DNA of 64,000 nucleotides from positions 768,001 to 832,000 of the forward strand of contig CAVQNG010000025.1 of the NCBI GenBank assembly GCA_963713825.1, written 5' to 3'. Below the pieces are notes generated by a model. That model was not told the DNA's origin, did no database searches, and saw only the letters and a program-made list of their open reading frames with translations. The number at the start of each line of letters is the position of its first letter. Within the stretch, counting starts at the first letter, position 1. A program made the translations under genes and the position numbers. This document shows, piece after piece, positions 1 through 64,000 of the stretch. Origin of the DNA: an uncultured Acidobacteriota bacterium. Its GTDB lineage: Bacteria > Acidobacteriota > Thermoanaerobaculia > Multivoradales > JAHEKO01.

Positions 1-937
1 CGGCTTCCGGTAGAGGCTGATATCGCGGCATCCTGAAGGGCACGTCGATGCAGGCCAGAAAGAAGGCGCGGAGCGTGGCGCGGGTGCAGCGTTGATAGAG
101 GTGGTCGGCTTCCGATGTTCCGCCATCGGTGCCTCGTGTGTTGGCAAAGTAGACCCGCAGCCCCTTTCGCAACCCAGGGTGGCCCGCATGCTGGTAGTGA
201 ATGATCGCTTCCGAACGACCCTGAGCCGCGAATCGATTCACCATCCATTCAGGCGTGATGCGGCTGGCATCGACCCAGTGGCGAATTCGAGCGGCCGGGG
301 TATAGACAATCTGACCACCACCACGCTCGATGCGCAGACAGTGCTCGATCTCTTCGCATGAGTTCAGGGAGCGGCCTTTGCGACCCAGATGGGGGCTGAA
401 CGGGCCGAAGCGCTCGAAAGCCTCGGCTCGATAGGCGATGTTGGCACCGCGTGGATACTCGTTGTAGGTCAGGGGCAGGATCTCCGGGCCCTTGTCCCAG
501 ACGGTCAGGTAGGGAAGGAACCGATCGTCCAACCAATCCGGCAGCTCGCCCTGGAACAGGGGCTCGACCGGGCCGCCAGCGCAGAGGACTCGAGGATGGG
601 CGAGAGCTTCTGCGATCCCCGAAACCCAGTCCTTGGCAGGAAAGGCGTCGTCGTCGAGAAAGGCGAGAATCCGACCGCGAGCGGCGCGAATTCCGGCGTT
701 GCGGGTGGCCGAGAGCCCCACTTCCTTCTCGACCATGACCCGAACTCTCTCCGGGTTGGCCTTCTCGAGTCCTCTCGCCAGCTGCAGCGTGTCGTCCGTG
801 GAGTTGTTGTCCACGATCAGGAGCTCCCAATCCACGTTGGGGGCCTCCATTTCGAGCATGGTCGCGCCTGCGTCTGCAAGCAATCGGGATCGGTTCCGTG
901 TGCAGACGATAACGCTGACTTCCGGACCGGAGCTCAT
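1..937 (-). CDS. Glycosyltransferase family 2, truncated by the window edge
   Basis: Absent from the ORF track because it has no stop in the window. Manual minus-strand translation from ATG 937 gives MSSGPEVSVIVCTRNR...LLIVDNNSTDDT...GLSATRNAGIRAARGRILAFLDDDA...RGANIAYR...EEIEHCLR, the GT-A/GT2 motifs. Confidence 0.9.
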   Translation of the reverse strand, partial: MSSGPEVSVIVCTRNRSRLLADAGATMLEMEAPNVDWELLIVDNNSTDDTLQLARGLEKANPERVRVMVEKEVGLSATRNAGIRAARGRILAFLDDDAFPAKDWVSGIAEALAHPRVLCAGGPVEPLFQGELPDWLDDRFLPYLTVWDKGPEILPLTYNEYPRGANIAYRAEAFERFGPFSPHLGRKGRSLNSCEEIEHCLRIERGGGQIVYTPAARIRHWVDASRITPEWMVNRFAAQGRSEAIIHYQHAGHPGLRKGLRVYFANTRGTDGGTSEADHLYQRCTRATLRAFFLACIDVPFRMPRYQPLPEA

Positions 938-1052
938 GGAGTGGATCATATGCGAGGATGCGGCGGGTTCATTCTCGAAGTCTGCCGCTCCGGATGTCGC
1001 GACTTCACAGTCTCAGCAATGAGGTGCGGACCAGCTCGTACCGCGGGATAGG

Positions 1053-2231
1053 ATGACATGCATGGTCGACGTGCCCGAGGGTGGTGAGCCGCAGTCTGCC
1101 AAGAACGTGATTTCCCAGGTCCAGAAGAAGGTGCCACGACTCCTGGTCATCGATCACCGGATGGTCACGCCGGATCGGGATGCGGGTTCGCTCCGAATGT
1201 GGCGCGTTCTCGAGATTCTGAGGTCGCTGGGAAGCGAGGTGACCTACGCAACAGCCGACCTGAGTGTGTCGGGTCCATGGGCAACTCGGTTGCAGGAGAT
1301 GGGGGTGAAGGTGCTACGGCCCCCTTTCAGCCTGTCGCTCAGACGACACTTGCGCCGGGATGGCGCCCGCTACGATGGGACCTGGCTGTGTCGCGTTGCT
1401 GTTGCGCAGCGATATGTTCCCAGCATTCGGAAGTACTGCCCCGAAACGAAAATGATCTTCGATACCGTGGATCTTCATTTCCTGCGCGAGCAACGGGAAG
1501 CCGAGCTGTCCGGTGACGCCAGGGCCAAGAAGCAGGCCGCCGAGACGCGTCGGGCCGAGTTGTCTGTTATCCGGCAGGTCGATGCGACGATCCTGGTAAG
1601 TCCCGACGAAGCCCACATCGTTCATGAAGAGTGTCCGGAAGCCAACTTGCGAATCCTGTCGATGATCCATGAGCCGCTCTCGGAAGTGGCGGATTTCGAA
1701 GCCCGTCGGGGGCTCCTGTTCGTGGGTGGATTCGAGCACCGTCCCAACCAGGATGGTGTGGAGTGGTTTGTTTCGAGAGTTCTGCCGAAGATCCGTCAGT
1801 CGCTACCCGAGGAGCCTTTCTGGATCGTCGGCAGTGGAGCAACCCGGCATATGCAGCGCATCGCCGCTCCAGGAGTGACCGTCGTAGGGTGGGTGCTCGA
1901 CCTGGCATCGATCTACGCTCGTGCCCGGGTTTGCGTCGCGCCGCTACGCTACGGAGCGGGTGTGAAAGGGAAGATAACCCAGGCTCTAGCCCATGGGCTG
2001 CCCTGTGTCGCCACACCCGTCGCCTGTGAGGGGATGCCCCTGAATCACGAAGAGAGCGTCCTGATGGCTGACGATGAGACCTCGTTCGCGGCGGAGGTAG
2101 TGCGACTGCATCAGGATCGCGACATGTGGCAATCGCTGTCGTCAGCCGGCCTTCAGATCGTCGCAGAGCACTATTCGAGAGAGCGGGCCAGAGACGAAGT
2201 CGCCGATCTCCTGGGCCGGTTCATCCGGTAA
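1053..2231 (+). CDS. Glycosyltransferase, GT4-like (GT-B fold)
   Basis: TPDRDAGS, FVGGFEHRPNQDG and APLRYGAGVKGKI..ALAHGLPCVATP motifs. Confidence 0.88.
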   Translation: MTCMVDVPEGGEPQSAKNVISQVQKKVPRLLVIDHRMVTPDRDAGSLRMWRVLEILRSLGSEVTYATADLSVSGPWATRLQEMGVKVLRPPFSLSLRRHLRRDGARYDGTWLCRVAVAQRYVPSIRKYCPETKMIFDTVDLHFLREQREAELSGDARAKKQAAETRRAELSVIRQVDATILVSPDEAHIVHEECPEANLRILSMIHEPLSEVADFEARRGLLFVGGFEHRPNQDGVEWFVSRVLPKIRQSLPEEPFWIVGSGATRHMQRIAAPGVTVVGWVLDLASIYARARVCVAPLRYGAGVKGKITQALAHGLPCVATPVACEGMPLNHEESVLMADDETSFAAEVVRLHQDRDMWQSLSSAGLQIVAEHYSRERARDEVADLLGRFIR

Positions 2232-2281
2232 TCTAGTAGACTGCGCGCCGCCGTTCTGCGAGTCCTGTCCGGGTCGAGACC

Positions 2282-3700
2282 ATGGTATCTGTGCTGCCAA
2301 TCCAAGCTTCCCAAGAGATCTCCAACCGGTCGCTCATCCCAGGTTGGTGTCTGGCGATATTGCTGCTGCTCGCCTTGGCAGGCTGCGCGACCGAGCCAGC
2401 CAGTGAGCAGAACGACGTGCCGATGCAGGTCCAAGCTGAGCCTCATCCGGTCATCATCTTCGACATCGATACACTGCGTGCCGATCGCCTGGGTTGCTAC
2501 GGCAACTCCAGGCCGACAAGTCCGGTCATCGACTCGCTCGCCGAAGAGGGCGTGCTCTTCGAGTGGGCTTTCAGCCAGGCCCCGACGACGCCGCCGTCCC
2601 AGGCTTCGATTCTGACGTCGCTCTACCCTTCGGTGCATGGCGTCAAGGGCAGAAAGGACCGTCTCGCAAAGGAGATTACAACCCTGGGCGAAGTCTTCTC
2701 AGACTTCGGCTTTGCCACGGGTGCGTTCGTGGATGGCGGCTACATGAATCGAGGCTTCGGGCTTCTACAGGGCTTCAAGACCAAGGTCGATCGTCGCGGC
2801 GGGCTCGAAGTCATCGGTCCGCAGGCCCTCGAGTGGATGCGTGAGCATGCCGATGAGAACTTCCTGCTCCTGGTCCACACCTACGATGTCCATACTCCGT
2901 ACGATCCTCCCGAACCCTGGCGCTCTCAGTTCCTCGAGGGAGTGGCTCCGCCGACGCCCGGCTTCGAGCCCACCGCCCTGGCAATGGAGACCATCCGACA
3001 GAGCGGCGACACCGATCAACCCCTGACCTTGCCCGACAACGATGTGGCCTATGCACTGGCGCTCTACGATGCAGGCATCCGTTACGTGGATGACTGGATC
3101 GGCCGATTCGTCACCGAGCTGGAGGCTCTCGGGATCTTCGATCGAGCCACCCTGGTTGTGATCTCGGATCACGGCGAGGAGTTCCAGGAGCACGGCTCGG
3201 TACTGCACGAGAAGCTCTACTCGACGGTAACCCGGGTGCCTCTGATCATTCGATCGCCGATGGCCCTGGGTGGTTCTCAGGTCTCCGATGTGGTGGAGAC
3301 CATCGACCTCATGCCGACGCTTCTGGAGCTGGTCGGGGCTACAGCCCCGGAGCAGGCACAGGGGCGCAGCGCGGCGCCTCTGCTGAGAGGAGAGGAGCTG
3401 GAGCCCAAGTCGGCGTTCAGTGAGTCGAGGTTCTTCGGTCGGCAGCGCGCTGTGACGAGCTCCGCAGAGCGCCTGATCTTCAGTCAGGATTCAGGCCGCA
3501 TCGAGCTCTATGAGTACAAGCGGGACATCCAGGAGCAGGAGGATCTCGCCAGCCGCGATCCCAACACCGTGTCCCAGCTCAAGCGCGAGCTCACGGACTG
3601 GTTCGATTTGATGCGGAGCACCGAGGTGGCGACATCCGGCTACGGCGAGCTCGACCCCGAGGTCGAAGAGCAGCTGCGGGCTCTCGGCTACCTCGATTAG
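2282..3700 (+). CDS. Sulfatase-like (alkaline phosphatase superfamily) hydrolase/transferase, probable lipoprotein
   Basis: DIDTLRAD, SDHGEEF.EHG and C-terminal LRALGYL; lipobox-like LAGC; nucleophile region reads APTTPPSQ, with no CxPxR. Confidence 0.85.
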   Translation: MVSVLPIQASQEISNRSLIPGWCLAILLLLALAGCATEPASEQNDVPMQVQAEPHPVIIFDIDTLRADRLGCYGNSRPTSPVIDSLAEEGVLFEWAFSQAPTTPPSQASILTSLYPSVHGVKGRKDRLAKEITTLGEVFSDFGFATGAFVDGGYMNRGFGLLQGFKTKVDRRGGLEVIGPQALEWMREHADENFLLLVHTYDVHTPYDPPEPWRSQFLEGVAPPTPGFEPTALAMETIRQSGDTDQPLTLPDNDVAYALALYDAGIRYVDDWIGRFVTELEALGIFDRATLVVISDHGEEFQEHGSVLHEKLYSTVTRVPLIIRSPMALGGSQVSDVVETIDLMPTLLELVGATAPEQAQGRSAAPLLRGEELEPKSAFSESRFFGRQRAVTSSAERLIFSQDSGRIELYEYKRDIQEQEDLASRDPNTVSQLKRELTDWFDLMRSTEVATSGYGELDPEVEEQLRALGYLD

Positions 3701-3728
3701 GCCCGACGGCAGGGCCCGTGGCCCGAGA

Positions 3729-5174
3729 TCATTGGATATAGCCGAGAGCCTTCAAGCGCTCTCGTTCTGCATCGGTCAGCACGCTGTCACCCGACGCTGT
3801 CACTCCTGGCTCTTCCCTGTGGAGCTCCTGGGCCATTGTTCGGTTGGCCTTCACCAGTTCTTTGAGCTCCTTGCGGAGGCGAGCCGTCAGCTCCGGGTGG
3901 GATTCTGCGAGGTTGGTTGTCTCGCCCGGATCCTGCCGGAGATCGTAGACCTCCTCGGTGCCAGCTTTCAGGTCGTGAATGATCTTGTGGTCGTCGGTCC
4001 GCATGGCGAAGCGCATTCGGTTCAGCTTGTTCTGGCTCAGGGCGGCTCGCTCGGTGAAGGGGTCGCCCTGGATCAGGGGTACGAGACTCCTGCCCTGGAG
4101 CGGATGCGAGGCTTGCAGACCAATCAGATCGAGGACGGTTGGTAGCAGGTCCACGATCTCGATCTGGGTGTCTATTCTGGTCCCTGCCAGGTGCTGTCGA
4201 GGCAGCTTCAGAAGCAGGTCGACCCGCACCGACTCGTCGTAGATCTGACTGTGCAGGAACTTGCCGTGCTCCTGGAACTCCTCGCCGTGATCCGAGGTGA
4301 GCACGATGAGGGACCTGTCATAGAGACTCTGTTCCTCGAGGAGGCTGAAGAGCTTCCCCAGGTCGCGATCCAGGTAGCGGACGCCGGATTCGTACAGCCT
4401 GCGAAGGCTCGCGACGTGCGCGTCGGGAACGACGCGTCCTTCACGGTCGGCTTCGAGCAGGAATTGCGTCGCGCAGCGCCCCTGGTCGTCACAGAAGGCG
4501 TCCTTCTCGACCGTTCCCAGATCGTCACGGAACCTGGCGGGGGAGTAGTAGGGCAATCGATTGCGCCCCTGCTGAAAGAAGTCCGAGTGGGCATCCATGT
4601 AGTGCAGGAAGAGAAACAGGGGCCGTGGGTCTTCGGCTGCCGCGGCCAGCGCTTCCGCGGCGCTGGCGTTGACCCTGTCTGAATAGGTCAGCCGGTGCGG
4701 CAGTCGCTGGTAGTCCTCGAAGCCTCGCCCGAATCCGAATTCGGCCTTCAGCCAGTCATTGGTCACCCTGCCAGTGGTCCGGTAGCCGGCCTCCTGCAGG
4801 ATTTCGGACAAAGTCTGGATGCTGCCGGAGAGGCTTTCCTTCGGTGTCGTGACGCGATGAACCTGGGGATACAGGCCAGTGAACATCGACATGTGCGAGG
4901 CCAGGGTGAAGGGCATGGGGACCACGACCTTGGTCAAGAGCACCGAATCGACTGCGAACTGATCGAGGCTGGGCGTCAGGGAGGGTTCCTCGCCCCGCGT
5001 TGCGCCCAGCGCATCCCAACGCAGGGTGTCCAACGAGATGAAGATGATCGGTGGCAGCTCTCGAGTGGTCTGCCGCGACCCGCAACCGGGTAGCGCGATA
5101 GCAGCCAAGGTCAGCGTCAGGGCGGCGGCTCGCAGGAGGCGTTGTCTGCACAGTGAGGCGAAGGGGCGGGACAT
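3729..5174 (-). CDS. Sulfatase-like hydrolase/transferase, probable lipoprotein
   Basis: SLDTLRWD, PFTLASH, SDHGEEFQEHG, LKALGYIQ; hydrophobic N-terminus ending LPGC. Confidence 0.85.
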   Translation of the reverse strand: MSRPFASLCRQRLLRAAALTLTLAAIALPGCGSRQTTRELPPIIFISLDTLRWDALGATRGEEPSLTPSLDQFAVDSVLLTKVVVPMPFTLASHMSMFTGLYPQVHRVTTPKESLSGSIQTLSEILQEAGYRTTGRVTNDWLKAEFGFGRGFEDYQRLPHRLTYSDRVNASAAEALAAAAEDPRPLFLFLHYMDAHSDFFQQGRNRLPYYSPARFRDDLGTVEKDAFCDDQGRCATQFLLEADREGRVVPDAHVASLRRLYESGVRYLDRDLGKLFSLLEEQSLYDRSLIVLTSDHGEEFQEHGKFLHSQIYDESVRVDLLLKLPRQHLAGTRIDTQIEIVDLLPTVLDLIGLQASHPLQGRSLVPLIQGDPFTERAALSQNKLNRMRFAMRTDDHKIIHDLKAGTEEVYDLRQDPGETTNLAESHPELTARLRKELKELVKANRTMAQELHREEPGVTASGDSVLTDAERERLKALGYIQ

Positions 5175-5185
5175 GGGTCGAGTCT

Positions 5186-6619
5186 CTAGTCGATGTAGCC
5201 CAGAGATCGGAGTTGTTCCAGAGTGTCGTCGTCGAACTCCATGGTTTCATCGGAGACGGAGGTGTCGATACCTGCTAGCTCTCGTTCCATCAGGTCGGTC
5301 AACTCGGCAACCAACTCGGGCCGCTCCGCCGAAAGATCGACCTTCTCGTCGGGGTCGGCGCGGAGGTCGAAGAGTTGGACGAACCCGTCGTAGCGTCGAA
5401 TCAGCTTGAACCTTCCGAAGGTGATGGCGCGCGAATCGGGTCCGTAGGCCGGCGATTCGGCGAGCGATGGCTGCGGCTCGCAGCTCGGCGCTTCTTGGCT
5501 GCTGGTCAGAAAGGCGGTCAGGCTGTTGCCTCTCAACCCCTCAGGAATCGGCAGACTCAGCGCCTCCAACGAGGTCGGAACGACATCTACCAGTCGGGCC
5601 GGGCACTCGACGCGTCGGCCCTCGTCGATACCGGGCCCTCGGAAAATCAGGGGAACGTGCAAGAGCTCCTGGTACATCGAGTGGCCATGACCGATGCCCC
5701 AGAATCCTCGCGGATCCTGTGCGAGCTCCCTCTCTTGCTTGGCATGGTCCCAGAACTCCTCACCGTGATCCGAGGTCACGATGATCAGAGTTTCTTCCAA
5801 CTGTCCGGCCTGTTGTAGGGCATCGAGCAGGCGTCCGATCTCCGTGTCCACGTAGCGCAGAGCGCCATCGTAGAGGGCCAGCTTGTGGTCCCGAAAGAGC
5901 GTGAAGTTCGGGCCCTTGAAATTGTCGTGTGAGCCGAAACGCCAGTCTGTGTATTTCTTGTCGCGGGGTCCCGGAAGCTCCTTGCCGAACATGGTGAAGA
6001 AGGGCTCGGGCGGCACGAGCGGCTGGTGCAGATCCATGTACTGAACGTAGAGGAAGAACGGCTCGCCTTCCACAGCGGTGAGGAAGTCCAGCGCACTGTC
6101 GGTCAGCGTGGTTGCATCCGTCCTTTCGACTTGCGCCACATCGAAACCACGCTTGAAGCGGCCAAAGAGGTAGGGGTTGGCCGACACCAGCGCCGTGCGG
6201 AAGTCGGCATCCGAGAGGATTTGTCCCAGGGTCCGAGTCTCCTTGCGCAGTTGCCGGACCTCGGAATCACTGAGGTTGCGAACCTCTCCGGTGATTCCGG
6301 CCCCGTGCTCGCTCGGGTAGAGCGATGTGAGCAGGCTGGCGGTCGCCGGAACCGTCCAGTTCGATTGCGAGAGTGCCAGGTCGAAAACAACACCCTCTGA
6401 AGCCAACTGGTCGATCCGGGGGGTTGTCGGACGATCGTTGCCATAGAGGCTCATCCGATCGGTGCGCAGCGTATCGAGGCACAAGATGACCAGGTTGCGA
6501 GCCGACGGGGTGGTACCCGGATCGGGGTCATTTGGCGTGCCGCACGAGATCTGGATGAGGCCGAGCCAGGCCAAGAAGACGGCGGTGCAGGAGGTTCTCA
6601 TCTGTGATTTGGAGAGCAT
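5186..6619 (-). CDS. Sulfatase-like hydrolase/transferase, exported
   Basis: CLDTLRTD, NWTVPAT, SDHGEEFWDH, LRSLGYID. Start moved to in-frame ATG 6619 (or 6601) because the 6910 start overlaps the divergent gene. Confidence 0.85.
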   Translation of the reverse strand: MLSKSQMRTSCTAVFLAWLGLIQISCGTPNDPDPGTTPSARNLVILCLDTLRTDRMSLYGNDRPTTPRIDQLASEGVVFDLALSQSNWTVPATASLLTSLYPSEHGAGITGEVRNLSDSEVRQLRKETRTLGQILSDADFRTALVSANPYLFGRFKRGFDVAQVERTDATTLTDSALDFLTAVEGEPFFLYVQYMDLHQPLVPPEPFFTMFGKELPGPRDKKYTDWRFGSHDNFKGPNFTLFRDHKLALYDGALRYVDTEIGRLLDALQQAGQLEETLIIVTSDHGEEFWDHAKQERELAQDPRGFWGIGHGHSMYQELLHVPLIFRGPGIDEGRRVECPARLVDVVPTSLEALSLPIPEGLRGNSLTAFLTSSQEAPSCEPQPSLAESPAYGPDSRAITFGRFKLIRRYDGFVQLFDLRADPDEKVDLSAERPELVAELTDLMERELAGIDTSVSDETMEFDDDTLEQLRSLGYID

Positions 6620-6791
6620 GCTTGACTGGTGGGGACCGAGCCCACCCATGTTCGAGCAGGTCGATCTTCGGTCCGCTCCGAGACTATCGCAAACGTGGAA
6701 CCTACCGGTATTAAGATGCGGCAGGGTCGGCCTTACGGGCCGGATGTGGGTTTGACGCTCCAGGGTGAAGCTGGTAGGAAATGGACTACTC

Positions 6792-8606
6792 ATGAAATGC
6801 CGAGGGTACAGACTTGGTGTTGTGGCTCTGGTGATTCTGGCTGGCCTATCTGTTGCCAGCTGCTCGGGCCCTGATCGTCCGCAGTCGGTGGTGGTAATCA
6901 CCATGGACACGACACGTGCCGATCACCTGGGTCCGTACGGCTACGACGACGCTCAGACTCCCACCATCGAGCGTCTCGCTGCCGATGGAACGCTCTACGA
7001 ACGGGCCTATTCGGTCACCGCGGAGACACTTCCCTCCCACTCCAGCATCTTCTCCGGCCTCTATCCTCCCAGTCATGCGGTGCGTTTGAATCTCTCCTTC
7101 AAGCTGGCCGACGAGGTCACGACGCTGGCTGAGGTCCTGCGGAGAGAGGGGTTTTTCACGGCGGCAGTCACCGCCGCCTCCGTCCTGGAACGTCGCTTCG
7201 GGCTCAATCAGGGCTTCGAGGTTTACGAAGGGCCGGAGATCGACGAGCAGAAGCCGGGCCGGCTCACCGAGTTCAGTGCCGAGGTCGTGACCACGAAAGC
7301 CCTCAGCGCTATCTACGAGCATGGCGAGGGTCCGTTCTTCCTCTGGGCCCACTACTACGATCCGCACAGCCCCTTCGAGCCCAGATATCCCTTCCAGGCC
7401 CCGGATGGCACGCCACCAGAGAGCGTTGAGCTCTACGATCTCGAGATCGCCTATACCGATTATTGGATCGACCGCTTGCTCGAGGGTCTCGAGACTCACG
7501 TCGGACTGGAGGACACGCTTATCGTCTTCACTGCCGACCACGGCGAAAGCCTCGGCGATCATGGCGAGTCGTATCACACGCTCTTCATCTACGATTCCAC
7601 GGCCCACGTGCCCATGATCTTGGTCGGTCCTGGTGTTCCCAGGGGCCAGCGAGTTGCCGAAGTGGTTTCCTCCGTGGACCTCTTCTCGACCGTGCTGGCT
7701 CTCCTGGGGCTCGAGGCACCTCCGAGCAATTCGCGGATCCTTCCCGGTCTACCCGTCAGCCCCGAGACTGCAACGGTCGATCGGGTGGCCTATAGCGACT
7801 CCATGACGCCACCACTACGGTACGGCTGGCATTCCCTGGAGGCGGTCCGCACCGATGAATGGTTCTATATCCGCGCTCCAGACGAGGAGCTCTATCACTT
7901 CGACGGCAGGGACCCCGGCCAAGTGGCCAACCTCTTCCAGGTCGAGGAAGAGGCAGCATCGGAGATGCGGCAGGTCCTGGCCGGGACCAAAGGAGCGATG
8001 CCTTCCGTGGCCGACGACCAGGTGGCCGAGCGCATGACCAGCGAGGCCGAACGGCAGGCGCTCGAGGCCCTGGGCTACATTGACAGCGGGTCGGACTCCG
8101 CAACGGATGCGGAATCCAACGTTCTGGATCCGAAGGACATGGTAGAGGTGGAGGAGGCCATCCAGCTGGCCAGGCTCGCCAGCCGCATGGGCCGCCTCGA
8201 GACTTCCGAAGATCTCTTGAGCTGGGCGACCACGGCCGACCCGGAGAACTTCACAGTCTGGATGCAGCTCGGCAAGACCCGTCTCGCCGCGGGCAATCTG
8301 GAGGCCGCTCTCGAAGCGCTGTATCGCTCCCTGGAGATCAAACCCGAGTCCTGGGAGGTCCAGGTCCAGGTGGCGGCAGCGGAAGAGAAGCAGGGCAACC
8401 TGAAGGCCGCCGAATCGATGCTCGACAAGGCACTGGCAACCAGCCCGTTCCCGGTCGAGGTCTGGCGATCTCTCGTCAAGATGCGCCTTCAGTCGGGTGA
8501 CCGAGATGGTGCTACCGACGCACTCCGCGAGATCTTGGAGTTGGAACCCGACAACGAGCGGGCCCGCAAGACCCTGGAAGCCATGCCTGCGGGCGAGGCC
8601 CAGTAA
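6792..8606 (+). CDS. Sulfatase-like domain fused to C-terminal TPR repeats, probable lipoprotein
   Basis: TMDTTRAD, ETLPSHSS, ADHGESLGDHGE, internal LEALGYI, then TPR-like helices (W.QLG......GNLEAA...L...LEIKPE); lipobox VASC. ATG 6792 chosen as start. Confidence 0.85.
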   Translation: MKCRGYRLGVVALVILAGLSVASCSGPDRPQSVVVITMDTTRADHLGPYGYDDAQTPTIERLAADGTLYERAYSVTAETLPSHSSIFSGLYPPSHAVRLNLSFKLADEVTTLAEVLRREGFFTAAVTAASVLERRFGLNQGFEVYEGPEIDEQKPGRLTEFSAEVVTTKALSAIYEHGEGPFFLWAHYYDPHSPFEPRYPFQAPDGTPPESVELYDLEIAYTDYWIDRLLEGLETHVGLEDTLIVFTADHGESLGDHGESYHTLFIYDSTAHVPMILVGPGVPRGQRVAEVVSSVDLFSTVLALLGLEAPPSNSRILPGLPVSPETATVDRVAYSDSMTPPLRYGWHSLEAVRTDEWFYIRAPDEELYHFDGRDPGQVANLFQVEEEAASEMRQVLAGTKGAMPSVADDQVAERMTSEAERQALEALGYIDSGSDSATDAESNVLDPKDMVEVEEAIQLARLASRMGRLETSEDLLSWATTADPENFTVWMQLGKTRLAAGNLEAALEALYRSLEIKPESWEVQVQVAAAEEKQGNLKAAESMLDKALATSPFPVEVWRSLVKMRLQSGDRDGATDALREILELEPDNERARKTLEAMPAGEAQ

Positions 8607-8712
8607 CCTTCCAAAGCCACTCTCGGGCAGTGTTCCGCTGCTTGGAGTCCTCACAACTTGTTGGACCCCTGGCGTCTATGTAGCACGGAGCACAGACATA
8701 TTCCTTCTCGTC

Positions 8713-8861
8713 TATACTTCAGCTGAAAGAAAAGAAAGTTCCTAAGGAGAGCACCTCGCGATGATCTCGAGGCTGAATCCTGTGCAGCATGCCCTGGTGG
8801 CAACCCAAGTGGGCTCTGCCGAGGGGAGTGCTGTGCAAAACCTGACAGAAAGGAGTAGGGA
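8713..8861 (+). promoter_or_regulatory. Putative promoter and conserved leader, copy 1 (upstream of fibre gene 1)
   Basis: TATACT at 8713, CCTCG-N9-CGAGG at 8754-8772, TGGCA-containing stem at 8798, AGAAAGGAG RBS; same layout upstream of all three paralogues. Confidence 0.55.
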
Positions 8862-10535
8862 ATGCGAGCGCGAGTAGTGGTAGGTCTTGTTGTCATCAGT
8901 CTGGTCGCGGCGGTAGGTGCCGCTGCTCCAGGGTCCGGTGCCAAGGCAGTCGCAACCGAAAGCGTGTCGGCGACGGGCCTTTCAATCACGCCGCAGGTTG
9001 CCTACGAGCAGGCGATGCTGCGAATCACAGGCCCCCAGGGCTACCACGGGAGGCAGAAGTTCGAAGCTGGAGCTGCCATTCAGGCGGACCTGACCTCCTT
9101 TGGCAGCAAGTCGTCCCACGGGAACCGTCAGCAACGTGGAGTTCGAGAGGAGCTCGCCGAGCGGACAGCGATGCCCAATGGACGGTACAAGTTCGAGGTG
9201 GCCTTCATGGCCGGCGGCAAGAAGGTCGGCGTCCATTCCGGAATGTTCTTCGTCGAGGGCGGTCTTACCGTCAGCCGGGATTCCAAGAGGTCGCAGCTGG
9301 CGCAGGTCCGTCAGGATCTGGGTCGGGAGCGACAACAGATGGCTGCCAAGGGATCGCGCCCCCAGATGTCGTCGGAAAAGCGTGGATCGGGGCTCAGGAG
9401 CGGCAAGACCGAGGCACCCATGTCCACGGAGGCACCGGTCACGGAGGGCTATCCCATCGCCGATTACATCGTTCTGTACCCCTACTCTGTTCCTACAACT
9501 TGGCTGGGCCTGGTGGCGTACGACTATCTCACCTATCAGTACGAGTCGATGTCGATCTCGAACTACGCTGGCGACCTCAGGATCGCCGACTACTACTACC
9601 CGTCCTACTTCAATCCTTACATTCGGGATCTCATGACCGTGACTAGCTACGGCAACGTCGGCATCGGCACGACCGCGCCCTATAACAGGCTGGAGGTGAC
9701 TGGCTACCCCTCGCAATTTGGGATCGGCTACGATGGATACTACAGTTCGGTGGGTGTCGGGTTTGCGGGTTTTTGGCTCTATGACGACGACTACGAACCC
9801 ATCGCCACGTTCAACCATAACGCGGATGCCTTTACCCTGGTCGTCGATGCTGAGGGCGTGGGCGTGGGCGACTTCCCCTACGTCTACCCTTATGGTTTCA
9901 CTGTCCCCGCTGTGGATCTCCATGTAAAGGACGAAGATCCCCAACTCCTGATCGAGTCCAGCTCAGGCACGACGGCGGGCCGTACCTTGGCCTACATGAA
10001 GAATCCCGGCGATGTCCGGATGTTCTGGGAGAACACCGACTCTGGAGACATCTGGCAGATGTCGATGCTCTCGACGGTGCTGCAGATGGCGACGCCGACC
10101 GGCAATGGAAAGTTTCGGGTCCGGAAGAGCGGCGGCTTGCAGGCCTTGAATGGGTCAACCGAGATAATGGCCCTCAACTCGACCGGGGACCTGACAGTGA
10201 AGTCGGTGACCGAGACCTCCAGCCGAGAGGCCAAGAATGGATTCGAATCCGTGGATGGGCTCTCGGTCCTGGAGAAGGTGGCAGCCTTGCCCATCTCAGA
10301 GTGGAGCTACAAGGTCGACAACCCCGGGGTGCGGCACCTCGGTCCGATGGCCGAGGATTTTCATGCCGCCTTCGGCCTGGGCAAGACCGGCAAGGGCATC
10401 ACCTCGGTCGACACCACGGGCGTGGCCCTGGCCGCCATTCAGGGCTTGAATCAGAAGCTGATGGAGAAGAACGCCCAGCTGGAGCAGCGCTTGCTCGAAC
10501 TCGAGGAGATGGTGCAAGCACTGGCCGAGCACTAG
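8862..10535 (+). CDS. Secreted fibre-like protein 1 with C-terminal Peptidase_S74 intramolecular chaperone
   Basis: Sec-type signal peptide, GNVGIGT shaft repeat, TSSREAK (Ser/Lys autocleavage-type site), WSYK...HLGPMAEDF...FGLG and a terminal coiled coil. Confidence 0.85.
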   Translation: MRARVVVGLVVISLVAAVGAAAPGSGAKAVATESVSATGLSITPQVAYEQAMLRITGPQGYHGRQKFEAGAAIQADLTSFGSKSSHGNRQQRGVREELAERTAMPNGRYKFEVAFMAGGKKVGVHSGMFFVEGGLTVSRDSKRSQLAQVRQDLGRERQQMAAKGSRPQMSSEKRGSGLRSGKTEAPMSTEAPVTEGYPIADYIVLYPYSVPTTWLGLVAYDYLTYQYESMSISNYAGDLRIADYYYPSYFNPYIRDLMTVTSYGNVGIGTTAPYNRLEVTGYPSQFGIGYDGYYSSVGVGFAGFWLYDDDYEPIATFNHNADAFTLVVDAEGVGVGDFPYVYPYGFTVPAVDLHVKDEDPQLLIESSSGTTAGRTLAYMKNPGDVRMFWENTDSGDIWQMSMLSTVLQMATPTGNGKFRVRKSGGLQALNGSTEIMALNSTGDLTVKSVTETSSREAKNGFESVDGLSVLEKVAALPISEWSYKVDNPGVRHLGPMAEDFHAAFGLGKTGKGITSVDTTGVALAAIQGLNQKLMEKNAQLEQRLLELEEMVQALAEH

Positions 10536-10637
10536 AGGATAGAGCAGCGTGATGTTGGCATAGCTGCCGCAAATCTCATACCGCATCGCTTTCCTGGGCG
10601 CGTCTCCGACCTGAATCGGAGACGCGCCCCTTTCTTT
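10536..10637 (+). repeat. ~100-bp 3' trailer, copy 1, ending in an intrinsic terminator
   Basis: Closely similar to 12403-12499; perfect 14-bp stem GGGCGCGTCTCCGA/TCGGAGACGCGCCC (10596-10629) followed by CTTTCTTT. Confidence 0.85.
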
Positions 10638-10695
10638 GAACCCCGGGCTCGGGCCCGATTGTGAAATCCGTCACAGTTCTACACCCTCCCTCCGA

Positions 10696-10839
10696 TATAC
10701 TCGTTTCTATCGAGTCGATGTAGTTTGGTGGGTAATGCCTCGTGGCGATTTCGAGGGTTTCTAACCAGATGTTCCGTGGCAGGTCGATGCGGCCGAGTCG
10801 GCGGGAGATTTCTAAAAACCTAACAGAAAGGAGACAGGA
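10696..10839 (+). promoter_or_regulatory. Putative promoter and conserved leader, copy 2
   Basis: TATACT at 10696, CCTCG-N9-CGAGG at 10738-10756, TGGCA-GGTCG-ATG-CGGCC at 10777, AGAAAGGAG RBS. Confidence 0.55.
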
Positions 10840-12402
10840 ATGAGGACAAAAGTAACTTGTGGATTGTTCATGCTTGTGTTGGCGACCCTGCCGGTCCTGG
10901 CGCAACCTGTGGCGACGGAAAGCGTGTCGGCAGCCGGCCTTTCGATCGCGACCGGAGTTGCCTACGAGGAGGCAACGCTGCGAGTGACAGGCCCAAATGG
11001 CTATAGCCTCAATCAGAGATTCGAGGGTGGTAGCCCAATCATGGTAGATCTGCTTGCCGAAGGTAGTTTCGGTAGGCCTGGAATGTCTGCGCTCAAGCGC
11101 AATGAGGTAGAGATTGGCCGAGGATTGACCGACGGTCTGTACAGGTTCGAAACGATCTTCTTGGCCGGCGGCAAGAAAGTCGACGTCCATTCGGGGACCT
11201 TCTTCGTCGAAAGTGGACTGGCGATCAGTCGAGATGCCAAACGGGCAGATCTGGGCGAGGTGCGTGACGATCTACTCCTCGACGCCGAACATCTGGCGGA
11301 CAGTCAGACAGTGGCAGACAACGTCGATGGTCTGTCTTACACGGAATCATACGCCGCACAAGATCACATCGATATTTTTGATGGCGCCAACGACGGGCTG
11401 ACGTTTCTGTCTCTCGATTCGGACACGAGCGGTGGAAGCCTGATCAACTACATGTTCACGTATAACGACAGCGGTGTTTTTAAGATCGGAACCAGTACCA
11501 ACAGCTCCCGGCCCGTTCCTGATGTGAACTTGGTCAACATCGATTCAACCGCAAAAGTCGGAATAGGTACCACGACGCCAGAAGCATTCTCCCGAATGCA
11601 CATCCGTGGCGCGACATCGGGTCTCATGGTGCTCGAAGAGGGCGATACTGGTCTTGAGACATGGGTAGGACCCTTCGATGACAAGTTCTTGATTGATGGT
11701 ATAGGTGGTGGGATCGAGGTTGGCATCTTGAATAGCAACGGGAATTTTGGGATTGGCACCTTCACTCCCGAAGCCAAGCTTCATATTGAGGACAACGAGC
11801 CTCAGATTCTGGTGAATTCGACCGGAGCGACCACAGGCCGCACCCTCGCCTACCTGAAGAACAACGGTGATGTGAGGTTCTTCTGGGAGAACACCAACTC
11901 CGGAGACATCTGGCAGATGTCGATGCTCTCTACGGTCCTACAGATGTCGTCACCCACCGGGGTGGGAAAATTCAGGGTGCGGAAGAGCGGCGGCCTGCAG
12001 GCGTTGAATGGCTCGACGGAGATCATGGCCCTCAACTCGACAGGTGACCTGACGGTCAAATCGGTGACCCAGACCTCGAGTCGCGAGCAGAAGCTGGGAT
12101 TCGAGTCGGTCGATGGGATCTCGGTCTTGGACAAGGTGGCCGGACTCCCGATCTCGGAGTGGAGCTACAAGGCCGACAATCCGTCGGTTCGCCACCTCGG
12201 TCCGATGTCGGAGGACTTCCACGCGGCATTCGGCCTCGGCAAGACCGACAAGGGTCTGACGTCAGTCGACACTGCCGGCGTGGCGCTGGCGGCCATCCAG
12301 GGCCTGAACCAGAAGCTGGAAGAGAAGGACGCCAGGATCGGCGAGCTGGAGCAGCGACTGCTCGAGCTCGAAGAGCTGGTGCAGGCGTTGGCCGAGCACT
12401 AG
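10840..12402 (+). CDS. Secreted fibre-like protein 2 with Peptidase_S74 chaperone
   Basis: Signal peptide (VLA-QP), N-domain homologous to paralogues 1 and 3, KVGIGTTTP and GNFGIGTFTP repeats, TSSREQK, HLGPMSEDF, coiled coil. Confidence 0.85.
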   Translation: MRTKVTCGLFMLVLATLPVLAQPVATESVSAAGLSIATGVAYEEATLRVTGPNGYSLNQRFEGGSPIMVDLLAEGSFGRPGMSALKRNEVEIGRGLTDGLYRFETIFLAGGKKVDVHSGTFFVESGLAISRDAKRADLGEVRDDLLLDAEHLADSQTVADNVDGLSYTESYAAQDHIDIFDGANDGLTFLSLDSDTSGGSLINYMFTYNDSGVFKIGTSTNSSRPVPDVNLVNIDSTAKVGIGTTTPEAFSRMHIRGATSGLMVLEEGDTGLETWVGPFDDKFLIDGIGGGIEVGILNSNGNFGIGTFTPEAKLHIEDNEPQILVNSTGATTGRTLAYLKNNGDVRFFWENTNSGDIWQMSMLSTVLQMSSPTGVGKFRVRKSGGLQALNGSTEIMALNSTGDLTVKSVTQTSSREQKLGFESVDGISVLDKVAGLPISEWSYKADNPSVRHLGPMSEDFHAAFGLGKTDKGLTSVDTAGVALAAIQGLNQKLEEKDARIGELEQRLLELEELVQALAEH

Positions 12403-12499
12403 AGGATAGCGCAGCGTGAGGTTGGCATAGCCGCCGCAAATCTCACGCCGCATAGCTTTCTTGGGCGCGTTTCCGGGCTGACCGGAGACGCGCCTTTTT
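12403..12499 (+). repeat. 3' trailer, copy 2, ending in an intrinsic terminator
   Basis: Stem GGCGCGTTTCCGG/CCGGAGACGCGCC (12464-12494) plus TTTTT; an upstream hairpin GCGTGAG...CTCACGC at 12414-12448. Confidence 0.85.
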
Positions 12500-12548
12500 C
12501 TCTCTGGTCCCTTGGTCGAATCATCGGCGACTTGCTCGCCGCGTCCGT

Positions 12549-12697
12549 TATACTGAATTTGTTCGAGTCAGCTGTGCATTCGGGGGGAATGCCTCGTGCC
12601 AAACTCGAGATCTCATCTCAGACGAGAGGCCCTTGGCAGGCCGATATGGCCGTGTCCATGGGACAAGTCTAGGAACCCCTACGAAAAGGAGGAGGCG
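12549..12697 (+). promoter_or_regulatory. Putative promoter and conserved leader, copy 3
   Basis: TATACT at 12549, CCTCG-N9-CGAGA at 12592-12610, TGGCA-GGCCG-ATA-TGGCC at 12634, AAAAGGAGGAGG RBS. Confidence 0.55.
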
Positions 12698-14431
12698 ATG
12701 ACGGCGAGAGCGATAGTCGGATTGGCGTTGATGAGCCTGGTGGCGGTGGCATCCGTGGCCGCACCGGGGCCGCAGGCTCGAGTGGTAGCCATCGAGAACT
12801 TGTCGGCAACGGGCCTTACGATCACTCCACAGATCGCTTACGAGCGGGCGACCCTGCGCATTCAGGGCCCGCATGGCTACGTGGGTCGGCAGAGGTTCGA
12901 GGTGGGGGAGCCCATCCAGATCGACCTGGCCTCCTTTGGCAGGAGATCGGCCGGACTCCGGCACCAGAGACCAGGCCTGCAGGACGAACCGGCGAATCGG
13001 GTTGCGATGCCCGACGGCCGCTACAAGCTCGAGGTCGTCTTTGTGGCTCGCGACAAGAAGGCGGGTGTCCACAACGGGATGTTCTTTGTAGAACAGGGCC
13101 TGGCAGTCAGTCGGGACGTCAAACGGGCTCAGCTGGCTACCCTGCGAGGCGACCTGGCCAAGACTCGTCAACAGATCGCAGCAGGCAATCGGGGTGGAGC
13201 ACCGATGTCCGTCGAGCGCCCCGGCCGTCGACTCTCCGGCGAGGGGACCGGTGGGCCGATATCGTTCGAGGCTCCAATACCCGAGGGCGCCGGCTTTGCC
13301 GACTACCTATCGGTATACCCGGTCTTGCGCCCCAACTACACCTGGTCGGCCCTGGGCAATCAACCAGGGCCTTACTCTTCGGCGGCTTGGTCGATGATCC
13401 ACTCCTACGGCTACCTGGGCTTTTATTACGGTGGGTATCCCTATCCCCTGGACCACATTGCCGGCTATCCGTACCCACAGGTCAGCTTCACTCCCGCCTA
13501 TGGCTACTACGGAACCAGGGTCGGAATCGGCACGACCACGCCGGTGGAGACGCTGGACATCAATGGTGCCTACGCATACTGGGGACAGTTCGGTATCACC
13601 GGATATGGCGGCTACCGAAGCTACGTGGGTGTCGGGGGCCTCGGTCTGTGGCTGTACGACGACGACTATGAGCCGATCGTCAACTTCAATCACGGGGCGG
13701 ATCCGGGGACCTTGGTGGTGGATGCCGAGGGTGTGGGCGTCGGCGACTTCTCCTACGGCGTTCCCTTGCAGGATCTTCACGTCAAGGCGGACGAACCGCA
13801 GCTGCTCGTGGAGTCCACCGCCGGGACGACTACTGGCCGCACTCTGGCCTATATGAAAAATCCTGGCGATGTTCGGATGTTCTGGGAGAACTCGGATTCC
13901 GGGGACGTCTGGCAAATGTCGCTTTTGGCGACGGTACTCCAGATGTCGACCCCGTCTGGAGATGGCAAGTTTCGCGTTCGCAAGAATGGGGGCTTGCAGG
14001 CGTTGAACGGCTCGACCACCATCCTGGACCTCAACGCTACGGGCGATCTGACGGTCAAGTCGGTGACGGAGACTTCCAGCCGCGACGCCAAGCGGGGGTT
14101 CGAGACCGTGAATGGGCTGTCGGTTCTCGAGAAAGTGGCCGCCCTGCCCATTAGCGAGTGGAGTTATCGTGCCGACAGCCCTTCCGTGCGCCATCTCGGT
14201 CCCATGGCCGAGGACTTTCATGCCGCGTTCGGTTTGGGCAAAACGAACAAGGGACTGACGTCAGTGGACACTTCAGGTGTGGCCCTGGCGGCGATTCAAG
14301 GCCTGAACGAGAAGCTGGTTGAAAAGGACGCCCGGATCGCCGAGCTCGAATCCCGGCTGCAGGGGGTCGAGGAGATGGAACTCCGACTGCTAGAGCTCGA
14401 GCAGATCGTCGAGACTCTGGTGGAGCATTGA
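12698..14431 (+). CDS. Secreted fibre-like protein 3 with Peptidase_S74 chaperone
   Basis: ATG 12698 follows an AGGAGG RBS; signal peptide MTARAIVGLALMSLVAVASVAA; RVGIGTTTP; TSSRDAK; HLGPMAEDF; coiled coil. Confidence 0.85.
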   Translation: MTARAIVGLALMSLVAVASVAAPGPQARVVAIENLSATGLTITPQIAYERATLRIQGPHGYVGRQRFEVGEPIQIDLASFGRRSAGLRHQRPGLQDEPANRVAMPDGRYKLEVVFVARDKKAGVHNGMFFVEQGLAVSRDVKRAQLATLRGDLAKTRQQIAAGNRGGAPMSVERPGRRLSGEGTGGPISFEAPIPEGAGFADYLSVYPVLRPNYTWSALGNQPGPYSSAAWSMIHSYGYLGFYYGGYPYPLDHIAGYPYPQVSFTPAYGYYGTRVGIGTTTPVETLDINGAYAYWGQFGITGYGGYRSYVGVGGLGLWLYDDDYEPIVNFNHGADPGTLVVDAEGVGVGDFSYGVPLQDLHVKADEPQLLVESTAGTTTGRTLAYMKNPGDVRMFWENSDSGDVWQMSLLATVLQMSTPSGDGKFRVRKNGGLQALNGSTTILDLNATGDLTVKSVTETSSRDAKRGFETVNGLSVLEKVAALPISEWSYRADSPSVRHLGPMAEDFHAAFGLGKTNKGLTSVDTSGVALAAIQGLNEKLVEKDARIAELESRLQGVEEMELRLLELEQIVETLVEH

Positions 14432-14610
14432 CGGTACCGGGGTGCAGGGACCGTGACGACATCCCTGGAGATGGCTGATCATGCCTACAATGTGGCCGTG
14501 GATGACAGCACAACTGGACTCGGCGTGGCGGAGTTTGGCGTAAAATGACACTGTCTACGTATAGATAGTCAGTGGAACCGAGACAAATGCAGTTTCTGTT
14601 ATAAGATAGC

Positions 14611-14639
14611 TTGACAAACCCGGAAAGGCTTTGTAGGTT
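14611..14639 (+). promoter_or_regulatory. Sigma70-type promoter
   Basis: TTGACA (14611-14616), 17-bp spacer, TAGGTT (14634-14639), preceded by an AT-rich stretch. Confidence 0.65.
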
Positions 14640-14691
14640 GAGTTGAGCAGAGGTACATCCGGAAAAGGTGACGTCGAAACGGAGGATTGCC

Positions 14692-15348
14692 ATGACCAAG
14701 ATCAAGTACACAGTTTTGCTTGCAGCCCTAGTTGTTCTTTTGCCCGCAATGGCCAGCGCCAATGCCCTTGATGTCAACGCCAACGCGGCGCTGACGGGCT
14801 CGGTCGGGACCGCCTGTGGTGGCAGTCCTTGTGGCCTCGAGGTCCAGATTACGGACCAGGACCAGGCCTACGTCGCTTCGACCCATCCGGATGCGGAATC
14901 TCACGTCGTTATTACCTTCCGAGTCGACCCCAACGACATCGTGTTGCCCGACTATGGGCCGGACGACAAGCCTGGACGGATTCGTGTCCTCAAGGCCTTC
15001 AACGATGCGGCATCCTCTCGCCAGCATATGTTCGTCACCGTAAAGAGGGGTGCATCGGCCTACAGGTTGGCGGTGCTGCAGCGGAACAACAACGGGGACT
15101 TCGCGTTCATCGGAGAGTTCTTCCTGGGAAACAAGGACAGCGAGATCAAGATCGATTGGACAGCGGGGAACCCTGGTACTGTCGTGGTCTACCGAGATGG
15201 CACTGAGTTTGCCAGGAGAGAGACCCTCAACTTCGCGAACCACAACATCGACGAGGTCCGCCTGGGTGCTCCTGGTGGCGATCCTGATGCCATCACTGCT
15301 GGAGTCTCGGGAAGCGTCTACCTGGACGAGTACGTTTCGACCCGTTAA
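14692..15348 (+). CDS. Secreted single-domain beta-rich protein of unknown function
   Basis: GGAGG RBS, signal peptide ending ASA-NA, alternating hydrophobic beta-strand pattern, C-terminal IDEVRLGA...YLDEYVSTR; has its own promoter and terminator. Confidence 0.8.
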   Translation: MTKIKYTVLLAALVVLLPAMASANALDVNANAALTGSVGTACGGSPCGLEVQITDQDQAYVASTHPDAESHVVITFRVDPNDIVLPDYGPDDKPGRIRVLKAFNDAASSRQHMFVTVKRGASAYRLAVLQRNNNGDFAFIGEFFLGNKDSEIKIDWTAGNPGTVVVYRDGTEFARRETLNFANHNIDEVRLGAPGGDPDAITAGVSGSVYLDEYVSTR

Positions 15349-15374
15349 GCCTGTCTACCTGTCCGATTATGTCG

Positions 15375-15410
15375 AAGGCCCTCTGTGGTTACACAGGGGG
15401 TCTTTTCTTT
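15375..15410 (+). terminator. Intrinsic terminator
   Basis: AAGGCCCTCTGTG-GTTA-CACAGGGGGTCTT stem followed by TTCTTT. Confidence 0.8.
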
Positions 15411-15511
15411 GCCCGGCGATCGTTGCCGAGTGCTTGCCGAAGCCAAAAAGCTCTGGCACAATCGACGCGTTCTGAGGCTACCCTCCCCTGCCTCGGTGCA
15501 GGGACAAGATC

Positions 15512-16813
15512 GTGAAAAAAGCTACGAGTGCTCTTCTCCTGACCGTGCTCACGCTGGCTCTGCTGGAAGTCGGTTCGTGGGTCTACCTGTCCGTTTTCGA
15601 GGATCTGACCTACGCTGATCTCGCGGCAGAGAAGAACAGACAAGTCAATATCGTCATGGCGGGGAAGAACCCCGGCGACGTGAGGTTCTGGAACAACCAG
15701 AAATTTCAGCTGCATCCCTATTTCGGATATACGCTCGAGCCCTGGAGCGCTGACGGCGTCAACAACGCTGGACTGATCTCCGAGAAGACCTACCCTTACG
15801 TGTCGGACGGAAGCTCCCTTGCAGTGGGTGTCTTCGGTGGTTCGGTGGCAGGGAACATCTTCTTCCATATCGACAAGGTGCGTCGGCAGCAGCTGGAGAA
15901 GCTCCTGCTTCCCCTTGTCGCCGAGAAGGGATATACGAGCGTTGAATTCCTGAACTTCACGCTGGGAGGCTACAAGCAGCCCATCGATCTGTTCAACTTC
16001 ATCTACTACCTCGAAACGATCGACGTCGCCATATTCATCGGCGGGTTCAACGAGGTCCATCAATTCAGCACCAACGTGGAGGACCATGAGTTTCCAGCCG
16101 ACTTCCCGAAGTGGAAGTACTGGAGAACGCTAGGGGAGGGAACCTTCAGCCCAGCCGAGCTCAGGCTCATCGGCCGACTGGCGAGAAATCGCGATTGGCA
16201 GAACGCTGTGACCGGCTTTGCGTCGGCACCCGTGTTGAATCGCAGCATGTTCGTGCACATGCTCTGGAGAGCGGCAACGGCTGTCCTGATGAAATCGGTG
16301 AATGAGAGCAGGGCGGAGTTGGATGAAGAGGAGGGCAACGAGCGTGTCTATCCTCAGGTCGCCGACAGCGGTGACTTGGAAGATATCGCTGGTGTCTTTC
16401 TCGACAAACTCGGCAGTTATATCAGAAGCGCTGACGCGGTCGGGCGGGCTGGTCAGGTGCTGACTTTGTTCGTCATTCAGCCCAATCAGTACGTTCCGAG
16501 CTCGAAGCCGCTCAGCGACGTCGAGAAACGTGACTTCTTGACCAGCGAGAACCTGCCCCAGGTCATCTCTGAATGGTACCCGCGAATCCGCGAACTGTAT
16601 GGCGAGCTCGGTGCAGAGGGCATCTTTACCGTCGATTTGACTGAGGTGTTCTCCGATACGCAAGAGACCACCTACGCGGACGAGTGCTGCCATCTCAATG
16701 CTCTGGGTCGCAGAATCGTAACCGACAAGATTTTCGAGTCCATGATTTCCAGGGAAGGGTTTCTGGACACTCTGCCGAGGACGGATCAGCGGCAAAGGAA
16801 CGAGCTGCGATGA
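15512..16813 (+). CDS. Membrane-anchored SGNH/GDSL-like protein, possible glycan O-acyl modifier
   Basis: N-terminal TM helix, VGVFGGSVA (block I-like), GGFNE and YADECCHLNALG (D-x-x-x-H, block V-like). Confidence 0.6.
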   Translation: MKKATSALLLTVLTLALLEVGSWVYLSVFEDLTYADLAAEKNRQVNIVMAGKNPGDVRFWNNQKFQLHPYFGYTLEPWSADGVNNAGLISEKTYPYVSDGSSLAVGVFGGSVAGNIFFHIDKVRRQQLEKLLLPLVAEKGYTSVEFLNFTLGGYKQPIDLFNFIYYLETIDVAIFIGGFNEVHQFSTNVEDHEFPADFPKWKYWRTLGEGTFSPAELRLIGRLARNRDWQNAVTGFASAPVLNRSMFVHMLWRAATAVLMKSVNESRAELDEEEGNERVYPQVADSGDLEDIAGVFLDKLGSYIRSADAVGRAGQVLTLFVIQPNQYVPSSKPLSDVEKRDFLTSENLPQVISEWYPRIRELYGELGAEGIFTVDLTEVFSDTQETTYADECCHLNALGRRIVTDKIFESMISREGFLDTLPRTDQRQRNELR

Positions 16814-18216
16814 GGACATCCCGTTGGCGGGTAGCGTTGCTTCTTCCGATGGCAGGTCTGGCGCTCGGATGCTCGGGAAGTCCAGAAGGGGTCGTGGTCG
16901 AGAGTTCCTGCGATGGATGCAACGTCCTCCTGATCTCCATCGACACCCTGCGAGCGGATCATCTGGGCACCTATGGGTACGGCAGGGAGACCTCACCCGC
17001 CATCGATGCGCTGGCGTCCGAGTCGGTGGTCTTCGAGAGGGCCTACAGCACCTCCTACCACACCGCCGATTCCCACATGTCCATCTTCACCTCGCTCTAC
17101 CCGTCGGTGCATGGAGTGCGAAACAGCAAGGGTAAGACAGGGCAGGTGCTCTCGGCTTCTGTCCCGACGCTGCCCGAGATTTTCCAGGCCAATGGGTACG
17201 CCACTGCGGGGTTCCACGGCGGCGGCAATGTCTCTGGCTTCTACGGATTTGCCAGGGGCTTCGAGAAGTACAAGCGAACAGATGAGGTCGGTGACGCCAT
17301 TGCCTGGATCCAGGAGACGGGTCCCAGACCTTTCTTCGCGTTCGTCCACACCTATCACGTTCACGATCCCTACACTCCGCTGCCACCGTATGACTCCTGG
17401 TTTGCTGAAGACTATGACGGCCCCATCTCCGCCGATCGAGAGTCGCTGCTGGCGCAAACGGACGACGAGAGCTTCAACGAGCTGCGGGATGTCTTCTGGA
17501 ATCAGATCGATCCGTCGAGCCAAGCAGACATCGAGCACCTGAAAGCCCTCTACGACGGCCAGATTCGAGACATCGACGGCCGCATCGGGGCGTTGATCGA
17601 GGCCGCGTTGGCGGCCGATGAGAGAACGGTCGTCGTGTTGCTCTCGGACCACGGTGAGGAGTTTCAGGAGCACGGCAAGTTTCTTCACGACCAGCTCTAT
17701 GAGGAGTTGCTGTGGGTACCGCTCATTCTCCGTTTGCCTTCCGGTGAACGGAGTCGGGTCGAGGAGCGGGTCAGCCTCATCGACATCGCCCCGACATTGT
17801 TGGACCTGCTGGGCCTCGAAGCTCCGGCCCAATTCCAGGGCGCCAGCCTCCTCCCAGTCCTGGCGGGTAAGGAGGACCGACCCCTGATCTACGGCGAGAA
17901 GGTTGTGCGAGCTCCGGGGATCGACGATGAAGCAGAAGACGGTGAACCGGGGATTCGGGCGGCCCTGATCTCCGACGACTGGAAGGTCATCACTGCCAGG
18001 TCCCAGGAGTTGTACTATCTACCCGACGATCGGCTGGAGCAGAGCAACCTGGCTGCGAAGAGTCCGAAGATGAGAGGCCTTCTCAAGCTGCTGGCGGATG
18101 TAAACCGACGCAACGCCGCGCTCCGCAAAGAGCTTGGTACCGGTCGAGGAGAACGACAAGGGCTGGACGAGGAGACCCTCGAAGAGCTCGAGGCTTTGGG
18201 CTATCTGGGGAACTAG
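16810..18216 (+). CDS. Sulfatase-like hydrolase/transferase, probable lipoprotein
   Basis: ATGA overlap with the upstream stop; ALGC lipobox; SIDTLRAD, YHTADSH, SDHGEEFQEHG, LEALGYL. Confidence 0.85.
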   Translation: MRTSRWRVALLLPMAGLALGCSGSPEGVVVESSCDGCNVLLISIDTLRADHLGTYGYGRETSPAIDALASESVVFERAYSTSYHTADSHMSIFTSLYPSVHGVRNSKGKTGQVLSASVPTLPEIFQANGYATAGFHGGGNVSGFYGFARGFEKYKRTDEVGDAIAWIQETGPRPFFAFVHTYHVHDPYTPLPPYDSWFAEDYDGPISADRESLLAQTDDESFNELRDVFWNQIDPSSQADIEHLKALYDGQIRDIDGRIGALIEAALAADERTVVVLLSDHGEEFQEHGKFLHDQLYEELLWVPLILRLPSGERSRVEERVSLIDIAPTLLDLLGLEAPAQFQGASLLPVLAGKEDRPLIYGEKVVRAPGIDDEAEDGEPGIRAALISDDWKVITARSQELYYLPDDRLEQSNLAAKSPKMRGLLKLLADVNRRNAALRKELGTGRGERQGLDEETLEELEALGYLGN

Positions 18217-18228
18217 CCACGAGCCGGC

Positions 18229-19341
18229 CTAGGGGGATTTCGCCGCCAGTTGCCTGAATAGCGCCGCGTACTGTTCGGTGACAGCTTGCCAGCTGTAGCG
18301 AGCTGACGCCAGGGCCGCGGCGCGACGGGCGGGGTCCTCCCTGAGATCCGGGTCGCCAGTCAGAGCCTGCAACTGTGCGGTGAGAGTCGATGGCCGCCGG
18401 GCATCGAAATAGAGGCCGGTTTCGGCAGCCACCTCCCGATTCTCGGGCGTGTCGTTGACCACGACGCAGTTGCCATAACCCATCGCCTCGACAAGGGCCG
18501 GATGGGTGCCTCCGACCTCGGTGGCATGGATGTAGGCCAGCGAGTGGGAAAGCAACTCCTGATAGCCCTGTCCATAGATTGGTCCCGGGAACAGGACTCT
18601 GGGGTCAGCGCCCTCCGTAAAGCCTCGAACGAACCGATCTGCGTAGGGGGCCCCTCCCACCATCACGAGGGGCAGGTCGCCATCCACAGCCCGGTAGGCC
18701 TCTGCCACGCGGTGGGGATTGTTCTCGGGCTCGAACCGGCTGACGTACAGGAAGAACCGCCGTGACTCGAGGCCAAGTCGCTGCATCGTCTCGCCCGGCT
18801 GCAGGGGCTGCGGATCCACTCCGTATTTCAGCACCGTCGAGTCGGCCTTGCGGTTCTCGAGGTAGTACTCGCGAATCACTTCCGCATCGGTGATCAGGGT
18901 GGTGGGGACCAGGACCGCCAGTCGCTCGGATAGCGAGTACGCCAGCCGTCCCAGAGGGCCCCACTTGGCTCGTTGTCGCTCGATTCCATCGACATGCAGA
19001 GCCACCGGAGTGCCGCCAACTCTCAGCAGGGGAACGAAGATGGCGTTGACCGAGTTGACGACCAGCGCGGCGTCGAAATCTTGGCGTGCAGCATGTAGGC
19101 AGGCGAGCAGTGTGTGGATCGGAGTATCCAGGTACTTGGTTCGCACGGTCGGTAGGACGGTGAGCTTCACTCCTCGGTAGCAGCCCATGTCGCGAGGTGT
19201 GTAGTGACTGCGGCAGTAGACCGTTACATCGAGGCCCGAACGAGCGAGCCGAGTAGAGAGCTCCTCCATGAGGGTCTCGTAACCACCATAGCGGGCCGGA
19301 ATCCCGCGGCTGCCGATCAGGGCTACCTTCAAGGGGCTCAA
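18229..19341 (-). CDS. Glycosyltransferase family 4 (DUF1972-type N-terminus)
   Basis: IGSRGIPARYGGYET, VSRFEPENN and EVGGTHPALVEAM; TTG start overlapping the upstream TGA is inferred. Confidence 0.88.
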   Translation of the reverse strand: MSPLKVALIGSRGIPARYGGYETLMEELSTRLARSGLDVTVYCRSHYTPRDMGCYRGVKLTVLPTVRTKYLDTPIHTLLACLHAARQDFDAALVVNSVNAIFVPLLRVGGTPVALHVDGIERQRAKWGPLGRLAYSLSERLAVLVPTTLITDAEVIREYYLENRKADSTVLKYGVDPQPLQPGETMQRLGLESRRFFLYVSRFEPENNPHRVAEAYRAVDGDLPLVMVGGAPYADRFVRGFTEGADPRVLFPGPIYGQGYQELLSHSLAYIHATEVGGTHPALVEAMGYGNCVVVNDTPENREVAAETGLYFDARRPSTLTAQLQALTGDPDLREDPARRAAALASARYSWQAVTEQYAALFRQLAAKSP

Positions 19342-20336
19342 AGAGGAAGTCCCTTTCGAAAGAACCATCGATTGATGGCCGCATCGCTGACCGTGCACCG
19401 ACTACGGATCACATGTCGACGGCGGCGGATCTCTCGCCGATGTTTCCAGAGCCATCCATAGGCAGCAAGAGAGCTCCTCTCCATGAGCAGCACATAGGCG
19501 AAGGCGGCCAGGTCGCGAAATAGGGCCGGGACACCCGTCAGCAGAAGATTCATGCCGTTCTGGTGATAGCACCGCAAGAGGTAGCGGTTTTTCAACGAGT
19601 GCATGTTGACCTGCTGGGACATCTTCCGGCGCCGACTCGGCAGGTTGTGCCGGCGATGCTCGCAGAGGGCGCCGGGCTCATAGAGAACCTCCCAACCCCG
19701 TTCCTGGAGCCGGAAGCAGAGCTCGGCATCCTCGCGGAAGGAGTGGAACTCGGAGAGAAAGATCTCGCCGTCGACGGCCGCATCGTCCAACGCCTGGCGA
19801 CGAAAGAGCGAAGCCGCACCCGTGGCGCCGAACACCCTGTCGGCGAGCGTCCATCGCCCCTCGACCGGTTCGCCCGAGCCGCGATCGAAATGGCGCCAGG
19901 TGGGTGACAGGACCATGCCGCAGGCGTCCAGAAGCTCTGCTTCGGATGAGTGTCGGGGCCGGGTCAGCCTGCCGGCGAGAGCACCTACCCGAACGTCGGG
20001 ATGCTTCACTGCTCGTTCGAGGAGGCGCGAGACGTAGTGTGGATCCGGTCGGGCGTCGGGGTTCAGGGTCAGCACCCACGGTGCCTCGGTCTGAGCCAGC
20101 GCTTCGTTCATGCCGCCAGCAAAGCCAAGGTTCGCTGACAGGGAGCGGTGCACCAGCGGAATTTCAGGCGGGTGCTCCCGATCGACAACACCGACGCTGT
20201 CGTCGGTACTGGCGCAGTCCACGACCACCAGCTCGAGTGGTCTGTGGCGCAAGGCGCTCACCGACTCGAGGCAGCCTCGCAGGTCGCCCTCGGAGTTGAA
20301 CGTGATGATGCAAACGGCGACTTTCCCCGCTTCCAC
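19338..20336 (-). CDS. Glycosyltransferase family 2
   Basis: VVDCASTDDS, NLGFAGGMN, LTLNPDA, REDAELCFR. Confidence 0.9.
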   Translation of the reverse strand: MEAGKVAVCIITFNSEGDLRGCLESVSALRHRPLELVVVDCASTDDSVGVVDREHPPEIPLVHRSLSANLGFAGGMNEALAQTEAPWVLTLNPDARPDPHYVSRLLERAVKHPDVRVGALAGRLTRPRHSSEAELLDACGMVLSPTWRHFDRGSGEPVEGRWTLADRVFGATGAASLFRRQALDDAAVDGEIFLSEFHSFREDAELCFRLQERGWEVLYEPGALCEHRRHNLPSRRRKMSQQVNMHSLKNRYLLRCYHQNGMNLLLTGVPALFRDLAAFAYVLLMERSSLAAYGWLWKHRREIRRRRHVIRSRCTVSDAAINRWFFRKGLPL

Positions 20337-20339
20337 GAC

Positions 20340-21311
20340 TCAGCCTCCTGATGCTTCCGAGTGGGGTTCATCATGGGGGCTCCGACTGCGGGAGCGAGGT
20401 AGCTTCCAACCGGTCAGCGCTCCGAGGAGCAGCTCGGACAGGCCGCTGAGCGCTTCACGGCGTGAGGCAGCGCGACTCGGCTTTCGAAGAACCAGCAACG
20501 GCATCCTGACCGTGGCTGCGGCTGCAGTCAGCGATCGGGCGACGATAGCCGACGCCTTCGAGTGGTGCTTGCCCAAGTATCGCCCCAGGTTCCGGTAGTA
20601 GGTCCAGAGGAATGGGCCGTATCCCAACTTCGGCACCGTGGCTCCGAGCCGGTGCTCGAAGCTCGCAGCGGGCCAATAGACCAGGGTCCGACCAGCCATC
20701 AGCAGACGCCGCGCCAGATCGACGTCCTCGAACCAGGCCGGAAAGAACTCCGCGTCGAAGCCACCGATCTCTTCCAGAGCGCTGCGTCGCAGGGCGAGGG
20801 CGGCCGCGGCCGGTTGTTCCACGACTGTTCCTGCAGACGGCTCGTCCGCCGGTCCCTGACCGGCTGGAATCATCAGCGACTGGAGAAGGAGGGTAGAGGA
20901 GTGTGGGATGGGACGAAGCTGCCATCGATGCTGGGTGCTGCCGTCTGTCGACACGAGCCTGGGAGCCAGGCCCGCAGCCTCGGGATGATGCTCCAGACCT
21001 TCGATCAATCTCTCCAAGGCTGCCGGCGCTGGCCTGACATCGGCGTTGAGGATCAGAATTATCGGCGCCTCTGTCACTTCGAGGGCGGCGTTGACAGCGC
21101 CTCCGAAACCGAGATTCCTTTCCGGCTCGAGGAGCCGGGCGCCGACGAGCCCTCCTCCCAGAGATCTGGAGTTGTCAACGACGATCAGCTCGAATCGGCT
21201 GTCTACGGGCCAGGCCTCCGCAAGCTTCAGAAGCTCTTCGTCGCAGTGCCAATTGACCGCGATTCCTGTCAGGACCGGGCCTGTGGTGCGACCTGGAGTA
21301 GTAGTTGACAC
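20340..21311 (-). CDS. Glycosyltransferase family 2
   Basis: VVDNS, NLGFGGAVN, LILNAD, GGFDAEFFPAWFEDVDL. Start moved to GTG 21311, just after the upstream stop; exact start uncertain. Confidence 0.85.
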   Translation of the reverse strand: MSTTTPGRTTGPVLTGIAVNWHCDEELLKLAEAWPVDSRFELIVVDNSRSLGGGLVGARLLEPERNLGFGGAVNAALEVTEAPIILILNADVRPAPAALERLIEGLEHHPEAAGLAPRLVSTDGSTQHRWQLRPIPHSSTLLLQSLMIPAGQGPADEPSAGTVVEQPAAAALALRRSALEEIGGFDAEFFPAWFEDVDLARRLLMAGRTLVYWPAASFEHRLGATVPKLGYGPFLWTYYRNLGRYLGKHHSKASAIVARSLTAAAATVRMPLLVLRKPSRAASRREALSGLSELLLGALTGWKLPRSRSRSPHDEPHSEASGG

Positions 21312-21321
21312 TCCGCTAACT

Positions 21322-22254
21322 CTACTCGGGTTTGTGTCGGTGATCGACGCCGATTTGTGGCTCACCCGTGTTGGCGAAGAGGCTGAGGTTGGTCGCGGCT
21401 CGCACCCAGCCATCCAGGATACCGACAGATTTTCGAACGTCGAGATCGACAGCTGCCCGTCCAAGGTCGAGCATGTCTCGGCCGAGGAGCTTCGGGAGGT
21501 GACTCCAGAACGTTCGGCCCTGGGTTCGAGCCAAGACCAGGTACCGATTGCCATAGATCAGGCTGTAGCGGTGCATGGGCTGCTTCTTGGTGGTTGTCCC
21601 ACTGGCGTGAAAGGCTCGCGCTGCCGGTACCGAGAGGGCCGTGTAGCCGGCAGCTCGGAGTCGGCAGGCGAGGTCCACATCCTCGTAGTAGGACTCGAGT
21701 CGGACGTCGAAGAACTCCGAATCCGCCAGGGCCACTGCGTCCAGTGCCGCGCGCTTGTAGAGTGCTGCCGTAGCTGACACGCCAAAGGTCTCCTCTGCCG
21801 GCAGGCTGACCGTCGGAGCAGCGTCCCCGTGACCCTTTTGGATAGCCTGCCAGCTGCGGTTCCATTCGAGGCCCCGCCCATCCACTCGGTCCGGTTGCAG
21901 CATCTGCAGGTTCAGTCCTTGAGCAGCGGCGGCCCGCGGCGCTGCGCCCAACGCCGCGATCAGGGTGGAGGCCCAATCGGGCTCGATCGTGGCGTCGTCA
22001 TTGAGCAGCGCGACGTATTCCGAGGTGCTCACGGCGATGCCCAGGTTGCAGGCCTCGGAAAAGCCAACTCCACGGTGGGTAGCCACGAGCTTCAGTCCCG
22101 GTACCGATTCGAACCGCGGCTCCATGGTTGGAGGGTGAACCAGAAGAACTTCGACTCGCACACCTTCCGAGGCAGCTGCCGACTCGAGGCAGTCCTTCAG
22201 ATAGTGGCTGGCCCCCAGGGAGGGGACCACGAAGGTCACGTCAGGATTCGGCAA
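21322..22254 (-). CDS. Glycosyltransferase family 2
   Basis: GFSEACNLG, ALLNDDA, SYYEDVDLACR. Confidence 0.88.
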   Translation of the reverse strand: MPNPDVTFVVPSLGASHYLKDCLESAAASEGVRVEVLLVHPPTMEPRFESVPGLKLVATHRGVGFSEACNLGIAVSTSEYVALLNDDATIEPDWASTLIAALGAAPRAAAAQGLNLQMLQPDRVDGRGLEWNRSWQAIQKGHGDAAPTVSLPAEETFGVSATAALYKRAALDAVALADSEFFDVRLESYYEDVDLACRLRAAGYTALSVPAARAFHASGTTTKKQPMHRYSLIYGNRYLVLARTQGRTFWSHLPKLLGRDMLDLGRAAVDLDVRKSVGILDGWVRAATNLSLFANTGEPQIGVDHRHKPE

Positions 22255-23056
22255 AACCTTCCGAGTACCGTTGCAGGACTTCGTCTGTCGGTCCTGCGGC
22301 CTTCAATTGTCCGCGCTCGATCCAGATGGCTCGAGTGCAGTGATCGGCAATGGCCTCCATTTGATGGGATACCAGGAGGATCGCCGTGCCTTGCGACCGG
22401 AATTCATGGATCCTCGCCAGGCACTTTTCCTGAAACCCCGCGTCGCCAACGGCCAGCAGCTCGTCGATCAACAGGATGTCGGGCCGGAACATGGTCGCCA
22501 CGGCAAATCCGAGGCGGGCCAGCATGCCGCTGGAGTAGTTGCGAATCGGCAAATCGATGAACTCTTCGAGCTCGGAGAAGGCGATGACCTCGGCGAGATG
22601 AGCCTGCACGACCCGACTGGAGTAGCCGAAGAGAGCTGCATTGAGGAAGACGTTCTCCCGGCCGGTCAAGTCGTAGTGGAATCCGGCGCCCAGTTCCAAG
22701 AGGGGAGCGACCTGTCCTCGCACCACAACCCGGCCGCCCGTTGGTGTCAGAACCCTGGAGATCACTTTCAGAAGTGTGCTCTTGCCGGCTCCATTGCGCC
22801 CCACGACGCCGACAAACTCTCCAGGCCGGATGTCCAGGTCCAACGATCGCAAGGCCCAGAGCTCACGATGCTCGAGTTTGCCGGTGATGCGCTTCAGCAC
22901 ATACTCCTTGAAGCTGACGATTCTCTCGGTCGGCATCGAGAAGCGGACTTCGATGCTGGTCAGAGCGATCGCGGACTCGACGGTCTGGGGACTCTCCCGG
23001 GAGGGGGCCGGTGCCGTGTCAGCTACGGTAGTCAAAAACGCTCCTCTGGGTGGCAA
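22241..23056 (-). CDS. wzt: Polysaccharide ABC exporter ATP-binding subunit, lacking a C-terminal carbohydrate-binding domain
   Basis: GRNGAGKSTLL, LELGAGFH.DLTGREN, YSSGM.ARLGFA, DELLAVGDA.FQ.KC; start uncertain. Confidence 0.9.
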   Translation of the reverse strand: MPPRGAFLTTVADTAPAPSRESPQTVESAIALTSIEVRFSMPTERIVSFKEYVLKRITGKLEHRELWALRSLDLDIRPGEFVGVVGRNGAGKSTLLKVISRVLTPTGGRVVVRGQVAPLLELGAGFHYDLTGRENVFLNAALFGYSSRVVQAHLAEVIAFSELEEFIDLPIRNYSSGMLARLGFAVATMFRPDILLIDELLAVGDAGFQEKCLARIHEFRSQGTAILLVSHQMEAIADHCTRAIWIERGQLKAAGPTDEVLQRYSEGFAES

Positions 23057-23900
23057 ACACCCACCATCCTACGGCCAGGGAGGCCAGGCTGAAGCCAATG
23101 GCAGCCAGCCAGTTCTCGACCGGTGCCACACGGCCCAGAATGACCGGGTCTCGGACCAGGACCACGAGGTGATAAAGGGGATTGAGGAGGAAGTACTTCT
23201 GAAACTGAGGCGGCACGATCTCCAGTGGATAAATGATGGGAGTGGCGTAGAGCCACCCAGTGAGCAGCACCTGGTAGGTCAGCTTCACGTCGTGAAAAAA
23301 GGCTCCCAGGGTAGCGACCAGGAGACCTACCCCCAACGCGAACAGGGCGGTGATCAGCATGCCGAGTGGGATGGTCACGAGAGCCCAGGACAGAGGATGA
23401 TGCAGGAAAAGCATGATCCCGAAGAGTGGAATCAGGGCGATCGCCCAGCTCACGAGATAGGTGATCACCGTGGCAACTGCGAAAGCGCTGCGGGGCACAT
23501 AGATGCGGCTCGCCAGGCCCAGGCTGGCAACGGTCTCTTCCACGATCTGTAGAGTCGAACGATTGAAGAAATCGAACAACAGCAAGCCCGACAAGATGTA
23601 GAGAGGATAGGGGTAGTCGCCGGCCTCGAAACGAAACACCTGGGAGAAGACGATCGTCAGGATCGTCATCAACATCAACGGTTCGAGCAGGGTCCAAAGG
23701 ACTCCGAGAATGGACCGCTTGTACCGGAGCTTGATGTTGCGTCGACTCCACTGCAGGACCAGATCCCAGAACCGGACCAGCTCCTGGGCTTCTTCGATCG
23801 CTGGATGAGGTCTCTTGGCGGAGTCGTAGACTTGCCGTCGTAGCGCAGGCGAAGTCGGGGCTGAGGTGGAAGAGAGAGTCATCGACCGACTTCCAGTCAC
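23019..23900 (-). CDS. wzm: Polysaccharide ABC exporter permease
   Basis: RYKRSILG.LW.LL.PL, YATPIIYP, LNPL; multiple TM segments; adjacent to wzt. Confidence 0.9.
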   Translation of the reverse strand: MTGSRSMTLSSTSAPTSPALRRQVYDSAKRPHPAIEEAQELVRFWDLVLQWSRRNIKLRYKRSILGVLWTLLEPLMLMTILTIVFSQVFRFEAGDYPYPLYILSGLLLFDFFNRSTLQIVEETVASLGLASRIYVPRSAFAVATVITYLVSWAIALIPLFGIMLFLHHPLSWALVTIPLGMLITALFALGVGLLVATLGAFFHDVKLTYQVLLTGWLYATPIIYPLEIVPPQFQKYFLLNPLYHLVVLVRDPVILGRVAPVENWLAAIGFSLASLAVGWWVFATQRSVFDYRS

Positions 23901-23976
23901 GGAGCTCGGGTACTCAGGGTCAACCCCACCTAGCCGAGCGGCTCAGGACGATCCGGAGCTCTGATCCCACAGTCGC

Positions 23977-24213
23977 CTATGGGACTTCGGGCTCGTCATT
24001 CTCGTCGTCGGGAGCGACGACCGATTCCGTCCACTCCCGCTCGTCGCCAGCCTCGAAACCGTCTTCGTGGATGGCGGGCTCTCCTTCGGACGTGACGCTG
24101 GCTTCCGGATTCGGAGCCTGGTCAGTTTCACCTTCTGGCGAGGAGCCGCTGCAGGCGACGAGGGAGGAAACCAGCAGGATGGCAGCGAAGATCGTTGAGA
24201 AACGCCGTTTCAT
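23977..24213 (-). CDS. Small lipoprotein with acidic linker and IHEDGFEAGD motif
   Basis: MKRRF, hydrophobic stretch, LVAC lipobox; lies in otherwise empty intergenic space. Confidence 0.7.
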   Translation of the reverse strand: MKRRFSTIFAAILLVSSLVACSGSSPEGETDQAPNPEASVTSEGEPAIHEDGFEAGDEREWTESVVAPDDENDEPEVP

Positions 24214-24375
24214 GATGATTCGATCCTATACCACCGGGCTCCTGGTTGACCGTGAGAAGTCACACCTGTGATCGGCAAGGCATGGAGTGCCTCGACCCCA
24301 CTTGAGAATCGACCCTGTGTCTCAGAGTGCTTCGACGCTGGAGAGGTTCCAGCGGCAGTCCGAACTGGAGGCTTG

Positions 24376-24384
24376 TGGTATCAT
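24376..24384 (+). promoter_or_regulatory. Putative extended -10 promoter for infC
   Basis: TGGTATCAT (TGnTAnnnT) about 195 bp upstream of the infC start. Confidence 0.4.
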
Positions 24385-24579
24385 TGCAATTCGTGTTTTT
24401 CACGTCTTCCATCGCAACGGTTGCGTGCCCGGTCCCTGCACTTGGGCCCCTCCTACCAGCGTGACTGTTCAGTGTTAGTCCCCTTCGATGCTTCGGAAAC
24501 CAGGTGAGCTCTGAGTTGCTCGCTTTGTTCGTCGTGGTCCCACAACCGAACTTAAGCCATACTGGAAAGGAGTCTAGAA

Positions 24580-25167
24580 ATTAGTAAGGATATTCAGCCC
24601 CGCGTAAATCGCCAGATTCGAAAGAGTCCGGTGCGGCTCATCGACGTCGACGGTGCCCAGTTGGGCGTAGTGCCATTGGAGGATGCCCGCAAGAGGGCCG
24701 AGGACAGCGGTCTGGATCTCGTCGAGGTCGGTGCCGGTGCAAACCCGCCGGTTGTCCGAATTCTCGATTGGGGCAAGCTCAAGTACGAAAAAGAGAAGAA
24801 GGCCCGTGAGGCCAGGAAGAAGACCCACGTCATCGAGGTCAAGGAAGTGAAGTACCGGCCGAGCATCGACGAGCACGACTACGAGATCAAGACGAAGCGT
24901 GCCCGCCGGTTCCTCGAGACCGGGAAGAAGGTCAAAGTGACCATCTTCTTCCGCTATCGCCAGCTGCGCAGGCCAGAGCTGGGAGTGCAGATCTTGGACA
25001 AGGTAACCAAGGCATTGGCCGACGTCGGAACCGTCGAGTCGAGGTCTCGTCTCGATGGGCGTCGAATGGTCATGGTCCTGGCTCCGTTGCCGACAGAAAC
25101 CCAGAAGAAGCAACAGGACACGGCCTCCAAGAAGAGCCAGAAGCCGTCTCCCGCCGCAACACCCTGA
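24580..25167 (+). CDS. infC: Translation initiation factor IF-3 with ATT start
   Basis: GAAAGGAG RBS then in-frame ATT at 24580 (ISKDIQPRVNRQIR...VRLID), DLVEV...PPV.RILDWGK.KYE, VKEVKYRP.IDEHDY. Confidence 0.95.
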   Translation: MSKDIQPRVNRQIRKSPVRLIDVDGAQLGVVPLEDARKRAEDSGLDLVEVGAGANPPVVRILDWGKLKYEKEKKAREARKKTHVIEVKEVKYRPSIDEHDYEIKTKRARRFLETGKKVKVTIFFRYRQLRRPELGVQILDKVTKALADVGTVESRSRLDGRRMVMVLAPLPTETQKKQQDTASKKSQKPSPAATP

Positions 25168-25182
25168 TTCTCAGGAGCTCCC

Positions 25183-26511
25183 TCAGGAGGACTCTGTCTC
25201 CGCTACCGCTCTGACCGCCCGCTCGATAGCTCCCGGCTCCAGTTCCTCCAGCTCATAACGGACATTGGCGACCGGCTTGTTGATCTTGAGGACTCTCCCA
25301 AGCTCGATGGGAGTGCCCTCCACCACAACATCCGCGTCGACAGCGTTGATCGTGGCCTCCAATTCGCGGATCTGGTCCTCACCGTAGCCCATTGCGGGTA
25401 GGACCCTTCTCGAGTTGGGATAGGCCTCGTAGGTGTCCTTGATCGAGCCGACGGCGTAGGGAACAGGATCGACGATCTCGGCGGCACCTGAGTTCTGAGC
25501 CGCGAACCAGCCGGCCCCATAGCTCATCCCACCATGGGTCAGAGTCGGTCCATCTTCGATGACCAGGGCCCGCTTGCCGCGAATCAACTCTGGCTGATCC
25601 ACGGTGATGGCGGAGCGACACTGCACCACTTCCGCTTCGGGGTTGTAGGCCTGGCAGTTGTCCAGCACGGTCTGCAGATCCTCGGGGTTCGCCGTCTCCA
25701 CCTTGTTGACGATCAACATGTCGGCCAGCAAGAAGTTGGTCTCGCCAGGGAAATAGCTCAGTTCGTGGCCCGGCCGGTGGGGGTCCACCAGGGTCATGAA
25801 GAGGTCGGGTCGGTAGAAGGGTGTGTCGTTGTTGCCCCCGTCCCAGAGGATCAGGTCGGCTTCCTTCTCCGCCTCCCGCAGGATCTTCTCGTAGTCGATT
25901 CCGGCATAGACGACGAAGCCGTTGTCGATGTGCGGCTCGTACTCCTCGCGCTCTTCGATCGTGCATTCATGGCGGTCGAGGTCCTCATAGGCGGCGAACC
26001 TCTGGCAGATCTGCTTCGATAGATCTCCGTAAGGCATGGGGTGGCGGACCGCCACCACCTTCTTGCCGAGTTGCCTCAGGATCCTGGAGACGTAACGACT
26101 GGTCTGCGACTTGCCGACACCCGTTCGCACGGCGGTGATCGCGATGACCGGTTTGGAGGAAGCCAACATGGTCTTGCTCACCGAGCAGACTCCGAAGTGG
26201 CTCCCCCAGCCGATCACCCGACTGGCCTTGTCCATGACGTAGTCGAAGGGCACATCCGAATACGAGAACCAGACCTCATCGACCTTCTTCTCCCTGACGA
26301 TCGCTTCCAGGTCCTCCTCTGCGTGGATGGGGACGCCCTCCGGGTAGAGGTCACCTGCTAGCTCGGTGGGGTAGGTGCGACCCTCGATGTCGGGAATCTG
26401 GGTGGCCGTGAAAGCCACGACGTCATAGTCGGAGTTATCGCGAAACAAGCAGTTGAAATTGTGGAAATCACGTCCTGCTGCACCCATGATCACAACCCTG
26501 GTACGTGCCAT
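25183..26511 (-). CDS. COG2403 P-loop protein (cyclic 2,3-diphosphoglycerate synthetase-like / predicted GTPase family)
   Basis: IMGAAGRDFHNFN, AVRTGVGKSQ, RHPMPYGDL, TIEEREEYEPH, WDGGNND, EDGPTLTHGGM. Confidence 0.85.
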   Translation of the reverse strand: MARTRVVIMGAAGRDFHNFNCLFRDNSDYDVVAFTATQIPDIEGRTYPTELAGDLYPEGVPIHAEEDLEAIVREKKVDEVWFSYSDVPFDYVMDKASRVIGWGSHFGVCSVSKTMLASSKPVIAITAVRTGVGKSQTSRYVSRILRQLGKKVVAVRHPMPYGDLSKQICQRFAAYEDLDRHECTIEEREEYEPHIDNGFVVYAGIDYEKILREAEKEADLILWDGGNNDTPFYRPDLFMTLVDPHRPGHELSYFPGETNFLLADMLIVNKVETANPEDLQTVLDNCQAYNPEAEVVQCRSAITVDQPELIRGKRALVIEDGPTLTHGGMSYGAGWFAAQNSGAAEIVDPVPYAVGSIKDTYEAYPNSRRVLPAMGYGEDQIRELEATINAVDADVVVEGTPIELGRVLKINKPVANVRYELEELEPGAIERAVRAVAETESS

Positions 26512-26849
26512 CGATCGTTCCTCCTGGAGTCTGACTGAAAGGTGTTCGAAGCAGACCTGCGGTGGCCAGACTACCCCTAATCGGATCGTTGATCAAACCC
26601 CACCTGTCCGGGCGGGGTTCGAGCCTGCCTGAGAAGTCGTGGCGGCACCCCTCGGTAGATGAAACAATGCACTCCCAGTGCCGATCCACCCCTCGGTGGT
26701 AGAACCTCTTGCTTCGGACCCTCGTCGTCCTGCAGAGAGGTGAGCGGGTGAGGCCGGCGGCTTTGCGATGCTGTGGATTCTGAGATAATCGGCGGAGACT
26801 TTAGGTCCTGCCGCACGTCCGTGCTTCCAGACACAAGGAGACTGAACTC

Positions 26850-28499
26850 ATGAGCCCGACACCTGTGCCCCGTCCGATCGGAGAAGTCGCAGCGGATCTC
26901 GGAGTAAGACCCGAACACCTGGTGCCCTATGGCGATGACAAGGCGAAGATCCGGCCCGAAGCGCGAGACAGCGGCAGGGCGCCCGGCAAGCTGGTTCTGG
27001 TCTCGGCGATCACACCGACCAGCGCTGGAGAGGGCAAGACGACCACCTCGATCGGTCTGGCTCAGGGCATGGCCAAGATCGGCAAGCAAGTCTGTCTGGC
27101 GCTTCGTGAACCCTCTCTGGGACCGACATTCGGCTTGAAGGGGGGCGCCACAGGTGGCGGCAAGTCCGTTCTGGTGCCGACAGCCGACATCAATCTCCAT
27201 TTCACGGGTGACTTTCACGCCATCACCTCGGCCAACAATCTGCTCGCTGCGATCGTTGACAATCACATCTACCACGGCAAGAAGCCGAGGATCGATTCTC
27301 GGCAGGTCCTCTGGCGTCGGGTCATCGATCTCAACGACCGAGCCCTGCGCCACGTCGTGATCGGCCTTGGCGGCAAGCTGCAGGGTGTTCCCCGAGAGAC
27401 CGGCTTCGACATCACGCCGGCCTCCGAAATCATGGCTGTGCTCTGTCTCGCCGAGAACGAAAATGACCTCAGGGCACGTCTGGCCAGGCTGCTCGTGGCC
27501 TTTACCTACAGAAACGAGCCGGTAAAGGCCGCCGACCTGGAAGCCGTCGGCGCCATGATGGTTCTTCTGAGGGATGCGCTGATGCCGAATCTCGTGCAGA
27601 CAGGTGAGGGTGTTCCGGCGATGGTTCACGGTGGGCCCTTCGCCAACATCGCCCACGGCTGCAACTCGGTCATCGCCACCAAGATGGCCATGGCGTATAG
27701 CGATTGGACGATCACCGAAGCCGGATTCGGCTTCGATCTCGGGGCGGAGAAGTTCTTCGATATCAAGTGTGTTTCCGCCGGCCTCGATCCCGCCGCTGTC
27801 GTCTTGGTGGCAACGATCAGGGCGCTGAAGCGGCATGGAGGGGTGGCCAAGGCGGACTTGGACAAGCCGGATGCGCAGGCCGTCGAGCGTGGCCTGGGCA
27901 ATCTTCGCAAGCACGTCGAGAACATTCGCGCCTTTGGAGAAACCCCCGTGGTGGCCCTCAACAAGTTCGGTGCCGACACCCCTGACGAGATTGCGGTGGT
28001 GCGTGAGGCCTGCGAAGCCATGGGGGCTCCGTTTGCCGTGTCGGATATCTTCGACAAAGGAGGCGACGGCGGTGTCGAGTTGGCCGAAACCCTCGTCCAT
28101 CACGCCGAGAAGGCATCAGGTCCTTTCCGACCGCTCTACGATTGGTCGGAGCCGGTGAAGAACAAGATCGGCAAGATCGCTCGGTCCATGTATGGAGCCA
28201 GCGAAATCGCCTATACCAAGCCCGCGGAGCGCCAGCTCAAGAGGATCGAAGAGTTGGGCTACGACAACCTGCCGATCTGCATGGCCAAGACGCCGACCTC
28301 GCTGACGGACGATCCGACTCTAGCGGGGAGACCGACGGATTTCGGTATTACGGTGCGTGATTTCGTGGTCTCGGCCGGAGCCGGATTCGTGGTGCCGCTG
28401 CTGGGCGACATCATGCGTATGCCTGGCCTGCCGGTCACGCCGCAGGCGAGTCGGATGGATCTGGAGGATGGAGAAGTGAAGGGCCTGCTGGGAGGCTGA
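26850..28499 (+). CDS. fhs: Formate--tetrahydrofolate ligase
   Basis: TPTSAGEGKTTT, REPSLGP.FG.KGGA.GGG, INLHFTGDFHAI, HGGPFANIAHGCNS, TEAGFG.DLGAEKF, MPGLP. Confidence 0.97.
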   Translation: MSPTPVPRPIGEVAADLGVRPEHLVPYGDDKAKIRPEARDSGRAPGKLVLVSAITPTSAGEGKTTTSIGLAQGMAKIGKQVCLALREPSLGPTFGLKGGATGGGKSVLVPTADINLHFTGDFHAITSANNLLAAIVDNHIYHGKKPRIDSRQVLWRRVIDLNDRALRHVVIGLGGKLQGVPRETGFDITPASEIMAVLCLAENENDLRARLARLLVAFTYRNEPVKAADLEAVGAMMVLLRDALMPNLVQTGEGVPAMVHGGPFANIAHGCNSVIATKMAMAYSDWTITEAGFGFDLGAEKFFDIKCVSAGLDPAAVVLVATIRALKRHGGVAKADLDKPDAQAVERGLGNLRKHVENIRAFGETPVVALNKFGADTPDEIAVVREACEAMGAPFAVSDIFDKGGDGGVELAETLVHHAEKASGPFRPLYDWSEPVKNKIGKIARSMYGASEIAYTKPAERQLKRIEELGYDNLPICMAKTPTSLTDDPTLAGRPTDFGITVRDFVVSAGAGFVVPLLGDIMRMPGLPVTPQASRMDLEDGEVKGLLGG

Positions 28500-28515
28500 A
28501 GAAATAGATCAATCG

Positions 28516-28538
28516 GGGGGTCGTCCGCGACCCCCTTT
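28516..28538 (+). terminator. Hairpin terminator between convergent genes
   Basis: GGGGGTCG-TCCG-CGACCCCC followed by TTT. Confidence 0.65.
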
Positions 28539-28558
28539 CATCGGTCAGCCTATCGAGA

Positions 28559-29035
28559 TCATTCGACCTGCACGGAGTCCAGATAGAGCACGAGCTCACG
28601 GATCTTCCGATGGGCCCGTTCTTCTGCCGTCTCGTCCCCGCCGGGAGGTTCCGCACCGGACGTCTGAAAGACGTCGCCCCACACCGGCATCTCCTTCATG
28701 CCGTGTCCGCGAATCTGCTCGCGGCCGTCGATAGACTTCATGACACGGTCGGCGGGAAACGTCCCGCCGCTCTCCTGGGTGAGGAGTGTCAGGTCGGTCG
28801 GTTGGACAGTCAGAAGCTCAGCCAACGTGCCGTCGCCCTTGGCTTTGGCGCCGTGACAGTTGATGCAGTAGACCCGATAGGTCACCCGTCCTTTGGCGAC
28901 CAGGAAGGCTGAGTCCTCGGTTGCACCGTCGGCGGGTCCGGCCACGGAAAGCACCAGGAGTATTGCGGCACACACGAGGATCGCGCCGCGCCCGGCGGCG
29001 AATAGGAATTGGCCACGGTCTTCGCGGTTTTTCAT
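28559..29035 (-). CDS. Periplasmic monoheme cytochrome c
   Basis: Signal peptide, CINCHG haem motif, HG...MPVWG distal Met. Confidence 0.9.
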   Translation of the reverse strand: MKNREDRGQFLFAAGRGAILVCAAILLVLSVAGPADGATEDSAFLVAKGRVTYRVYCINCHGAKAKGDGTLAELLTVQPTDLTLLTQESGGTFPADRVMKSIDGREQIRGHGMKEMPVWGDVFQTSGAEPPGGDETAEERAHRKIRELVLYLDSVQVE

Positions 29036-29321
29036 GGCTACCTCCCCCTCCTTGCAGGGTCTGTCGAGGTCCTATCTGTCTCAATACCGTAAGACTACTC
29101 CTCTGGCGTCGATTTCACAATGCAGCAGCCAAGGCTCCTGGCGGTTCTGTTGGCGGCCGGACTATTGAGCCTCGATGCCGTTTTCTGGCGGCGCACGAGG
29201 CTTCGGCGCAGGTCGACGTCTTGATCGCGAAGGAGGGTCGATCCATAATCTCCTGCACTTACTAGCGAACGGCCAGGCCTGCCACGAGCACCCCTGAGGC
29301 CGGAAGGAAGATCCGACGATC

Positions 29322-30389
29322 ATGCGACAGCTCATCGAAGAGATCGAAGCTTGGAGAAGACAGGGCTTCGGAGTGGCCTTGGCCACAGTAGTCAAGGTCT
29401 GGGGGTCGGCACCCCGCCCTCTGGGCTCGAAGATGGCAATCCGGGATGACGGGCAGATGGCTGGCTCGGTCAGCGGCGGCTGCATCGAGGCGGCAGTCTG
29501 TCAGGAAGCCGAGAGGGTGCTCGCTTCGAGTCAAAGTACTTTGGTGAGCTATGGAGTGGAGGACGAGGAGGCCTGGAGCCTGGGCCTGAGCTGTGGCGGT
29601 GAGATCGAAGTGTTCATCGAGAGGGTGCCTGAGGTGCAGGAGGTCATGCTGGAGGCGATTCGACGCTCTATCACGGACCAGGAGGAGTTAGTAGCGTTGG
29701 CGACTGTCGTGGCGGGCCCGGGCACTGGGTACCAGCTCTTGGTTTGGCCAGGCGGTCAGACGCTCGGTGATCTCGGTTCGCCGCGACTGAATCAGCGGGC
29801 TGCCCTCTACGCCGAACAGCTGATTCCTACCCAACAATGCGGCCGCAAGACCTTCGACCGCGAGGCTCACACGGTGGATGTCTTTTTCGAGGTTCTGGCA
29901 CCGCCCCCGAGATTGGTGGTCATTGGTGCGGTTCACGTTGCGGCCCACCTGATCGAGTTCGCGGGGGACCTCGGTTTCGAGACGATTCTGGTAGATCCAC
30001 GGTCGGCATTCTTGGAACAAGAGCGGTTTGCCAAAGCAGACCAACTCGTCGGGGCCTGGCCGCAGGAGGCTCTCTCGGAGGTTGGAATCGACGCGAGTAC
30101 TTTCGTCGCAGTGCTCAGCCACGACCCCAAAATCGACTTGCCGGCCATCGAATCGGCCCTGCGCAGCCCTGCCCGGTACATCGGAGTCCTCGGTTCGAAG
30201 AAATCACACCGGAAGAGGGTATCGACACTCTTGGAGAGGGGATTCTCTGACGAGGAACTGAGACGGTTGCACGCCCCCATTGGGCTCGATCTCGGTGGGC
30301 GTCGGGCGGTGGAGATCGCCCTGGCCATCGCTGCTCAGATGGTCGCGGTCCATCATGGCCAGTCAGGCTCTCCAAAGAATGCCGGATAG
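29322..30389 (+). CDS. xdhC: XdhC/CoxI-family molybdoenzyme maturation factor
   Basis: WGSAPRPLG, GSVSGGCIE, GLSCGG.IEVF, YIG.LGS, LHAPIGLD. Confidence 0.92.
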   Translation: MRQLIEEIEAWRRQGFGVALATVVKVWGSAPRPLGSKMAIRDDGQMAGSVSGGCIEAAVCQEAERVLASSQSTLVSYGVEDEEAWSLGLSCGGEIEVFIERVPEVQEVMLEAIRRSITDQEELVALATVVAGPGTGYQLLVWPGGQTLGDLGSPRLNQRAALYAEQLIPTQQCGRKTFDREAHTVDVFFEVLAPPPRLVVIGAVHVAAHLIEFAGDLGFETILVDPRSAFLEQERFAKADQLVGAWPQEALSEVGIDASTFVAVLSHDPKIDLPAIESALRSPARYIGVLGSKKSHRKRVSTLLERGFSDEELRRLHAPIGLDLGGRRAVEIALAIAAQMVAVHHGQSGSPKNAG

Positions 30390-30978
30390 CTCGACCGTCA
30401 CGGGTGTGCTGCTGGCTGCTGGCCCTTCACGGCGATTCATGGCGGCGGTGCCGAAACAGCTCTGGCCCATCGATGGCGAACCTCTCGTCGCGAGAGTCGC
30501 GAAGGCTGCCCTGGAATCGAGAGTCGCGGAGCTCATCGTAGTCGTCGGGCACGAGGCGGACCGGGTCTCTGACGTTCTGGCAGGGCTCAGGGTCAGAATC
30601 GTCGCCAACCCGGCATTCATGGAAGGTCAGGCCAGCTCTGTGAAGTCGGGTCTCTCGGCGATCGGTCTCGAGGCCTCGGGAGCGCTGTTCATCCCGGCGG
30701 ATCAACCGCTCCTCGGCTGCGACTTGATCGATCGGCTGATCCTGTCGTTCGAGGTCACCGGTGGGCCGATCGTGGTGCCAACCTTCGAGGGAGAACGAGG
30801 CGCACCTGTTCTCTTCGCTCGAAGTCTCTTTCATGAGTTGGCAGGGTTGGTGGGAGACGCAGGAGGGCGGCAGCTGTTCTCGCGTCACGCCGACAACGTT
30901 GTCGAGCTGCCACTCACGGACCCAGCTCCGCTGATAGATGTAGACACTCCGGAGGATCTGGAGAAGCTCGGTCTCTAG
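30379..30978 (+). CDS. mocA: Molybdenum cofactor cytidylyltransferase-like nucleotidyltransferase
   Basis: LLAAG.S.R....KQL, GQASS, ADQP, PVLF, GDAGGR, DVDTPED; downstream of xdhC. Confidence 0.85.
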
Positions 30979-31613
30979 TCGGCTCGGGTGCCGAACATCC
31001 TGTCTCCAGCATCACCCAGCCCCGGCACGATATAGGCCCTCTCGTCCAGTCGTTCATCGACCGCGGCCGTTACGATGGGTACCTCCGGGTGGTGAGCGTG
31101 GAAGTTCGTGATGCCTTCCGGCGCGGCCAACAGGCTCACCACCTTGAGTGAGCGTGGTTCTTGCAGCTGGATCCGATCAACGGCAGCGACCGCCGTGTTG
31201 CCGGTCGCGAGCATCGGATCGACGAGCAGCACGTCTCGCTCGTGGAGGTCGCCTGGCAGTTTGAAGTAGTACTCGCTGGGGCTGTGTGTCGTCTCGTCTC
31301 GTCTCAGCCCGATGTGTCCCACTCTGGCCGACGGCAGGATATGCAGCATTCCGTCCAGGAGGCCCAGCCCGGCCCTCAGGACCCCAACCAGGACGATCTT
31401 CTTGCCATCCAGCAAGGGCGCCCGAGTTTTCGCCAATGGCGTCTCGATCTCGTGCAGAGTCAGCGGCAGGTCGCGGGTGACCTCGTACGCGAGCAGCATG
31501 CTGATCTCGGAGAGCAGGGCTCGGAACGAAGCGGTACAGGTCTGCTTCCTTCTCATCAGCGTCAGCTTGTGTTGAATGAGGGGATGGTCCACTACCGTAA
31601 CGCTGCCTTGCAT
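30975..31613 (-). CDS. upp: Uracil phosphoribosyltransferase
   Basis: [38 protein letters not shown]; GGAG RBS before ATG 31613. Confidence 0.97.
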
Positions 31614-31655
31614 GGGTTCTCCTTGAAGTCTGTGGGCCAACGGCCACCGAAGATG

Positions 31656-32867
31656 CTACCGCATCGATTCGCCGGCCTTGCCTTCCGGCAGGCCGCCCAG
31701 ATCGAACGAACGGGCGAGGGTATCCGCAACGGCCAGGCCATCCAGCGTCGGTAGCAGACGGGATCGATCGATCGTCGCCAGTCCGCTCTCGACGAGTCGT
31801 TCGATCGTCACTCGGTTGCTCTCCCACAGCGCCGGCCCCAGTCCGTCGGGCAGGTCCGCGAAGTCGACTCCGGCGTAGGTTCTCAGTCCCATCATCAGAC
31901 GCTCGAGAACGAGACTTCCGGCGCCCAGTTCCTCATGGCTCTCGATGGGCAAACGGCCTTTTCCCAAAGGTGCCATCCAACCCTTGATCTTGCGAGCATT
32001 CCACCATCTCCGACGGCCAGAGAACGAGTGAGCGGAGGGACCGAGACCGAGGTAGGGCGCATGAGTCCAGTATTTCTGGTTGTGGAGGGACCGGTGCTCC
32101 CGGCCGGCTGCAAAATTGGAGACCTCGTAGCCCGGCAGACCGCCGTTGCCCAGGTGATGATGGGTGAGCAGGAAGAGGTCGGCTTGCTCGTCGTTGCCCA
32201 TCTCCACCAGTTCACCCCGCTGTTGGCGGAAGCCGAAAGGGGTTCGGGGATGAACGGTCAGCTGATAGCAGGAGAGATGTTGTGGCCCCGCTGCCAGAGC
32301 CTGGTCGAGATCGCGGCGCCAGTCCATCGGGGTCTGGCCTGGCAGGCCGTAGATTAGATCCATGGCAACGGTGTCGAAGCCAGCTTCGAGGGCGATGTCG
32401 AGACTCTGCTTGGCGATTCGCGGCGAGTGTTGTCGGCCCAGAAAGGAAAGAGAGCGCTGGGAAAAGGACTGTACGCCCAGACTGATCGTCCGAAATCCCA
32501 TCTCTCGCCACGCCGTCACCGAGTCTGCGTTGACATCCTCCGGATTGGCCTCGAGGAACAACCAGACATCGTCGCGGACTTGCAGTTTGGATCGAACGGC
32601 TTCGAGCAGCCTCTCGAGATCCCTCGGCGGCAGCATCGAGGGAGTGCCGCCACCGAGGTAGATCGTCTCGAACAGCCGTTGTGGCGGATCCCGCAGCAGG
32701 TCTGGCCAGCCGGAGTCCGCCAGCAGCTCGATCTCGAGCAACAGGTGGGTCAGGTAGCGGTCCTGCCAGGAGCGATCTCCAGTCAGGACCGAGAAATCGC
32801 AATAGGGGCAGATGTGGGTACAGAACGGAACGTGGATGTAGAGCCCTGGGCCGTTGAAATCACTCAC
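31656..32867 (-). CDS. hemW: Radical SAM heme chaperone HemW (HemN-like)
   Basis: LYIHVPFC..ICPYCDF, GGGTPS, EANP, YEVSNFA, HNQKYW; GTG start overlapping the lepA stop. Confidence 0.9.
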   Translation of the reverse strand: MSDFNGPGLYIHVPFCTHICPYCDFSVLTGDRSWQDRYLTHLLLEIELLADSGWPDLLRDPPQRLFETIYLGGGTPSMLPPRDLERLLEAVRSKLQVRDDVWLFLEANPEDVNADSVTAWREMGFRTISLGVQSFSQRSLSFLGRQHSPRIAKQSLDIALEAGFDTVAMDLIYGLPGQTPMDWRRDLDQALAAGPQHLSCYQLTVHPRTPFGFRQQRGELVEMGNDEQADLFLLTHHHLGNGGLPGYEVSNFAAGREHRSLHNQKYWTHAPYLGLGPSAHSFSGRRRWWNARKIKGWMAPLGKGRLPIESHEELGAGSLVLERLMMGLRTYAGVDFADLPDGLGPALWESNRVTIERLVESGLATIDRSRLLPTLDGLAVADTLARSFDLGGLPEGKAGESMR

Positions 32868-34663
32868 TTCTGGGAGTCGGACTTGAGTACCGCCATGAAC
32901 GCTGATTGTGGGATCTCCACGGCCCCGACCACCTTCATCCGCTTCTTGCCTTCGCGCTGCTTTTCCAGCAGCTTTCTCTTGCGAGTGATGTCTCCGCCGT
33001 AGCACTTGGCCGTCACATCTTTGCGGTAGGCGTTGATCGTGGACCGGGCGATGATCTGGCCGCCGATCGCCCCCTGAATAGCGATCTTGAACTGCTGACG
33101 TGGGATCGTCTCTTCGAGCCGCTCGCAGTAGCGCATTGCCCTGGCTCGGGACATGTCCCGATGCACCAGTTGTGAGAGTGCGTCGACCGGCTCGCCATTC
33201 ACCAGAATATCGACCTTGACCAGATCGGTTGGCCGGTAGTCCAGCATGTCGTAGTCGAAGGACCCATACCCTTGCGTGACGGTCTTGAGCTTGTCGTAGA
33301 AATCGAACAACACCTCGGCCAGCGGCAGCTCGGAAGTCAGCTCGACTCGGCCAACGGCCAAGTAGTTGAAGGTCGTGTTCAATCCGCGCTTCTCACGACA
33401 CAGCTCCATGACGACCCCGATGTAGCGCTCGGGCATCATGATCGAGGCCTTGATGTAGGGCTCGGTGGCACTCTCGATCTGGGACGGGTCGGGATAGAGG
33501 GTCGGATTGTCGACGGCGATCTCCTCGCCACTGCTGAGCGTGATTTCGTATCGCACGGATGGAGCCGACAAAATCAGGGACAGGTCGTATTCCCGTCGCA
33601 GCCTCTCTTGCACGACATCGAGGTGTAGCAGGCCCAGGAACCCGCAGCGAAAGCCGAATCCGAGGGCGGCGGAAGAGTCCTTTTCGTAGGTCAGGGCGGC
33701 GTCATTGAGGGCCAGCTTGTCGAGAGCTGTTGCGAGATCCTCGTAGTCGTCCGTTGACATTGGATAGATCGAAGAGAAGACGACGGGTTTGGCTTCCTTG
33801 TAGCCAGGCAGAGGCTCGCTGGCTGGGCTCTTGGCATCGGTGATGGTGTCGCCGATCGCGATGTCTCGTACGGTCTTGATGCCAGCAATGACGTAGCCTA
33901 CCGATCCGGCAGACAATTCGTCGGTCTCGACCCTGCGAAGCTGCAGTTGCCCGACTTCTTCCACTTCGAATTCCTTGTCGGAGTGCATCAGACGAATTCG
34001 TTGGCCTGCTCGAAGACGACCTTCCTTGACGCGACAGAGCATGACGACACCTCGATAGACGTCGTACTGCGCATCGAAGATCAGTGCCTGGAGCCTGGCT
34101 GCGGGGTCTCCGGTGGGTGGAGGGAGCTTCTGAACCACCGCTTCGAGCACAGCCTCGATGCCGGTGCCCTGTTTGGCTGAGCAGAGTGCAGCTTCGTAGG
34201 GATCGAGTCCGAGGTCTTCTGAAATCTCCTCTCGCGCCCGCTCGACATCGGCGGACGGCAAGTCGATCTTGTTGATGACCGGCACCACCTCGAGGTCGTA
34301 CTCCAGTGCCAAGTAGAGGTTGGCCACGGTCTGCGCCTCGACACCCTGAGATGCATCGACTAGCAGCAGTGCGCCTTCGCAGGACATCAGAGAACGGCGA
34401 ACCTCGTGCGAAAAGTCGACATGTCCGGGTGTGTCGATCAGGTTGAGCGTGTACTGATTGCCATCCTGAGCTTTGTAGAGGAGGCTCACGGTATTGCTCT
34501 TGATCGTGATCCCACGCTCTCGTTCAATATCCATGGAGTCGAGAATCTGGTCCCGAAACTCCCGGTCTTCGACCCCACCACAGCTCTGGATCAGTCGATC
34601 GGCCAGCGTCGACTTGCCATGATCGATGTGAGCGATGATGCAGAAATTGCGGATCAGTTCCAC
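32864..34663 (-). CDS. lepA: Elongation factor 4
   Basis: IRNFCIIAHIDHGKSTLADR, GFRCGFLGLLH, KCYGGDITRKRKLLEKQ. Confidence 0.98.
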   Translation of the reverse strand: MELIRNFCIIAHIDHGKSTLADRLIQSCGGVEDREFRDQILDSMDIERERGITIKSNTVSLLYKAQDGNQYTLNLIDTPGHVDFSHEVRRSLMSCEGALLLVDASQGVEAQTVANLYLALEYDLEVVPVINKIDLPSADVERAREEISEDLGLDPYEAALCSAKQGTGIEAVLEAVVQKLPPPTGDPAARLQALIFDAQYDVYRGVVMLCRVKEGRLRAGQRIRLMHSDKEFEVEEVGQLQLRRVETDELSAGSVGYVIAGIKTVRDIAIGDTITDAKSPASEPLPGYKEAKPVVFSSIYPMSTDDYEDLATALDKLALNDAALTYEKDSSAALGFGFRCGFLGLLHLDVVQERLRREYDLSLILSAPSVRYEITLSSGEEIAVDNPTLYPDPSQIESATEPYIKASIMMPERYIGVVMELCREKRGLNTTFNYLAVGRVELTSELPLAEVLFDFYDKLKTVTQGYGSFDYDMLDYRPTDLVKVDILVNGEPVDALSQLVHRDMSRARAMRYCERLEETIPRQQFKIAIQGAIGGQIIARSTINAYRKDVTAKCYGGDITRKRKLLEKQREGKKRMKVVGAVEIPQSAFMAVLKSDSQK

Positions 34664-34836
34664 GCTTGATGTTCTCCCGACTTCGACTCCGGCCCCGGTG
34701 TCGTCGGGACCTCGGCCTTTCGAGCCGTGAGTTTACCTCCGATGCTCCCGGCGTGAGACGACAATTCACAGCCGAGAGTCGGTTTTGGCGCTAGAATGGG
34801 GGCAACCGTTAGCCTAGTGGCGCCCGGATTTACCTG

Positions 34837-36507
34837 ATGACCGGCTACCCCCAGGACCCTACGTCGTCGAGTAGCTCGCCTGTCGAGCCGGATGAACCGC
34901 TCGTTGTTCTGGAATTCTCCAGCTTCGAGGATTTTCTCAACAGCTGCGCCTCCAGGATCTCCCCATCGGGATTGTTTCTCGAGGTCGAGCCCAGGGAACG
35001 AGTCAGCTCGCCCCTGCGCTTCGAGTTGCGCATTCGCGATGGATTCCGCCTGCTGCGAGGCGAAGGAAAAGTCACTCGAGTGCACGACCCGCTGCCAACG
35101 ACGGGCGATGTTGCTGGCGTGACCGTGCGCTTCACAAGCCTCGATGAGGCCAGCCAGAAGCTCTTGCCGGTAGTGCTGGATCACTATCATCAGAGAGGCG
35201 TGCCCTTGCTGGACATGGAGGTGGAGAGTCCTGGAGTCGAAGTCGAGGTCACGGAGCAGGAGACAGCGCGAGACGTAGCCGCCGAAGTCACACTGGACGA
35301 TCTCTGGGAGGAGTTCGAGGTCGTTGCGGAGCGTCCACTGGAGACACCGGCCGACGAGAGCTCAGGGGTGGGCGAATCGGAACCACGTCTGATCGAGGCA
35401 GAGCAGTTCGTGACCGACACCAACTCGCAAGAGACTGGCGACGAGTTGGAGGTGGCTCTGGAGTCCGTCGACCGGTCGGAGCCGGGGGTCGAAACCCTCG
35501 AGACAATCGAAGGCGAGGACAGCAAGACCGAGATTGCCGAGGCGGCAGAGCTCGAGCCGGAGATTGCGGAGGCAGTCGAAGACGAGGCAGAGCATGTAGA
35601 AGAGGTCATCGAAGCTGTGGTGCAGGAGACGGTCCTCGAGGAGGACCCTCTCGACCTCGCTGGTGTGCTTCCGACCGCACCTGGGGCATCGATTTCGTCG
35701 AGTGAGGATTTCGAGCTCCTGCCGGACGATGGTGCCGAGCTCGAAGAAGCGCAACCGAAACCCTGGTGGCAGCGTCGCGAGCTCTGGCTTTTTCTCCTCA
35801 TGGCCTTTCTGGGCATTCTTGTCGGCATCGTCGTCTATCTGAAGTACATGGATGGATACGAGTGGCCCTGGTCCAGCAGCTCGGATCGGGGGCAAACGAC
35901 GCCTGCCGAGGTTGTCGTGACGGATGGCAAAGAGGTGCCTGACGGCAGAGACATCATTGCCGTCTATGACTTCGAGGACCCTACCCAGGTCGAGGCCAGA
36001 TTGGGGGACGCGGAAGGAGAGGACACTACGTCCGAATCACTGACGCCAAGCCAGAGTAGTCGAGGAGAGCCAACTCCCCGAGCTCGCCCGAAGCAGGCCG
36101 GCAAGCAGAACCAGAAGCAGGCCGGCACGCAAAGGAAGACCCCCGCCCGTCCACCTGCCGATCTGGTGCTGACCGGCGTCGATCGCATTACCTGGCAGGA
36201 GTCCCAGGATCAGACTGTCCTGACTCTGTGGGGCGATGGTCCCTTCGACACCGATCAGTTGGTGGTCTTTCGATTGGATACCGGTACTCCGAGGCAGGTC
36301 GTCAAGATTCTGGGTATCTCCCGACCCTTCTCAGATCGCAATCTGGCGGTCGGTACGAGCCACGTTTCGGCAATCCGGACTGGCCTTCATACTGGGGATG
36401 TAGGTCAGGAGCTGCATGTCGTGGCCGATCTCGAAGATCCAGCGGTGCGGATGCGCCGCGTGGAGTCCGAGGGCTCCCAACTCCACGTCTACTTTTCGAG
36501 GCTCTGA
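34837..36507 (+). CDS. Single-pass membrane protein: PilZ-like N-domain, acidic linker, AMIN-like C-domain
   Basis: IS.SGLF...FEL......LLRGEGKV......V.VRFT.LD (PilZ-like); central TM helix; C-terminal PRQVVKILG...VSAIRTGLH....LHVVADL (AMIN-like). Confidence 0.6.
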   Translation: MTGYPQDPTSSSSSPVEPDEPLVVLEFSSFEDFLNSCASRISPSGLFLEVEPRERVSSPLRFELRIRDGFRLLRGEGKVTRVHDPLPTTGDVAGVTVRFTSLDEASQKLLPVVLDHYHQRGVPLLDMEVESPGVEVEVTEQETARDVAAEVTLDDLWEEFEVVAERPLETPADESSGVGESEPRLIEAEQFVTDTNSQETGDELEVALESVDRSEPGVETLETIEGEDSKTEIAEAAELEPEIAEAVEDEAEHVEEVIEAVVQETVLEEDPLDLAGVLPTAPGASISSSEDFELLPDDGAELEEAQPKPWWQRRELWLFLLMAFLGILVGIVVYLKYMDGYEWPWSSSSDRGQTTPAEVVVTDGKEVPDGRDIIAVYDFEDPTQVEARLGDAEGEDTTSESLTPSQSSRGEPTPRARPKQAGKQNQKQAGTQRKTPARPPADLVLTGVDRITWQESQDQTVLTLWGDGPFDTDQLVVFRLDTGTPRQVVKILGISRPFSDRNLAVGTSHVSAIRTGLHTGDVGQELHVVADLEDPAVRMRRVESEGSQLHVYFSRL

Positions 36508-37562
36508 CTCCCAGGTCGAAGCACGACCTTGAGGCTTTCGCGGCGCAGCATGCTGTCTAGGGCCTCTGCCGTGTGCTCCAAAGGCATCTCGCGAGACAGG
36601 AGTATGCCGACCGGCAGGCAATGACGCGCCAGAAGGTCGAGGGCTCTCGTGACTGTGGCGGGACGGTGATGGTAGGCGCCCCGAACGACGATCTCGTCAT
36701 AGTGGATTCTGGTCGTGTCGAGGGACAGCCTGGTCCCCGGGGGGCAGCCTCCGAATAACAGCACTTCGCCGCCTGGCCGGATGCAGACGGTGGCCAGCTC
36801 CCAGCCAGAGACCGTACCCGTGGCATCGACAGCGAGGTCGAATCCGAGGCCGCTGTCAGCCAACCCCAGGATCGCCGCAACCGCTTCTGAGTCCACTGGT
36901 TCGAGAGCGGCGTCAGCACCCATTTGGATTGCCACCTCCCGCCGCCCAGAGTGCGGATCGACAAGAACCACCCGATGGCCTGCCGAGGAGAGGGCGCCAA
37001 CAAGCAGTTGGCCGATGGGGCCGCCCCCGAGGACGACTACATCTCTGGCCGCTGACAGTGAACACGCCTCGATTCCGTGCAGGACACAGGCGAGAGGCTC
37101 GGTCAGGCAGGCATGCTCGGCGGACAATCCGGGTGGTACTGGATAGGTGCTCCTCCTGACGAAGCGTGCCGGCACCGGCAGATAGTCGGCAAAGGCGCCG
37201 TTGAGGTAGAGCAGGTCCCGACAGAGATTCTCTCGACCGGCAGTACAGTACTGGCAGTGACTGCAAGACGCCGAGTTGAGGACGACCACGACGTCGCCCG
37301 GCCGCTGATGCTCGACTCCCTCACCAACCGCGACGACAGTGCCGGCGCATTCATGGCCGAAAGGCGATGGCACCTGAAGCATTCGCGGGTGACCCCCTTG
37401 CTTGTAGACCTTGAGATCGGTGCCGCACGTCGTTGCGACATCGACGCGCAGCGTCAGCTCACCGGCTTGGGGCTCTGGCAGTTCCAGGTCTCTGATCTCG
37501 ATCCGTTCCGGGCCGAGCAGGCAGGCGGCCCGATAGCTCTCAGGGAGCTGCATGGCCACCAT
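36489..37562 (-). CDS. Zinc-dependent MDR dehydrogenase
   Basis: CGTD, GHE.AG, CSHCQYC......C, EPLAC, GGGPIG; true start may be ATG 37553. Confidence 0.9.
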   Translation of the reverse strand: MVAMQLPESYRAACLLGPERIEIRDLELPEPQAGELTLRVDVATTCGTDLKVYKQGGHPRMLQVPSPFGHECAGTVVAVGEGVEHQRPGDVVVVLNSASCSHCQYCTAGRENLCRDLLYLNGAFADYLPVPARFVRRSTYPVPPGLSAEHACLTEPLACVLHGIEACSLSAARDVVVLGGGPIGQLLVGALSSAGHRVVLVDPHSGRREVAIQMGADAALEPVDSEAVAAILGLADSGLGFDLAVDATGTVSGWELATVCIRPGGEVLLFGGCPPGTRLSLDTTRIHYDEIVVRGAYHHRPATVTRALDLLARHCLPVGILLSREMPLEHTAEALDSMLRRESLKVVLRPGSQSLEK

Positions 37563-38637
37563 CTTCCACTCCGGGCTCGAGCAGGATCTTGAGGGCCTTC
37601 TGCTGGCTGGCCAGCTCGACGGCTCTCTGGAAGTTCCGCAGCGGCAGGCGATGACTGACCAGGGGAGTCGGATCGAGCCGCCCCGAAGTCAAGAGTGCGA
37701 AGACCCTGCTCTGCTCGTTCAAAGATCCCGAGTAGGTGCCAATCACTCGTCGCTCGTGCTTGAAGATCTGATTCATCTGTACCGCCAGGGGGGCACCCGG
37801 TCTCGCATGAGCGAACAGGATCAAGCTACCTCCCTCTCGAGTCAACGGCAGTGCCTCTGCGGTGGCAGCTGGGAGGCCCACAGTGTCGAAGACGACATCG
37901 GCTCCGGCTCCTTCGCAGAGGTGCTCGACCGCTTCGGCGAGCGTCTCGGGTGAGGTCACGACGTCGGCTCCCAGGGCTCTGGCGTGCTGTCGCCGCTCGG
38001 GAATCGGATCACTCATGGCGACGCGAATGCCGCGATATAGAGCGCGGAGTAGCAGCAAATGAAGCAGACCCATGCTGCCGCAGCCGAGGACGATCGCCGA
38101 GATGGGCTGCTGGGACGAGGAATCGGCACTGGGAAGTCCCGCTCTGTCGATGCCCCTGAGGACGCAAGCAGCCGGTTCCATGAAGATCGCCGCCGCGTCG
38201 GGTAGCTCGGAGGGCAACGCTCGGGCAGCTCTCTCGACGGCTGGCCTCTTGACCAGTACGAACTCGCTGAAGCCTCCGGGAGCCAGTTGGTTCTCTCGGA
38301 AAGTCGAACAGAGAGTCTCGCTTCCACGCCGACAAAGGGAACACTTCCCACAGGCTACGTGGTGAGGGACGGTGATTCTCTGATCCAGCTGGAAGCGGGC
38401 CACTCCTGGTCCCAGCGCCGCTACGCTGCCGACCAACTCGTGGCCGAGGACGGTACCGATCGCAATGGCGTCATTCTCGAGCTTGAAGAGATCGGTTCCG
38501 CAGAAGCCGCAGCAGCGCAGTCTGAGCAGGATCTCGCCTTCGGCAGGCTCGGGAATCGAGAGCTCTTCCAGTCGGGACTCGCCCCGCCCGGCGTAGAGAA
38601 CTGCCCGCATCGTCCCGACTTCGACTGGCTCATCCAT
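37540..38637 (-). CDS. Zinc-dependent MDR dehydrogenase
   Basis: CGTD, GHE.VG, HHVACGKCSLC......C, EPAAC, GCGSMG. Confidence 0.9.
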   Translation of the reverse strand: MDEPVEVGTMRAVLYAGRGESRLEELSIPEPAEGEILLRLRCCGFCGTDLFKLENDAIAIGTVLGHELVGSVAALGPGVARFQLDQRITVPHHVACGKCSLCRRGSETLCSTFRENQLAPGGFSEFVLVKRPAVERAARALPSELPDAAAIFMEPAACVLRGIDRAGLPSADSSSQQPISAIVLGCGSMGLLHLLLLRALYRGIRVAMSDPIPERRQHARALGADVVTSPETLAEAVEHLCEGAGADVVFDTVGLPAATAEALPLTREGGSLILFAHARPGAPLAVQMNQIFKHERRVIGTYSGSLNEQSRVFALLTSGRLDPTPLVSHRLPLRNFQRAVELASQQKALKILLEPGVEDGGHAAP

Positions 38638-39831
38638 TCAGGAGAGGTAGACCTCCCTGACGGCGTCCATAGCAGCTATTCCCCGGCTGGGATCGGAGGT
38701 CGAGCAGAGCAGATCGCTCAGAGCCTTGAGAAGGGTGTGTACATTCTCGCGCCGGGCAGATTCGCCCATCAGGCCGACTCGCCATACTTTGCCGGCAAAC
38801 TCACCGAGGCCGCCACCGATCTCGATGCTGTGCTCGTCGAGAATTCGCCGTCTAACCTGAGCCTCGTCCAGACCGTCCGGTACCCAGACCGCGTTGAGAA
38901 CAGGCAGTCGGTGACCTTGTTGTGCGGCCGGTTCGAAGCCGAGCTCATGCAAGCCCGCCATCAGAGCACGGCTGTGAAGGCGGTGTCGGGCATAGCGGCA
39001 TTCGAGCCCCTCTTCGAGGACCACTGCCAGGGCTTCGTGGAGGGCGTAGTTCATGGAGATGGGCGCCGTGTGGTGATAGGTCCTTTGGCGCTCGGTCCAG
39101 TACTGCTGAATCATGGCCAGGTCCAGGTACCAACTGATCACCTTGGACCTGCGCCGGCCGAGTTTCTCGATGGCTCTCGGTCCGAATGTCAGCGGCGCGA
39201 GGCCGGGCGGGCAGCTGAGGCATTTCTGAGTTGCCGAGTAGCAGGCATCGATCAGCCACTCGTCGATCTTCAGCTCGATTCCCGCCAGCGAAGTCACGGC
39301 ATCGACGATCAGAAGACAGTCACGCTCCCGGCAGAGTCGACCGATCTCGACCAAGGGCTGGCAGGCTCCCGTCGAGGTCTCGGCATGGACGATGGCGACA
39401 ATTCGAGTGTCGGGAAATCGATCCAGGGCCGCTTCGATCTCTTCCGGCTCGAAGACCTCTCCCCAGGGGCGGTCGATGCGATGCAACTGGCCGCCGATGC
39501 GCTCGACGATGTCGCTCATCCGATTACCGAAGACACCGTTGACGCAGACCAGCACCCCGTCACCGGGCTCGACGAGATTGACGAAAGCCGCCTCCATTCC
39601 AGCGCTGCCGGTCCCCGAGATGGCAATCGTCAACTGGTTCTCGGTGCAGAAGACGTCCCTCAGGCGCTGCTGCGTCTGCGTCATCAGCTCCAGAAACTGA
39701 GGATCCAGGTGACCCACCAGCGGCCGCCCGATCGCCTCGTAGACACGCGAATGGACCATGGACGGTCCCGGGCCCAGCAGGATTCGTCGGGTTGGAGATT
39801 CAACGACCGAGGTTTCGAATTCAGTGGTCAT
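38638..39831 (-). CDS. Class V PLP aminotransferase (alanine-glyoxylate/serine-pyruvate family)
   Basis: LLGPGPS, SGTGSAGMEA, HAETSTG, DAVTS, ATQKCLSCPPG, YHHTAP; start moved to ATG 39831. Confidence 0.92.
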   Translation of the reverse strand: MTTEFETSVVESPTRRILLGPGPSMVHSRVYEAIGRPLVGHLDPQFLELMTQTQQRLRDVFCTENQLTIAISGTGSAGMEAAFVNLVEPGDGVLVCVNGVFGNRMSDIVERIGGQLHRIDRPWGEVFEPEEIEAALDRFPDTRIVAIVHAETSTGACQPLVEIGRLCRERDCLLIVDAVTSLAGIELKIDEWLIDACYSATQKCLSCPPGLAPLTFGPRAIEKLGRRRSKVISWYLDLAMIQQYWTERQRTYHHTAPISMNYALHEALAVVLEEGLECRYARHRLHSRALMAGLHELGFEPAAQQGHRLPVLNAVWVPDGLDEAQVRRRILDEHSIEIGGGLGEFAGKVWRVGLMGESARRENVHTLLKALSDLLCSTSDPSRGIAAMDAVREVYLS

Positions 39832-39899
39832 ACGACATAGCGTGTCACAGGACTCTGGACCAGGGGAAGCGCGGTGTTGGTCGGTCGGGTGGGCGCGAT

Positions 39900-40664
39900 C
39901 TAGGGCTTGATCCAGTCGTCGACAGTGTCTGTGACGTAGGCGGGACGGGTGGTCTCCGACCAGGGCCAGTCGATGAGCAGACCGCTCCCGATGCCCTTGG
40001 CGACGGACTCGCCGAAGAGCAGGTCGACGAGATACATGGCGACGTCGTAGCTGCGGGCTCCACCTTGCGACGTCAGCACCTTGCCGTCGTGAACGAAGCT
40101 CGCATTGACGCGCACGTCCAGGTCCGGGAAGGCCTCGGCAAAAGTCTGGTAGTCGGCTGGAAATGTCGTGCAGGCGTGACCATCCAAGAGCCCTGCTTCG
40201 GCCAGGATGAAGGCTCCCCAGCACAGTGAAACGACGAACCGCGCATCCCCTCCCGCTGCCTTGACCCAGGCCACCAAACGCTCGTCGCTCCGGTTGTCGT
40301 CCCGACTGTGTTCAGCGCTCGGTACGACGAGAATGTCGAGTTTGGGCGCCGTGTCGAAAGTGTAGTCGGGCAGGATTCGGAGACCCTCTGCGGTCGTGAT
40401 GGGACGCTCGTCGGGAGCGACCGTAAAGACTTCGATGCCGGGGTGCGGGGCCGAGTGGGAGGCGGTGTGCTGAAAGACGTCCCAGGGGGCCATCAGCTCG
40501 GTGTTGTAGACGCCGTCGACAATCAGAAAGCCGGCGCGAATCGGGCGGTTCTGAGGCAGGGTCTCAGCGGCCCTGGCAGGCCACGGAATGCCGCCAAGAA
40601 CGACGAGCAGGGCGAGGGCGAAGCCCCGCCCAAAATGCACAGCATGCGGCGTCCCCTTCATCAA
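39900..40664 (-). CDS. DJ-1/PfpI family protein, probably exported
   Basis: Signal peptide (ARA-AE), SLCWGAFILAEAGLLDG, TSQGG. Confidence 0.85.
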   Translation of the reverse strand: MMKGTPHAVHFGRGFALALLVVLGGIPWPARAAETLPQNRPIRAGFLIVDGVYNTELMAPWDVFQHTASHSAPHPGIEVFTVAPDERPITTAEGLRILPDYTFDTAPKLDILVVPSAEHSRDDNRSDERLVAWVKAAGGDARFVVSLCWGAFILAEAGLLDGHACTTFPADYQTFAEAFPDLDVRVNASFVHDGKVLTSQGGARSYDVAMYLVDLLFGESVAKGIGSGLLIDWPWSETTRPAYVTDTVDDWIKP

Positions 40665-40828
40665 TCTCGACCTCCCCGGTGATTGTTGAACAACTGCGGA
40701 AGTCTAGCACCAGGGTGTGCAGTCGGCCCCTCATTCGGGCCTGGTTCGTGGTTGTCATAGAATACGCGCCAACCCAGTCTCCCGAGAGGCTGCACAACCA
40801 GTCGCTATCACTTCCAGGAGGTGTAGTA

Positions 40829-41263
40829 GTGCCTTACAGTCCCCTGATAGTAAACCCCATGAAGGCGGAGCTGACTTCGATCGGGTTCCAAGAGCTCCTG
40901 ACATCTGACGATGTCGATGCGTTCATGACCGACATGCAGGGAACAGCTCTGCTGGTCATCAACTCGGTTTGCGGCTGCGCCGCAGGTCAGGCGCGGCCCG
41001 GAGTTCATCTGGCTCTGCAAAACGAAACTCGCCCCGATCACCTGGTCACGGTTTTTGCCGGACAGGAGACCGAGGCCACCAAGCGAGCTCGGAGCTACTT
41101 CGAGGACATTCCTCCCAGCAGCCCCTGCATCGCGCTGTTCAAAGATGGAGAGTTGGTCTACTTCGTGCCTCGCCACCGGATCGAGAGCCGCACTGCGGAG
41201 GATGTCGCGGCGGATCTCCAATCGGCTTTCGACCGCTATTTCGCTACATCTCCCGCTTCCTGA
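40829..41263 (+). CDS. BrxA/BrxB-family bacilliredoxin
   Basis: AGGAGG RBS plus GTG; NSVCGCAAG.ARP, TVFAGQ..EAT..AR, PPSSP.IALFKDG. Confidence 0.92.
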   Translation: MPYSPLIVNPMKAELTSIGFQELLTSDDVDAFMTDMQGTALLVINSVCGCAAGQARPGVHLALQNETRPDHLVTVFAGQETEATKRARSYFEDIPPSSPCIALFKDGELVYFVPRHRIESRTAEDVAADLQSAFDRYFATSPAS

Positions 41264-41536
41264 ATGGGCACTTTCCACCAGGACAAGGGGGAGCTGCACG
41301 GCATCACCGTCGTCGTCGACACGGTAGGCGATGAGGTCTACATCGGTCGCTGCGACGAGATGACGGAACAGCAGATCATCCTCCACGACGTCGATGTTCA
41401 TCGGGACGGTGAGGAGGGGCGGTCGAAAGAGGACTACGTAGTCCGAGCCGCCCAGTTCGGAATCTGGAAGCAGTTCGAACGGCTGGCGATTCCAGCCGCA
41501 TCCATCGCCTCCGTGCGGCGACTTGGAGATCTCTGA
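41264..41536 (+). CDS. Hypothetical protein, 90 aa
   Basis: Starts immediately after the bacilliredoxin stop; typical GC3 codon usage. Confidence 0.75.
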   Translation: MGTFHQDKGELHGITVVVDTVGDEVYIGRCDEMTEQQIILHDVDVHRDGEEGRSKEDYVVRAAQFGIWKQFERLAIPAASIASVRRLGDL

Positions 41537-41539
41537 GCA

Positions 41540-41908
41540 GTGGCTGCGATGATACTGGCGGCTGGGGCGCTGTGGTGCGCTCTGGCTGTAGCCGCGGGAG
41601 CCTTCGGTGCCCATGCCCTGGCCGACCGTCTCGATGTCCGCTCGCTCGCCCTCTGGGAGACGGCAGCGCGGTACCTGATGTATGGCGGCCTGGGTGCTGC
41701 TCTCGTTGGCATGGCGGGAGTGCAGTGGCCACGTGATGGGCTGGTCTATGCGGGGATCAGCCTTCTCGCTGGAGCTCTCGTCTTCAGCGGCACAGTGGGC
41801 GCCATCGCTCTGGGGGCGCCGCGCTGGCTCGGGGCCGTGACGCCGATTGGCGGCCTCCTCATGATTGCTGGATTCCTCGTTTTTGCCTGGACCGCTTGGC
41901 GGCTCTAG
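41540..41908 (+). CDS. DUF423 (YgdD/TMEM256) membrane protein
   Basis: GAFGAH, FSG, LGAVTPIGG. Confidence 0.9.
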   Translation: MAAMILAAGALWCALAVAAGAFGAHALADRLDVRSLALWETAARYLMYGGLGAALVGMAGVQWPRDGLVYAGISLLAGALVFSGTVGAIALGAPRWLGAVTPIGGLLMIAGFLVFAWTAWRL

Positions 41909-42030
41909 CCGGCGGCCTCGAACATCGTCTCGAGCAATTGCACCTGGCGCGACTCGGCGATACGATGAGCCAGGATCCCTTTCGGGTCCTCTTTCTCACG
42001 AAACGACTTCTCATCACGGAGGTTTGATTC

Positions 42031-43662
42031 ATGGCCAACGGCATCGTGCGCGTTCCGGAACCGATCAATGAGCCCATTCAGCCCTATGGGCCCGGCTCAG
42101 CGGAGAAGGCTTCATTGAAGCAGAGACTCGACCAGATGCTGGTCGAGCAGGTCGAGGTCCCTGTCATCGTCGGTGGTCAGGAGATTCGGACAGGAAAGAC
42201 GGTAGAGACGGTCTGCCCTCATGATCACGGTCACGTGTTGGCGACGGTTCACCAGGCTGGAGCCGCCGAGGTGGACAAGGCTGTGGCAGCGGCGGGGGAG
42301 GCCTGGAAAGAATGGTCAGAGATGAGTTGGGAGGCTCGTGCGGCGGTGTTCCTGAAGGCCGCCGACCTGCTGGCCGGGCCTTGGCGGGACACGCTCAACG
42401 CCGCCACGATGTTGAATCAATCGAAGACCGTGTTCCAAGCCGAGATCGACTCGGCTTGCGAGTTGGTCGATTTCTGGCGTTTCAACCCCTACTACATGCG
42501 GCAGCTCTATACCGAGCAACCCGGTTCGGTGCGTGGGCTCTGGGACTATGTCGAGTTTCGGGCTCTCGAGGGTTTTGTTTTTGCGGTAACACCGTTCAAC
42601 TTCACGTCGATCGCCGGCAATCTTCCCACCGCACCAGCGCTCATGGGCGACGTGGTCTTGTGGAAGCCGGCCTCCACCTCACCGCTGTCGGGTTACTACA
42701 TCATGAAGCTCTTGGAAGAGGCGGGCCTGCCTCCCGGGGTCATCAACTTCCTGCCAGGCCGCGGCTCTCAGGTCGGCAATCCAGTCATGGCGCGGCCCGA
42801 GTTGGCCGGCATCCACTTCACAGGTTCCACGGCCGTGTTCCAGGGGATGTGGAAGCAGATCGGTAGCGATATCGCCAACTACCAAACCTATCCCCGCATC
42901 GTCGGTGAAACCGGTGGCAAAGACTTCGTATTCGCCCACCCTTCAGCCGATGTCCAGTCTGTGGTGATCGCCCTGGTACGGGGCGCCTTCGAGTACCAGG
43001 GACAGAAGTGCTCGGCTGCCTCACGAGCCTACATCCCGAAATCGCTTTGGAGTCGGGTCAGGAGCGGTTTGGAGAAGGAAGTCAGCGATATCGCAGTGGG
43101 AACGCCGATGGACTTCCGGAATTTCATGTGCGCCGTCATCGACGAAGCCAGTTTCGACAACACCATGAGCTATATCGACTATGCCAAGTCGACCGACGGT
43201 TTCGAGATCGTCTGTGGAGGTGAAGGGGACAAGACGGAGGGCTACTACATTCAGCCCACGGTCGTGCTGTCCACGGATCCGCGCTCGAAGCTCATGCAGG
43301 AGGAGATCTTCGCCCCGGTCCTGACCATTCACGTCTACGACGATGCCGCTCTGGAGGAGACGTTGGAGCTCTGTGATACGACGAGCCCGTATGCCTTGAC
43401 AGGTGCGATCTTCGCCACCGACCGCAGGGACATCACCAAGATGGCGAATGCTCTGCGGCACTCGGCCGGCAACTTCTACATCAATGACAAGCCGACCGGC
43501 GCTGTCGTTGGCCAACAGCCCTTCGGTGGTTCGCGGGCCTCGGGTACCAATGACAAGGCCGGATCGATGATGAACCTGCTCCGGTGGACCTCGCAGCGCT
43601 CGATCAAAGAGACCTTTGTCTCACCCACCTCGTTCGCCTATCCGCATATGGGCGAGGAGTAG
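42031..43662 (+). CDS. pruA: L-glutamate gamma-semialdehyde (P5C) dehydrogenase
   Basis: QAEIDSACE, PFNFT, GETGGKDF, FEYQGQKCSA, NDKPTGAVVGQQPFGG.RASGTNDK. Confidence 0.95.
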   Translation: MANGIVRVPEPINEPIQPYGPGSAEKASLKQRLDQMLVEQVEVPVIVGGQEIRTGKTVETVCPHDHGHVLATVHQAGAAEVDKAVAAAGEAWKEWSEMSWEARAAVFLKAADLLAGPWRDTLNAATMLNQSKTVFQAEIDSACELVDFWRFNPYYMRQLYTEQPGSVRGLWDYVEFRALEGFVFAVTPFNFTSIAGNLPTAPALMGDVVLWKPASTSPLSGYYIMKLLEEAGLPPGVINFLPGRGSQVGNPVMARPELAGIHFTGSTAVFQGMWKQIGSDIANYQTYPRIVGETGGKDFVFAHPSADVQSVVIALVRGAFEYQGQKCSAASRAYIPKSLWSRVRSGLEKEVSDIAVGTPMDFRNFMCAVIDEASFDNTMSYIDYAKSTDGFEIVCGGEGDKTEGYYIQPTVVLSTDPRSKLMQEEIFAPVLTIHVYDDAALEETLELCDTTSPYALTGAIFATDRRDITKMANALRHSAGNFYINDKPTGAVVGQQPFGGSRASGTNDKAGSMMNLLRWTSQRSIKETFVSPTSFAYPHMGEE

Positions 43663-43719
43663 CAAAGTTGGCCGATCAGAGGTGAGGGTGGTTCTCAGGG
43701 CGCCAGGTGGGAAAAATCG

Positions 43720-45453
43720 ATGAACGGTGGTGACCTCATTGCGCAGGTCCTCGAGAAGCACGGTGTGCGCTTCCTCTTCACCCTGTGCGGTGGGCACATA
43801 TCGCCGATTCTGGTAGGCGCGAAACAGCTCGGCATTCGGGTCGTGGATGTGCGCCACGAAGCCACGGCTGTCTTTGCGGCCGACGCGGTAGCCAGACTGT
43901 CGGGAACACCGGGTGTCGTGGCTGTGACGGCGGGGCCAGGGGTCACGAACACGATCACGGCCCTGAAGAACGCCCAGATGGCGCAGTCCCCCATCCTGGT
44001 GTTGGGAGGCGCGACGGGCACTGTCTTGAAGGGTCGGGGCGCGCTGCAGGACATCGACCAGATGGCCCTGGTGGCGCCACACGTCAAATGGGCGACCTCG
44101 GTCAGCCGTGTGCGCGACCTGGTGCCTGCAGTCCAAAAGGCGCTCGATCTGGCACGGAGCGGCGTGCCTGGTCCAGTGTTTGTGGAGTGTCCCCTGGATC
44201 TGCTCTACGACGAAGAGCTGGTCCGCGGGATGTATGGCGCCAAAGCGTCAGCAGGCAAGACTCGGAGCCTCGGTCAACGGGCTCTCGGAGCCTATTTGCG
44301 ACGTCATGTGAACCGACTGTTCGCCGGAGCGCAGGACGTCGATATCTCGGAGCCTGTCGCTTCGCCGGTCCCTCTGCCTGCGAGCCGGGAGCTTCGCAAG
44401 GCGGCCAGGATCCTCGCTGCGGCTCGCAGTCCGGTTCTCATGGTTGGCAGCCAGGCCCTTCTCGAGACGGACCAGGTCGAGGCTCTGGCGGCGTCCGTCG
44501 AGAGGCTGGGAATCCCCGTCTATCTGTCCGGGATGGCGAGAGGGCTGTTGGGTAGGAATCACCCTTTGCAGCTCCGCCACAAGCGCCGCGAGGCATTGCG
44601 CCAGGCCGACCTTGTGTTGTTGGCCGGAGTGCCCTGCGATTTTCGACTCGACTATGGACGTCAGATCCCGCGCCAAGCCCGCCTGGTTGCGGTGAATCGA
44701 AGTGCAACCGAGGTACGGAAGAATCGCCGTCCCACCCTCGGTGCGGTGGCCGACCCCGGGCTCTTTCTGATTCGCCTGGCGCAGCTCACGAAGGTCGGAG
44801 AGTCATGGGCCGGTTGGCTGTCGACCCTGCGAGAAAGGGATGAAGAGCGGCAGCGGGAAATCGCTCACCAGGCCAGTACGACGATCGAGAACCTGAACCC
44901 CATCGACTTTCTGCAATCGATCGAAAAGGTCCTTCCCGACGATAGCGTGCTGGTGGTCGATGGTGGCGATTTCGTGGCGACAGCCTCCTATGTTCTTTCT
45001 CCCCGTGGTCCTCTGAGCTGGCTCGATCCGGGCGCGTTTGGCACCCTGGGCGTCGGCGCGGGCTTTGCCCTCGGCGCCAAGCTCTGCCGTCCCGAGGCCG
45101 AGGTATGGCTGTTGTACGGCGACGGATCCTGCGCCTACAGCCTGGCCGAGATCGACACGTTTGTGCGCCATCAGCTGCCGGTGATCGCAGTGGTCGGCAA
45201 CGATGCCAGCTGGGCGCAAATCGCCCGGGATCAGATCGAGCTTCTGAAGGATGATGTGGGTACTGTGCTGCTCCACACGGACTACGATGTCGTTGCCGAG
45301 GGCTATGGCGGCAAGGGCATTCGACTCGCTTCGCCTGCAGGAGCCTCAGCCGCTCTCGCCAATGCTCGTCAGGTGGCCGCAGCCGGCAAACCCGTCCTGA
45401 TCAACGCGATCATCGGCAAGACCGACTTCCGCAAAGGCTCGATCTCGGTGTGA
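43720..45453 (+). CDS. TPP-dependent enzyme, ILVBL/2-hydroxyacyl-CoA lyase-like
   Basis: GGHISP, RHE, TAGPG.TN, GDG....N TPP motif, C-terminal DFRKGSISV. Confidence 0.88.
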
Positions 45454-45482
45454 CCCCCCTCCCACCCTGAGGGTCGAGGCGG

Positions 45483-45885
45483 CCGGCGTACCTTCGGCCG
45501 ATCTTTGAGGGCTTGGGGGCGTAGGGGCGGGGCCGTTATGTCAGTTTGGCTGCTGAGCTGACCATTTTGCGTGCTAAGTGGTGCTTTTTCGAGGGTAGGC
45601 TGGCACTGCTGGCCGGCACAGGTCCGGCCGCTTCAAGACTCGGACGACCCGAACGGACCCTTGGCACCGGTGAGGGTAGTAGGGGCTTAGGAGCATAGGG
45701 GCTTAAGGGCGTAGGGGGTGAGTCAGTAGTCGGAATCTCGATGTGTCTCGAGGATGGTAGATCGGGCCATGGGTCTCCCTCGTCGGAGGGGCATGGTCGG
45801 GTGAGGCCGCAGACGGGGGAGATCCCTGGCCCGATCGGCCGTCTCAACGCCAAGACCTCAAAGATCGGCCGGAAGGTACGACCGG
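45483..45885. repeat. Intergenic element bounded by ~35-bp imperfect inverted repeats
   Basis: 45483-45516 CCGG-CGTACCTT-CGGCCGATCTTTGAGGGCTTGG versus reverse complement of 45850-45885 CCGGTCGTACCTTCCGGCCGATCTTTGAGGTCTTGG: two 1-nt indels and one mismatch. Confidence 0.8.
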
Positions 45886-45890
45886 ACACC

Positions 45891-46598
45891 TCAATCCTGG
45901 AGGCCCATTTCGCGGTCGAGTGCGGCGGTCAGGGTGTTCATACGGTTCTCGATCTCCAGACGACCGGCTTCGATCGCCTCTGCGTCGGCGTTTCTTGGGA
46001 TCTCCACGAAGCCCTCGACGCGGTAGAGCATTCTGGCAAAGGGCTTCGGCAGAATGAACCGATCCCAGCTGTTGAACTGCCAGGCTCGGTCGGTGCTCCA
46101 GGTTACCCAGACGACCGGCAGCCCAGTCAGGGCGGCCACGAGGGCAACGCCTTGTTTGGCTTGGTAGCGGGGTCCGAGAGGACCGTCGGGCGTGATGGCG
46201 AGGTGACTCTCGCGCGAGGCGGTCACCAGTTGCCTGACTGCGGCCTTGCCACCGCGTGTCGAGCTCCCTCGTACCGAGCCGATGCCGAATCGTTCGACGA
46301 TGCGAGCGATGATCTCGCCGTCGCCGTGCCGACTGATCAGCACTTGGACGGGCTGTAGCTCATCGGCGACCCGAAGCAGACCGATTTGTCGGTTGTGCCA
46401 GAAAGCGAGGATGACCTTGCCGCTCTCTCGTAGTCTTTGCAGGTGCCCAGGTAGGTCGAGCTCGACGCGCCAACTCCTGATCAGGAGGGGAAGGAGGAAG
46501 CCACCAAAGACATGAATGGCGAACCACTCGAGTAGATGCCGCTTCCACCGCTTGCGTCGGGGCGGTCTGGCGCTTTCGGTGTCTTGCACGGCTGCCAT
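45891..46598 (-). CDS. DUF374 / lysophospholipid acyltransferase-like protein
   Basis: FWH, IS.H.DGE, RGSSTRGG, ITPDGP.GP, SWDRF..PKPF. Confidence 0.88.
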   Translation of the reverse strand: MAAVQDTESARPPRRKRWKRHLLEWFAIHVFGGFLLPLLIRSWRVELDLPGHLQRLRESGKVILAFWHNRQIGLLRVADELQPVQVLISRHGDGEIIARIVERFGIGSVRGSSTRGGKAAVRQLVTASRESHLAITPDGPLGPRYQAKQGVALVAALTGLPVVWVTWSTDRAWQFNSWDRFILPKPFARMLYRVEGFVEIPRNADAEAIEAGRLEIENRMNTLTAALDREMGLQD

Positions 46599-46705
46599 TC
46601 TAACGCCGCAGGAGTGGGGAAATGGGGAGCTGTCTCGGCTACACTAGTCGGTGGAGGCAGTGGCCTCCCGCCACGTTGTCGTCCAACCTTCAGGAGGGGA
46701 AGATC

Positions 46706-48754
46706 ATGATTCGACGGACAGCCGGTTTGGCCTTGGGGTTGCTGTGTGTGAGCAGTGGCCTGATGGCGGCTTCGCTTGCCGGGTTTTCGGCCCAGGATCT
46801 GGTGACCATGGACCGAATCTCGGATCCTCAGCCGTCTCCCGACGGCGAGAGTATTGCCTTTGTGAGACGACAAACGGACTTGGAGGCAGACAGGGGGCGT
46901 ACCGACATCTGGATGATCGATGCGACGGGCGCCAACCTTCGTCGGGTCACCAAGCACGAAGCCTCCGACAGCAGTCCCAGATGGTCCGCTGACGGGCGCC
47001 ACCTCTACTTTCTCTCGTCCAGATCAGACTCCTCCCAGGTGTGGCAGGTACGAGCCGGTGGGGGGGATCTGAAACAGGTCACCGATCTTCCGCTGGACGT
47101 CAGCGGTTTTGTGCTGTCGCCTGACGGAGCGAGTGTGGCCCTCGCCCTGGATGTCTTTGTCGATTGCGATGGACTCGATTGCACGCGTCAGAGACTCGAG
47201 GAGCGGGAGGCCGCCAAGGAGACCGGCCGGATCTACGACCAGCTGTTCGTGCGACATTGGGATACATGGAAGGATGGCCGCCGGTCGCACCTGTTCATCC
47301 ACCCGATCGGAGGGGGTCAGGTTGTCGACCTTATGCCCGGGATGATGGCCGACAGCCCCTCGAGGCCGTTCGGCGGTACCGAAGAGATTGCCTTTACGCC
47401 TGATGGCAGGGGCCTTGTCTTCACGGCTCGCGACGTCGGTCCGGCCGAGCCCTGGTCCACCGACTTCGATCTCTACTATGTACCTGTGGATGCTTCGTCA
47501 CCTCCTCGTTGCTTGACCGAAGCGAACGAGGCCTGGGACACCCAACCGGTCTTCTCGCCCGATGGAAAGACCCTGGCCTACCTGGCGATGGAACGACCCG
47601 GGTTCGAAGCCGATCGCTTTCGTATCGTGTTGATGGACTGGAATACCGGGGAACAAGCCGTCTTGACGGAAGACTGGGACTACTCGGCTGGCTCGATCGC
47701 TTTTTCTGCAAGCGGAGACACCATATACACCACGGCTTCAGATCGTGGTCAGGTGTCCCTCTTCTCTATCGACGTCAAGTCCGGCAAGCCTCTGATGCTC
47801 TTGGGTGAGGGCCATGTCCGCTCGCCTGCGGTTGTCGGTGAGAGTATCGTCTTCGGTCTCGACACCTTGAGCTCGCCGGTGGACCTCTTCCTGATGGATC
47901 TCGGGAGCGGCGACTTCCGTCAACTGACCCATGTGAACGCCGATCGTCTCGCCGGCGTCGCGCTGGGGGAAGCGGAGCAGTTCTCGTTTCCGGGCTGGAA
48001 TGGGGAAACCGTCTACGGCTATGTCGTCAAGCCCGCGAATTTCGATCCGTCCCGGGCCTATCCGGTCGCCTTTCTGATCCACGGCGGCCCCCAGGGATCC
48101 TTCGGCAACGACTTCCACTATCGCTGGAATCCCCAGACCTACACCGGTGCCGGATACGCGGCCGTGATGATCGATTTTCATGGCTCGGTCGGCTATGGGC
48201 AGGCCTTCACAGATTCCATCCGGGGCGATTGGGGTGGCAAGCCCCTGGAGGATCTCCAGAAGGGGTTAGCAGCCGCCTTGAAGAACAACCCGTGGATGGA
48301 TGGTGAGCGCGTCTGCGCCTTGGGCGCCTCCTACGGTGGCTACATGATCAACTGGATCGCGGGCAATTGGCCAGAGCGATTTCGCTGCTTGGTCAATCAC
48401 GATGGAACGCTCGATCAACGGATGATGTACTTCTCCACGGAGGAGCTGTGGTTTCCCGAGTGGGAGCACGGAGGCCCCTTCTGGGAGAACCCCGAGGGGC
48501 ACGAGCGACACAATCCGGTCCTGTTCGTGGAGCAGTGGCAGACGCCGATGTTGGTGATCCACGGAGCGCTGGATTTTCGTCTCCCCGAGACCCAGGGCCT
48601 GGCAGCGTTCACGGCCCTGCAGCGGCGGGGTATTCCCAGTCGGTTGCTGTACTTCCCGGACGAGAACCACTGGGTGCTGAGGCCCTCCAACAGCCTCTTG
48701 TGGCACCAGACCGTACTGGACTGGCTCGATCGTTGGCTGAAAGAAGATGGCTAG
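46706..48754 (+). CDS. S9 family peptidase (dipeptidyl-peptidase 5-like), secreted
   Basis: GGAGG RBS, signal peptide, PD40-type repeats, IHGGPQ, GASYGG, D.R, ENHW catalytic residues. Confidence 0.93.
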   Translation: MIRRTAGLALGLLCVSSGLMAASLAGFSAQDLVTMDRISDPQPSPDGESIAFVRRQTDLEADRGRTDIWMIDATGANLRRVTKHEASDSSPRWSADGRHLYFLSSRSDSSQVWQVRAGGGDLKQVTDLPLDVSGFVLSPDGASVALALDVFVDCDGLDCTRQRLEEREAAKETGRIYDQLFVRHWDTWKDGRRSHLFIHPIGGGQVVDLMPGMMADSPSRPFGGTEEIAFTPDGRGLVFTARDVGPAEPWSTDFDLYYVPVDASSPPRCLTEANEAWDTQPVFSPDGKTLAYLAMERPGFEADRFRIVLMDWNTGEQAVLTEDWDYSAGSIAFSASGDTIYTTASDRGQVSLFSIDVKSGKPLMLLGEGHVRSPAVVGESIVFGLDTLSSPVDLFLMDLGSGDFRQLTHVNADRLAGVALGEAEQFSFPGWNGETVYGYVVKPANFDPSRAYPVAFLIHGGPQGSFGNDFHYRWNPQTYTGAGYAAVMIDFHGSVGYGQAFTDSIRGDWGGKPLEDLQKGLAAALKNNPWMDGERVCALGASYGGYMINWIAGNWPERFRCLVNHDGTLDQRMMYFSTEELWFPEWEHGGPFWENPEGHERHNPVLFVEQWQTPMLVIHGALDFRLPETQGLAAFTALQRRGIPSRLLYFPDENHWVLRPSNSLLWHQTVLDWLDRWLKEDG

Positions 48755-48763
48755 AATCGGCTC

Positions 48764-49618
48764 GTGACTATCAGAGCCGGTGAAGTCAGCGTGGTCGTCC
48801 CGACCTTCGATCGGGCGTCGGTGTTGCCGCGCGCCCTCGATTCGGTGATCGAACAGACACGCCTGCCGGCAGAAGTGATCGTCGTCGACGACGGATCGAC
48901 CGACGCCACCGCTGAGCTGGTCGAGTCCCGATTCCCAGGAGTTCGCCTGCTGCGCCAGGAGAACCTCGGCGTCAGCGCGGCCCGCAATCGGGGAATCGAA
49001 GCCTCGACGGGCGAGTGGATAGCGCTACTGGACTCGGATGACGAGTGGCAGCCGCGAAAGCTCGAACGCCAGGTAGCCGCGTTGGGAGACCAGCCGGATA
49101 TGAGGGTCTGTCACACCGACGAGATCTGGATTCGCCATGGGCGGCGTGTCAATCCGCGACACATTCATGCCAAGCACGGCGGCTGGATCTTCGAGCACTG
49201 CCTGCCCCTTTGTGCCATGTCGCCTTCGTCGATTCTGATTCATCGCAGCGTCTTCGAAGCGGTCGGGATATTCGACGAGGACCTGCCCGCCTGTGAGGAC
49301 TATGACCTCTGGCTCCGCATCTGTAGCCGCTACCCGGTCCTCTACCTCGGCGAGCCTCTGGTGGTGAAGTACGGTGGGCACGAGGACCAGTTGTCGCGGC
49401 AGGTATGGGGTCTCGATCGGTTCCGAATTCGAGCTCTCGAAAAGGTCCTGGAGGCGGGACATCTAGGTCCTCCAGAATGGCAGGCCGCCGCTGCGACGTT
49501 GCTTCAGAAAATCGAGGTCTACTTGGCGGGGGTGAGGAAGAGAGGCAGATTGGAGGAGGCCGCCGAATACGAGAGGCGTTTCGAACACTGGCGGGTCGAG
49601 CTGGATCGAGTAGGGTGA
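48764..49618 (+). CDS. Glycosyltransferase family 2
   Basis: VVDDGSTD, GVSAARN.G, LLDSDD.W, CEDYDLWLR. Confidence 0.92.
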   Translation: MTIRAGEVSVVVPTFDRASVLPRALDSVIEQTRLPAEVIVVDDGSTDATAELVESRFPGVRLLRQENLGVSAARNRGIEASTGEWIALLDSDDEWQPRKLERQVAALGDQPDMRVCHTDEIWIRHGRRVNPRHIHAKHGGWIFEHCLPLCAMSPSSILIHRSVFEAVGIFDEDLPACEDYDLWLRICSRYPVLYLGEPLVVKYGGHEDQLSRQVWGLDRFRIRALEKVLEAGHLGPPEWQAAAATLLQKIEVYLAGVRKRGRLEEAAEYERRFEHWRVELDRVG

Positions 49619-50232
49619 TGATTCAACTCGTCGTCGCTTTACCGGCCGAAGCCCGAGGTCTCGCTAAGGGTCTGGGGCTGCGGAGAATCCGGGCCAGCTA
49701 CAGATCGTGTCGGATCTATCGCGCTAGGGCTCTCGGTCTCCAGGTCTCGGGCCCGGGTCGGGGTCGTGCTGCGCGTGCCGTGGAGTCGATCGTCGAGCGA
49801 CTGGAGTCCCCGGAGTCGCAGGGCTGGCTCAACGTCGGGATCGCCGGTCACCCGGATCTCGCTCCAGGGACCTGTCTGCTCGCCGAGGAGATTGTCGAGA
49901 CGGCCACTGGCCGCTCCTGGCGACCGAGAATCCCTTTCCAGACGAGCTGCATCAGAGCCTCGGTTCGAACCGTCGACCGTCCAGAGACTGAGTTCCCATT
50001 CCATGCCGCGTTCGACATGGAGGCCTCCGGCTTCTTTGCCGCTGCCAGCCGGATCGCCACCCCTGGCCAGGTGCAGGTACTCAAAGTTGTCTCCGACAAT
50101 CGCGGCGACGACTTGAATGCACTGACCGGCAAACGGGTCGAGGAGTTGATGCTCGACGCCTGTCCCCAGATCGCAGAGCTCCTGGGCCGTATGGCGAGGC
50201 TCTGCGGGCAGCGAGATTACGTGGTGGATTGA
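49618..50232 (+). CDS. Nucleoside phosphorylase / MTA-SAH nucleosidase-fold protein
   Basis: TGATG overlap with the GT2 stop; ALPAEA, LNVGIAG, DMEASGF, LKVVSDN. Confidence 0.75.
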   Translation: MIQLVVALPAEARGLAKGLGLRRIRASYRSCRIYRARALGLQVSGPGRGRAARAVESIVERLESPESQGWLNVGIAGHPDLAPGTCLLAEEIVETATGRSWRPRIPFQTSCIRASVRTVDRPETEFPFHAAFDMEASGFFAAASRIATPGQVQVLKVVSDNRGDDLNALTGKRVEELMLDACPQIAELLGRMARLCGQRDYVVD

Positions 50233-50258
50233 CAGTCGAGGAGATCCCGGGTTAGCCT
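50229..50258 (+). promoter_or_regulatory. his operon promoter
   Basis: TTGACA at 50229-50234, 18-bp spacer, TAGCCT at 50253-50258. Confidence 0.6.
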
Positions 50259-50276
50259 CGCGGTCGGAGATTATTC

Positions 50277-50345
50277 ATGAGCTTTGCGAATCGTCACCAC
50301 CATCATTCTCATGACAACCCCAGAAGGGGCGGAGTGATGGTGTAG
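50277..50345 (+). CDS. hisL: His operon leader peptide MSFANRHHHHSHDNPRRGGVMV
   Basis: GGAGA RBS; 5 His codons (4 consecutive) in 22 codons; lies between the promoter and the terminator upstream of hisG. Confidence 0.85.
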   Translation: MSFANRHHHHSHDNPRRGGVMV

Positions 50346-50373
50346 GCACGAGTTCCAAAGACCGAAACCAGAG

Positions 50374-50401
50374 CGCCGGCCCCGAGCCGGCGTTTTTCTT
50401 T
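50374..50401 (+). terminator. Attenuator terminator of the his leader
   Basis: CGCCGGC-CCCGA-GCCGGCG followed by TTTTTCTTT, about 45 bp upstream of hisG. Confidence 0.85.
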
Positions 50402-50445
50402 CTACGGAGATCGAGGCGTCGGCCGGGGGAGGCGGGGAGGAGAGC

Positions 50446-51312
50446 ATGGCGACAAGACCGAAGCTTCGATTGGCGATTCCCAAGGGCCGCATGCAGGACG
50501 GTGTGGTCGATGTACTGGCTGGAGCCGGGATCCGTCTCAGCGACACAGCGCGGGGCTACCGCCCCTTCATTTCCCTGCCAGACTGCGAAGTCAAGCTCCT
50601 CAAGCCCCAGAACATCGTCGAGATGCTTCAGGCCGGTTCTCGAGATCTCGGCTTCTCAGGCGCGGACTGGGTGTCGGAGCTCGATGGTCGACTCGAGGAG
50701 CTAGTAGATACCGGATTGGATCCGGTCCAGCTGGTGGTGGCGGCGCCGGCAGAGCTTCTCGACCGGGGTTGTCTACCGGAACGTCCTCTAGTCGTTGCCT
50801 CCGAATACGAGCGGCTGACCCGAGGCTGGATCGAGACCCGGTGTATCACCGCCAAGTTCGTCCATTCCTACGGAGCAACCGAGGTCTTTCCTCCCGAAGA
50901 TGCCGATCTGATCGTCGACAACACGGCTACGGGTTCGACGCTCGTGGCCAATGGATTGCAGATTGTCGATCAGCTGATGGAGTCGTCGACCCGGCTCTAC
51001 GCCAGTCCCGAGGCCATGCGGGATCCAGGTAGACGGCAGTCGATCGAGGACTTCGTGCTGCTGGTGAGATCCGTGCTCGAGGCGCGAAGTCGGGTCATGG
51101 TCGAGGTCAATGTCGCTCCTGACCGACTCGAGAGTGTACTGGAGGTCCTTCCGTGTATGCGAGAGCCGACGGTCTCTCCGTTGGCTGGTGGTACTGGCTT
51201 CGCAGTCAAGGCAGCGGTTCCCAGCCTCGATATTCCCTCGATCATTCCCACTTTGAAGAGCCGCGGAGGTGCAGATGTCGTGGTGACACGACTCGCGCAG
51301 ATCGTGCCATGA
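50446..51312 (+). CDS. hisG: ATP phosphoribosyltransferase, long form
   Basis: LAIPKGR, DLGFSG.D, GATE, ADLIVD..TG.TL..NGL, C-terminal regulatory domain. Confidence 0.95.
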   Translation: MATRPKLRLAIPKGRMQDGVVDVLAGAGIRLSDTARGYRPFISLPDCEVKLLKPQNIVEMLQAGSRDLGFSGADWVSELDGRLEELVDTGLDPVQLVVAAPAELLDRGCLPERPLVVASEYERLTRGWIETRCITAKFVHSYGATEVFPPEDADLIVDNTATGSTLVANGLQIVDQLMESSTRLYASPEAMRDPGRRQSIEDFVLLVRSVLEARSRVMVEVNVAPDRLESVLEVLPCMREPTVSPLAGGTGFAVKAAVPSLDIPSIIPTLKSRGGADVVVTRLAQIVP

Positions 51313-53024
51313 GCGCTATCTCGACGGTCTTGCGTCCACGGCCCAGTGTGGCCGAGATTTCCACCTACGAGCCTCACCAGCGCAGGGTCGGCATCGATCT
51401 CTGGCTGGATGCCAACGAGGCCATCGCTCCGCTTCCTGAGCTGGCCAAGAGTCTACGAAGGGCGTTCGACTCGGTGCATCGGTACCCGAACAACGTTGAG
51501 CTGGAGAGCCTTCTGTCGCAGTCCTTCGGAATCGAGCCCGAGCAGGTTCTGATCACGGCGGGGGGTGACGATGGACTCGAGAGGGGTGTGCGGGCTGTCT
51601 GCTCACCCGGACGTGAAGTGATTCTCACCAGTCCGAGCTTCGAGATGCTGCAGCGGTATGTGCTGCTGAATGGTGGATCGATCACCGAGCTGTCCTGGTG
51701 GTCGGGTGAGTGGCCGGTCGACGAGGCGTTGGCAAAGGCCTCCTCGCGCACCTGTGCAATTGCTGTGGTGAGCCCGAACAATCCGACTGGCAGTGTCATT
51801 ACTGCGGAGGCGCTGAGGCGCCTGGCGAAGTCGCTGCCGGGCGTGCTGCTGCTTCTCGATCACGCCTACGTGGACTTCGCCGATGAGGACCTGACAGCGA
51901 CGGCTTTGGAATATCCGAACGTCGTGGTCCTTCGAACGCTCTCCAAGGCCTGGGCGGCGGCCGGCTTGCGGGTCGGCTATGCGTTGGGGGACGCGCAAGT
52001 CATTTCGTGGCTCAGGGCGGCTGGCCAGCCGTATCCAGTCAGCGGCCCCTCCCTGATCGCGGCCAATCGACTTCTTTCAGAGCCCCAGAGGATCGCTCCA
52101 TCAGTCGAGAGGGTTCGGCGACAACGCTACCGGATCCTCGAAGGGCTCCGGGCCGTGGGTCTAGAGGCGATGGACTCGCAGGCCAACTTCGTTCTGGCAC
52201 GATCTCGGGATTCGGACTGGATCCTCGACGGCTTGGCTGGTCTGGGAATCGCGGTACGCGCTTTTCCGGGAAGACCCGACCTCGAAGATTGTTTGCGCAT
52301 TACAGTTCCGAGCGAGGAGGTCCATGTCGACCGGTTGCTGCGAGCCATTCGGACTACTCTCGAACCGCAGGCTGTGCTGTTTGACCTCGATGGTGTTCTT
52401 GCCGATGTGTCCAGATCCTATCGTTTAGCGATCATCGAGACGGCACGGGTCTTTGGAGTCGAGCTGACCGCAGAGGAGATTACCCAATCCAAGGCGGCTG
52501 GCAACAGTAACAACGACTGGCTCTTGACGCAGGTGTTGCTGCGACAGCGCGGGCTGGAAAAGCCATTGGCGAAGATCCGAGATGTTTTCGAATCTTTCTA
52601 TCAGGGGACTGATGGGCAGGCTGGATTGTGGAAGGACGAGCCTTTGCTGATCGACCGCGATGTTCTGCGCGATCTGGCCGCGAGGTACCCACTGGCGATC
52701 GTGACCGGAAGGCCCAGGTCCGATGCTGTCCGGTTCCTCGAGATGCACCGCATACGGAAGTTCTTCTCTGCACTGACGACGATGGAGTACGGGCCCGCCA
52801 AACCCGATCCGGCACCAGTCCTGTCGGTCCTCGATTCCCTGTCCATAGAGCGAGCCTGGATGATCGGTGATACGCCCGACGACATCTTGGCGGCCCGCGC
52901 GGCCGGTGTGCTTCCGATCGGTGTGATGTCTCCCGCCGACGAGGCAGAGCAGGCTCGGAGGGGCCTCACACAGGCCTCCAGGGTACTTCGAACTGTCAAC
53001 CAGATTCAGGAGATGCTGCCATGA
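51309..53024 (+). CDS. hisC: Histidinol-phosphate aminotransferase fused to a C-terminal HAD phosphatase
   Basis: LDANE, SPNNPTG, D.AY, RTLSKAW..AGLRVGY, then FDLDGVL, VTGR, KPDP, MIGDTPDD with no intervening stop. Confidence 0.92.
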   Translation: MSAISTVLRPRPSVAEISTYEPHQRRVGIDLWLDANEAIAPLPELAKSLRRAFDSVHRYPNNVELESLLSQSFGIEPEQVLITAGGDDGLERGVRAVCSPGREVILTSPSFEMLQRYVLLNGGSITELSWWSGEWPVDEALAKASSRTCAIAVVSPNNPTGSVITAEALRRLAKSLPGVLLLLDHAYVDFADEDLTATALEYPNVVVLRTLSKAWAAAGLRVGYALGDAQVISWLRAAGQPYPVSGPSLIAANRLLSEPQRIAPSVERVRRQRYRILEGLRAVGLEAMDSQANFVLARSRDSDWILDGLAGLGIAVRAFPGRPDLEDCLRITVPSEEVHVDRLLRAIRTTLEPQAVLFDLDGVLADVSRSYRLAIIETARVFGVELTAEEITQSKAAGNSNNDWLLTQVLLRQRGLEKPLAKIRDVFESFYQGTDGQAGLWKDEPLLIDRDVLRDLAARYPLAIVTGRPRSDAVRFLEMHRIRKFFSALTTMEYGPAKPDPAPVLSVLDSLSIERAWMIGDTPDDILAARAAGVLPIGVMSPADEAEQARRGLTQASRVLRTVNQIQEMLP

Positions 53025-53611
53025 AGACGCGGAGTATTCACATCGACAGAAGAACCTCGGAGACAGCCGTGACGGTTGATCTGGAGCTCCTTGGTACTCG
53101 GCAGGTCGAGATCGCAACGGGCATAGGATTTCTCGATCACCTTTTATCGGCGCTGGCCTTTCATGCCGGGTGGAACCTGAGTCTCACGTGCACGGGCGAC
53201 CTCGGGATCGACGATCACCATACGGCCGAAGACAGTGCCTTGGCGCTCGGAGAGGCAGTGGGGAGCCTGCTCGGTGACCGTAGCGGCATTCGCCGCTTTG
53301 GATCGGCTCATGTGCCCTTGGACGAGTCGCTGGCGCGGGCGGTGGTGGATCTTTCAGCACGCCCTTGGCCGGAGATTCACCTTGGTTTGGCGCGGGAGCG
53401 GCTGGGAGGCCTGTCGGCTGAGAACGTGGGGCACGTGCTGACCTCGTTTGCGATGCAGGCCCGATGTGCTCTGCATGTCGATCTCTTGCGGGGTACCAAT
53501 GATCATCACAGAGCCGAAGCTGCTTTCAAGGCTACCGCTCTGGCCTTTCGGCAGGCCTTGGAGCCAGCAGACTTTCAGGGTGTACCGAGCACCAAAGGGA
53601 GGCTCGCATGA
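53021..53611 (+). CDS. hisB: Imidazoleglycerol-phosphate dehydratase, monofunctional
   Basis: TGIGFLDH, DDHHT.ED, PLDESL, NDHH..EA.FKA. Confidence 0.96.
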   Translation: MKTRSIHIDRRTSETAVTVDLELLGTRQVEIATGIGFLDHLLSALAFHAGWNLSLTCTGDLGIDDHHTAEDSALALGEAVGSLLGDRSGIRRFGSAHVPLDESLARAVVDLSARPWPEIHLGLARERLGGLSAENVGHVLTSFAMQARCALHVDLLRGTNDHHRAEAAFKATALAFRQALEPADFQGVPSTKGRLA

Positions 53612-54219
53612 GCGTCGCTTCGGTCGCTGTGGTGCGCACCGGCGCGGCGAACTTGGCCTCGGTACTGGTAGCCCTGAGACGAGCTGGCAGCCGGCCCGAT
53701 CTCGTGGCCTCCCCAGAAGGGGTGGAATCGGCTGGAGCGCTGGTGCTTCCGGGAGTGGGAGCCTTCGAGTCCGTGATGAGTCGACTAAATGCGGCTGGGC
53801 TTGTCGAGCCTCTTGTCGAAAGGATTCGCGGTGGCCGACCGACACTGGCGATCTGCCTCGGCCTGCAGCTGCTCGCCGAGTCGAGCGAGGAAGCGCCTGG
53901 AGTTCGAGGACTCGGTGCGCTTCGGACCCAAGTCAGCCGTTTTCCCGCCTCGGTCAGAGTACCGCAGCTAGGCTGGAATCGAGTTATCGCAGGCCCTGGA
54001 TGCCATCTCCTTGAAGATGGTGTCGCCTACTTCGCAAACTCGTTTCGATTGCGGGCGGCCCCGGATTGGGTTTCGGCGACTGCCGACCACGGGGGTCCCT
54101 TCGTGGCTGGGGTCGAGAAGGGGGCCGTTCTCGGATGCCAGTTCCATCCCGAGCTCTCTGGAGCTTGGGGCCAGCGGCTCCTGCAACGCTGGCTTTCTGC
54201 TGCCCAGGGAGCCTCGTGA
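53608..54219 (+). CDS. hisH: IGP synthase glutaminase subunit
   Basis: LPGVGAF, ICLGLQLL, GWN, QFHPE.S. Confidence 0.95.
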   Translation: MSVASVAVVRTGAANLASVLVALRRAGSRPDLVASPEGVESAGALVLPGVGAFESVMSRLNAAGLVEPLVERIRGGRPTLAICLGLQLLAESSEEAPGVRGLGALRTQVSRFPASVRVPQLGWNRVIAGPGCHLLEDGVAYFANSFRLRAAPDWVSATADHGGPFVAGVEKGAVLGCQFHPELSGAWGQRLLQRWLSAAQGAS

Positions 54220-54971
54220 TGCTCTTGCCACGAGTCATACCCTGTCTGGACGTCGCCGGCGGTCGGGTCGTGAAAGGAGTTCGGTTTCAGGGCCTGAGGG
54301 ACACGGGTGATCCGGTGGTACTGGCCCGAACCTATGCGGAATCCGGTGCTGACGAGATCGTGATTCTCGACGTCGGAGCGACGCCGGAGATGCGAGATCA
54401 CAGCGTGGAGACGGTGCACGCAGTCCGTGAGGTCCTACCCCTGCCACTCACCGTTGGCGGTGGAGTGCGCCAGGTAGCCGACGCCGAAGCCCTGCTCGAA
54501 GCCGGTGCTGACAAGGTCGCTGTCAACACGGCGGCGGTCGAGGACCCGAGCCTGCTGTCACGATTGGCGTCACGCTTTGGCTGCCAGTGCACAGTTCTGG
54601 CGATCGACGCGGCCCTCGATGGGGAGCGATGGTCGATCGTCGTTCGTTCGGGCCGTGATCGACTCGACCACGACGCTGTCGAGTGGGCTCGTCGGGCTGC
54701 CGATCTCGGTGCGGGAGAGATCCTGTTGACGAGCTGGGATCGGGACGGAACGCGCAGCGGCTACGACCTTGAGCTCTTGTCCGCGATCCGTCGAGCCGTG
54801 ACCGTTCCGGTGATCGCTTCAGGTGGTGCGGCAGGACCTGAACACATGGTGGCAGCGATTCGAGCCGGGGCCGACGCGGTTCTGGCCGCCTCGATCTTCC
54901 ACGAAGGCCACTACACGGTAAATGACCTGAAACGAGATCTGGAGAAGCAGGGATTGGAGGTGCGTCGATGA
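54219..54971 (+). CDS. hisF: IGP synthase cyclase subunit
   Basis: RVIPCLDV..GRVVKG, GADKV, GAGEILLTS.DRDGT, IASGG. Confidence 0.96.
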   Translation: MLLPRVIPCLDVAGGRVVKGVRFQGLRDTGDPVVLARTYAESGADEIVILDVGATPEMRDHSVETVHAVREVLPLPLTVGGGVRQVADAEALLEAGADKVAVNTAAVEDPSLLSRLASRFGCQCTVLAIDAALDGERWSIVVRSGRDRLDHDAVEWARRAADLGAGEILLTSWDRDGTRSGYDLELLSAIRRAVTVPVIASGGAAGPEHMVAAIRAGADAVLAASIFHEGHYTVNDLKRDLEKQGLEVRR

Positions 54972-56263
54972 TCGTACCGTCGATCGACTTGATGAACGGT
55001 CATGCTGTGCAGCTTGTCGGGGGTAGGGATCTGGCGATCGATGCTGGCGACCCGATGGCGGTAGCGGAGCGCTTTTCAGTGGCCGGAGAGCTGGCCGTCA
55101 TCGACCTGGATGCAGCGCTCGGGCGAGGTTCGAATCGACGCCTGATCGAGCGCCTCGTACGACGCTTTCGGTGTCGGGTCGGAGGTGGGATACGGTCTGT
55201 CGATGCTGCCTTGGACTGGATCGACGCGGGAGCGGAGCAGGTGATCCTCGGCACTGCAGCGACGCCCGGGATCCTGCAGGAGCTACCTCGGGATCGGGTC
55301 ATTGCTGCGGTCGACAGCGTCGAAGGTCGGGTGGTGGTGGACGGTTGGCGTCGCGAGGCGGGGGACCGCCTGATGGATCGCATCACCGCACTCGAGGGAT
55401 TGGTCGGCGGCTTTCTGGTGACCTTCGTCGAGCGGGAGGGCCGCCTTGAAGGTACCGATCTGGAGCGGGCTCGAGCTGTCGTTGGTGGCGCGGGTGGGGC
55501 GACAGTTACTGTCGCTGGCGGCGTCTCTAACACCGAGGAGATCGCGGCTCTCGACGCAATTGGCGCTGACGCCCAGGTGGGCATGGCTCTCTACAATGGT
55601 CAGCTACCTCTGGCGGCTGGAATCGAGGCTCCGCTCAAGTCGGATAGACCGGACGGGCTATGGCCGACCGTCGTCTGCGATGAGGACGGTCGGGCGCTCG
55701 GCCTGGTTTTCTCGAGCTCAGAGAGCCTACGCCAGGCTGTCGACCGCAGGCAGGGAATCTACGAATCGCGACGGCGCGGTTTGTGGGTTAAAGGAGAGAC
55801 CTCGGGGAACTTCCAAGAGTTGCTGGAGGTCAGGCCCGATTGTGATCGTGATGCGCTTCGCTTCACTGTCCGCCAGGCCGGGCAAGGCCACTGCCATCGA
55901 GGTACTCGGACCTGTTGGGGTCCCGACGGTGGATTGGGAGCGCTGGAGCGACGACTGGCCGAGCGCCTGGGCTCCGACGATATCGATTCCTACTCGCGGA
56001 TACTGGCCGGTGATTCTGACCGTCTCCGGAGCAAGCTCAACGAAGAAGCCGACGAGCTCGCTGTGGCCCTTGAGCATCATGACGTGGTGTGGGAAGCGGC
56101 GGACCTTTTGTACTTCGCGGCGCTGAAGTTGGCGTCTGCTGAAGTGTCCTGGTATGAGGTGCTTCGAGAGCTCGACCGCAGAGATCGAGTGAGCCGCCGC
56201 CGCGACGGGAGCCGCAAATTTTCGATGAGCAGTTCGATCGATCGACCAGGAGGCGTGCAGTGA
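54968..56263 (+). CDS. hisA/hisIE: HisA-like TIM barrel fused to HisI and HisE domains
   Basis: IVPSIDL..G.AVQL..G, VGGGIR; then SR.R.LW.KGETSGN, DCD.D, CH.G..TC; then KL.EEA.E, EAADLLY. Confidence 0.9.
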   Translation: MIVPSIDLMNGHAVQLVGGRDLAIDAGDPMAVAERFSVAGELAVIDLDAALGRGSNRRLIERLVRRFRCRVGGGIRSVDAALDWIDAGAEQVILGTAATPGILQELPRDRVIAAVDSVEGRVVVDGWRREAGDRLMDRITALEGLVGGFLVTFVEREGRLEGTDLERARAVVGGAGGATVTVAGGVSNTEEIAALDAIGADAQVGMALYNGQLPLAAGIEAPLKSDRPDGLWPTVVCDEDGRALGLVFSSSESLRQAVDRRQGIYESRRRGLWVKGETSGNFQELLEVRPDCDRDALRFTVRQAGQGHCHRGTRTCWGPDGGLGALERRLAERLGSDDIDSYSRILAGDSDRLRSKLNEEADELAVALEHHDVVWEAADLLYFAALKLASAEVSWYEVLRELDRRDRVSRRRDGSRKFSMSSSIDRPGGVQ

Positions 56264-57543
56264 CGCACTTTCGATGGGCGCGACTGACTCCTGACGAGGT
56301 TCACGAGCTCCCTCGCCTCCCGGTCGACCAGTTGACTCTGGCGACGGCCGGGGAGATTGTCGAAGCGGTAGAACGACAGGGAGAGACCGCGGTCCGGCGA
56401 TACGCGGAGCACTTTGGCGAGCTCGAACCTGGCAGGCCCTGGATGCTCGATGCTGACGATCTGAGGCGGGCCCTGACGGCTCTCGACAGCTCCCAGCGAG
56501 CCCTGTTGGAGCGAGCGGCGGAGCGAATCGAGCGCTTCGCCGTCGCACAACGGGATTCGATTCGAGATTTCTCCCTCTCCGTACCCGGTGGTCTCGTGGG
56601 TCAGGAGCTGGTGCCGATTCAAAGAGCGGGGTGCTACGCCCCCGGTGGGCGGTATCCGCTTCCTTCGTCCGTCCTGATGACCGCCTTGACGGCTCGCGTT
56701 GCAGGTGTCGATGAGGTTTGGGTGGCGTCACCTCGGCCGCAGCCGATCCAGATTGCGGCCGCGGCGGTAGCGGGTGCCAACGGACTCCTGGCTGTCGGTG
56801 GAGCGCATGCGATCGCCGCCCTTGCATTCGGAGTTGGATGTAGGCAGCCATGTGACGTTGTCGTCGGTCCTGGAAACCGCTGGGTTACCGCTGCCAAGCA
56901 TCTGGTGGCGGGCAGGGTTGGCATCGACATGCTCGCTGGGCCTTCCGAGCTCGTCGTGCTAGCTGACACCAGTGCCCAACCAACCCTCGTTGCCGCGGAT
57001 CTCCTGGCTCAGGCCGAGCACGATCCTGATGCTCTTCCGATTCTGGTAAGCGTCGATACTCGGCTCGTCGATCAGGTCGAATCGGCCCTCATGGCACAAC
57101 TCGAGAGCCTTCCAACAGCCGAGATTGCAGTGATCGCACTCCAGCGCGGCTTCGCGGTCACGGCCGGCAGCCTCTCGGAGGCTGCAGCGATCTGCGACCG
57201 TCTGGCTCCTGAGCATCTACAGGTGGTGACGGAGCACCCTGATCGGGACGCGGGTCTCCTGCACCACTACGGTGCCCTGTTTCTGGGCCCGTCGAGCGCC
57301 GAGGTCTTTGCGGACTACGGAATCGGCCCAAACCACACCTTGCCAACCGGAGGTAGTGCCAGGTATCGGGGGGGTCTTTCAGTGCTGGATTTTCTTCGAG
57401 TCCGTACCTGGATGGCGCTCAACAGCAAGACATCGGAGATGTCACTAGTTGAGGACAGTGCCGAATTCGCCCGACTTGAGGGCCTCGAGGCGCATGCTCG
57501 ATCAGCCCTGATTCGAAATCCGAGGGGCGTTGGGATGAAGTAG
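56260..57543 (+). CDS. hisD: Histidinol dehydrogenase
   Basis: YAPGG, GPGN.WV..AK, IDM.AGPSE, QAEHD, APEHL, GPNHTLPT, EGL.AH. Confidence 0.96.
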   Translation: MTHFRWARLTPDEVHELPRLPVDQLTLATAGEIVEAVERQGETAVRRYAEHFGELEPGRPWMLDADDLRRALTALDSSQRALLERAAERIERFAVAQRDSIRDFSLSVPGGLVGQELVPIQRAGCYAPGGRYPLPSSVLMTALTARVAGVDEVWVASPRPQPIQIAAAAVAGANGLLAVGGAHAIAALAFGVGCRQPCDVVVGPGNRWVTAAKHLVAGRVGIDMLAGPSELVVLADTSAQPTLVAADLLAQAEHDPDALPILVSVDTRLVDQVESALMAQLESLPTAEIAVIALQRGFAVTAGSLSEAAAICDRLAPEHLQVVTEHPDRDAGLLHHYGALFLGPSSAEVFADYGIGPNHTLPTGGSARYRGGLSVLDFLRVRTWMALNSKTSEMSLVEDSAEFARLEGLEAHARSALIRNPRGVGMK

Positions 57544-57553
57544 CTCGTCCGGA

Positions 57554-58729
57554 TCATGGGGCCGAGTAGCCGGTCAGCTCGACGTAGCCTCGGCCCGAGA
57601 TCGGTATCCCCTGGCGGTCGCCTTCCACCCGTACTGCGCCTTCCCAATAGAGAACCGACAGGCGAAGCTCTTGATCCTGCAGGACTGGCTCGATCGTCAG
57701 CTCCAGTCCCTCTTCTGGCACAGTCAGGAGCCAGCCCGAGGGGTACTGCACTCCGGTCTCTGAACTGGTCCACCTGTCCAGGACCTCGAGTCGGAAGTCG
57801 TTCCACAATAAGGAGGAGCGTGAGCCCTCTGCCTCGATGAGGCTGCCGCTGCTCATCGGATCGGCAGTCCCATCGTCACGCCGTATCTGATAGACCATCA
57901 GGTCGGTACCATCGTCGAGTTGCAACGCGAACCAGTCCCAGCCGCTCTGGTTCGCCTCGAGAGCGCTGGTGCTCCACTCTCGGTCGAACCAGCTGTTGCC
58001 TCGAACCTCGAGCTCGCGCCCTTCGAGGTGGATCTGGCCGGACGTTGCAAGTCGAGTGAAGGCATAGTAGTACGAGGCGTTGCCCGGCTCGCTTCCTTTG
58101 CGGCTCAGACCGGCCTCGCCTTGGAGCACGATGGGCTTTGTTGCGACGAGCTCCAGGTCCAGTGCGAGCTCTCCAGCCGAAGCCTTCAATCGAAACGTGG
58201 AAGAGGAGTCGTCTCTGCTCAACTCCCAGTCTTCGAGCCAGGCCCGAAATGGCGCCGGCTCGACACCGGCCAGGCCGGCGGCGCCGCGCGCGAACCTCTC
58301 GACGGCAAAGAAGCGGCTGTTCTCGACATCGGTCAGAGCGAGATGGCCCATATAGACCTGCCGTGTGGCCCACCGCGATCGCCTTGGTGTCTGCTCGGCT
58401 GCCAGGGCATTTCGAAACAGGGTGAATTGGTAGCCGAATCGACGTCCCGACGAGGTGGTCAGATTGCCGGTCAAATACCACCATTCGGTGCGAAAGTCGG
58501 GGTGGGAGCCAAGGTCCTCGGGGAAGACGAACAGCCTCGGCTCAGTGGCGCGAGCGAAGCCCTCCGCCTCTCCTGACAGCAAGTGGGAAAGCTCGAGGCC
58601 GGCGGTCGCAACTGGCCTATTCTCATCGGTCAGCTGGTCATCAGGAGGAGTGCGGCAGCCAACGAAGGACAGCACCGTCAAAACCAGCAGGTGCCGCAGG
58701 AAACCATTCCACACGACAGGCCAGCGCAT
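57554..58729 (-). CDS. AttH / CrtC-like lipocalin-domain lipoprotein
   Basis: HP.FRTEWWY, GYQFT.FR, ASYYY, W.DREWS, GWDWF, YWEG, GYVELTGY; lipobox FVGC; start ATG 58729. Confidence 0.85.
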   Translation of the reverse strand: MRWPVVWNGFLRHLLVLTVLSFVGCRTPPDDQLTDENRPVATAGLELSHLLSGEAEGFARATEPRLFVFPEDLGSHPDFRTEWWYLTGNLTTSSGRRFGYQFTLFRNALAAEQTPRRSRWATRQVYMGHLALTDVENSRFFAVERFARGAAGLAGVEPAPFRAWLEDWELSRDDSSSTFRLKASAGELALDLELVATKPIVLQGEAGLSRKGSEPGNASYYYAFTRLATSGQIHLEGRELEVRGNSWFDREWSTSALEANQSGWDWFALQLDDGTDLMVYQIRRDDGTADPMSSGSLIEAEGSRSSLLWNDFRLEVLDRWTSSETGVQYPSGWLLTVPEEGLELTIEPVLQDQELRLSVLYWEGAVRVEGDRQGIPISGRGYVELTGYSAP

Positions 58730-58730
58730 G

Positions 58731-61292
58731 CTACTCCTCCCGCAGCGCTTCGGAGGGCCGTGTGCGAGCCATCCGCCACGCCGGGTAGAGGCCGGCAAGC
58801 AATGCCGCTACAACACCCACCGCGACGGCTTGGACCAGAGTGAGAGGAAAGAGATCCAATTCGAGGCTCCAACCGAACGATCGCCGATTGATGGTGTAGA
58901 CCATGATGGCGGCCATCGACACACCAACAGGCAAGGAAAGCAGCCCGGCAGTCAAACCCATGAGGCCCGTCTGCTGGGTCACCAGCATCCACAGCTGACC
59001 TGGGGTCAGGCCGCAGGCTCGCATCACGCCCAGCTCCCGGGTGCGCTCGAGCTGCAGCGCCAGCAGTGCGCTCAGAACTCCGACGAAGGCGACGAGGACC
59101 GCCAATGTGCGCAGTACTCCGGTGATGACGAAGGTGCGATCGAAAATGCGCATCGACTCTTGCCGCAATTGGCTGTTGCTGCTGAGCCGCACCCGCAGGT
59201 CGGGTGGTAGGCGGCCACGGATTAGCTCGCTCAGCTCGTCGAGATTCGTGCCGGCTGCGGTATGAATGGAGAGGGCCGTCGCTCCATCATCGCTCCAGCC
59301 CCGCTGGTAGAGGGATCGATCGAGCATCAGCAGGCCCTGTTCGGTCGAGTAGTCGTAGAAGATTCCGGCGATGGGCAGCTCGAAGACCTCTTTCGCTGAG
59401 AGGATCCTGACGCTGTCACCCTCCTCGAGGCCGCGTCGATAGGCGAAGGACTCTGAGACCATGACGGCCTCGCCTGCCTCGATTCGGCGCCAGATCGCCG
59501 TCGGATCTCCTTGCCGAAAAGCAAATGCTCCGTGGCTTTCCGGCGACAGCTCGAAGGCCACGGCTTGAACGGACTCGCCGTCGACGACTGCCGAGAAGTG
59601 GGTGAGGAGGTTGATCGCGAGAACCTGATCGAGGTCCGTGATCGTGTCGATCGTCGCCTGGTCGATGGTGACACCGCCCGGCGAGAAGCGGCGGGCGGGT
59701 GCTGTGAATACCGACAAATAGAGATCCGCCGGCAGCGCATATTCGAGCCATCGGTTCACCGTGCCACGGAAGCTCCGCACCATGAGATCCACCCCGACCG
59801 TCACCGAGAGCGCCATCATCAGGGCGGCGATGGCGATTCCGGTGCGGCTGAGAGCGGTTACGACTCCGCGCGTGGCGATCCGGCCGAGCTGACCGGAAAT
59901 TGCGCCGGCGAAAGGTGTCAGCCAGCGCATGAGTGCCATCGTGGCGAGCGGTGTCAGCAAGGCGTAGCCAACCAGTACAGCGAACAGGCCAACAAAGGCG
60001 AGCCACAGGGCGCCGCTCGGAAGGAAGATCAGGCCGGTACCGAGAATCAGCAGCAGGACTCCAAGAAACGACAGCGCAGGAATAGCGCGGTGAACCCGTG
60101 ACTCGAGCTCGGAGCGCACCAATGCCTCCCGGGGCTCCGTGTTGGTCGCTTCGATAGAGGGTGCAATCGCCGCCGCTGCCGTCGCCGTCAACCCAAGGAG
60201 ACCTCCTTTCAGGAGCGTCCATGGGGCCACTGCCACTTCTCGGACGTCGACTGCGAAATAGAGATCGTTGATGGTCTGGGTGACGCGACCGATGAGGCTC
60301 TGACCGAGCCACAGACCGGCCAGCTCGCCGAGGATGGTGCCCGCAGCTCCGATGAGCACAGCCTCCCCCAAGATCAGCAGGAAGATCTCTCTACGGGTCG
60401 TTCCCAGTACCCGCAGAATCGCCAGAAGGGGACGCCGTTGCACGACAGCGAAGGTCATGGTGTTGTAGATGAGGAAGGCGCCGCAAAGCAGGGCCAGTAG
60501 GCTCAGTGCCTGCAGGTTGAGCCGGAAAGCCCGGGTCATCTGCTCCGCCGTCGACGTTCGACCGCGCCTGGATCGTAGGTCGGTGGTCGGTGGCAAGATC
60601 GCCGCGACACTCTCCTCGAACTCGGCTTCTGTCAGTGCGGGCGGTCGAATCAAGTCGATGCGCGTCAGACTCCCGACAAGACCGAGAGTCTCCTGGGCCG
60701 TAGCTATGTCGACGACGAGTAGGTCCCGGATTGCGGCCAGCTGGGCATCGTCCGTCGCCTGCAGATGGCCTACCAAAACCAAGGTTCGCACCGCGCCGCC
60801 AATGTCGACCTCGAATTCGTCTCCGGGCTCGATGCCGAGAGAGCTCGCGGCGTCAGCGGCCAGAAGGGCAGCCCCCGGTAGGGTCAGGAAGACCCCGAGA
60901 TCGAGGCTGCCCTGTGGCCCCGAGCTGGTGAAGTTGCGAAACCGGGCTTCAGCGAACGGCTCGATGCCCATGATGGAAAAGGTTGGGGAGTCTGGCCTCA
61001 GAAGCTTGGCATGGCCCTCGACCACCGGGGCCACGCGACGCAAGCCGAGATCGATGCGGAGCTGCTGGTAGAGCTCCTCGGGGACGACACCGTCGAGACC
61101 GACAATCTGGTGTGTCGCTTTGCCGGCGATCGTGTCCGTGGAAAGCTCGAATGCTCTGAGAGCACTGCCGTTGGCGACATCGATACCGACGACGACGGCG
61201 ACACCGAGAGCAACTCCCAGAATGGCCAGGGCGAGCTGCAGGGGATGGCGCTGCAGGTGCCGAAGACTCGACTTCCAAAGGAGTCTCTTCAC
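58731..61292 (-). CDS. FtsX/MacB-like ABC permease with duplicated modules (AttF/G-like)
   Basis: GVALGVAVVV, FLIYN, R.LG, two periplasmic-plus-TM modules, LYPA..., ALREE. Confidence 0.9.
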   Translation of the reverse strand: MKRLLWKSSLRHLQRHPLQLALAILGVALGVAVVVGIDVANGSALRAFELSTDTIAGKATHQIVGLDGVVPEELYQQLRIDLGLRRVAPVVEGHAKLLRPDSPTFSIMGIEPFAEARFRNFTSSGPQGSLDLGVFLTLPGAALLAADAASSLGIEPGDEFEVDIGGAVRTLVLVGHLQATDDAQLAAIRDLLVVDIATAQETLGLVGSLTRIDLIRPPALTEAEFEESVAAILPPTTDLRSRRGRTSTAEQMTRAFRLNLQALSLLALLCGAFLIYNTMTFAVVQRRPLLAILRVLGTTRREIFLLILGEAVLIGAAGTILGELAGLWLGQSLIGRVTQTINDLYFAVDVREVAVAPWTLLKGGLLGLTATAAAAIAPSIEATNTEPREALVRSELESRVHRAIPALSFLGVLLLILGTGLIFLPSGALWLAFVGLFAVLVGYALLTPLATMALMRWLTPFAGAISGQLGRIATRGVVTALSRTGIAIAALMMALSVTVGVDLMVRSFRGTVNRWLEYALPADLYLSVFTAPARRFSPGGVTIDQATIDTITDLDQVLAINLLTHFSAVVDGESVQAVAFELSPESHGAFAFRQGDPTAIWRRIEAGEAVMVSESFAYRRGLEEGDSVRILSAKEVFELPIAGIFYDYSTEQGLLMLDRSLYQRGWSDDGATALSIHTAAGTNLDELSELIRGRLPPDLRVRLSSNSQLRQESMRIFDRTFVITGVLRTLAVLVAFVGVLSALLALQLERTRELGVMRACGLTPGQLWMLVTQQTGLMGLTAGLLSLPVGVSMAAIMVYTINRRSFGWSLELDLFPLTLVQAVAVGVVAALLAGLYPAWRMARTRPSEALREE

Positions 61293-62005
61293 GCTGGGCC
61301 TTCCTTGTCGAGCTCGACGAGCCGCCCGTTCTCGATGGTGAGGATGCGGTCGGCCAGCCCGACGACCTGCTGACTGTGAGTAGCCATCAGCAAAGTGCGA
61401 CCACTCTGGCGGGTCAGGCTGTCGAGCAGGTCGATGACTTGCCGGCCCGTCCCGACATCCAAATTGCCGGTGGGTTCGTCGGCCAGAATGAGCTGCGGCT
61501 GATGGATCAGGCCTCGCGCCACCGCAACCCGCTGTCGCTCACCGCCGGAAAGACGGTCCGGGAAAGAGTCGGCTCGGTCGACAAGTCCAACCGCTGAGAG
61601 CATCTCCAGACAAGGCCCCCGCATCACCTCGGTGCTGGCCCCATCGAGCTCGAGAGGCAGAAGCAGGTTTTCCAGAACCGTCAATGTCGGCAGCAGATTG
61701 AAGAACTGGAAGATGAAACCGATGTTGCGTCTTCGAAACAGGGTGCGATCTCGCTCCCCAAGGCTGGTGATCTCGATGCCGCCAATCGCAACACTTCCGC
61801 TGTCGGGCTGATCGAGTCCGCCGAGAAGGTTGAGCAGTGTCGACTTCCCGGAGCCGCTTCTCCCCAAGAGGACGACCAGCTCCCCTGGCTGAACGAGTAA
61901 GTCGACGCCTTCGAGAACGATGTGATCCCGATCTGCCTCGCGATAGCTCTTCGAGACACCGCTCAAGTCGATCGTCGGTGCTCGATCGGATAGATCAGTG
62001 GTCAT
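61289..62005 (-). CDS. ABC transporter ATP-binding protein, LolD/AttE-like
   Basis: GRSGSGKS, IGFIFQFFNL, LSGGE.QR, ADEPTGNLD; GGAG RBS before ATG 62005. Confidence 0.93.
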   Translation of the reverse strand: MTTDLSDRAPTIDLSGVSKSYREADRDHIVLEGVDLLVQPGELVVLLGRSGSGKSTLLNLLGGLDQPDSGSVAIGGIEITSLGERDRTLFRRRNIGFIFQFFNLLPTLTVLENLLLPLELDGASTEVMRGPCLEMLSAVGLVDRADSFPDRLSGGERQRVAVARGLIHQPQLILADEPTGNLDVGTGRQVIDLLDSLTRQSGRTLLMATHSQQVVGLADRILTIENGRLVELDKEGPA

Positions 62006-62083
62006 GGAACGGCTCCTCTCGCGCGTCTGGCAATTGGCGTGGTGGCTGAACTGATGTCCGCTAGAATGCCACAGGAGGATTGA

Positions 62084-62503
62084 ATGAGCGAGCGCAAGTA
62101 CAAGCAGAGCGGTTACCAGGACGATGAGCCCCGCGAGAAGAGGTCGCGGCCTTCGGGGCCGCGCGAGAAATCCGACAAGCCACGCGGCCGTGGTTTGGGC
62201 AAGCCGACGAAGTCGGTCTTCCGGTGCAGCCGATGCGGCCAGAGTCAGGCAGTGGGGCAGGATGTGGCGTTCGATGCGACCTGCTCTGGATGTGGCGACG
62301 ATCTGCATGCCTGCACGAATTGCACGCACTTCGACAGCTCGGCACCGATGGAATGCCGCTTGGAGATTCCACAGCCCATCGCCAAGAAGTCGAAGCGCAA
62401 TCAGTGTGACCTCTTCGAACCCAAAACGACTCAGGAGTTCGAAAAGGAAACTCCACCGCCTGATGACGCGAGGGCGGCCTTCGATGCTCTATTCAAGCTA
62501 TAG
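62084..62503 (+). CDS. Hypothetical Cys-rich zinc-ribbon-like protein
   Basis: AGGAGG RBS; CSRC, CSGC, HACTNC and two further Cys. Confidence 0.75.
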   Translation: MSERKYKQSGYQDDEPREKRSRPSGPREKSDKPRGRGLGKPTKSVFRCSRCGQSQAVGQDVAFDATCSGCGDDLHACTNCTHFDSSAPMECRLEIPQPIAKKSKRNQCDLFEPKTTQEFEKETPPPDDARAAFDALFKL

Positions 62504-62548
62504 CGGCTGCTTGTCCCATAACTGACCGAGTGATTCCTGCGGGAGAGC

Positions 62549-63910
62549 ATGATGTCCGATCCCACAGCCGTTGTTCAGAAGATCGGGGACTTTGTATGGG
62601 GTCCTTTTCTGCTCATTCCTCTCCTGCTGCTGACCGGTCTGTACCTGACGATTCGCCTTCGCGGTATCCAGTTCCGCAAGCTCTGGCACTCCCTCTACGT
62701 TGCTCTGATCGTCCGACGGGAGAAGGGGGCTGAAGGCGACATCTCTCACTTTCAGGCGCTGATGACGGCGCTGGCAGCCACGGTTGGGACTGGAAACATC
62801 GTCGGGGTGGCAACAGCGATCGCAACCGGCGGCCCGGGGGCGCTCTTCTGGATGTGGATGACCGGTCTGGTGGGGATGGCGACCAAGTTCTCCGAGGCCC
62901 TGCTGTCGGTCAAATTCCGCGTTACCGACGAGAGGGGAGAGCAGTGCGGTGGCCCGATGTACTACTTGGCCAACGGTATCCGGTGGCGAGGCCTGGGCAA
63001 GACCCTTGGGTGGCTCTTCGCGTTGTTCGCGGTCTTTGCCTCATTCGGCATCGGCAACATGGTGCAGTCGAACTCGGTGGCGCACGCGCTGAACTCGTCC
63101 TTCAGATTGCCGGTCTGGGTCACCGGGTTGATTCTGGCGGTTGCAGCAGGACTGGTGATCCTCGGTGGAATCAAGTCCATCGGCAGATTTACCGGGATCT
63201 TCGTACCGGTCATGATTGCCGCCTACATGCTCGGCTCAGGGCTGGTGTTGATTCGGTTTGCAGGCCAGATTCCCGCGGCGCTCGGCCTGGTGTTCGAAGG
63301 CGCCTTCAGCGGTACCGCGGCTGTCGGCGGTTTTGCGGGGGCGGCTGTTCGTCAGGCGATTCGATTCGGCGTGGCCCGGGGAATTTTCTCCAACGAATCG
63401 GGTCTCGGTTCGGCGGGCATCGCTGCTGCCGCGGCGCAGACCAAGGAGCCGGTGCGCCAGGCTCTGGTTTCCATGACGCAGACTTTCATCGACACCATCG
63501 TCGTGTGCTCGTTCACTGGCCTGGCCATCCTGGTGACCGGTGGCTGGCAAGAGGGTCTCAATGGCGCCGCCCTGACCCAGTTCGCATTCGCTCACGGGCT
63601 GCCAGGGGAGTGGGGAGGATGGATCGTGGCGGTCTGCCTGTCGATGTTCGCTTTCTCGACCATGCTCGGGTGGAGCTACTACGGAGAGAAGAGCGTCGAA
63701 TACCTGATGGGAGAGCGGTTCATTCTGCCGTATCGGATCCTCTTCATCGGCGCCATCTTTTTTGGTGCCATTCGGAGCCTCGACTTCGTCTGGGGACTGT
63801 CCGACGTCATGAATGGACTCATGGCGCTTCCCAACCTCGTGGGCTTGCTGCTGCTGAGCGGGGTCATCGTCAAAGAGACGCGCGACTACTTCAAGCGCAC
63901 AGGCGAGTAG
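62549..63910 (+). CDS. Alanine/glycine:cation symporter (AGCS family)
   Basis: [49 protein letters not shown]. Confidence 0.95.
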
Positions 63911-63912
63911 AT

Positions 63913-64000
63913 TTGCTCTTCTCAGTGGCCGCCGACCTGGTGGCGTCACTGCACTTTGCGTTTGTTGTTTTTGTGTTGTTGGGCGGCCTCCTCGTGGTGC
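63913..64000 (+). CDS. Probable DUF2784 membrane protein, truncated by the window edge
   Basis: TTG-started MLFSVAADLVASLHFAFVVFVLLGGLLVV matches my recollection of the DUF2784 N-terminus (ADLV..LHFAF..FV..GG). Confidence 0.6.
   Translation, partial: MLFSVAADLVASLHFAFVVFVLLGGLLVV

Follow-up and report, generated by a model that had tools for sequence, protein, structure and literature searches.

The question raised by this locus, which lies in a 64,000-nt stretch of DNA from an uncultured Acidobacteriota bacterium (the window), is whether three neighboring genes that end in a phage-type folding module belong to a phage or encode fibres of the cell itself and, if the latter, what these fibres are for. 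S74 domains trimerise phage fibres and then cleave themselves at a Ser-Lys dyad. The original prediction described three tandem paralogues for host-encoded trimeric surface filaments or adhesins, and three tandem ORFs were indeed found, the products of the other two sharing 56% and 66% identity with that of the first. The genes and their flanking elements are as follows.

8607..8861, + strand: 5′ leader of gene 1 (alignment of the three leaders)
8862..10535, + strand: fibre gene 1 (P0001, 557 aa; ORF call, Pfam, alignment), encoding first a putative signal peptide and the N-domain, then the variable middle and the distal shaft, and lastly the S74 domain and a coiled coil
10596..10629, + strand: terminator-like hairpin 3′ of gene 1, with a stem of 14 bp and a T-rich tail behind it
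10630-10839 and 12496-12697, + strand: leaders of genes 2 and 3, homologous to the gene 1 leader (alignment)
10840..12402, + strand: fibre gene 2 (P0002, 520 aa; ORF call, Pfam, alignment)
12463..12495, + strand: terminator-like hairpin 3′ of gene 2, homologous to the hairpin after gene 1
12698..14431, + strand: fibre gene 3 (P0003, 577 aa from ATG 12698; ORF call, Pfam, alignment)

The inverted repeat CCTCG..CGAGG is common to the three leaders, as are TATACT and the ribosome site AAAGGAG. An alternative start for gene 3, GTG 12596, gives the longest ORF; ATG 12698 is preceded by AAAGGAG as in genes 1 and 2 and yields a signal-peptide-like N-terminus. In the C-terminal 200 codons, identity between paralogues at four-fold sites is mostly 0.4-0.55 compared with an amino-acid identity of 0.76-0.92, indicating old paralogues on which purifying selection acts.

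The predicted S74 domain was recovered in all three proteins, with Pfam PF13884 (Peptidase_S74) scores of 30.7, 24.1 and 27.1 bits for genes 1-3, a modest margin above the gathering cut-off of 22. The features of this region are:

10218..10421, + strand: S74 chaperone/protease domain of gene 1, residues 453-520 (PF13884 match at residues 453-504)
10218-10220 and 10233-10235, + strand: dyad codons of gene 1, Ser453 and Lys458
10422..10532, + strand: C-terminal coiled-coil helix of gene 1, residues 521-557 (predicted helix, trimer contacts)
12076-12399, + strand: S74 domain and coiled coil of gene 2
12076-12078 and 12091-12093, + strand: dyad codons of gene 2, Ser413 and Lys418
14075-14077 and 14090-14092, + strand: dyad codons of gene 3, Ser460 and Lys465

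The motifs TSSRxxK and HLGPM(A/S)EDF occur in 3/3 proteins, and the coiled coil corresponds to a predicted helix in gene 1 (DSSP H515-556). Ser-x4-Lys is invariant in 33/33 aligned family members and in 55/55 S74 segments from different loci. Cleavage had been placed at TS|SR, which is one residue off: by analogy with Bd3182 of Bdellovibrio bacteriovorus, which self-cleaves at S782 (PMC10769870), the cut should fall ahead of the first Ser (T|SSR). A search of solved chains by sequence retrieved no phage S74 chain, and the best S74-only match was MyRF 7DC3 (E 0.06). This match is weak and aligns the Ser-x4-Lys position; MYRF shares the S74/ICA module and an upstream beta-helix with the window proteins but is a eukaryotic endoplasmic-reticulum membrane protein whose cleavage frees a transcription factor, and it forms no fibre.

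Trimer formation was modelled with three copies of gene 1 residues 255-557. The model scored 0.86 against 0.00 for the best of 3 controls, with at least 94% of contacts agreeing between runs, a partner pLDDT of at least 86 and ~1000 contacts, intertwined in the distal shaft and heptad-spaced in the C-terminal helix. Of the proteins solved as pairs of one chain, 20/30 reached the mark applied, compared with 1/23 of those solved as single chains. The pass may reflect known look-alikes, since S74 trimers and those of the Bdellovibrio fibres discussed below are already solved. The monomer model of the same residues has a pLDDT below 50, as expected for an obligate trimer. By prediction, the proteins would thus be homotrimeric along the fibre.

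The N-terminal part has the following features.

8862..8948, + strand: signal-peptide-like segment of gene 1, residues 1-29, with MRAR, a hydrophobic run and AKA|V (judged by eye and with a crude hydrophobicity rule)
8949..9275, + strand: N-domain of gene 1, residues 30-138, an 8-strand beta-sandwich (alignment; predicted fold, pLDDT 85.4)
9276..9347, + strand: helix behind the N-domain of gene 1, residues 139-162 (DSSP H139-162, pLDDT about 60-79), a possible trimeric neck
10903-11235, + strand: N-domain of gene 2
12779-13117, + strand: N-domain of gene 3

The Sec signal peptides of the original prediction appear in 3/3 proteins as signal-peptide-like N-termini, judged by the same crude rule and by eye, each opening with a basic n-region that leads into a hydrophobic run and then an AxA-like site; residues 1-29 of gene 1 contain neither a Cys lipobox nor a twin-Arg motif. 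Similar N-termini are present in 65/101 S74 ORFs of the related loci and the window, and in 130/148 Met-start representatives of the N-domain family. The shared N-domain, also anticipated, is a conserved beta-sandwich of ~110-125 aa directly after the signal segment, with 0.53 identity among the three. It belongs to no Pfam family (Pfam scan, E<=5), and structure comparison returned only generic FN3/Ig-like matches, with 0 at E<=1e-3. Its relatives comprise 2404 cluster representatives at 50% identity, mostly Acidobacteriota, and it lies directly behind a signal peptide in 148 of the best 150 of these. The N-domain is a separate, unnamed family, and a new putative N-terminal anchor domain is defined here. 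Co-occurrence with S74, which had been proposed as a check, is frequent: 44/80 family proteins end in PF13884. The other 36/80 have other or no recognisable ends: some carry an alternative module, counted as 7 with a strict motif and as about 17 by eye, and the rest have small tips, Cys-containing or beta-rich, or are truncated.

Between the N-domain and the chaperone lie a variable and a conserved part.

9348..9911, + strand: low-confidence linker (residues 163-211) and variable beta-rich middle (residues 212-350) of gene 1
9657-9692 (VGIGTTAPYNRL) and from 9858 (VGVGDFP...DLHV), + strand: capping-loop motifs of gene 1
9912..10217, + strand: conserved distal shaft of gene 1, residues 351-452 (identity, HMM, trimer contacts)
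from 11557 and from 11746, + strand: capping loops of gene 2
from 13520 and from 13733, + strand: capping loops of gene 3

Identity among the three paralogues is 0.25 in the middle compared with 0.78 in the distal shaft and 0.83 in S74, so that the variable part lies away from the chaperone, as had been noted. The distal shaft keeps a mean identity of 0.77 among 28 close members, and its HMM matches 56 ORFs. GxVGIGT shaft repeats had also been proposed; the motif is present (VGIGTTxPxxxL type), but instead of a repeat array each protein has just two capping-loop motifs, one canonical and one degenerate. After cleavage, the distal shaft next to S74 would become the fibre tip. Thus, within the window paralogues the tip is the conserved part, while the C-terminal ends differ across the N-domain family.

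The C-terminal region does resemble phage proteins. In phage tailspikes and fibres such as K1F endosialidase and T5 pb1, the C-terminal part consists of an S74 domain, which holds a Ser-Lys dyad, and a helix behind it, and S74 trimerises the beta-helical stalk upstream before cutting itself off. The three proteins could be orphan fibres of a particle resembling a phage tail, be it a prophage remnant, a tailocin or an extracellular contractile injection system, that is encoded elsewhere on the chromosome and receives them in the cytoplasm. Their S74 part matches phrog_1980 ('tail fiber protein') and phrog_8003 as well as 20/50,697 phage records, the literature mentions S74 in injection-system fibres, and the window covers 64 kb of a contig with a stated length of 956 kb. 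However, the resemblance to phage records is confined to residues ~437-533 at 36-48% identity, and in a PHROGs scan of 16 window translations the three fibre proteins are the sole matches, through their C-terminal part only. The window proteins carry a putative signal peptide and no virion-attachment domain, and a Sec-type signal in all three and in most relatives fits cytoplasmic assembly poorly. The position of the N-domain behind signal peptides in nearly all of the best matches of its large family also speaks against a particle. Capsid, terminase, portal, integrase, sheath, tube and baseplate families were absent by Pfam from the 55 window ORF translations. Phage hallmarks were likewise found in 0/242 neighbor ORFs of 20 loci whose fibre has the same N-domain and in 0/141 of 9 further S74 loci, that is, in 0/383 across 29 related loci, so the homologues in these loci do not lie mainly in prophage or injection loci. 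The absence of phage genes nearby, part of the original prediction, thus extends beyond the window to these 29 loci, and on this range of neighborhoods a tail fibre of a phage, prophage or injection system was rejected as highly improbable. The term 'domesticated phage module' implied a direction of transfer that no result here supports.

The preferred reading, which we regard as well supported, is that the genes are three old paralogues of chromosomal, non-phage, secreted homotrimeric fibres of the mosaic adhesive trimer (MAT) type, in a host that is probably an acidobacterium; PF13884, the Ser-x4-Lys dyad, the signal-like N-termini, the trimer model and the neighborhoods free of phage hallmarks all argue for it. 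MAT fibres of B. bacteriovorus were described by Caulton et al. 2024 (PMC10769870) as 21 surface-located proteins, 626-1959 aa long according to Supplementary Table S1. In their plan a signal peptide and an N-domain precede a trimeric beta-helix, whose capping loops have the consensus V-G-G/N-pi-x-x-P-x-x-x-L, and a subgroup adds an S74 domain. According to the same paper, a ~130-aa domain, beta-rich and conserved, directly follows the signal peptide in 21/21, and 13 end in S74 with SDxxxK. Like them, the window proteins are chromosomal, non-phage and Sec-signal-bearing, end in S74 with Ser-x4-Lys as in the S74 subgroup, and carry capping loops in the shaft. The C-terminus of the wider N-domain family is mosaic, although the tip is the conserved part among the window paralogues themselves. 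The shaft is also similar in sequence: the family profile matches crystal chains of Bd2133 (8OND, E 2.2e-12, profile positions 212-344), Bd3182 (8OJN/8ONB/8ONC, E 4.1e-7) and Bd1334 (8OML, E 3e-4), entries tied to Bd proteins via Supplementary Table S2 of PMC10769870. The novelty claimed for this architecture was therefore overstated.

Several differences from the MATs should be taken into account. The window proteins (520-577 aa) are about half as long, their dyad reads S-S-R-x-x-K rather than S-D-x-x-x-K, and it is the stretch next to S74 that is most conserved and the middle that varies, whereas MATs combine a constant foot with variable tips. The window genes lie in tandem within a glycan locus, and Acidobacteriota is absent from the 'predator-associated' MAT list in Supplementary Table S3 of PMC10769870. 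When the N-terminus of one Halobacteriovorax S74 fibre was used, this Bdellovibrio-like predator standing in for B. bacteriovorus, the hhalign probability with the N-domain was 0.3%, so no similarity was detectable; the Halobacteriovorax N-terminus matches Verrucomicrobiota and Wenzhouxiangella S74 proteins of related loci. Thus, one hallmark of MATs is shared with the window proteins only by analogy. The kind of fibre is already known; the different phylum and the foot domain are new here.

Glycan genes surround the array, as originally described: glycosyltransferase, sulfatase-family and ABC-2 transporter genes are neighbors in the window, and 10/20 related loci have a glycan-gene neighborhood, a raw count without a random-locus control. 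S74 was first described on endosialidases, and some relatives carry the JGI name 'endosialidase-like protein'. Together with the neighbors, this makes it conceivable that the proteins are secreted tailspike-like enzymes, glycan depolymerases or esterases folded by S74, that remodel the polysaccharide made next door. We consider this very unlikely. No catalytic family was detected in the N-domain or middle (Pfam E<=5; E<=1), the ~240 residues of beta structure beyond foot, helix and linker match fibre shafts and not enzymes, and the middle is poorly conserved (0.25-0.37 identity), unlike an active site.

For a MAT-type fibre, each chain would be exported by Sec, judging from its N-terminus. In the periplasm, S74 and the coiled coil would join three chains and, starting at the C-terminal end, serve as the template on which the intertwined beta-helical shaft forms, a step supported by the trimer model. 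Such templating is established for the S74 domains of phage fibres and of Bdellovibrio Bd3182. The dyad serines (Ser453, Ser413 and Ser460, with Lys five residues on) would then cut the chain immediately on their N-terminal side, as the invariant dyad suggests, and a chaperone of ~105-118 aa would come free. By analogy with MATs, the mature fibre of about 390-430 aa would stand on the cell envelope with its N-terminal beta-sandwich as the foot and display the distal shaft as its tip. The three fibres would have foot and tip in common, with the middle setting them apart. By homology, we infer a surface location and adhesin function. Since glycan-gene neighbors are frequent, a cell-surface or matrix glycan is our best guess for the ligand or anchor.

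A Sec signal delivers a chain only to the periplasm, and no outer-membrane export system was found in the 64 kb window. The trimers could be structural elements confined to the envelope, such as struts between its layers, with no exposure at the surface and no adhesin role; the conserved tip, which speaks against diversifying selection by external ligands, would agree with this. On the other hand, the sequence-related MAT fibres sit on the Bdellovibrio surface (PMC10769870), and the related S74 fibre gene of five Rhodobacterales loci adjoins type II secretion genes, which makes an internal location improbable in our estimation. Type II secretion carries folded proteins outward. YadA-type trimeric autotransporter adhesins are also trimeric surface fibres of diderm bacteria, but the polarity is reversed: in the window proteins it is the C-terminus that would be removed, and the foot is presumed to be N-terminal. 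An autotransporter was rejected because the three proteins end in S74 and a coiled coil and contain no C-terminal beta-barrel anchor family at E<=1 (Pfam). Some relatives are labelled trimeric autotransporter adhesin by JGI, and some carry YadA head repeats (PF05658).

To our knowledge, Bdellovibrio is the one genus whose chromosomal S74 fibres have so far been studied, and there they are taken to be prey-recognition tools; Acidobacteriota is not a phylum known for predation. The picture of how S74 domains work is unchanged by these fibres. What they add is a large unnamed sister family, its foot domain present mostly in Acidobacteriota, and fibre genes are often found in tandem arrays inside glycan loci. 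Both observations suggest that MAT-like fibres have ordinary envelope or matrix roles. A more speculative proposal, to which we give a low probability, is that MAT-type fibres are a general envelope device of diderms and not a predator tool, and that the Acidobacteriota branch with its own foot is part of glycan-locus machinery. The (possibly sulfated) polysaccharide made by the neighbor genes would be the ligand of either the foot or the conserved tip, and the three fibres, with their different middles, would link cell and matrix at set distances; in a bolder form, the carriers would be undescribed contact-dependent predators. A related locus (L006) is present in a cultured organism, Tahibacter aquaticus DSM 21667, in which the function of these fibres could be tested.

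The three fibre genes lie head-to-tail by ORF calling, and a strong terminator-like hairpin stands 3′ of each of the first two:

8862-10535, + strand: fibre gene 1, ORF of 557 aa
10596-10629: strong terminator-like hairpin 3′ of gene 1
10840-12402, + strand: fibre gene 2, ORF of 520 aa
12463-12495: strong terminator-like hairpin 3′ of gene 2
12596/12698-14431, + strand: fibre gene 3, ORF of 577 aa from the ATG at 12698

The ATG at 12698 was taken as the start of gene 3 because it has an AAAGGAG site like those of genes 1 and 2 and yields a matching N-terminus. The gene 2 and gene 3 proteins share 56% and 66% identity with the gene 1 protein. By segment, identity among the paralogues is 0.53 in the N-domain (the presumed "foot"), 0.27 in the linker, 0.25 in the variable middle, 0.78 in the distal shaft (the predicted "tip"), 0.83 in S74 and 0.66 in the coiled coil. 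Over the conserved C-terminal 200 codons, identity at four-fold degenerate sites is mostly just 0.4-0.55, which argues that the copies are old and under purifying selection. Recent gene conversion as the origin of the near-identical C-termini was ruled out, since these sites are near saturation. A separate leader precedes each gene, and the three leaders are mutually homologous. TATACT, the ribosome site and an inverted repeat (CCTCG..CGAGG) are common to the upstream regions (8607-8861, 10536-10839 and 12403-12697), and the ~100 bases 3′ of the gene 1 and gene 2 stops, terminator hairpins included, are almost the same sequence. Rfam gave 0 matches in the entire window, fibre-gene upstream regions included, and a sigma-70 promoter scan of 8400-15600 gave 0 sites.

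The S74 domain of the original prediction was borne out in all three proteins, with Pfam PF13884 (Peptidase_S74) scores of 30.7, 24.1 and 27.1 bits against a curated cut-off of 22 (residues 453-504, 413-464 and 460-511 in genes 1, 2 and 3). The domain opens with the first Ser of TSSRxxK, a region that reads SDRxxK in most relatives, and the dyad of this Ser and the Lys five residues on is invariant in 33/33 family members and in 55/55 S74 segments from different loci. By analogy with the self-cleaving Bdellovibrio fibre Bd3182, the predicted cleavage point should lie before Ser453, Ser413 and Ser460 (T|SSR). The rest of the chain is not explained by any further family in Pfam, NCBIfam or PHROGs, and NCBIfam holds no family for the fibre proteins.

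The claim that no phage genes lie nearby held both in the window and in 29 loci elsewhere. Among the 55 window ORF translations, Pfam recognized glycosyltransferases, five sulfatase-family genes, an ABC-2 transporter pair and housekeeping genes including IF3, formate-THF ligase, LepA and the his operon, and no phage families. PHROGs matches were confined to the C-terminal part of the three fibres, with 0/13 further window ORFs matching, and only 20 of 50,697 GenBank phage records matched, all inside residues ~437-533 at 36-48% identity. A scan of 185,579 species genomes gave 329 stretches encoding relatives, and 79 loci were kept, in which ORFs were called, HMMs for the N-domain, the distal shaft and the S74 part were applied; neighbour ORFs of 29 loci were scanned with Pfam. 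In the 20 loci with the same N-domain, capsid, terminase, portal, integrase, sheath, tube and baseplate families were found in 0/242 neighbour ORFs, and two IS transposases were the only mobile-type finds. Nine further loci (five Rhodobacterales, four Verrucomicrobiota) had phage hallmark families in 0/141 neighbour ORFs; small "Phage Tail Collar" domain proteins are present in 4/5 of the Rhodobacterales loci, 2-3 in tandem.

This kind of fibre is already known from Bdellovibrio. When the family profile was searched against all PDB sequences, three Bdellovibrio proteins matched over the shaft and the VGIGTxxPxxxLHV loops in it, namely Bd2133 (8OND; E 2.2e-12), Bd3182 (8OJN/8ONB/8ONC; E 4.1e-7) and Bd1334 (8OML; E 3e-4), the link from entry to protein being taken from Supplementary Table S2 of the paper on mosaic adhesive trimer (MAT) fibres (Caulton et al., Nat Microbiol 2024, PMC10769870). 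That paper describes 21 MAT fibres in B. bacteriovorus HD100, 13 of which have an S74 end with SDxxxK, and places them on the predator surface. Their shafts are trimeric beta-helices with the capping-loop consensus V-G-G/N-pi-x-x-P-x-x-x-L, and Bd3182 cleaves itself at S782, which S782A blocks (PMC10769870). The architecture originally proposed for the window proteins is the one published there for MAT fibres (PMC10769870). Searches of PDB sequences for phage S74 chains, made with the family profile, gene 1 residues 440-557 and a 55-sequence S74 profile, found none and gave spurious coiled-coil matches and MyRF at E 0.06. Judged from its listings, a literature search returned PMC10769870 alone on chromosomal secreted S74 fibres.

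The window proteins nevertheless differ from the published MATs in that they are about half as long and combine a conserved tip with a variable middle, and Acidobacteriota are missing from the "predator-associated" MAT table of PMC10769870. The foot was compared with that of a Halobacteriovorax S74 fibre of 2202 aa (P0403), whose N-terminus has no significant similarity to the N-domain (hhalign probability 0.3%). The P0403 N-terminus does resemble those of S74 proteins from Verrucomicrobiota and Wenzhouxiangella in the loci set (E 1e-10 to 9e-4), so that two or more classes of foot exist.

The foot of the window proteins defines a large family. A search of 1.84 billion proteins with the N-domain profile gave 2404 cluster representatives at E<=1e-3 and 1218 at 1e-10. 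The domain sits at about residues 25-160 in 148 of the best 150 representatives, and 130 of the 148 Met-start representatives have a signal-peptide-like start. The named hits are all Thermoanaerobaculia or Pyrinomonadaceae "tail fiber domain-containing protein", the NCBI name already in use for such proteins, and an Atlas look-up with a whole homologue (P0302) agreed, returning Acidobacteriota S74 clusters only. No Bdellovibrio name occurs among the 93 hits of an N-domain search for longer proteins. The N-domain is also present in a few Gammaproteobacteria, including the isolate Tahibacter aquaticus (locus L006). Close full-length relatives number ~30, several of them on one contig, and a locus from an Acidobacteriota MAG (L001) is syntenic with the window, its fibre end, two family-less genes and sulfatase being 63-82% identical, which makes an Acidobacteriota origin of the window probable. 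Partial matches to the LPDGxYxYEL stretch of the profile occur 17 times in P0175 (4065 aa) and 14 times in P0217 (1865 aa), both very long proteins; these are probably generic Ig-like repeats and not true members.

Judged by sequence, the C-terminal ends of this family appear to be mosaic, as in MATs. Among 80 representatives of 440-700 aa, PF13884 was found in 44 and no Pfam family in 36; at least seven of the latter by a strict motif, and ~17 by eye, share a different C-terminal module with a coiled coil behind it. The remaining ends without PF13884 are small Cys-containing or beta-rich tips, or truncated. The alternative module (..PDYVFEP.Y.L....L..F....KHLP..PS......L...LLEKVEELTLY.. and then a coiled coil) has neither Ser-x4-Lys nor a Pfam family, and is carried behind the same N-domain by P0154, P0155, P0157, P0174, P0191, P0216, P0247 and about ten more proteins. 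Possibly it is the equivalent of S74 in a form that does not cleave.

Structure prediction supports trimerisation, as had been proposed. Modelled in three runs, three copies of residues 255-557 scored 0.86, 0.85 and 0.87, where the best of 3 controls scored 0.00, and formed a tightly intertwined trimer with ~1000 contacts, at least 94% of which agree between runs, and a pLDDT of 86-87. The score mark used is met by 20/30 proteins solved as one-chain pairs and by 1/23 solved as single chains; solved S74 and MAT trimers already exist, and the model's recall of them may account for part of the pass. The full-length monomer model (mean pLDDT 55) is confident for the N-domain and helix 139-162 only, with the shaft below 50. 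The N-domain was modelled as an eight-strand beta-sandwich (pLDDT 85.4, pTM 0.75), for which a fold search against the PDB returned generic FN3/Ig-like sandwiches only (best E 2.3e-3, 0 at E<=1e-3).

Some neighbours of the fibre genes recur across loci. At least two glycan-synthesis families (counting glycosyltransferases, epimerases, DegT, the sulfatase family, GDSL/AlgX and the ABC-2 transporter) lie within 10 kb in 10/20 same-foot loci, one in 2/20 and none in 8/20; the window and L001 conform to the pattern, and this association, as a raw count, is no more than a lead. On the two sides of the fibre genes there are five sulfatase-family (PF00884) genes in all (2282-8606 and 16684-18216), the one at 6765-8606 fused to TPR repeats, and homologues stand beside fibre genes in L063, L008, L028 and L006 (25-40% identity) and in the syntenic L001 (81%). 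Directly downstream of the fibre genes, 14668-15348 encodes 226 aa beginning with a signal peptide and 15512-16813 encodes 433 aa with a hydrophobic segment near the N-terminus, neither protein with a Pfam (E<=5) or PHROGs match; their order is kept in L001 at 82% and 80% identity. On the - strand, 18229-23900 holds four glycosyltransferase genes and an ABC-2 pair (ATPase 22241-23056, permease 23019-23900) and resembles a locus for glycan export by an ABC transporter; a comparable ABC-2 pair adjoins the fibre genes of L027. Tandem S74 arrays also recur, with four ORFs in L008, L062 and L064 and three in L027 and L041. In two Thermoanaerobaculaceae loci the fibre genes are immediately preceded by a gene for an ECF-type sigma factor (Sigma70_r2; L051:3744-4277, L009:8525-9073), and an anti-sigma zinc-finger protein and a subtilase lie upstream in L003.

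In five Rhodobacterales loci, type II secretion genes adjoin a related fibre gene, which suggests type II secretion as one possible exit of the folded trimer from the periplasm. These loci (L036, L057, L071, L029 and L056, about 0-20 kb each) have a common conserved layout of type II secretion M, K, J and G with a prepilin peptidase, two Sel1-repeat proteins, the S74 fibre gene, a ~1020 aa ArsP-permease/FG-GAP/ASPIC fusion, sulfotransferases and a carbamoyltransferase. FG-GAP/ASPIC (UnbV) proteins adjoin S74 fibre genes in 8/29 scanned loci, which are these five and L008:1739-3517, L062:5320-8880 and L069:1474-3222.

Taken together, the observation behind the original prediction was confirmed and its reading, host-encoded trimeric fibres outside a phage setting, was right in substance. 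Their function we infer by homology only. The new element is a large branch of these fibres, centred on Acidobacteriota, that has a foot domain of its own, a short shaft and a conserved tip, and that tends to sit in glycan loci.

Follow-up and report, generated by a model that had tools for sequence, protein, structure and literature searches.

Cohesin-dockerin pairs are known from the cellulosomes of Clostridia, with their SLH-anchored scaffoldins. In chaperone-usher and type V pili, Ig-like pilins lack their C-terminal strand, and the donors of that strand are chaperones or pilins of the same family. SpyTag/SpyCatcher and split-GFP are man-made systems, and SpyCatcher forms an isopeptide bond. 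Here, we describe a locus from a sediment bacterium, within a window of 64,000 nucleotides (the whole stretch of DNA analysed), where a single secreted domain lacks its opening segment and about 70 other proteins of the same genome end in that segment. Together, the tails and the one incomplete domain suggest an undescribed docking of many proteins on one common adaptor. Neither the tail nor the proposed acceptor had a match in Pfam, NCBIfam or the literature.

The gene of the proposed acceptor (hereafter the acceptor, or the 14692 protein) and its signals are as follows:

14611..14639, plus strand: candidate promoter, weak (-35 TTGACA at 14611-14616, 17-nt spacer, -10-like TAGGTT at 14634-14639)
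14681-14685, plus strand: Shine-Dalgarno sequence GGAGG, 6 nt 5' of the ATG, read from the sequence
14692..15348, plus strand: acceptor gene, open reading frame of 218 aa
14692-14760, plus strand: signal peptide, residues 1-23, read from the sequence
14761-15345, plus strand: mature jelly-roll part, N-terminal segment absent (open reading frame and fold model)
15375..15414, plus strand: intrinsic terminator, a 13-bp hairpin (15375-15404) with a U-rich tail

An earlier note had described this gene as a stand-alone secreted reading frame with a near-consensus promoter, a strong ribosome-binding site and its own terminator. The reading frame with its signal peptide and the GGAGG bear this out, as does the terminator, whose hairpin is followed by UCUUUUCUUU and has a folding energy of -24.6 kcal/mol (z -2.98, with equally good folding in 1 of 200 shuffles). 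The promoter does not deserve the description: its -35 element is perfect, the -10 element matches at 3 of 6 positions, and a consensus scan of 14300-15600 returned 0 promoter-like sites (the terminator at 15375 was also absent from its output). The junction of signal peptide and mature protein reads MTKIKYTVLLAALVVLLPAMASA followed by NALDV, and the cleavage context, A-x-A before the cut and N-S-L after it, is kept in 60 relatives. The protein carries this Sec-type signal peptide only, with no anchor of its own, and matched no family in Pfam or NCBIfam. Its domain occurs once in the genome, in the form without the segment (hereafter strand-less; genome search at E<=10). Across the 60-member alignment of its relatives only G192 and D212 are invariant, and no conserved catalytic residues were found.

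To count the C-terminal tail, all six reading frames of the 5.42-Mb genome were translated and searched. With the strict pattern [DN]GFE.G.{2,6}W there were 59 matches, 50 of them exactly 16 residues from a stop; a looser pattern gave 73 matches within 30 residues of a stop versus 9 elsewhere (8.4 million residues), and a reversed-pattern control gave 0. These counts place the tag, which the earlier note had described, far above chance. In all, 69-73 reading frames end in the segment (62 exactly 16 residues before the stop), and the tail is the last 19 residues of the protein, [IL]F.DGFESGDTSAWS.TV[PQE]-COOH. Its length varies by lineage, ending at the W in most examples from genome G005 and spanning 12-18 residues in G276. 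The tagged proteins are unrelated exported proteins. Among the 51 scanned, 30 had a Pfam family and 21 had none (E<=1e-4); they include peptidases (M43, M36, M23, M12B and trypsin-like), GDSL lipases, beta-helix, FG-GAP and CarboxypepD_reg repeat proteins, an MtrC-like multihaem cytochrome, and LamG and C-type lectin proteins.

The AlphaFold2 (AF2) model of the 14692 protein shows a concanavalin A-type jelly roll (pLDDT 91.8), and its best solved match is the glucuronan lyase 2zzj (Z 16.6, rmsd 2.6, 175 residues aligned), to which it aligns only from chain residue 20. P0159, a relative with the complete domain (model pLDDT 82.8), aligns to the same structure from residue 1 (Z 20.1, rmsd 2.3, 192 aligned). 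Other solved structures gave the following alignment starts:

3zyp: 24 (14692 protein) versus 1 (P0159)
8q2a_C: 38 (14692 protein) versus 3 (P0159)
6kcw: 52 (14692 protein) versus 21 (P0159)
5gmt: 32 (14692 protein) versus 1 (P0159)
3d6e_B: 22 (14692 protein) versus 3 (P0159)

In its model, the 14692 protein has nothing to match the ~20-30 residues with which solved jelly rolls begin. In the P0159 model the DGFE stretch is of moderate confidence (pLDDT 55-72) and forms a 2-residue bridge in place of a long strand, and it is the S-x-x-V part after it that makes a clear strand. The confident AF2 fold of a body lacking the segment does not demonstrate a need for a partner. A profile search of the PDB with the domain found no sequence-level relation to solved jelly rolls (best E 0.06).

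In complete-domain relatives, the missing part reads IFADGFESG..SAWS..V. The N-terminal consensus of 88 complete domains is IFADGFESGnLSAWSSavTDGGDLS and that of 69 tails of the source genome is iFaDGFESGDTSAWSsTVP, with 15 of 19 positions identical. The register also agrees: tails end where the mature N-terminus of the acceptor (N-[AS]-L-x-V) begins, at G-D-L-S-V. As the earlier note had supposed, homologues do carry the DGFE segment directly upstream (in 107 of the 211 instances of the domain, from 173 proteins), and comparison with them places the start of the 14692 protein after the motif. In 89 further instances a signal peptide is followed by a strand-less domain; 8 instances are truncated by a partial N-terminus, and 7 are of uncertain class. 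A tree of 195 domain segments required 9 changes between the two states, versus a mean of 64.5 and a minimum of 53 in 200 label shuffles, so the strand-less form is a stable lineage and not a set of random truncations. The two parts also occur in a natural fusion, P0055, consisting of a signal peptide, LIFADGFDSGNTSAWSAAVP, a 10-residue linker and the body with the same C..C loop.

We put at about one in two the probability that the 14692 body and the cargo tails are parts of a split jelly-roll domain, completed in trans and holding cargo at the envelope. On this reading, the protein is the body of a jelly roll (lectin or polysaccharide-lyase type) whose opening ~20 residues are missing from the exported chain. 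Outside the cytoplasm, the tail of a cargo protein would insert into the incomplete body and complete its fold, the tail C-terminus meeting the N-terminus made by signal peptidase at a loop that is continuous in the intact domain. Each tagged enzyme or adhesin would thus gain one common lectin-like module, non-covalently, and the completed module would hold it at the cell envelope. In the source genome this holding would probably occur through binding of the polysaccharide that the neighbouring cluster produces; in other lineages, SLH cell-wall anchors on the strand-less module would serve instead. The organism is most likely diderm, and display at the surface would require cargo and acceptor to cross its outer membrane. 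The interpretation in the earlier note is partly supported: its domain-minus-DGFE idea agreed with each indirect test applied (the upstream segment in homologues, the missing structural part, the P0055 fusion and the co-occurrence given below), and its S-layer scaffold and lipoprotein tether are not supported.

Presence of the tag and of the strand-less protein was compared across genomes. In a phylum sample of 401 genomes, all 5 genomes with 38-91 motif matches have a strand-less protein. Hand tabulation of a class sample, also of 401 genomes, gave a domain match in 70 of 80 tag-rich genomes (>=10 motif matches) versus 25 of 321 tag-poor ones (<10), counts that overstate the evidence because genomes of shared ancestry are not independent. 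The comparison of tag counts with gene presence that the earlier note had suggested shows the two occurring together. Nearly all tag-rich matches (68 of 70) start at profile position <=11, i.e., in the signal peptide, and the 25 tag-poor matches are mostly fused complete domains. Tag and domain are also absent together within families: 33 genomes of g6 in family f4 have neither, likewise g3 in f1, and in genus g236 of f5 both are missing from G459 and G719 and both are present in 8 congeners.

The exceptions bear on a different explanation, in which the tail is an address label read by other machinery for export or sorting. The 14692 protein would then bind or modify envelope polysaccharide independently of the tail, and the likeness between the tail and the opening segment of the domain would reflect evolutionary origin only. 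Strand-less proteins occur in genomes with few or no tags (G401 and G668, with 0-1 matches even under a looser pattern, and members of genus g236 that have the SLH-fused forms and no more than 1-14 matches), so the body may be functional alone. AF2 also folds it well by itself. Ten of the 80 tag-rich genomes had no domain match. Five of them were re-searched with every candidate scored: the four from f11 (440-800 contigs, 91-94% complete) gave nothing, and G739 (123 motif matches, 97% complete) gave only a weak match (E 0.02), leaving at least one tag-rich, nearly complete genome without an acceptor. Assembly gaps are plausible, because the genera of 7 of the 10 otherwise have the gene; G739, G552 and G664 are not accounted for in this way. 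The cargo, with its peptidases, lipases, adhesin-like repeats and cytochrome, resembles that of known secretion and sorting tags. However, the address-label explanation leaves three observations unexplained: the genome's sole copy of the domain lacks exactly the segment carried by the ~70 tails, the tail ends and the body begins at the same loop, and within families the tags come and go together with the strand-less form. Moreover, the tail has no transmembrane helix, basic cluster or 70-100-aa domain as known signals do, and the NCBIfam sorting-signal models matched none of 40 tails scanned. We regard this explanation as possible and rather unlikely.

The gene neighbourhood of the acceptor is as follows:

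8862..14431, plus strand: three secreted paralogues in tandem, with a Peptidase_S74 intramolecular-chaperone domain at the C-terminus (Pfam), directly upstream of the acceptor gene
15512..23900, no single strand given: cell-envelope polysaccharide cluster (Pfam), between the acceptor and lipoprotein genes

The cluster encodes a 433-aa protein of no assigned family, a sulfatase-family protein, a GT4/DUF1972 protein, three GT2 proteins, an ABC ATPase and an ABC-2 permease (Pfam). Acceptor genes in 5 genomes of 4 families have sulfatase-family, sulfotransferase, glycosyltransferase, Wzy/Wzx or ABC-2 genes as neighbours, and in G276 the gene of a tagged S8 subtilase lies directly upstream of the acceptor. 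In 9 genomes from 3 families, a signal peptide and strand-less module are fused to SLH domains (PF00395, E 1e-11 to 1e-19), and in 2 genomes they are fused to FN3 repeats. In another explanation, the tail does bind the 14692 protein, but the protein is a periplasmic chaperone or export adaptor that would keep or hand on tagged proteins, by strand complementation like that of pilus chaperones, and not a surface or matrix anchor. The lone Sec-type signal peptide fits such a role, as does the service of ~70 cargo genes by one acceptor gene. In diderm bacteria, moreover, SLH domains can be turned towards the periplasm, where they bind wall polymers. We consider this role improbable, as the SLH and FN3 fusions and the polysaccharide context suit a module that is structural and retained better than a chaperone that is recycled, and no usher-like or secretin gene lies beside the acceptor in 6 loci (Pfam only).

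The other gene that had been drawn into a docking scheme is that of a small lipoprotein:

23977..24213, minus strand: acidic lipoprotein of 78 aa (open reading frame; lipobox LVAC, Cys21; acidic spacer; 17-residue acidic tail)
24031-24072, minus strand: tag-like motif IHEDGFEAGDEREW, lipoprotein residues 48-61

The earlier note had read it as a lipid anchor, an acidic spacer and a terminal DGFE motif that might tether the acceptor, which would display cargo, possibly in an S-layer-like lattice. Its parts are as described, except that it does not end at the motif: 17 more acidic residues follow (TESVVAPDDENDEPEVP), which puts the start of the motif 28 residues before the stop instead of the 16 of canonical tags, with His in place of their conserved Phe. 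An orthologue was found only in G119, of the same genus (57% overall identity), beside the same ABC-2 permease and with the motif VVFEEGFEAGDDQDW, keeping G-F-E-A-G-D-x3-W; four other tag-rich genomes have none. The gene next upstream of the G119 acceptor encodes an anti-sigma-like membrane protein (zf-HC2) that ends ...LHADGFDSGGLGSWSHIEKSGQDPTG, and two membrane-anchored proteins near the locus thus carry tag-like motifs. A tether is nevertheless improbable. One missing segment makes one site, where tether and cargo tail cannot both fit, so a lipoprotein bound there would exclude cargo; nor was anything found that points to self-assembly. The lipoprotein may simply be another client.

The split-domain reading shares features with several known systems. 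The fold-matched jelly rolls are PL20 glucuronan lyase 2zzj, Cip1 3zyp, PL7/PL14/PL36 alginate lyases and TtX122 8q2a. Such lyases and lectins have the same fold (Z 16.6 for the 14692 protein, 20.1 for P0159), whereas the 14692 protein lacks their N-terminal segment, conserved catalytic residues and sequence-level relation to them. As in LPXTG/sortase, PEP-CTERM/exosortase, GlyGly-CTERM, MYXO-CTERM and T9SS, one lineage-restricted C-terminal signature marks dozens of unrelated exported proteins; the DGFE tail differs in having no transmembrane helix or basic tail and in being far shorter than the T9SS domain. With SpyTag and split-GFP, the proposed system shares a short tag that completes a truncated beta-rich domain, both derived from one intact domain, although it would be natural and nothing suggests a covalent bond. 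Donor-strand complementation also involves an exported domain without one strand, which another polypeptide supplies; here, the missing part is the N-terminal segment of a jelly roll, the proposed donors are ~70 unrelated proteins, and no chaperone or usher genes were seen near the locus (Pfam). Dockerin (~70 aa, calcium-binding) and cohesin are complete folds, whereas here a ~19-aa tail would be part of the receptor fold, the 14692 receptor is one module with no anchor, and neither the window nor the 51 tagged proteins matched Pfam cohesin or dockerin. The likeness to cohesin-dockerin lies in one short C-terminal module on many unrelated secreted enzymes and a separate receptor, here a proposed one, that binds it non-covalently and in some lineages is fused to SLH anchors.

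The acceptor, as we call the strand-less secreted protein (P0001) of the window genome (G000; 5.42 Mb, 61% GC, 96% complete; window at C25:768001-832000), and the lipoprotein that the earlier note had paired with it are encoded as follows:

14692–15348, (+), acceptor, 218 aa
6 nt 5' of the acceptor ATG, Shine-Dalgarno sequence GGAGG
3' of the acceptor stop, 13-bp hairpin with U-rich tail (−24.6 kcal/mol, z −3.0)
23977–24213, (−), lipoprotein, 78 aa, with an acidic spacer and the motif IHEDGFEAGDEREW at residues 48–61

The hairpin and its U-rich tail bear out the terminator that the earlier note had assigned to the acceptor gene; of the near-consensus promoter claimed alongside it, TTGACA is perfect, but the −10 is only TAGGTT and a promoter scan called nothing. 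The acceptor N-terminus is a typical signal peptide, with a cleavage context (A-x-A↓N-[AS]-L-x-V) that is kept in all relatives, close and distant. Searches of Pfam and NCBIfam returned no family for the acceptor. The nearest named relatives of the window are Thermoanaerobaculia/Acidobacteriota metagenome-assembled genomes (MAGs), and a related-loci search recovered only four loci, all from Acidobacteriota or Thermoanaerobaculia MAGs. As leads only, the nearest clusters in the Protein Atlas consist of 'hypothetical protein' entries that are found most often in Acidobacteriota and Pseudomonadota, and in one cluster further away PF21340 is present on 48% of the members. An inserted loop, G-T-A-C-G-G-S-P-C-G, also marks the close acceptor subfamily; its two cysteines (residues 42 and 47 of P0001; window ~14815–14832) are invariant within the subfamily and probably form a disulfide. 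The loop is absent from most distant strand-less relatives.

An exhaustive search with the acceptor returned 227 cluster representatives at E≤1e-3, many of them long. By counting domain instances with a profile of the strand-less family among 176 proteins (at least 120 profile positions required), we found 211 instances in two principal forms: the DGFE motif stands directly upstream of the domain in 107, as had been proposed for homologues, and 89 consist of a signal peptide and the domain without the motif, 87 of these in proteins of ≤260 aa. The remaining instances are either cut by a partial N-terminus (8) or unclear (7). Multidomain proteins have their own motif before every domain copy. 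It had likewise been proposed that the acceptor starts without the DGFE segment, and mature strand-less proteins do begin with N-S-L-x-V, after the motif position. The consensus of 88 complete N-termini (IFADGFESGnLSAWSSavTDGGDLS) and that of 69 C-terminal tails of the window genome (iFaDGFESGDTSAWSsTVP) are identical at 15 of 19 positions, and the tails end two or three residues short of G-D-L-S-V, the point at which the mature strand-less proteins start. A natural fusion, P0055, shows the parts in the order signal peptide, tail-like segment ending in AAVP, 10-residue linker and body, and its body shares the Cys-x4-Cys loop of the window acceptor. In a FastTree phylogeny of 195 domain segments, built without the N-terminal columns (and leaving out the 8 cut rows, the 7 unclear rows and 1 match not spanning profile positions 60–195), the complete or strand-less state changes 9 times versus a mean of 64.5 in 200 label shuffles.

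Within the six-frame translation of the window genome, the pattern [DN]GFE.G.{2,6}W has 59 matches, of which 50 lie exactly 16 residues from the stop, 8 at 18–28 residues and 1 internally. A looser pattern has 62 matches at precisely this distance of 16 residues; 73 of its matches fall no further than 30 residues from a stop, versus 9 in the remainder of 8.4 million residues, and the reversed DNA pattern, used as a control, has 0 matches here and 0–1 in other genomes. The earlier note's statement that the motif is a common C-terminal tag on secreted proteins therefore holds for this Acidobacteriota genome. The 40 tails that were aligned have nothing in common upstream of [IVL]F.DGFESGDTSAWS.TV[PQE], and no NCBIfam model matches the tail, including no sorting-signal model for any of the 40. 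The 51 carriers scanned include peptidases (M43, M36, M23, M12B and trypsin-like), GDSL lipases, repeat proteins of the beta-helix, FG-GAP and CarboxypepD_reg types, a multihaem cytochrome resembling MtrC, and proteins of the LamG and C-type lectin kinds. For 21 of them Pfam gives no family at E≤1e-4, and most carriers have a signal-peptide-like N-terminus as judged by eye. The sole internal motif copy (FSDGFESGDLSAWSSC...) belongs to a 1600-aa RHS-repeat protein (G000:C35:14180-18979, locus L050), where it lies 286 residues before the end and is followed by no domain body.

Tail length differs between lineages. Most tails of genome G005 (L079–L087) have Trp as their last residue (DGFESGDTTAW-stop), which makes them shorter by five residues than those of the window genome, and the tails of G276 are 12–18 residues long, so that the S-x-T-V-P end is lineage-specific. 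Comparison of tail length with the acceptor N-terminus gave no interpretable pattern of covariation: G005 has short tails and an acceptor N-terminus of the usual length. For the tagged M36 peptidase, a full-length tagged orthologue is present in the tag-rich genome G579, and the tag-free G314 offers no more than a distant M36 protein of 607 aa whose end is different and rich in Cys, which does not make a clean orthologue pair with the tagged M36.

The domain and the tag also co-occur across genomes. The window genome has one domain copy only, in the strand-less form. In a sample of the phylum (401 genomes) the domain was found in 11; all five genomes with 38–91 motif matches have the strand-less signal-peptide form, and the other 396 have 0–7 matches. 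In a sample of the class (401 genomes) the domain is present in 95 and at least one motif match in 110. In a cross-table of this sample, compiled by hand from the domain and motif tables, the domain is present in 70 of 80 genomes with ≥10 motif matches versus 25 of 321 with <10 (mostly internal, complete copies; the other 296 have neither). In 68 of the 70 tag-rich genomes with the domain, the match begins in that part of the profile which corresponds to the signal peptide. Both elements are also absent together: genus g6 of family f4 has neither in 33 genomes and four sister genera have both, joint absence recurs in g3 of f1, g244 of f102 and several genera of f11, and within genus g236 both are missing from two genomes that are 100% complete (G459 and G719) and present in eight congeners. 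No domain match was obtained in ten tag-rich genomes, and re-searching five of them with all candidates scored gave only a weak match, in G739. Strand-less proteins also occur with few tags, as in G401 and G668 (0–1 matches even by the looser pattern) and in the g236 genomes (1–14 motif matches). We give no P value for this co-occurrence because related genomes are not independent.

On the basis of its structure model (pLDDT 91.8, pTM 0.85), the acceptor is predicted to be a two-sheet jelly roll of the concanavalin A-like lectin/glucanase type, with 359 Foldseek matches at E≤0.001; a PDB sequence search found no related chain. The models of the acceptor and of P0159, a complete single-domain relative (pLDDT 82.8), were aligned to the same chain of glucuronan lyase:

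Alignment of the two models to glucuronan lyase 2zzj by VIA-align
Model; Z; rmsd; aligned residues; model range; chain range
Acceptor; 16.6; 2.6; 175; 22–218; 20–228
P0159; 20.1; 2.3; 192; 33–237; 1–229

The 20–35-residue deficit of the acceptor model is repeated against 3zyp, 8q2a, 6kcw, 5gmt and 3d6e. Across six solved jelly rolls, the acceptor model aligns only from their residue 20–52 and P0159 from residue 1–21, so that the acceptor lacks a structural element which is present in solved members of the fold and which its motif-bearing relative supplies. For P0159, the model gives the DGFE stretch itself a pLDDT of only 55–72, and the segment is present in only 8 rows of the underlying alignment. 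The well-formed strand is the next part, S-x-x-V-x (residues 50–55), which pairs with the opening strand of the window protein. As to the conserved catalytic residues of PL7/PL20, comparison at sequence level showed only G192 and D212 to be invariant in 60 relatives.

Strand-less modules occur free (about 215–235 aa; G165, G005, G176 and G119), with FN3 repeats (G691 and G711), or with two or three SLH repeats (G276, G503, G627, G695, G715, G723, G755, G488 and G668; nine proteins in families f5, f6 and f11, Pfam SLH E 1e-11 to 1e-19). Genes around the acceptor, in the window and in other genomes, are as follows:

1–8606, four sulfatase-family genes (one fused to TPR repeats) and a GT4 gene
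8862–10535, (+), secreted Peptidase_S74 paralogue, 557 aa
10840–12402, (+), secreted Peptidase_S74 paralogue in tandem, 520 aa
12596–14431, (+), secreted Peptidase_S74 paralogue in tandem, 611 aa
Between acceptor and lipoprotein genes, a further sulfatase-family gene, GT4 and GT2 glycosyltransferases and an ABC-2 exporter
G165, sulfatase-family and sulfotransferase genes
G176, GT4, sulfotransferases, Wzy_C and a Wzx-sulfotransferase fusion
G276, sulfatase-family gene, with a tagged S8 subtilase directly upstream
G119 (sister species, in the same genus as the window genome), sulfatase-family genes, a methyltransferase, and an ECF-sigma-like gene paired with a zf-HC2 anti-sigma-like gene

Five sulfatase-family genes thus lie in 18 kb of the window, and the envelope cluster extends upstream of the acceptor. 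Because of the neighbours in G165, G176, G276 and G119, the context points to an envelope-associated, polysaccharide-linked role, the polysaccharide possibly being sulfated. The C-terminal intramolecular chaperone of the Peptidase_S74 proteins, which phage tail spikes and fibres use as a self-cleaving module, is here found inside a bacterial polysaccharide cluster. Sulfatase-family (PF00884) proteins flanking the acceptor in several genomes share a C-terminal L-[RE]-A-[LI]-G-Y-[LTV]-x:

Window 16684–18216
L053:3741–7625, (−)
L053:7894–9405, (−)
L056:14867–16480, (−)

Their ends read EELEALGYLGN, LRALGYTE, LRAIGYVE and LRALGYLP, and may be a second tail motif of the same clusters. At L057:8594-10601 of G119, the acceptor gene comes after the ECF-sigma-like and zf-HC2 anti-sigma-like genes, and the outer end of the anti-sigma-like membrane protein bears a tag-like motif (LHADGFDSGGLGSW...), an arrangement through which gene regulation might respond to free acceptor. 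The counterpart of this membrane protein in the window genome is only a weak match (E 5e-4).

The lipoprotein was described as a lipid anchor, an acidic spacer and a terminal motif. Its N-terminus (MKRRFSTIFAAILLVSSLVAC) has the lipobox LVAC with Cys21, in agreement with L-[ASV]-[GA]-C, and the spacer and motif are present, but the protein does not end at the motif, as 17 more acidic residues follow. The orthologue in G119 is 57% identical (lipobox LAAC, motif VVFEEGFEAGDDQDW), and its gene adjoins the same ABC-2 permease at ~9 kb from the acceptor, as in the window. Outside the genus, the search for an orthologue gave only motif-level matches, in G005, G165, G276 and G176. The motif is kept in the orthologue yet off-register relative to the tags. 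The proposal that the lipoprotein tethers the acceptor to the membrane is disfavoured: the motif is off-register, an acceptor with a single site has no room for tether and cargo tail at once, and the orthologue is confined to G119. Since the motif is off-register and the acceptor has one site, we regard the lipoprotein as a possible client, or regulator-like partner, instead.

The most economical explanation of these data is a split domain, in which one exported body would be completed by ~70 tails into an envelope- or glycan-binding module. We give roughly even odds to a natural tag/catcher of this kind: a jelly roll split at a loop, with its body made separately and its opening forming the final 19 residues of exported proteins, ~70 in number and unrelated to one another. 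Complementation would be extracellular, and the system would have dispersed among several families of Thermoanaerobaculia-like Acidobacteriota, reaching ~150 tags in a genome and taking free, SLH-anchored and FN3-extended forms. The body would be a single protein secreted separately from the tagged cargo, and by completing it every tagged protein would come to share one module, glycan-binding or anchored to the wall. Neither tag nor acceptor is described in Pfam-A, in NCBIfam 20.0 or in the literature searched. Should the tails indeed complete the body, the system would amount to a sorting or display mode not described for bacteria, namely non-covalent docking via fold complementation with dozens of cargo genes per adaptor gene. 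It would explain what purpose is served by a tail that is very common among the proteins exported by sediment Acidobacteriota, open a way into how these bacteria retain exoenzymes and into the biology of their polysaccharide matrix, and offer protein engineering a natural pair of a small 19-aa peptide and a ~195-aa protein.

Known systems share parts of this arrangement. In sortase and exosortase signals (LPXTG, PEP-CTERM, GlyGly-CTERM and MYXO-CTERM), the motif leads into a hydrophobic transmembrane helix and then a basic cluster at the very C-terminus, whereas 40 of 40 tails have five polar residues beyond the Trp before they end (…AWSxTV[PQE]-stop) and no hydrophobic stretch. The T9SS C-terminal domain (Por_Secre_tail, PF18962) is a beta-sandwich of 70–100 aa, compared with a tag of only ~19 aa here, and among 51 tag carriers it occurs once, below the cut-off (26.4 versus 27 bits) and internally (residues 278–319 of 1306 aa). 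Cohesin and dockerin are profile-recognisable domains, but here the acceptor has no Pfam family and the 51 tagged proteins contain no dockerin; a receptor fused to SLH repeats, as in anchoring scaffoldins, is found in nine strand-less relatives and not in the window protein. With donor-strand complementation the system shares an acceptor fold that, by comparison of the model with six solved jelly rolls, is without a strand. The tag and acceptor combine a cohesin-dockerin-like logic with a proposed donor-strand-like mechanism, and are a member of neither family.
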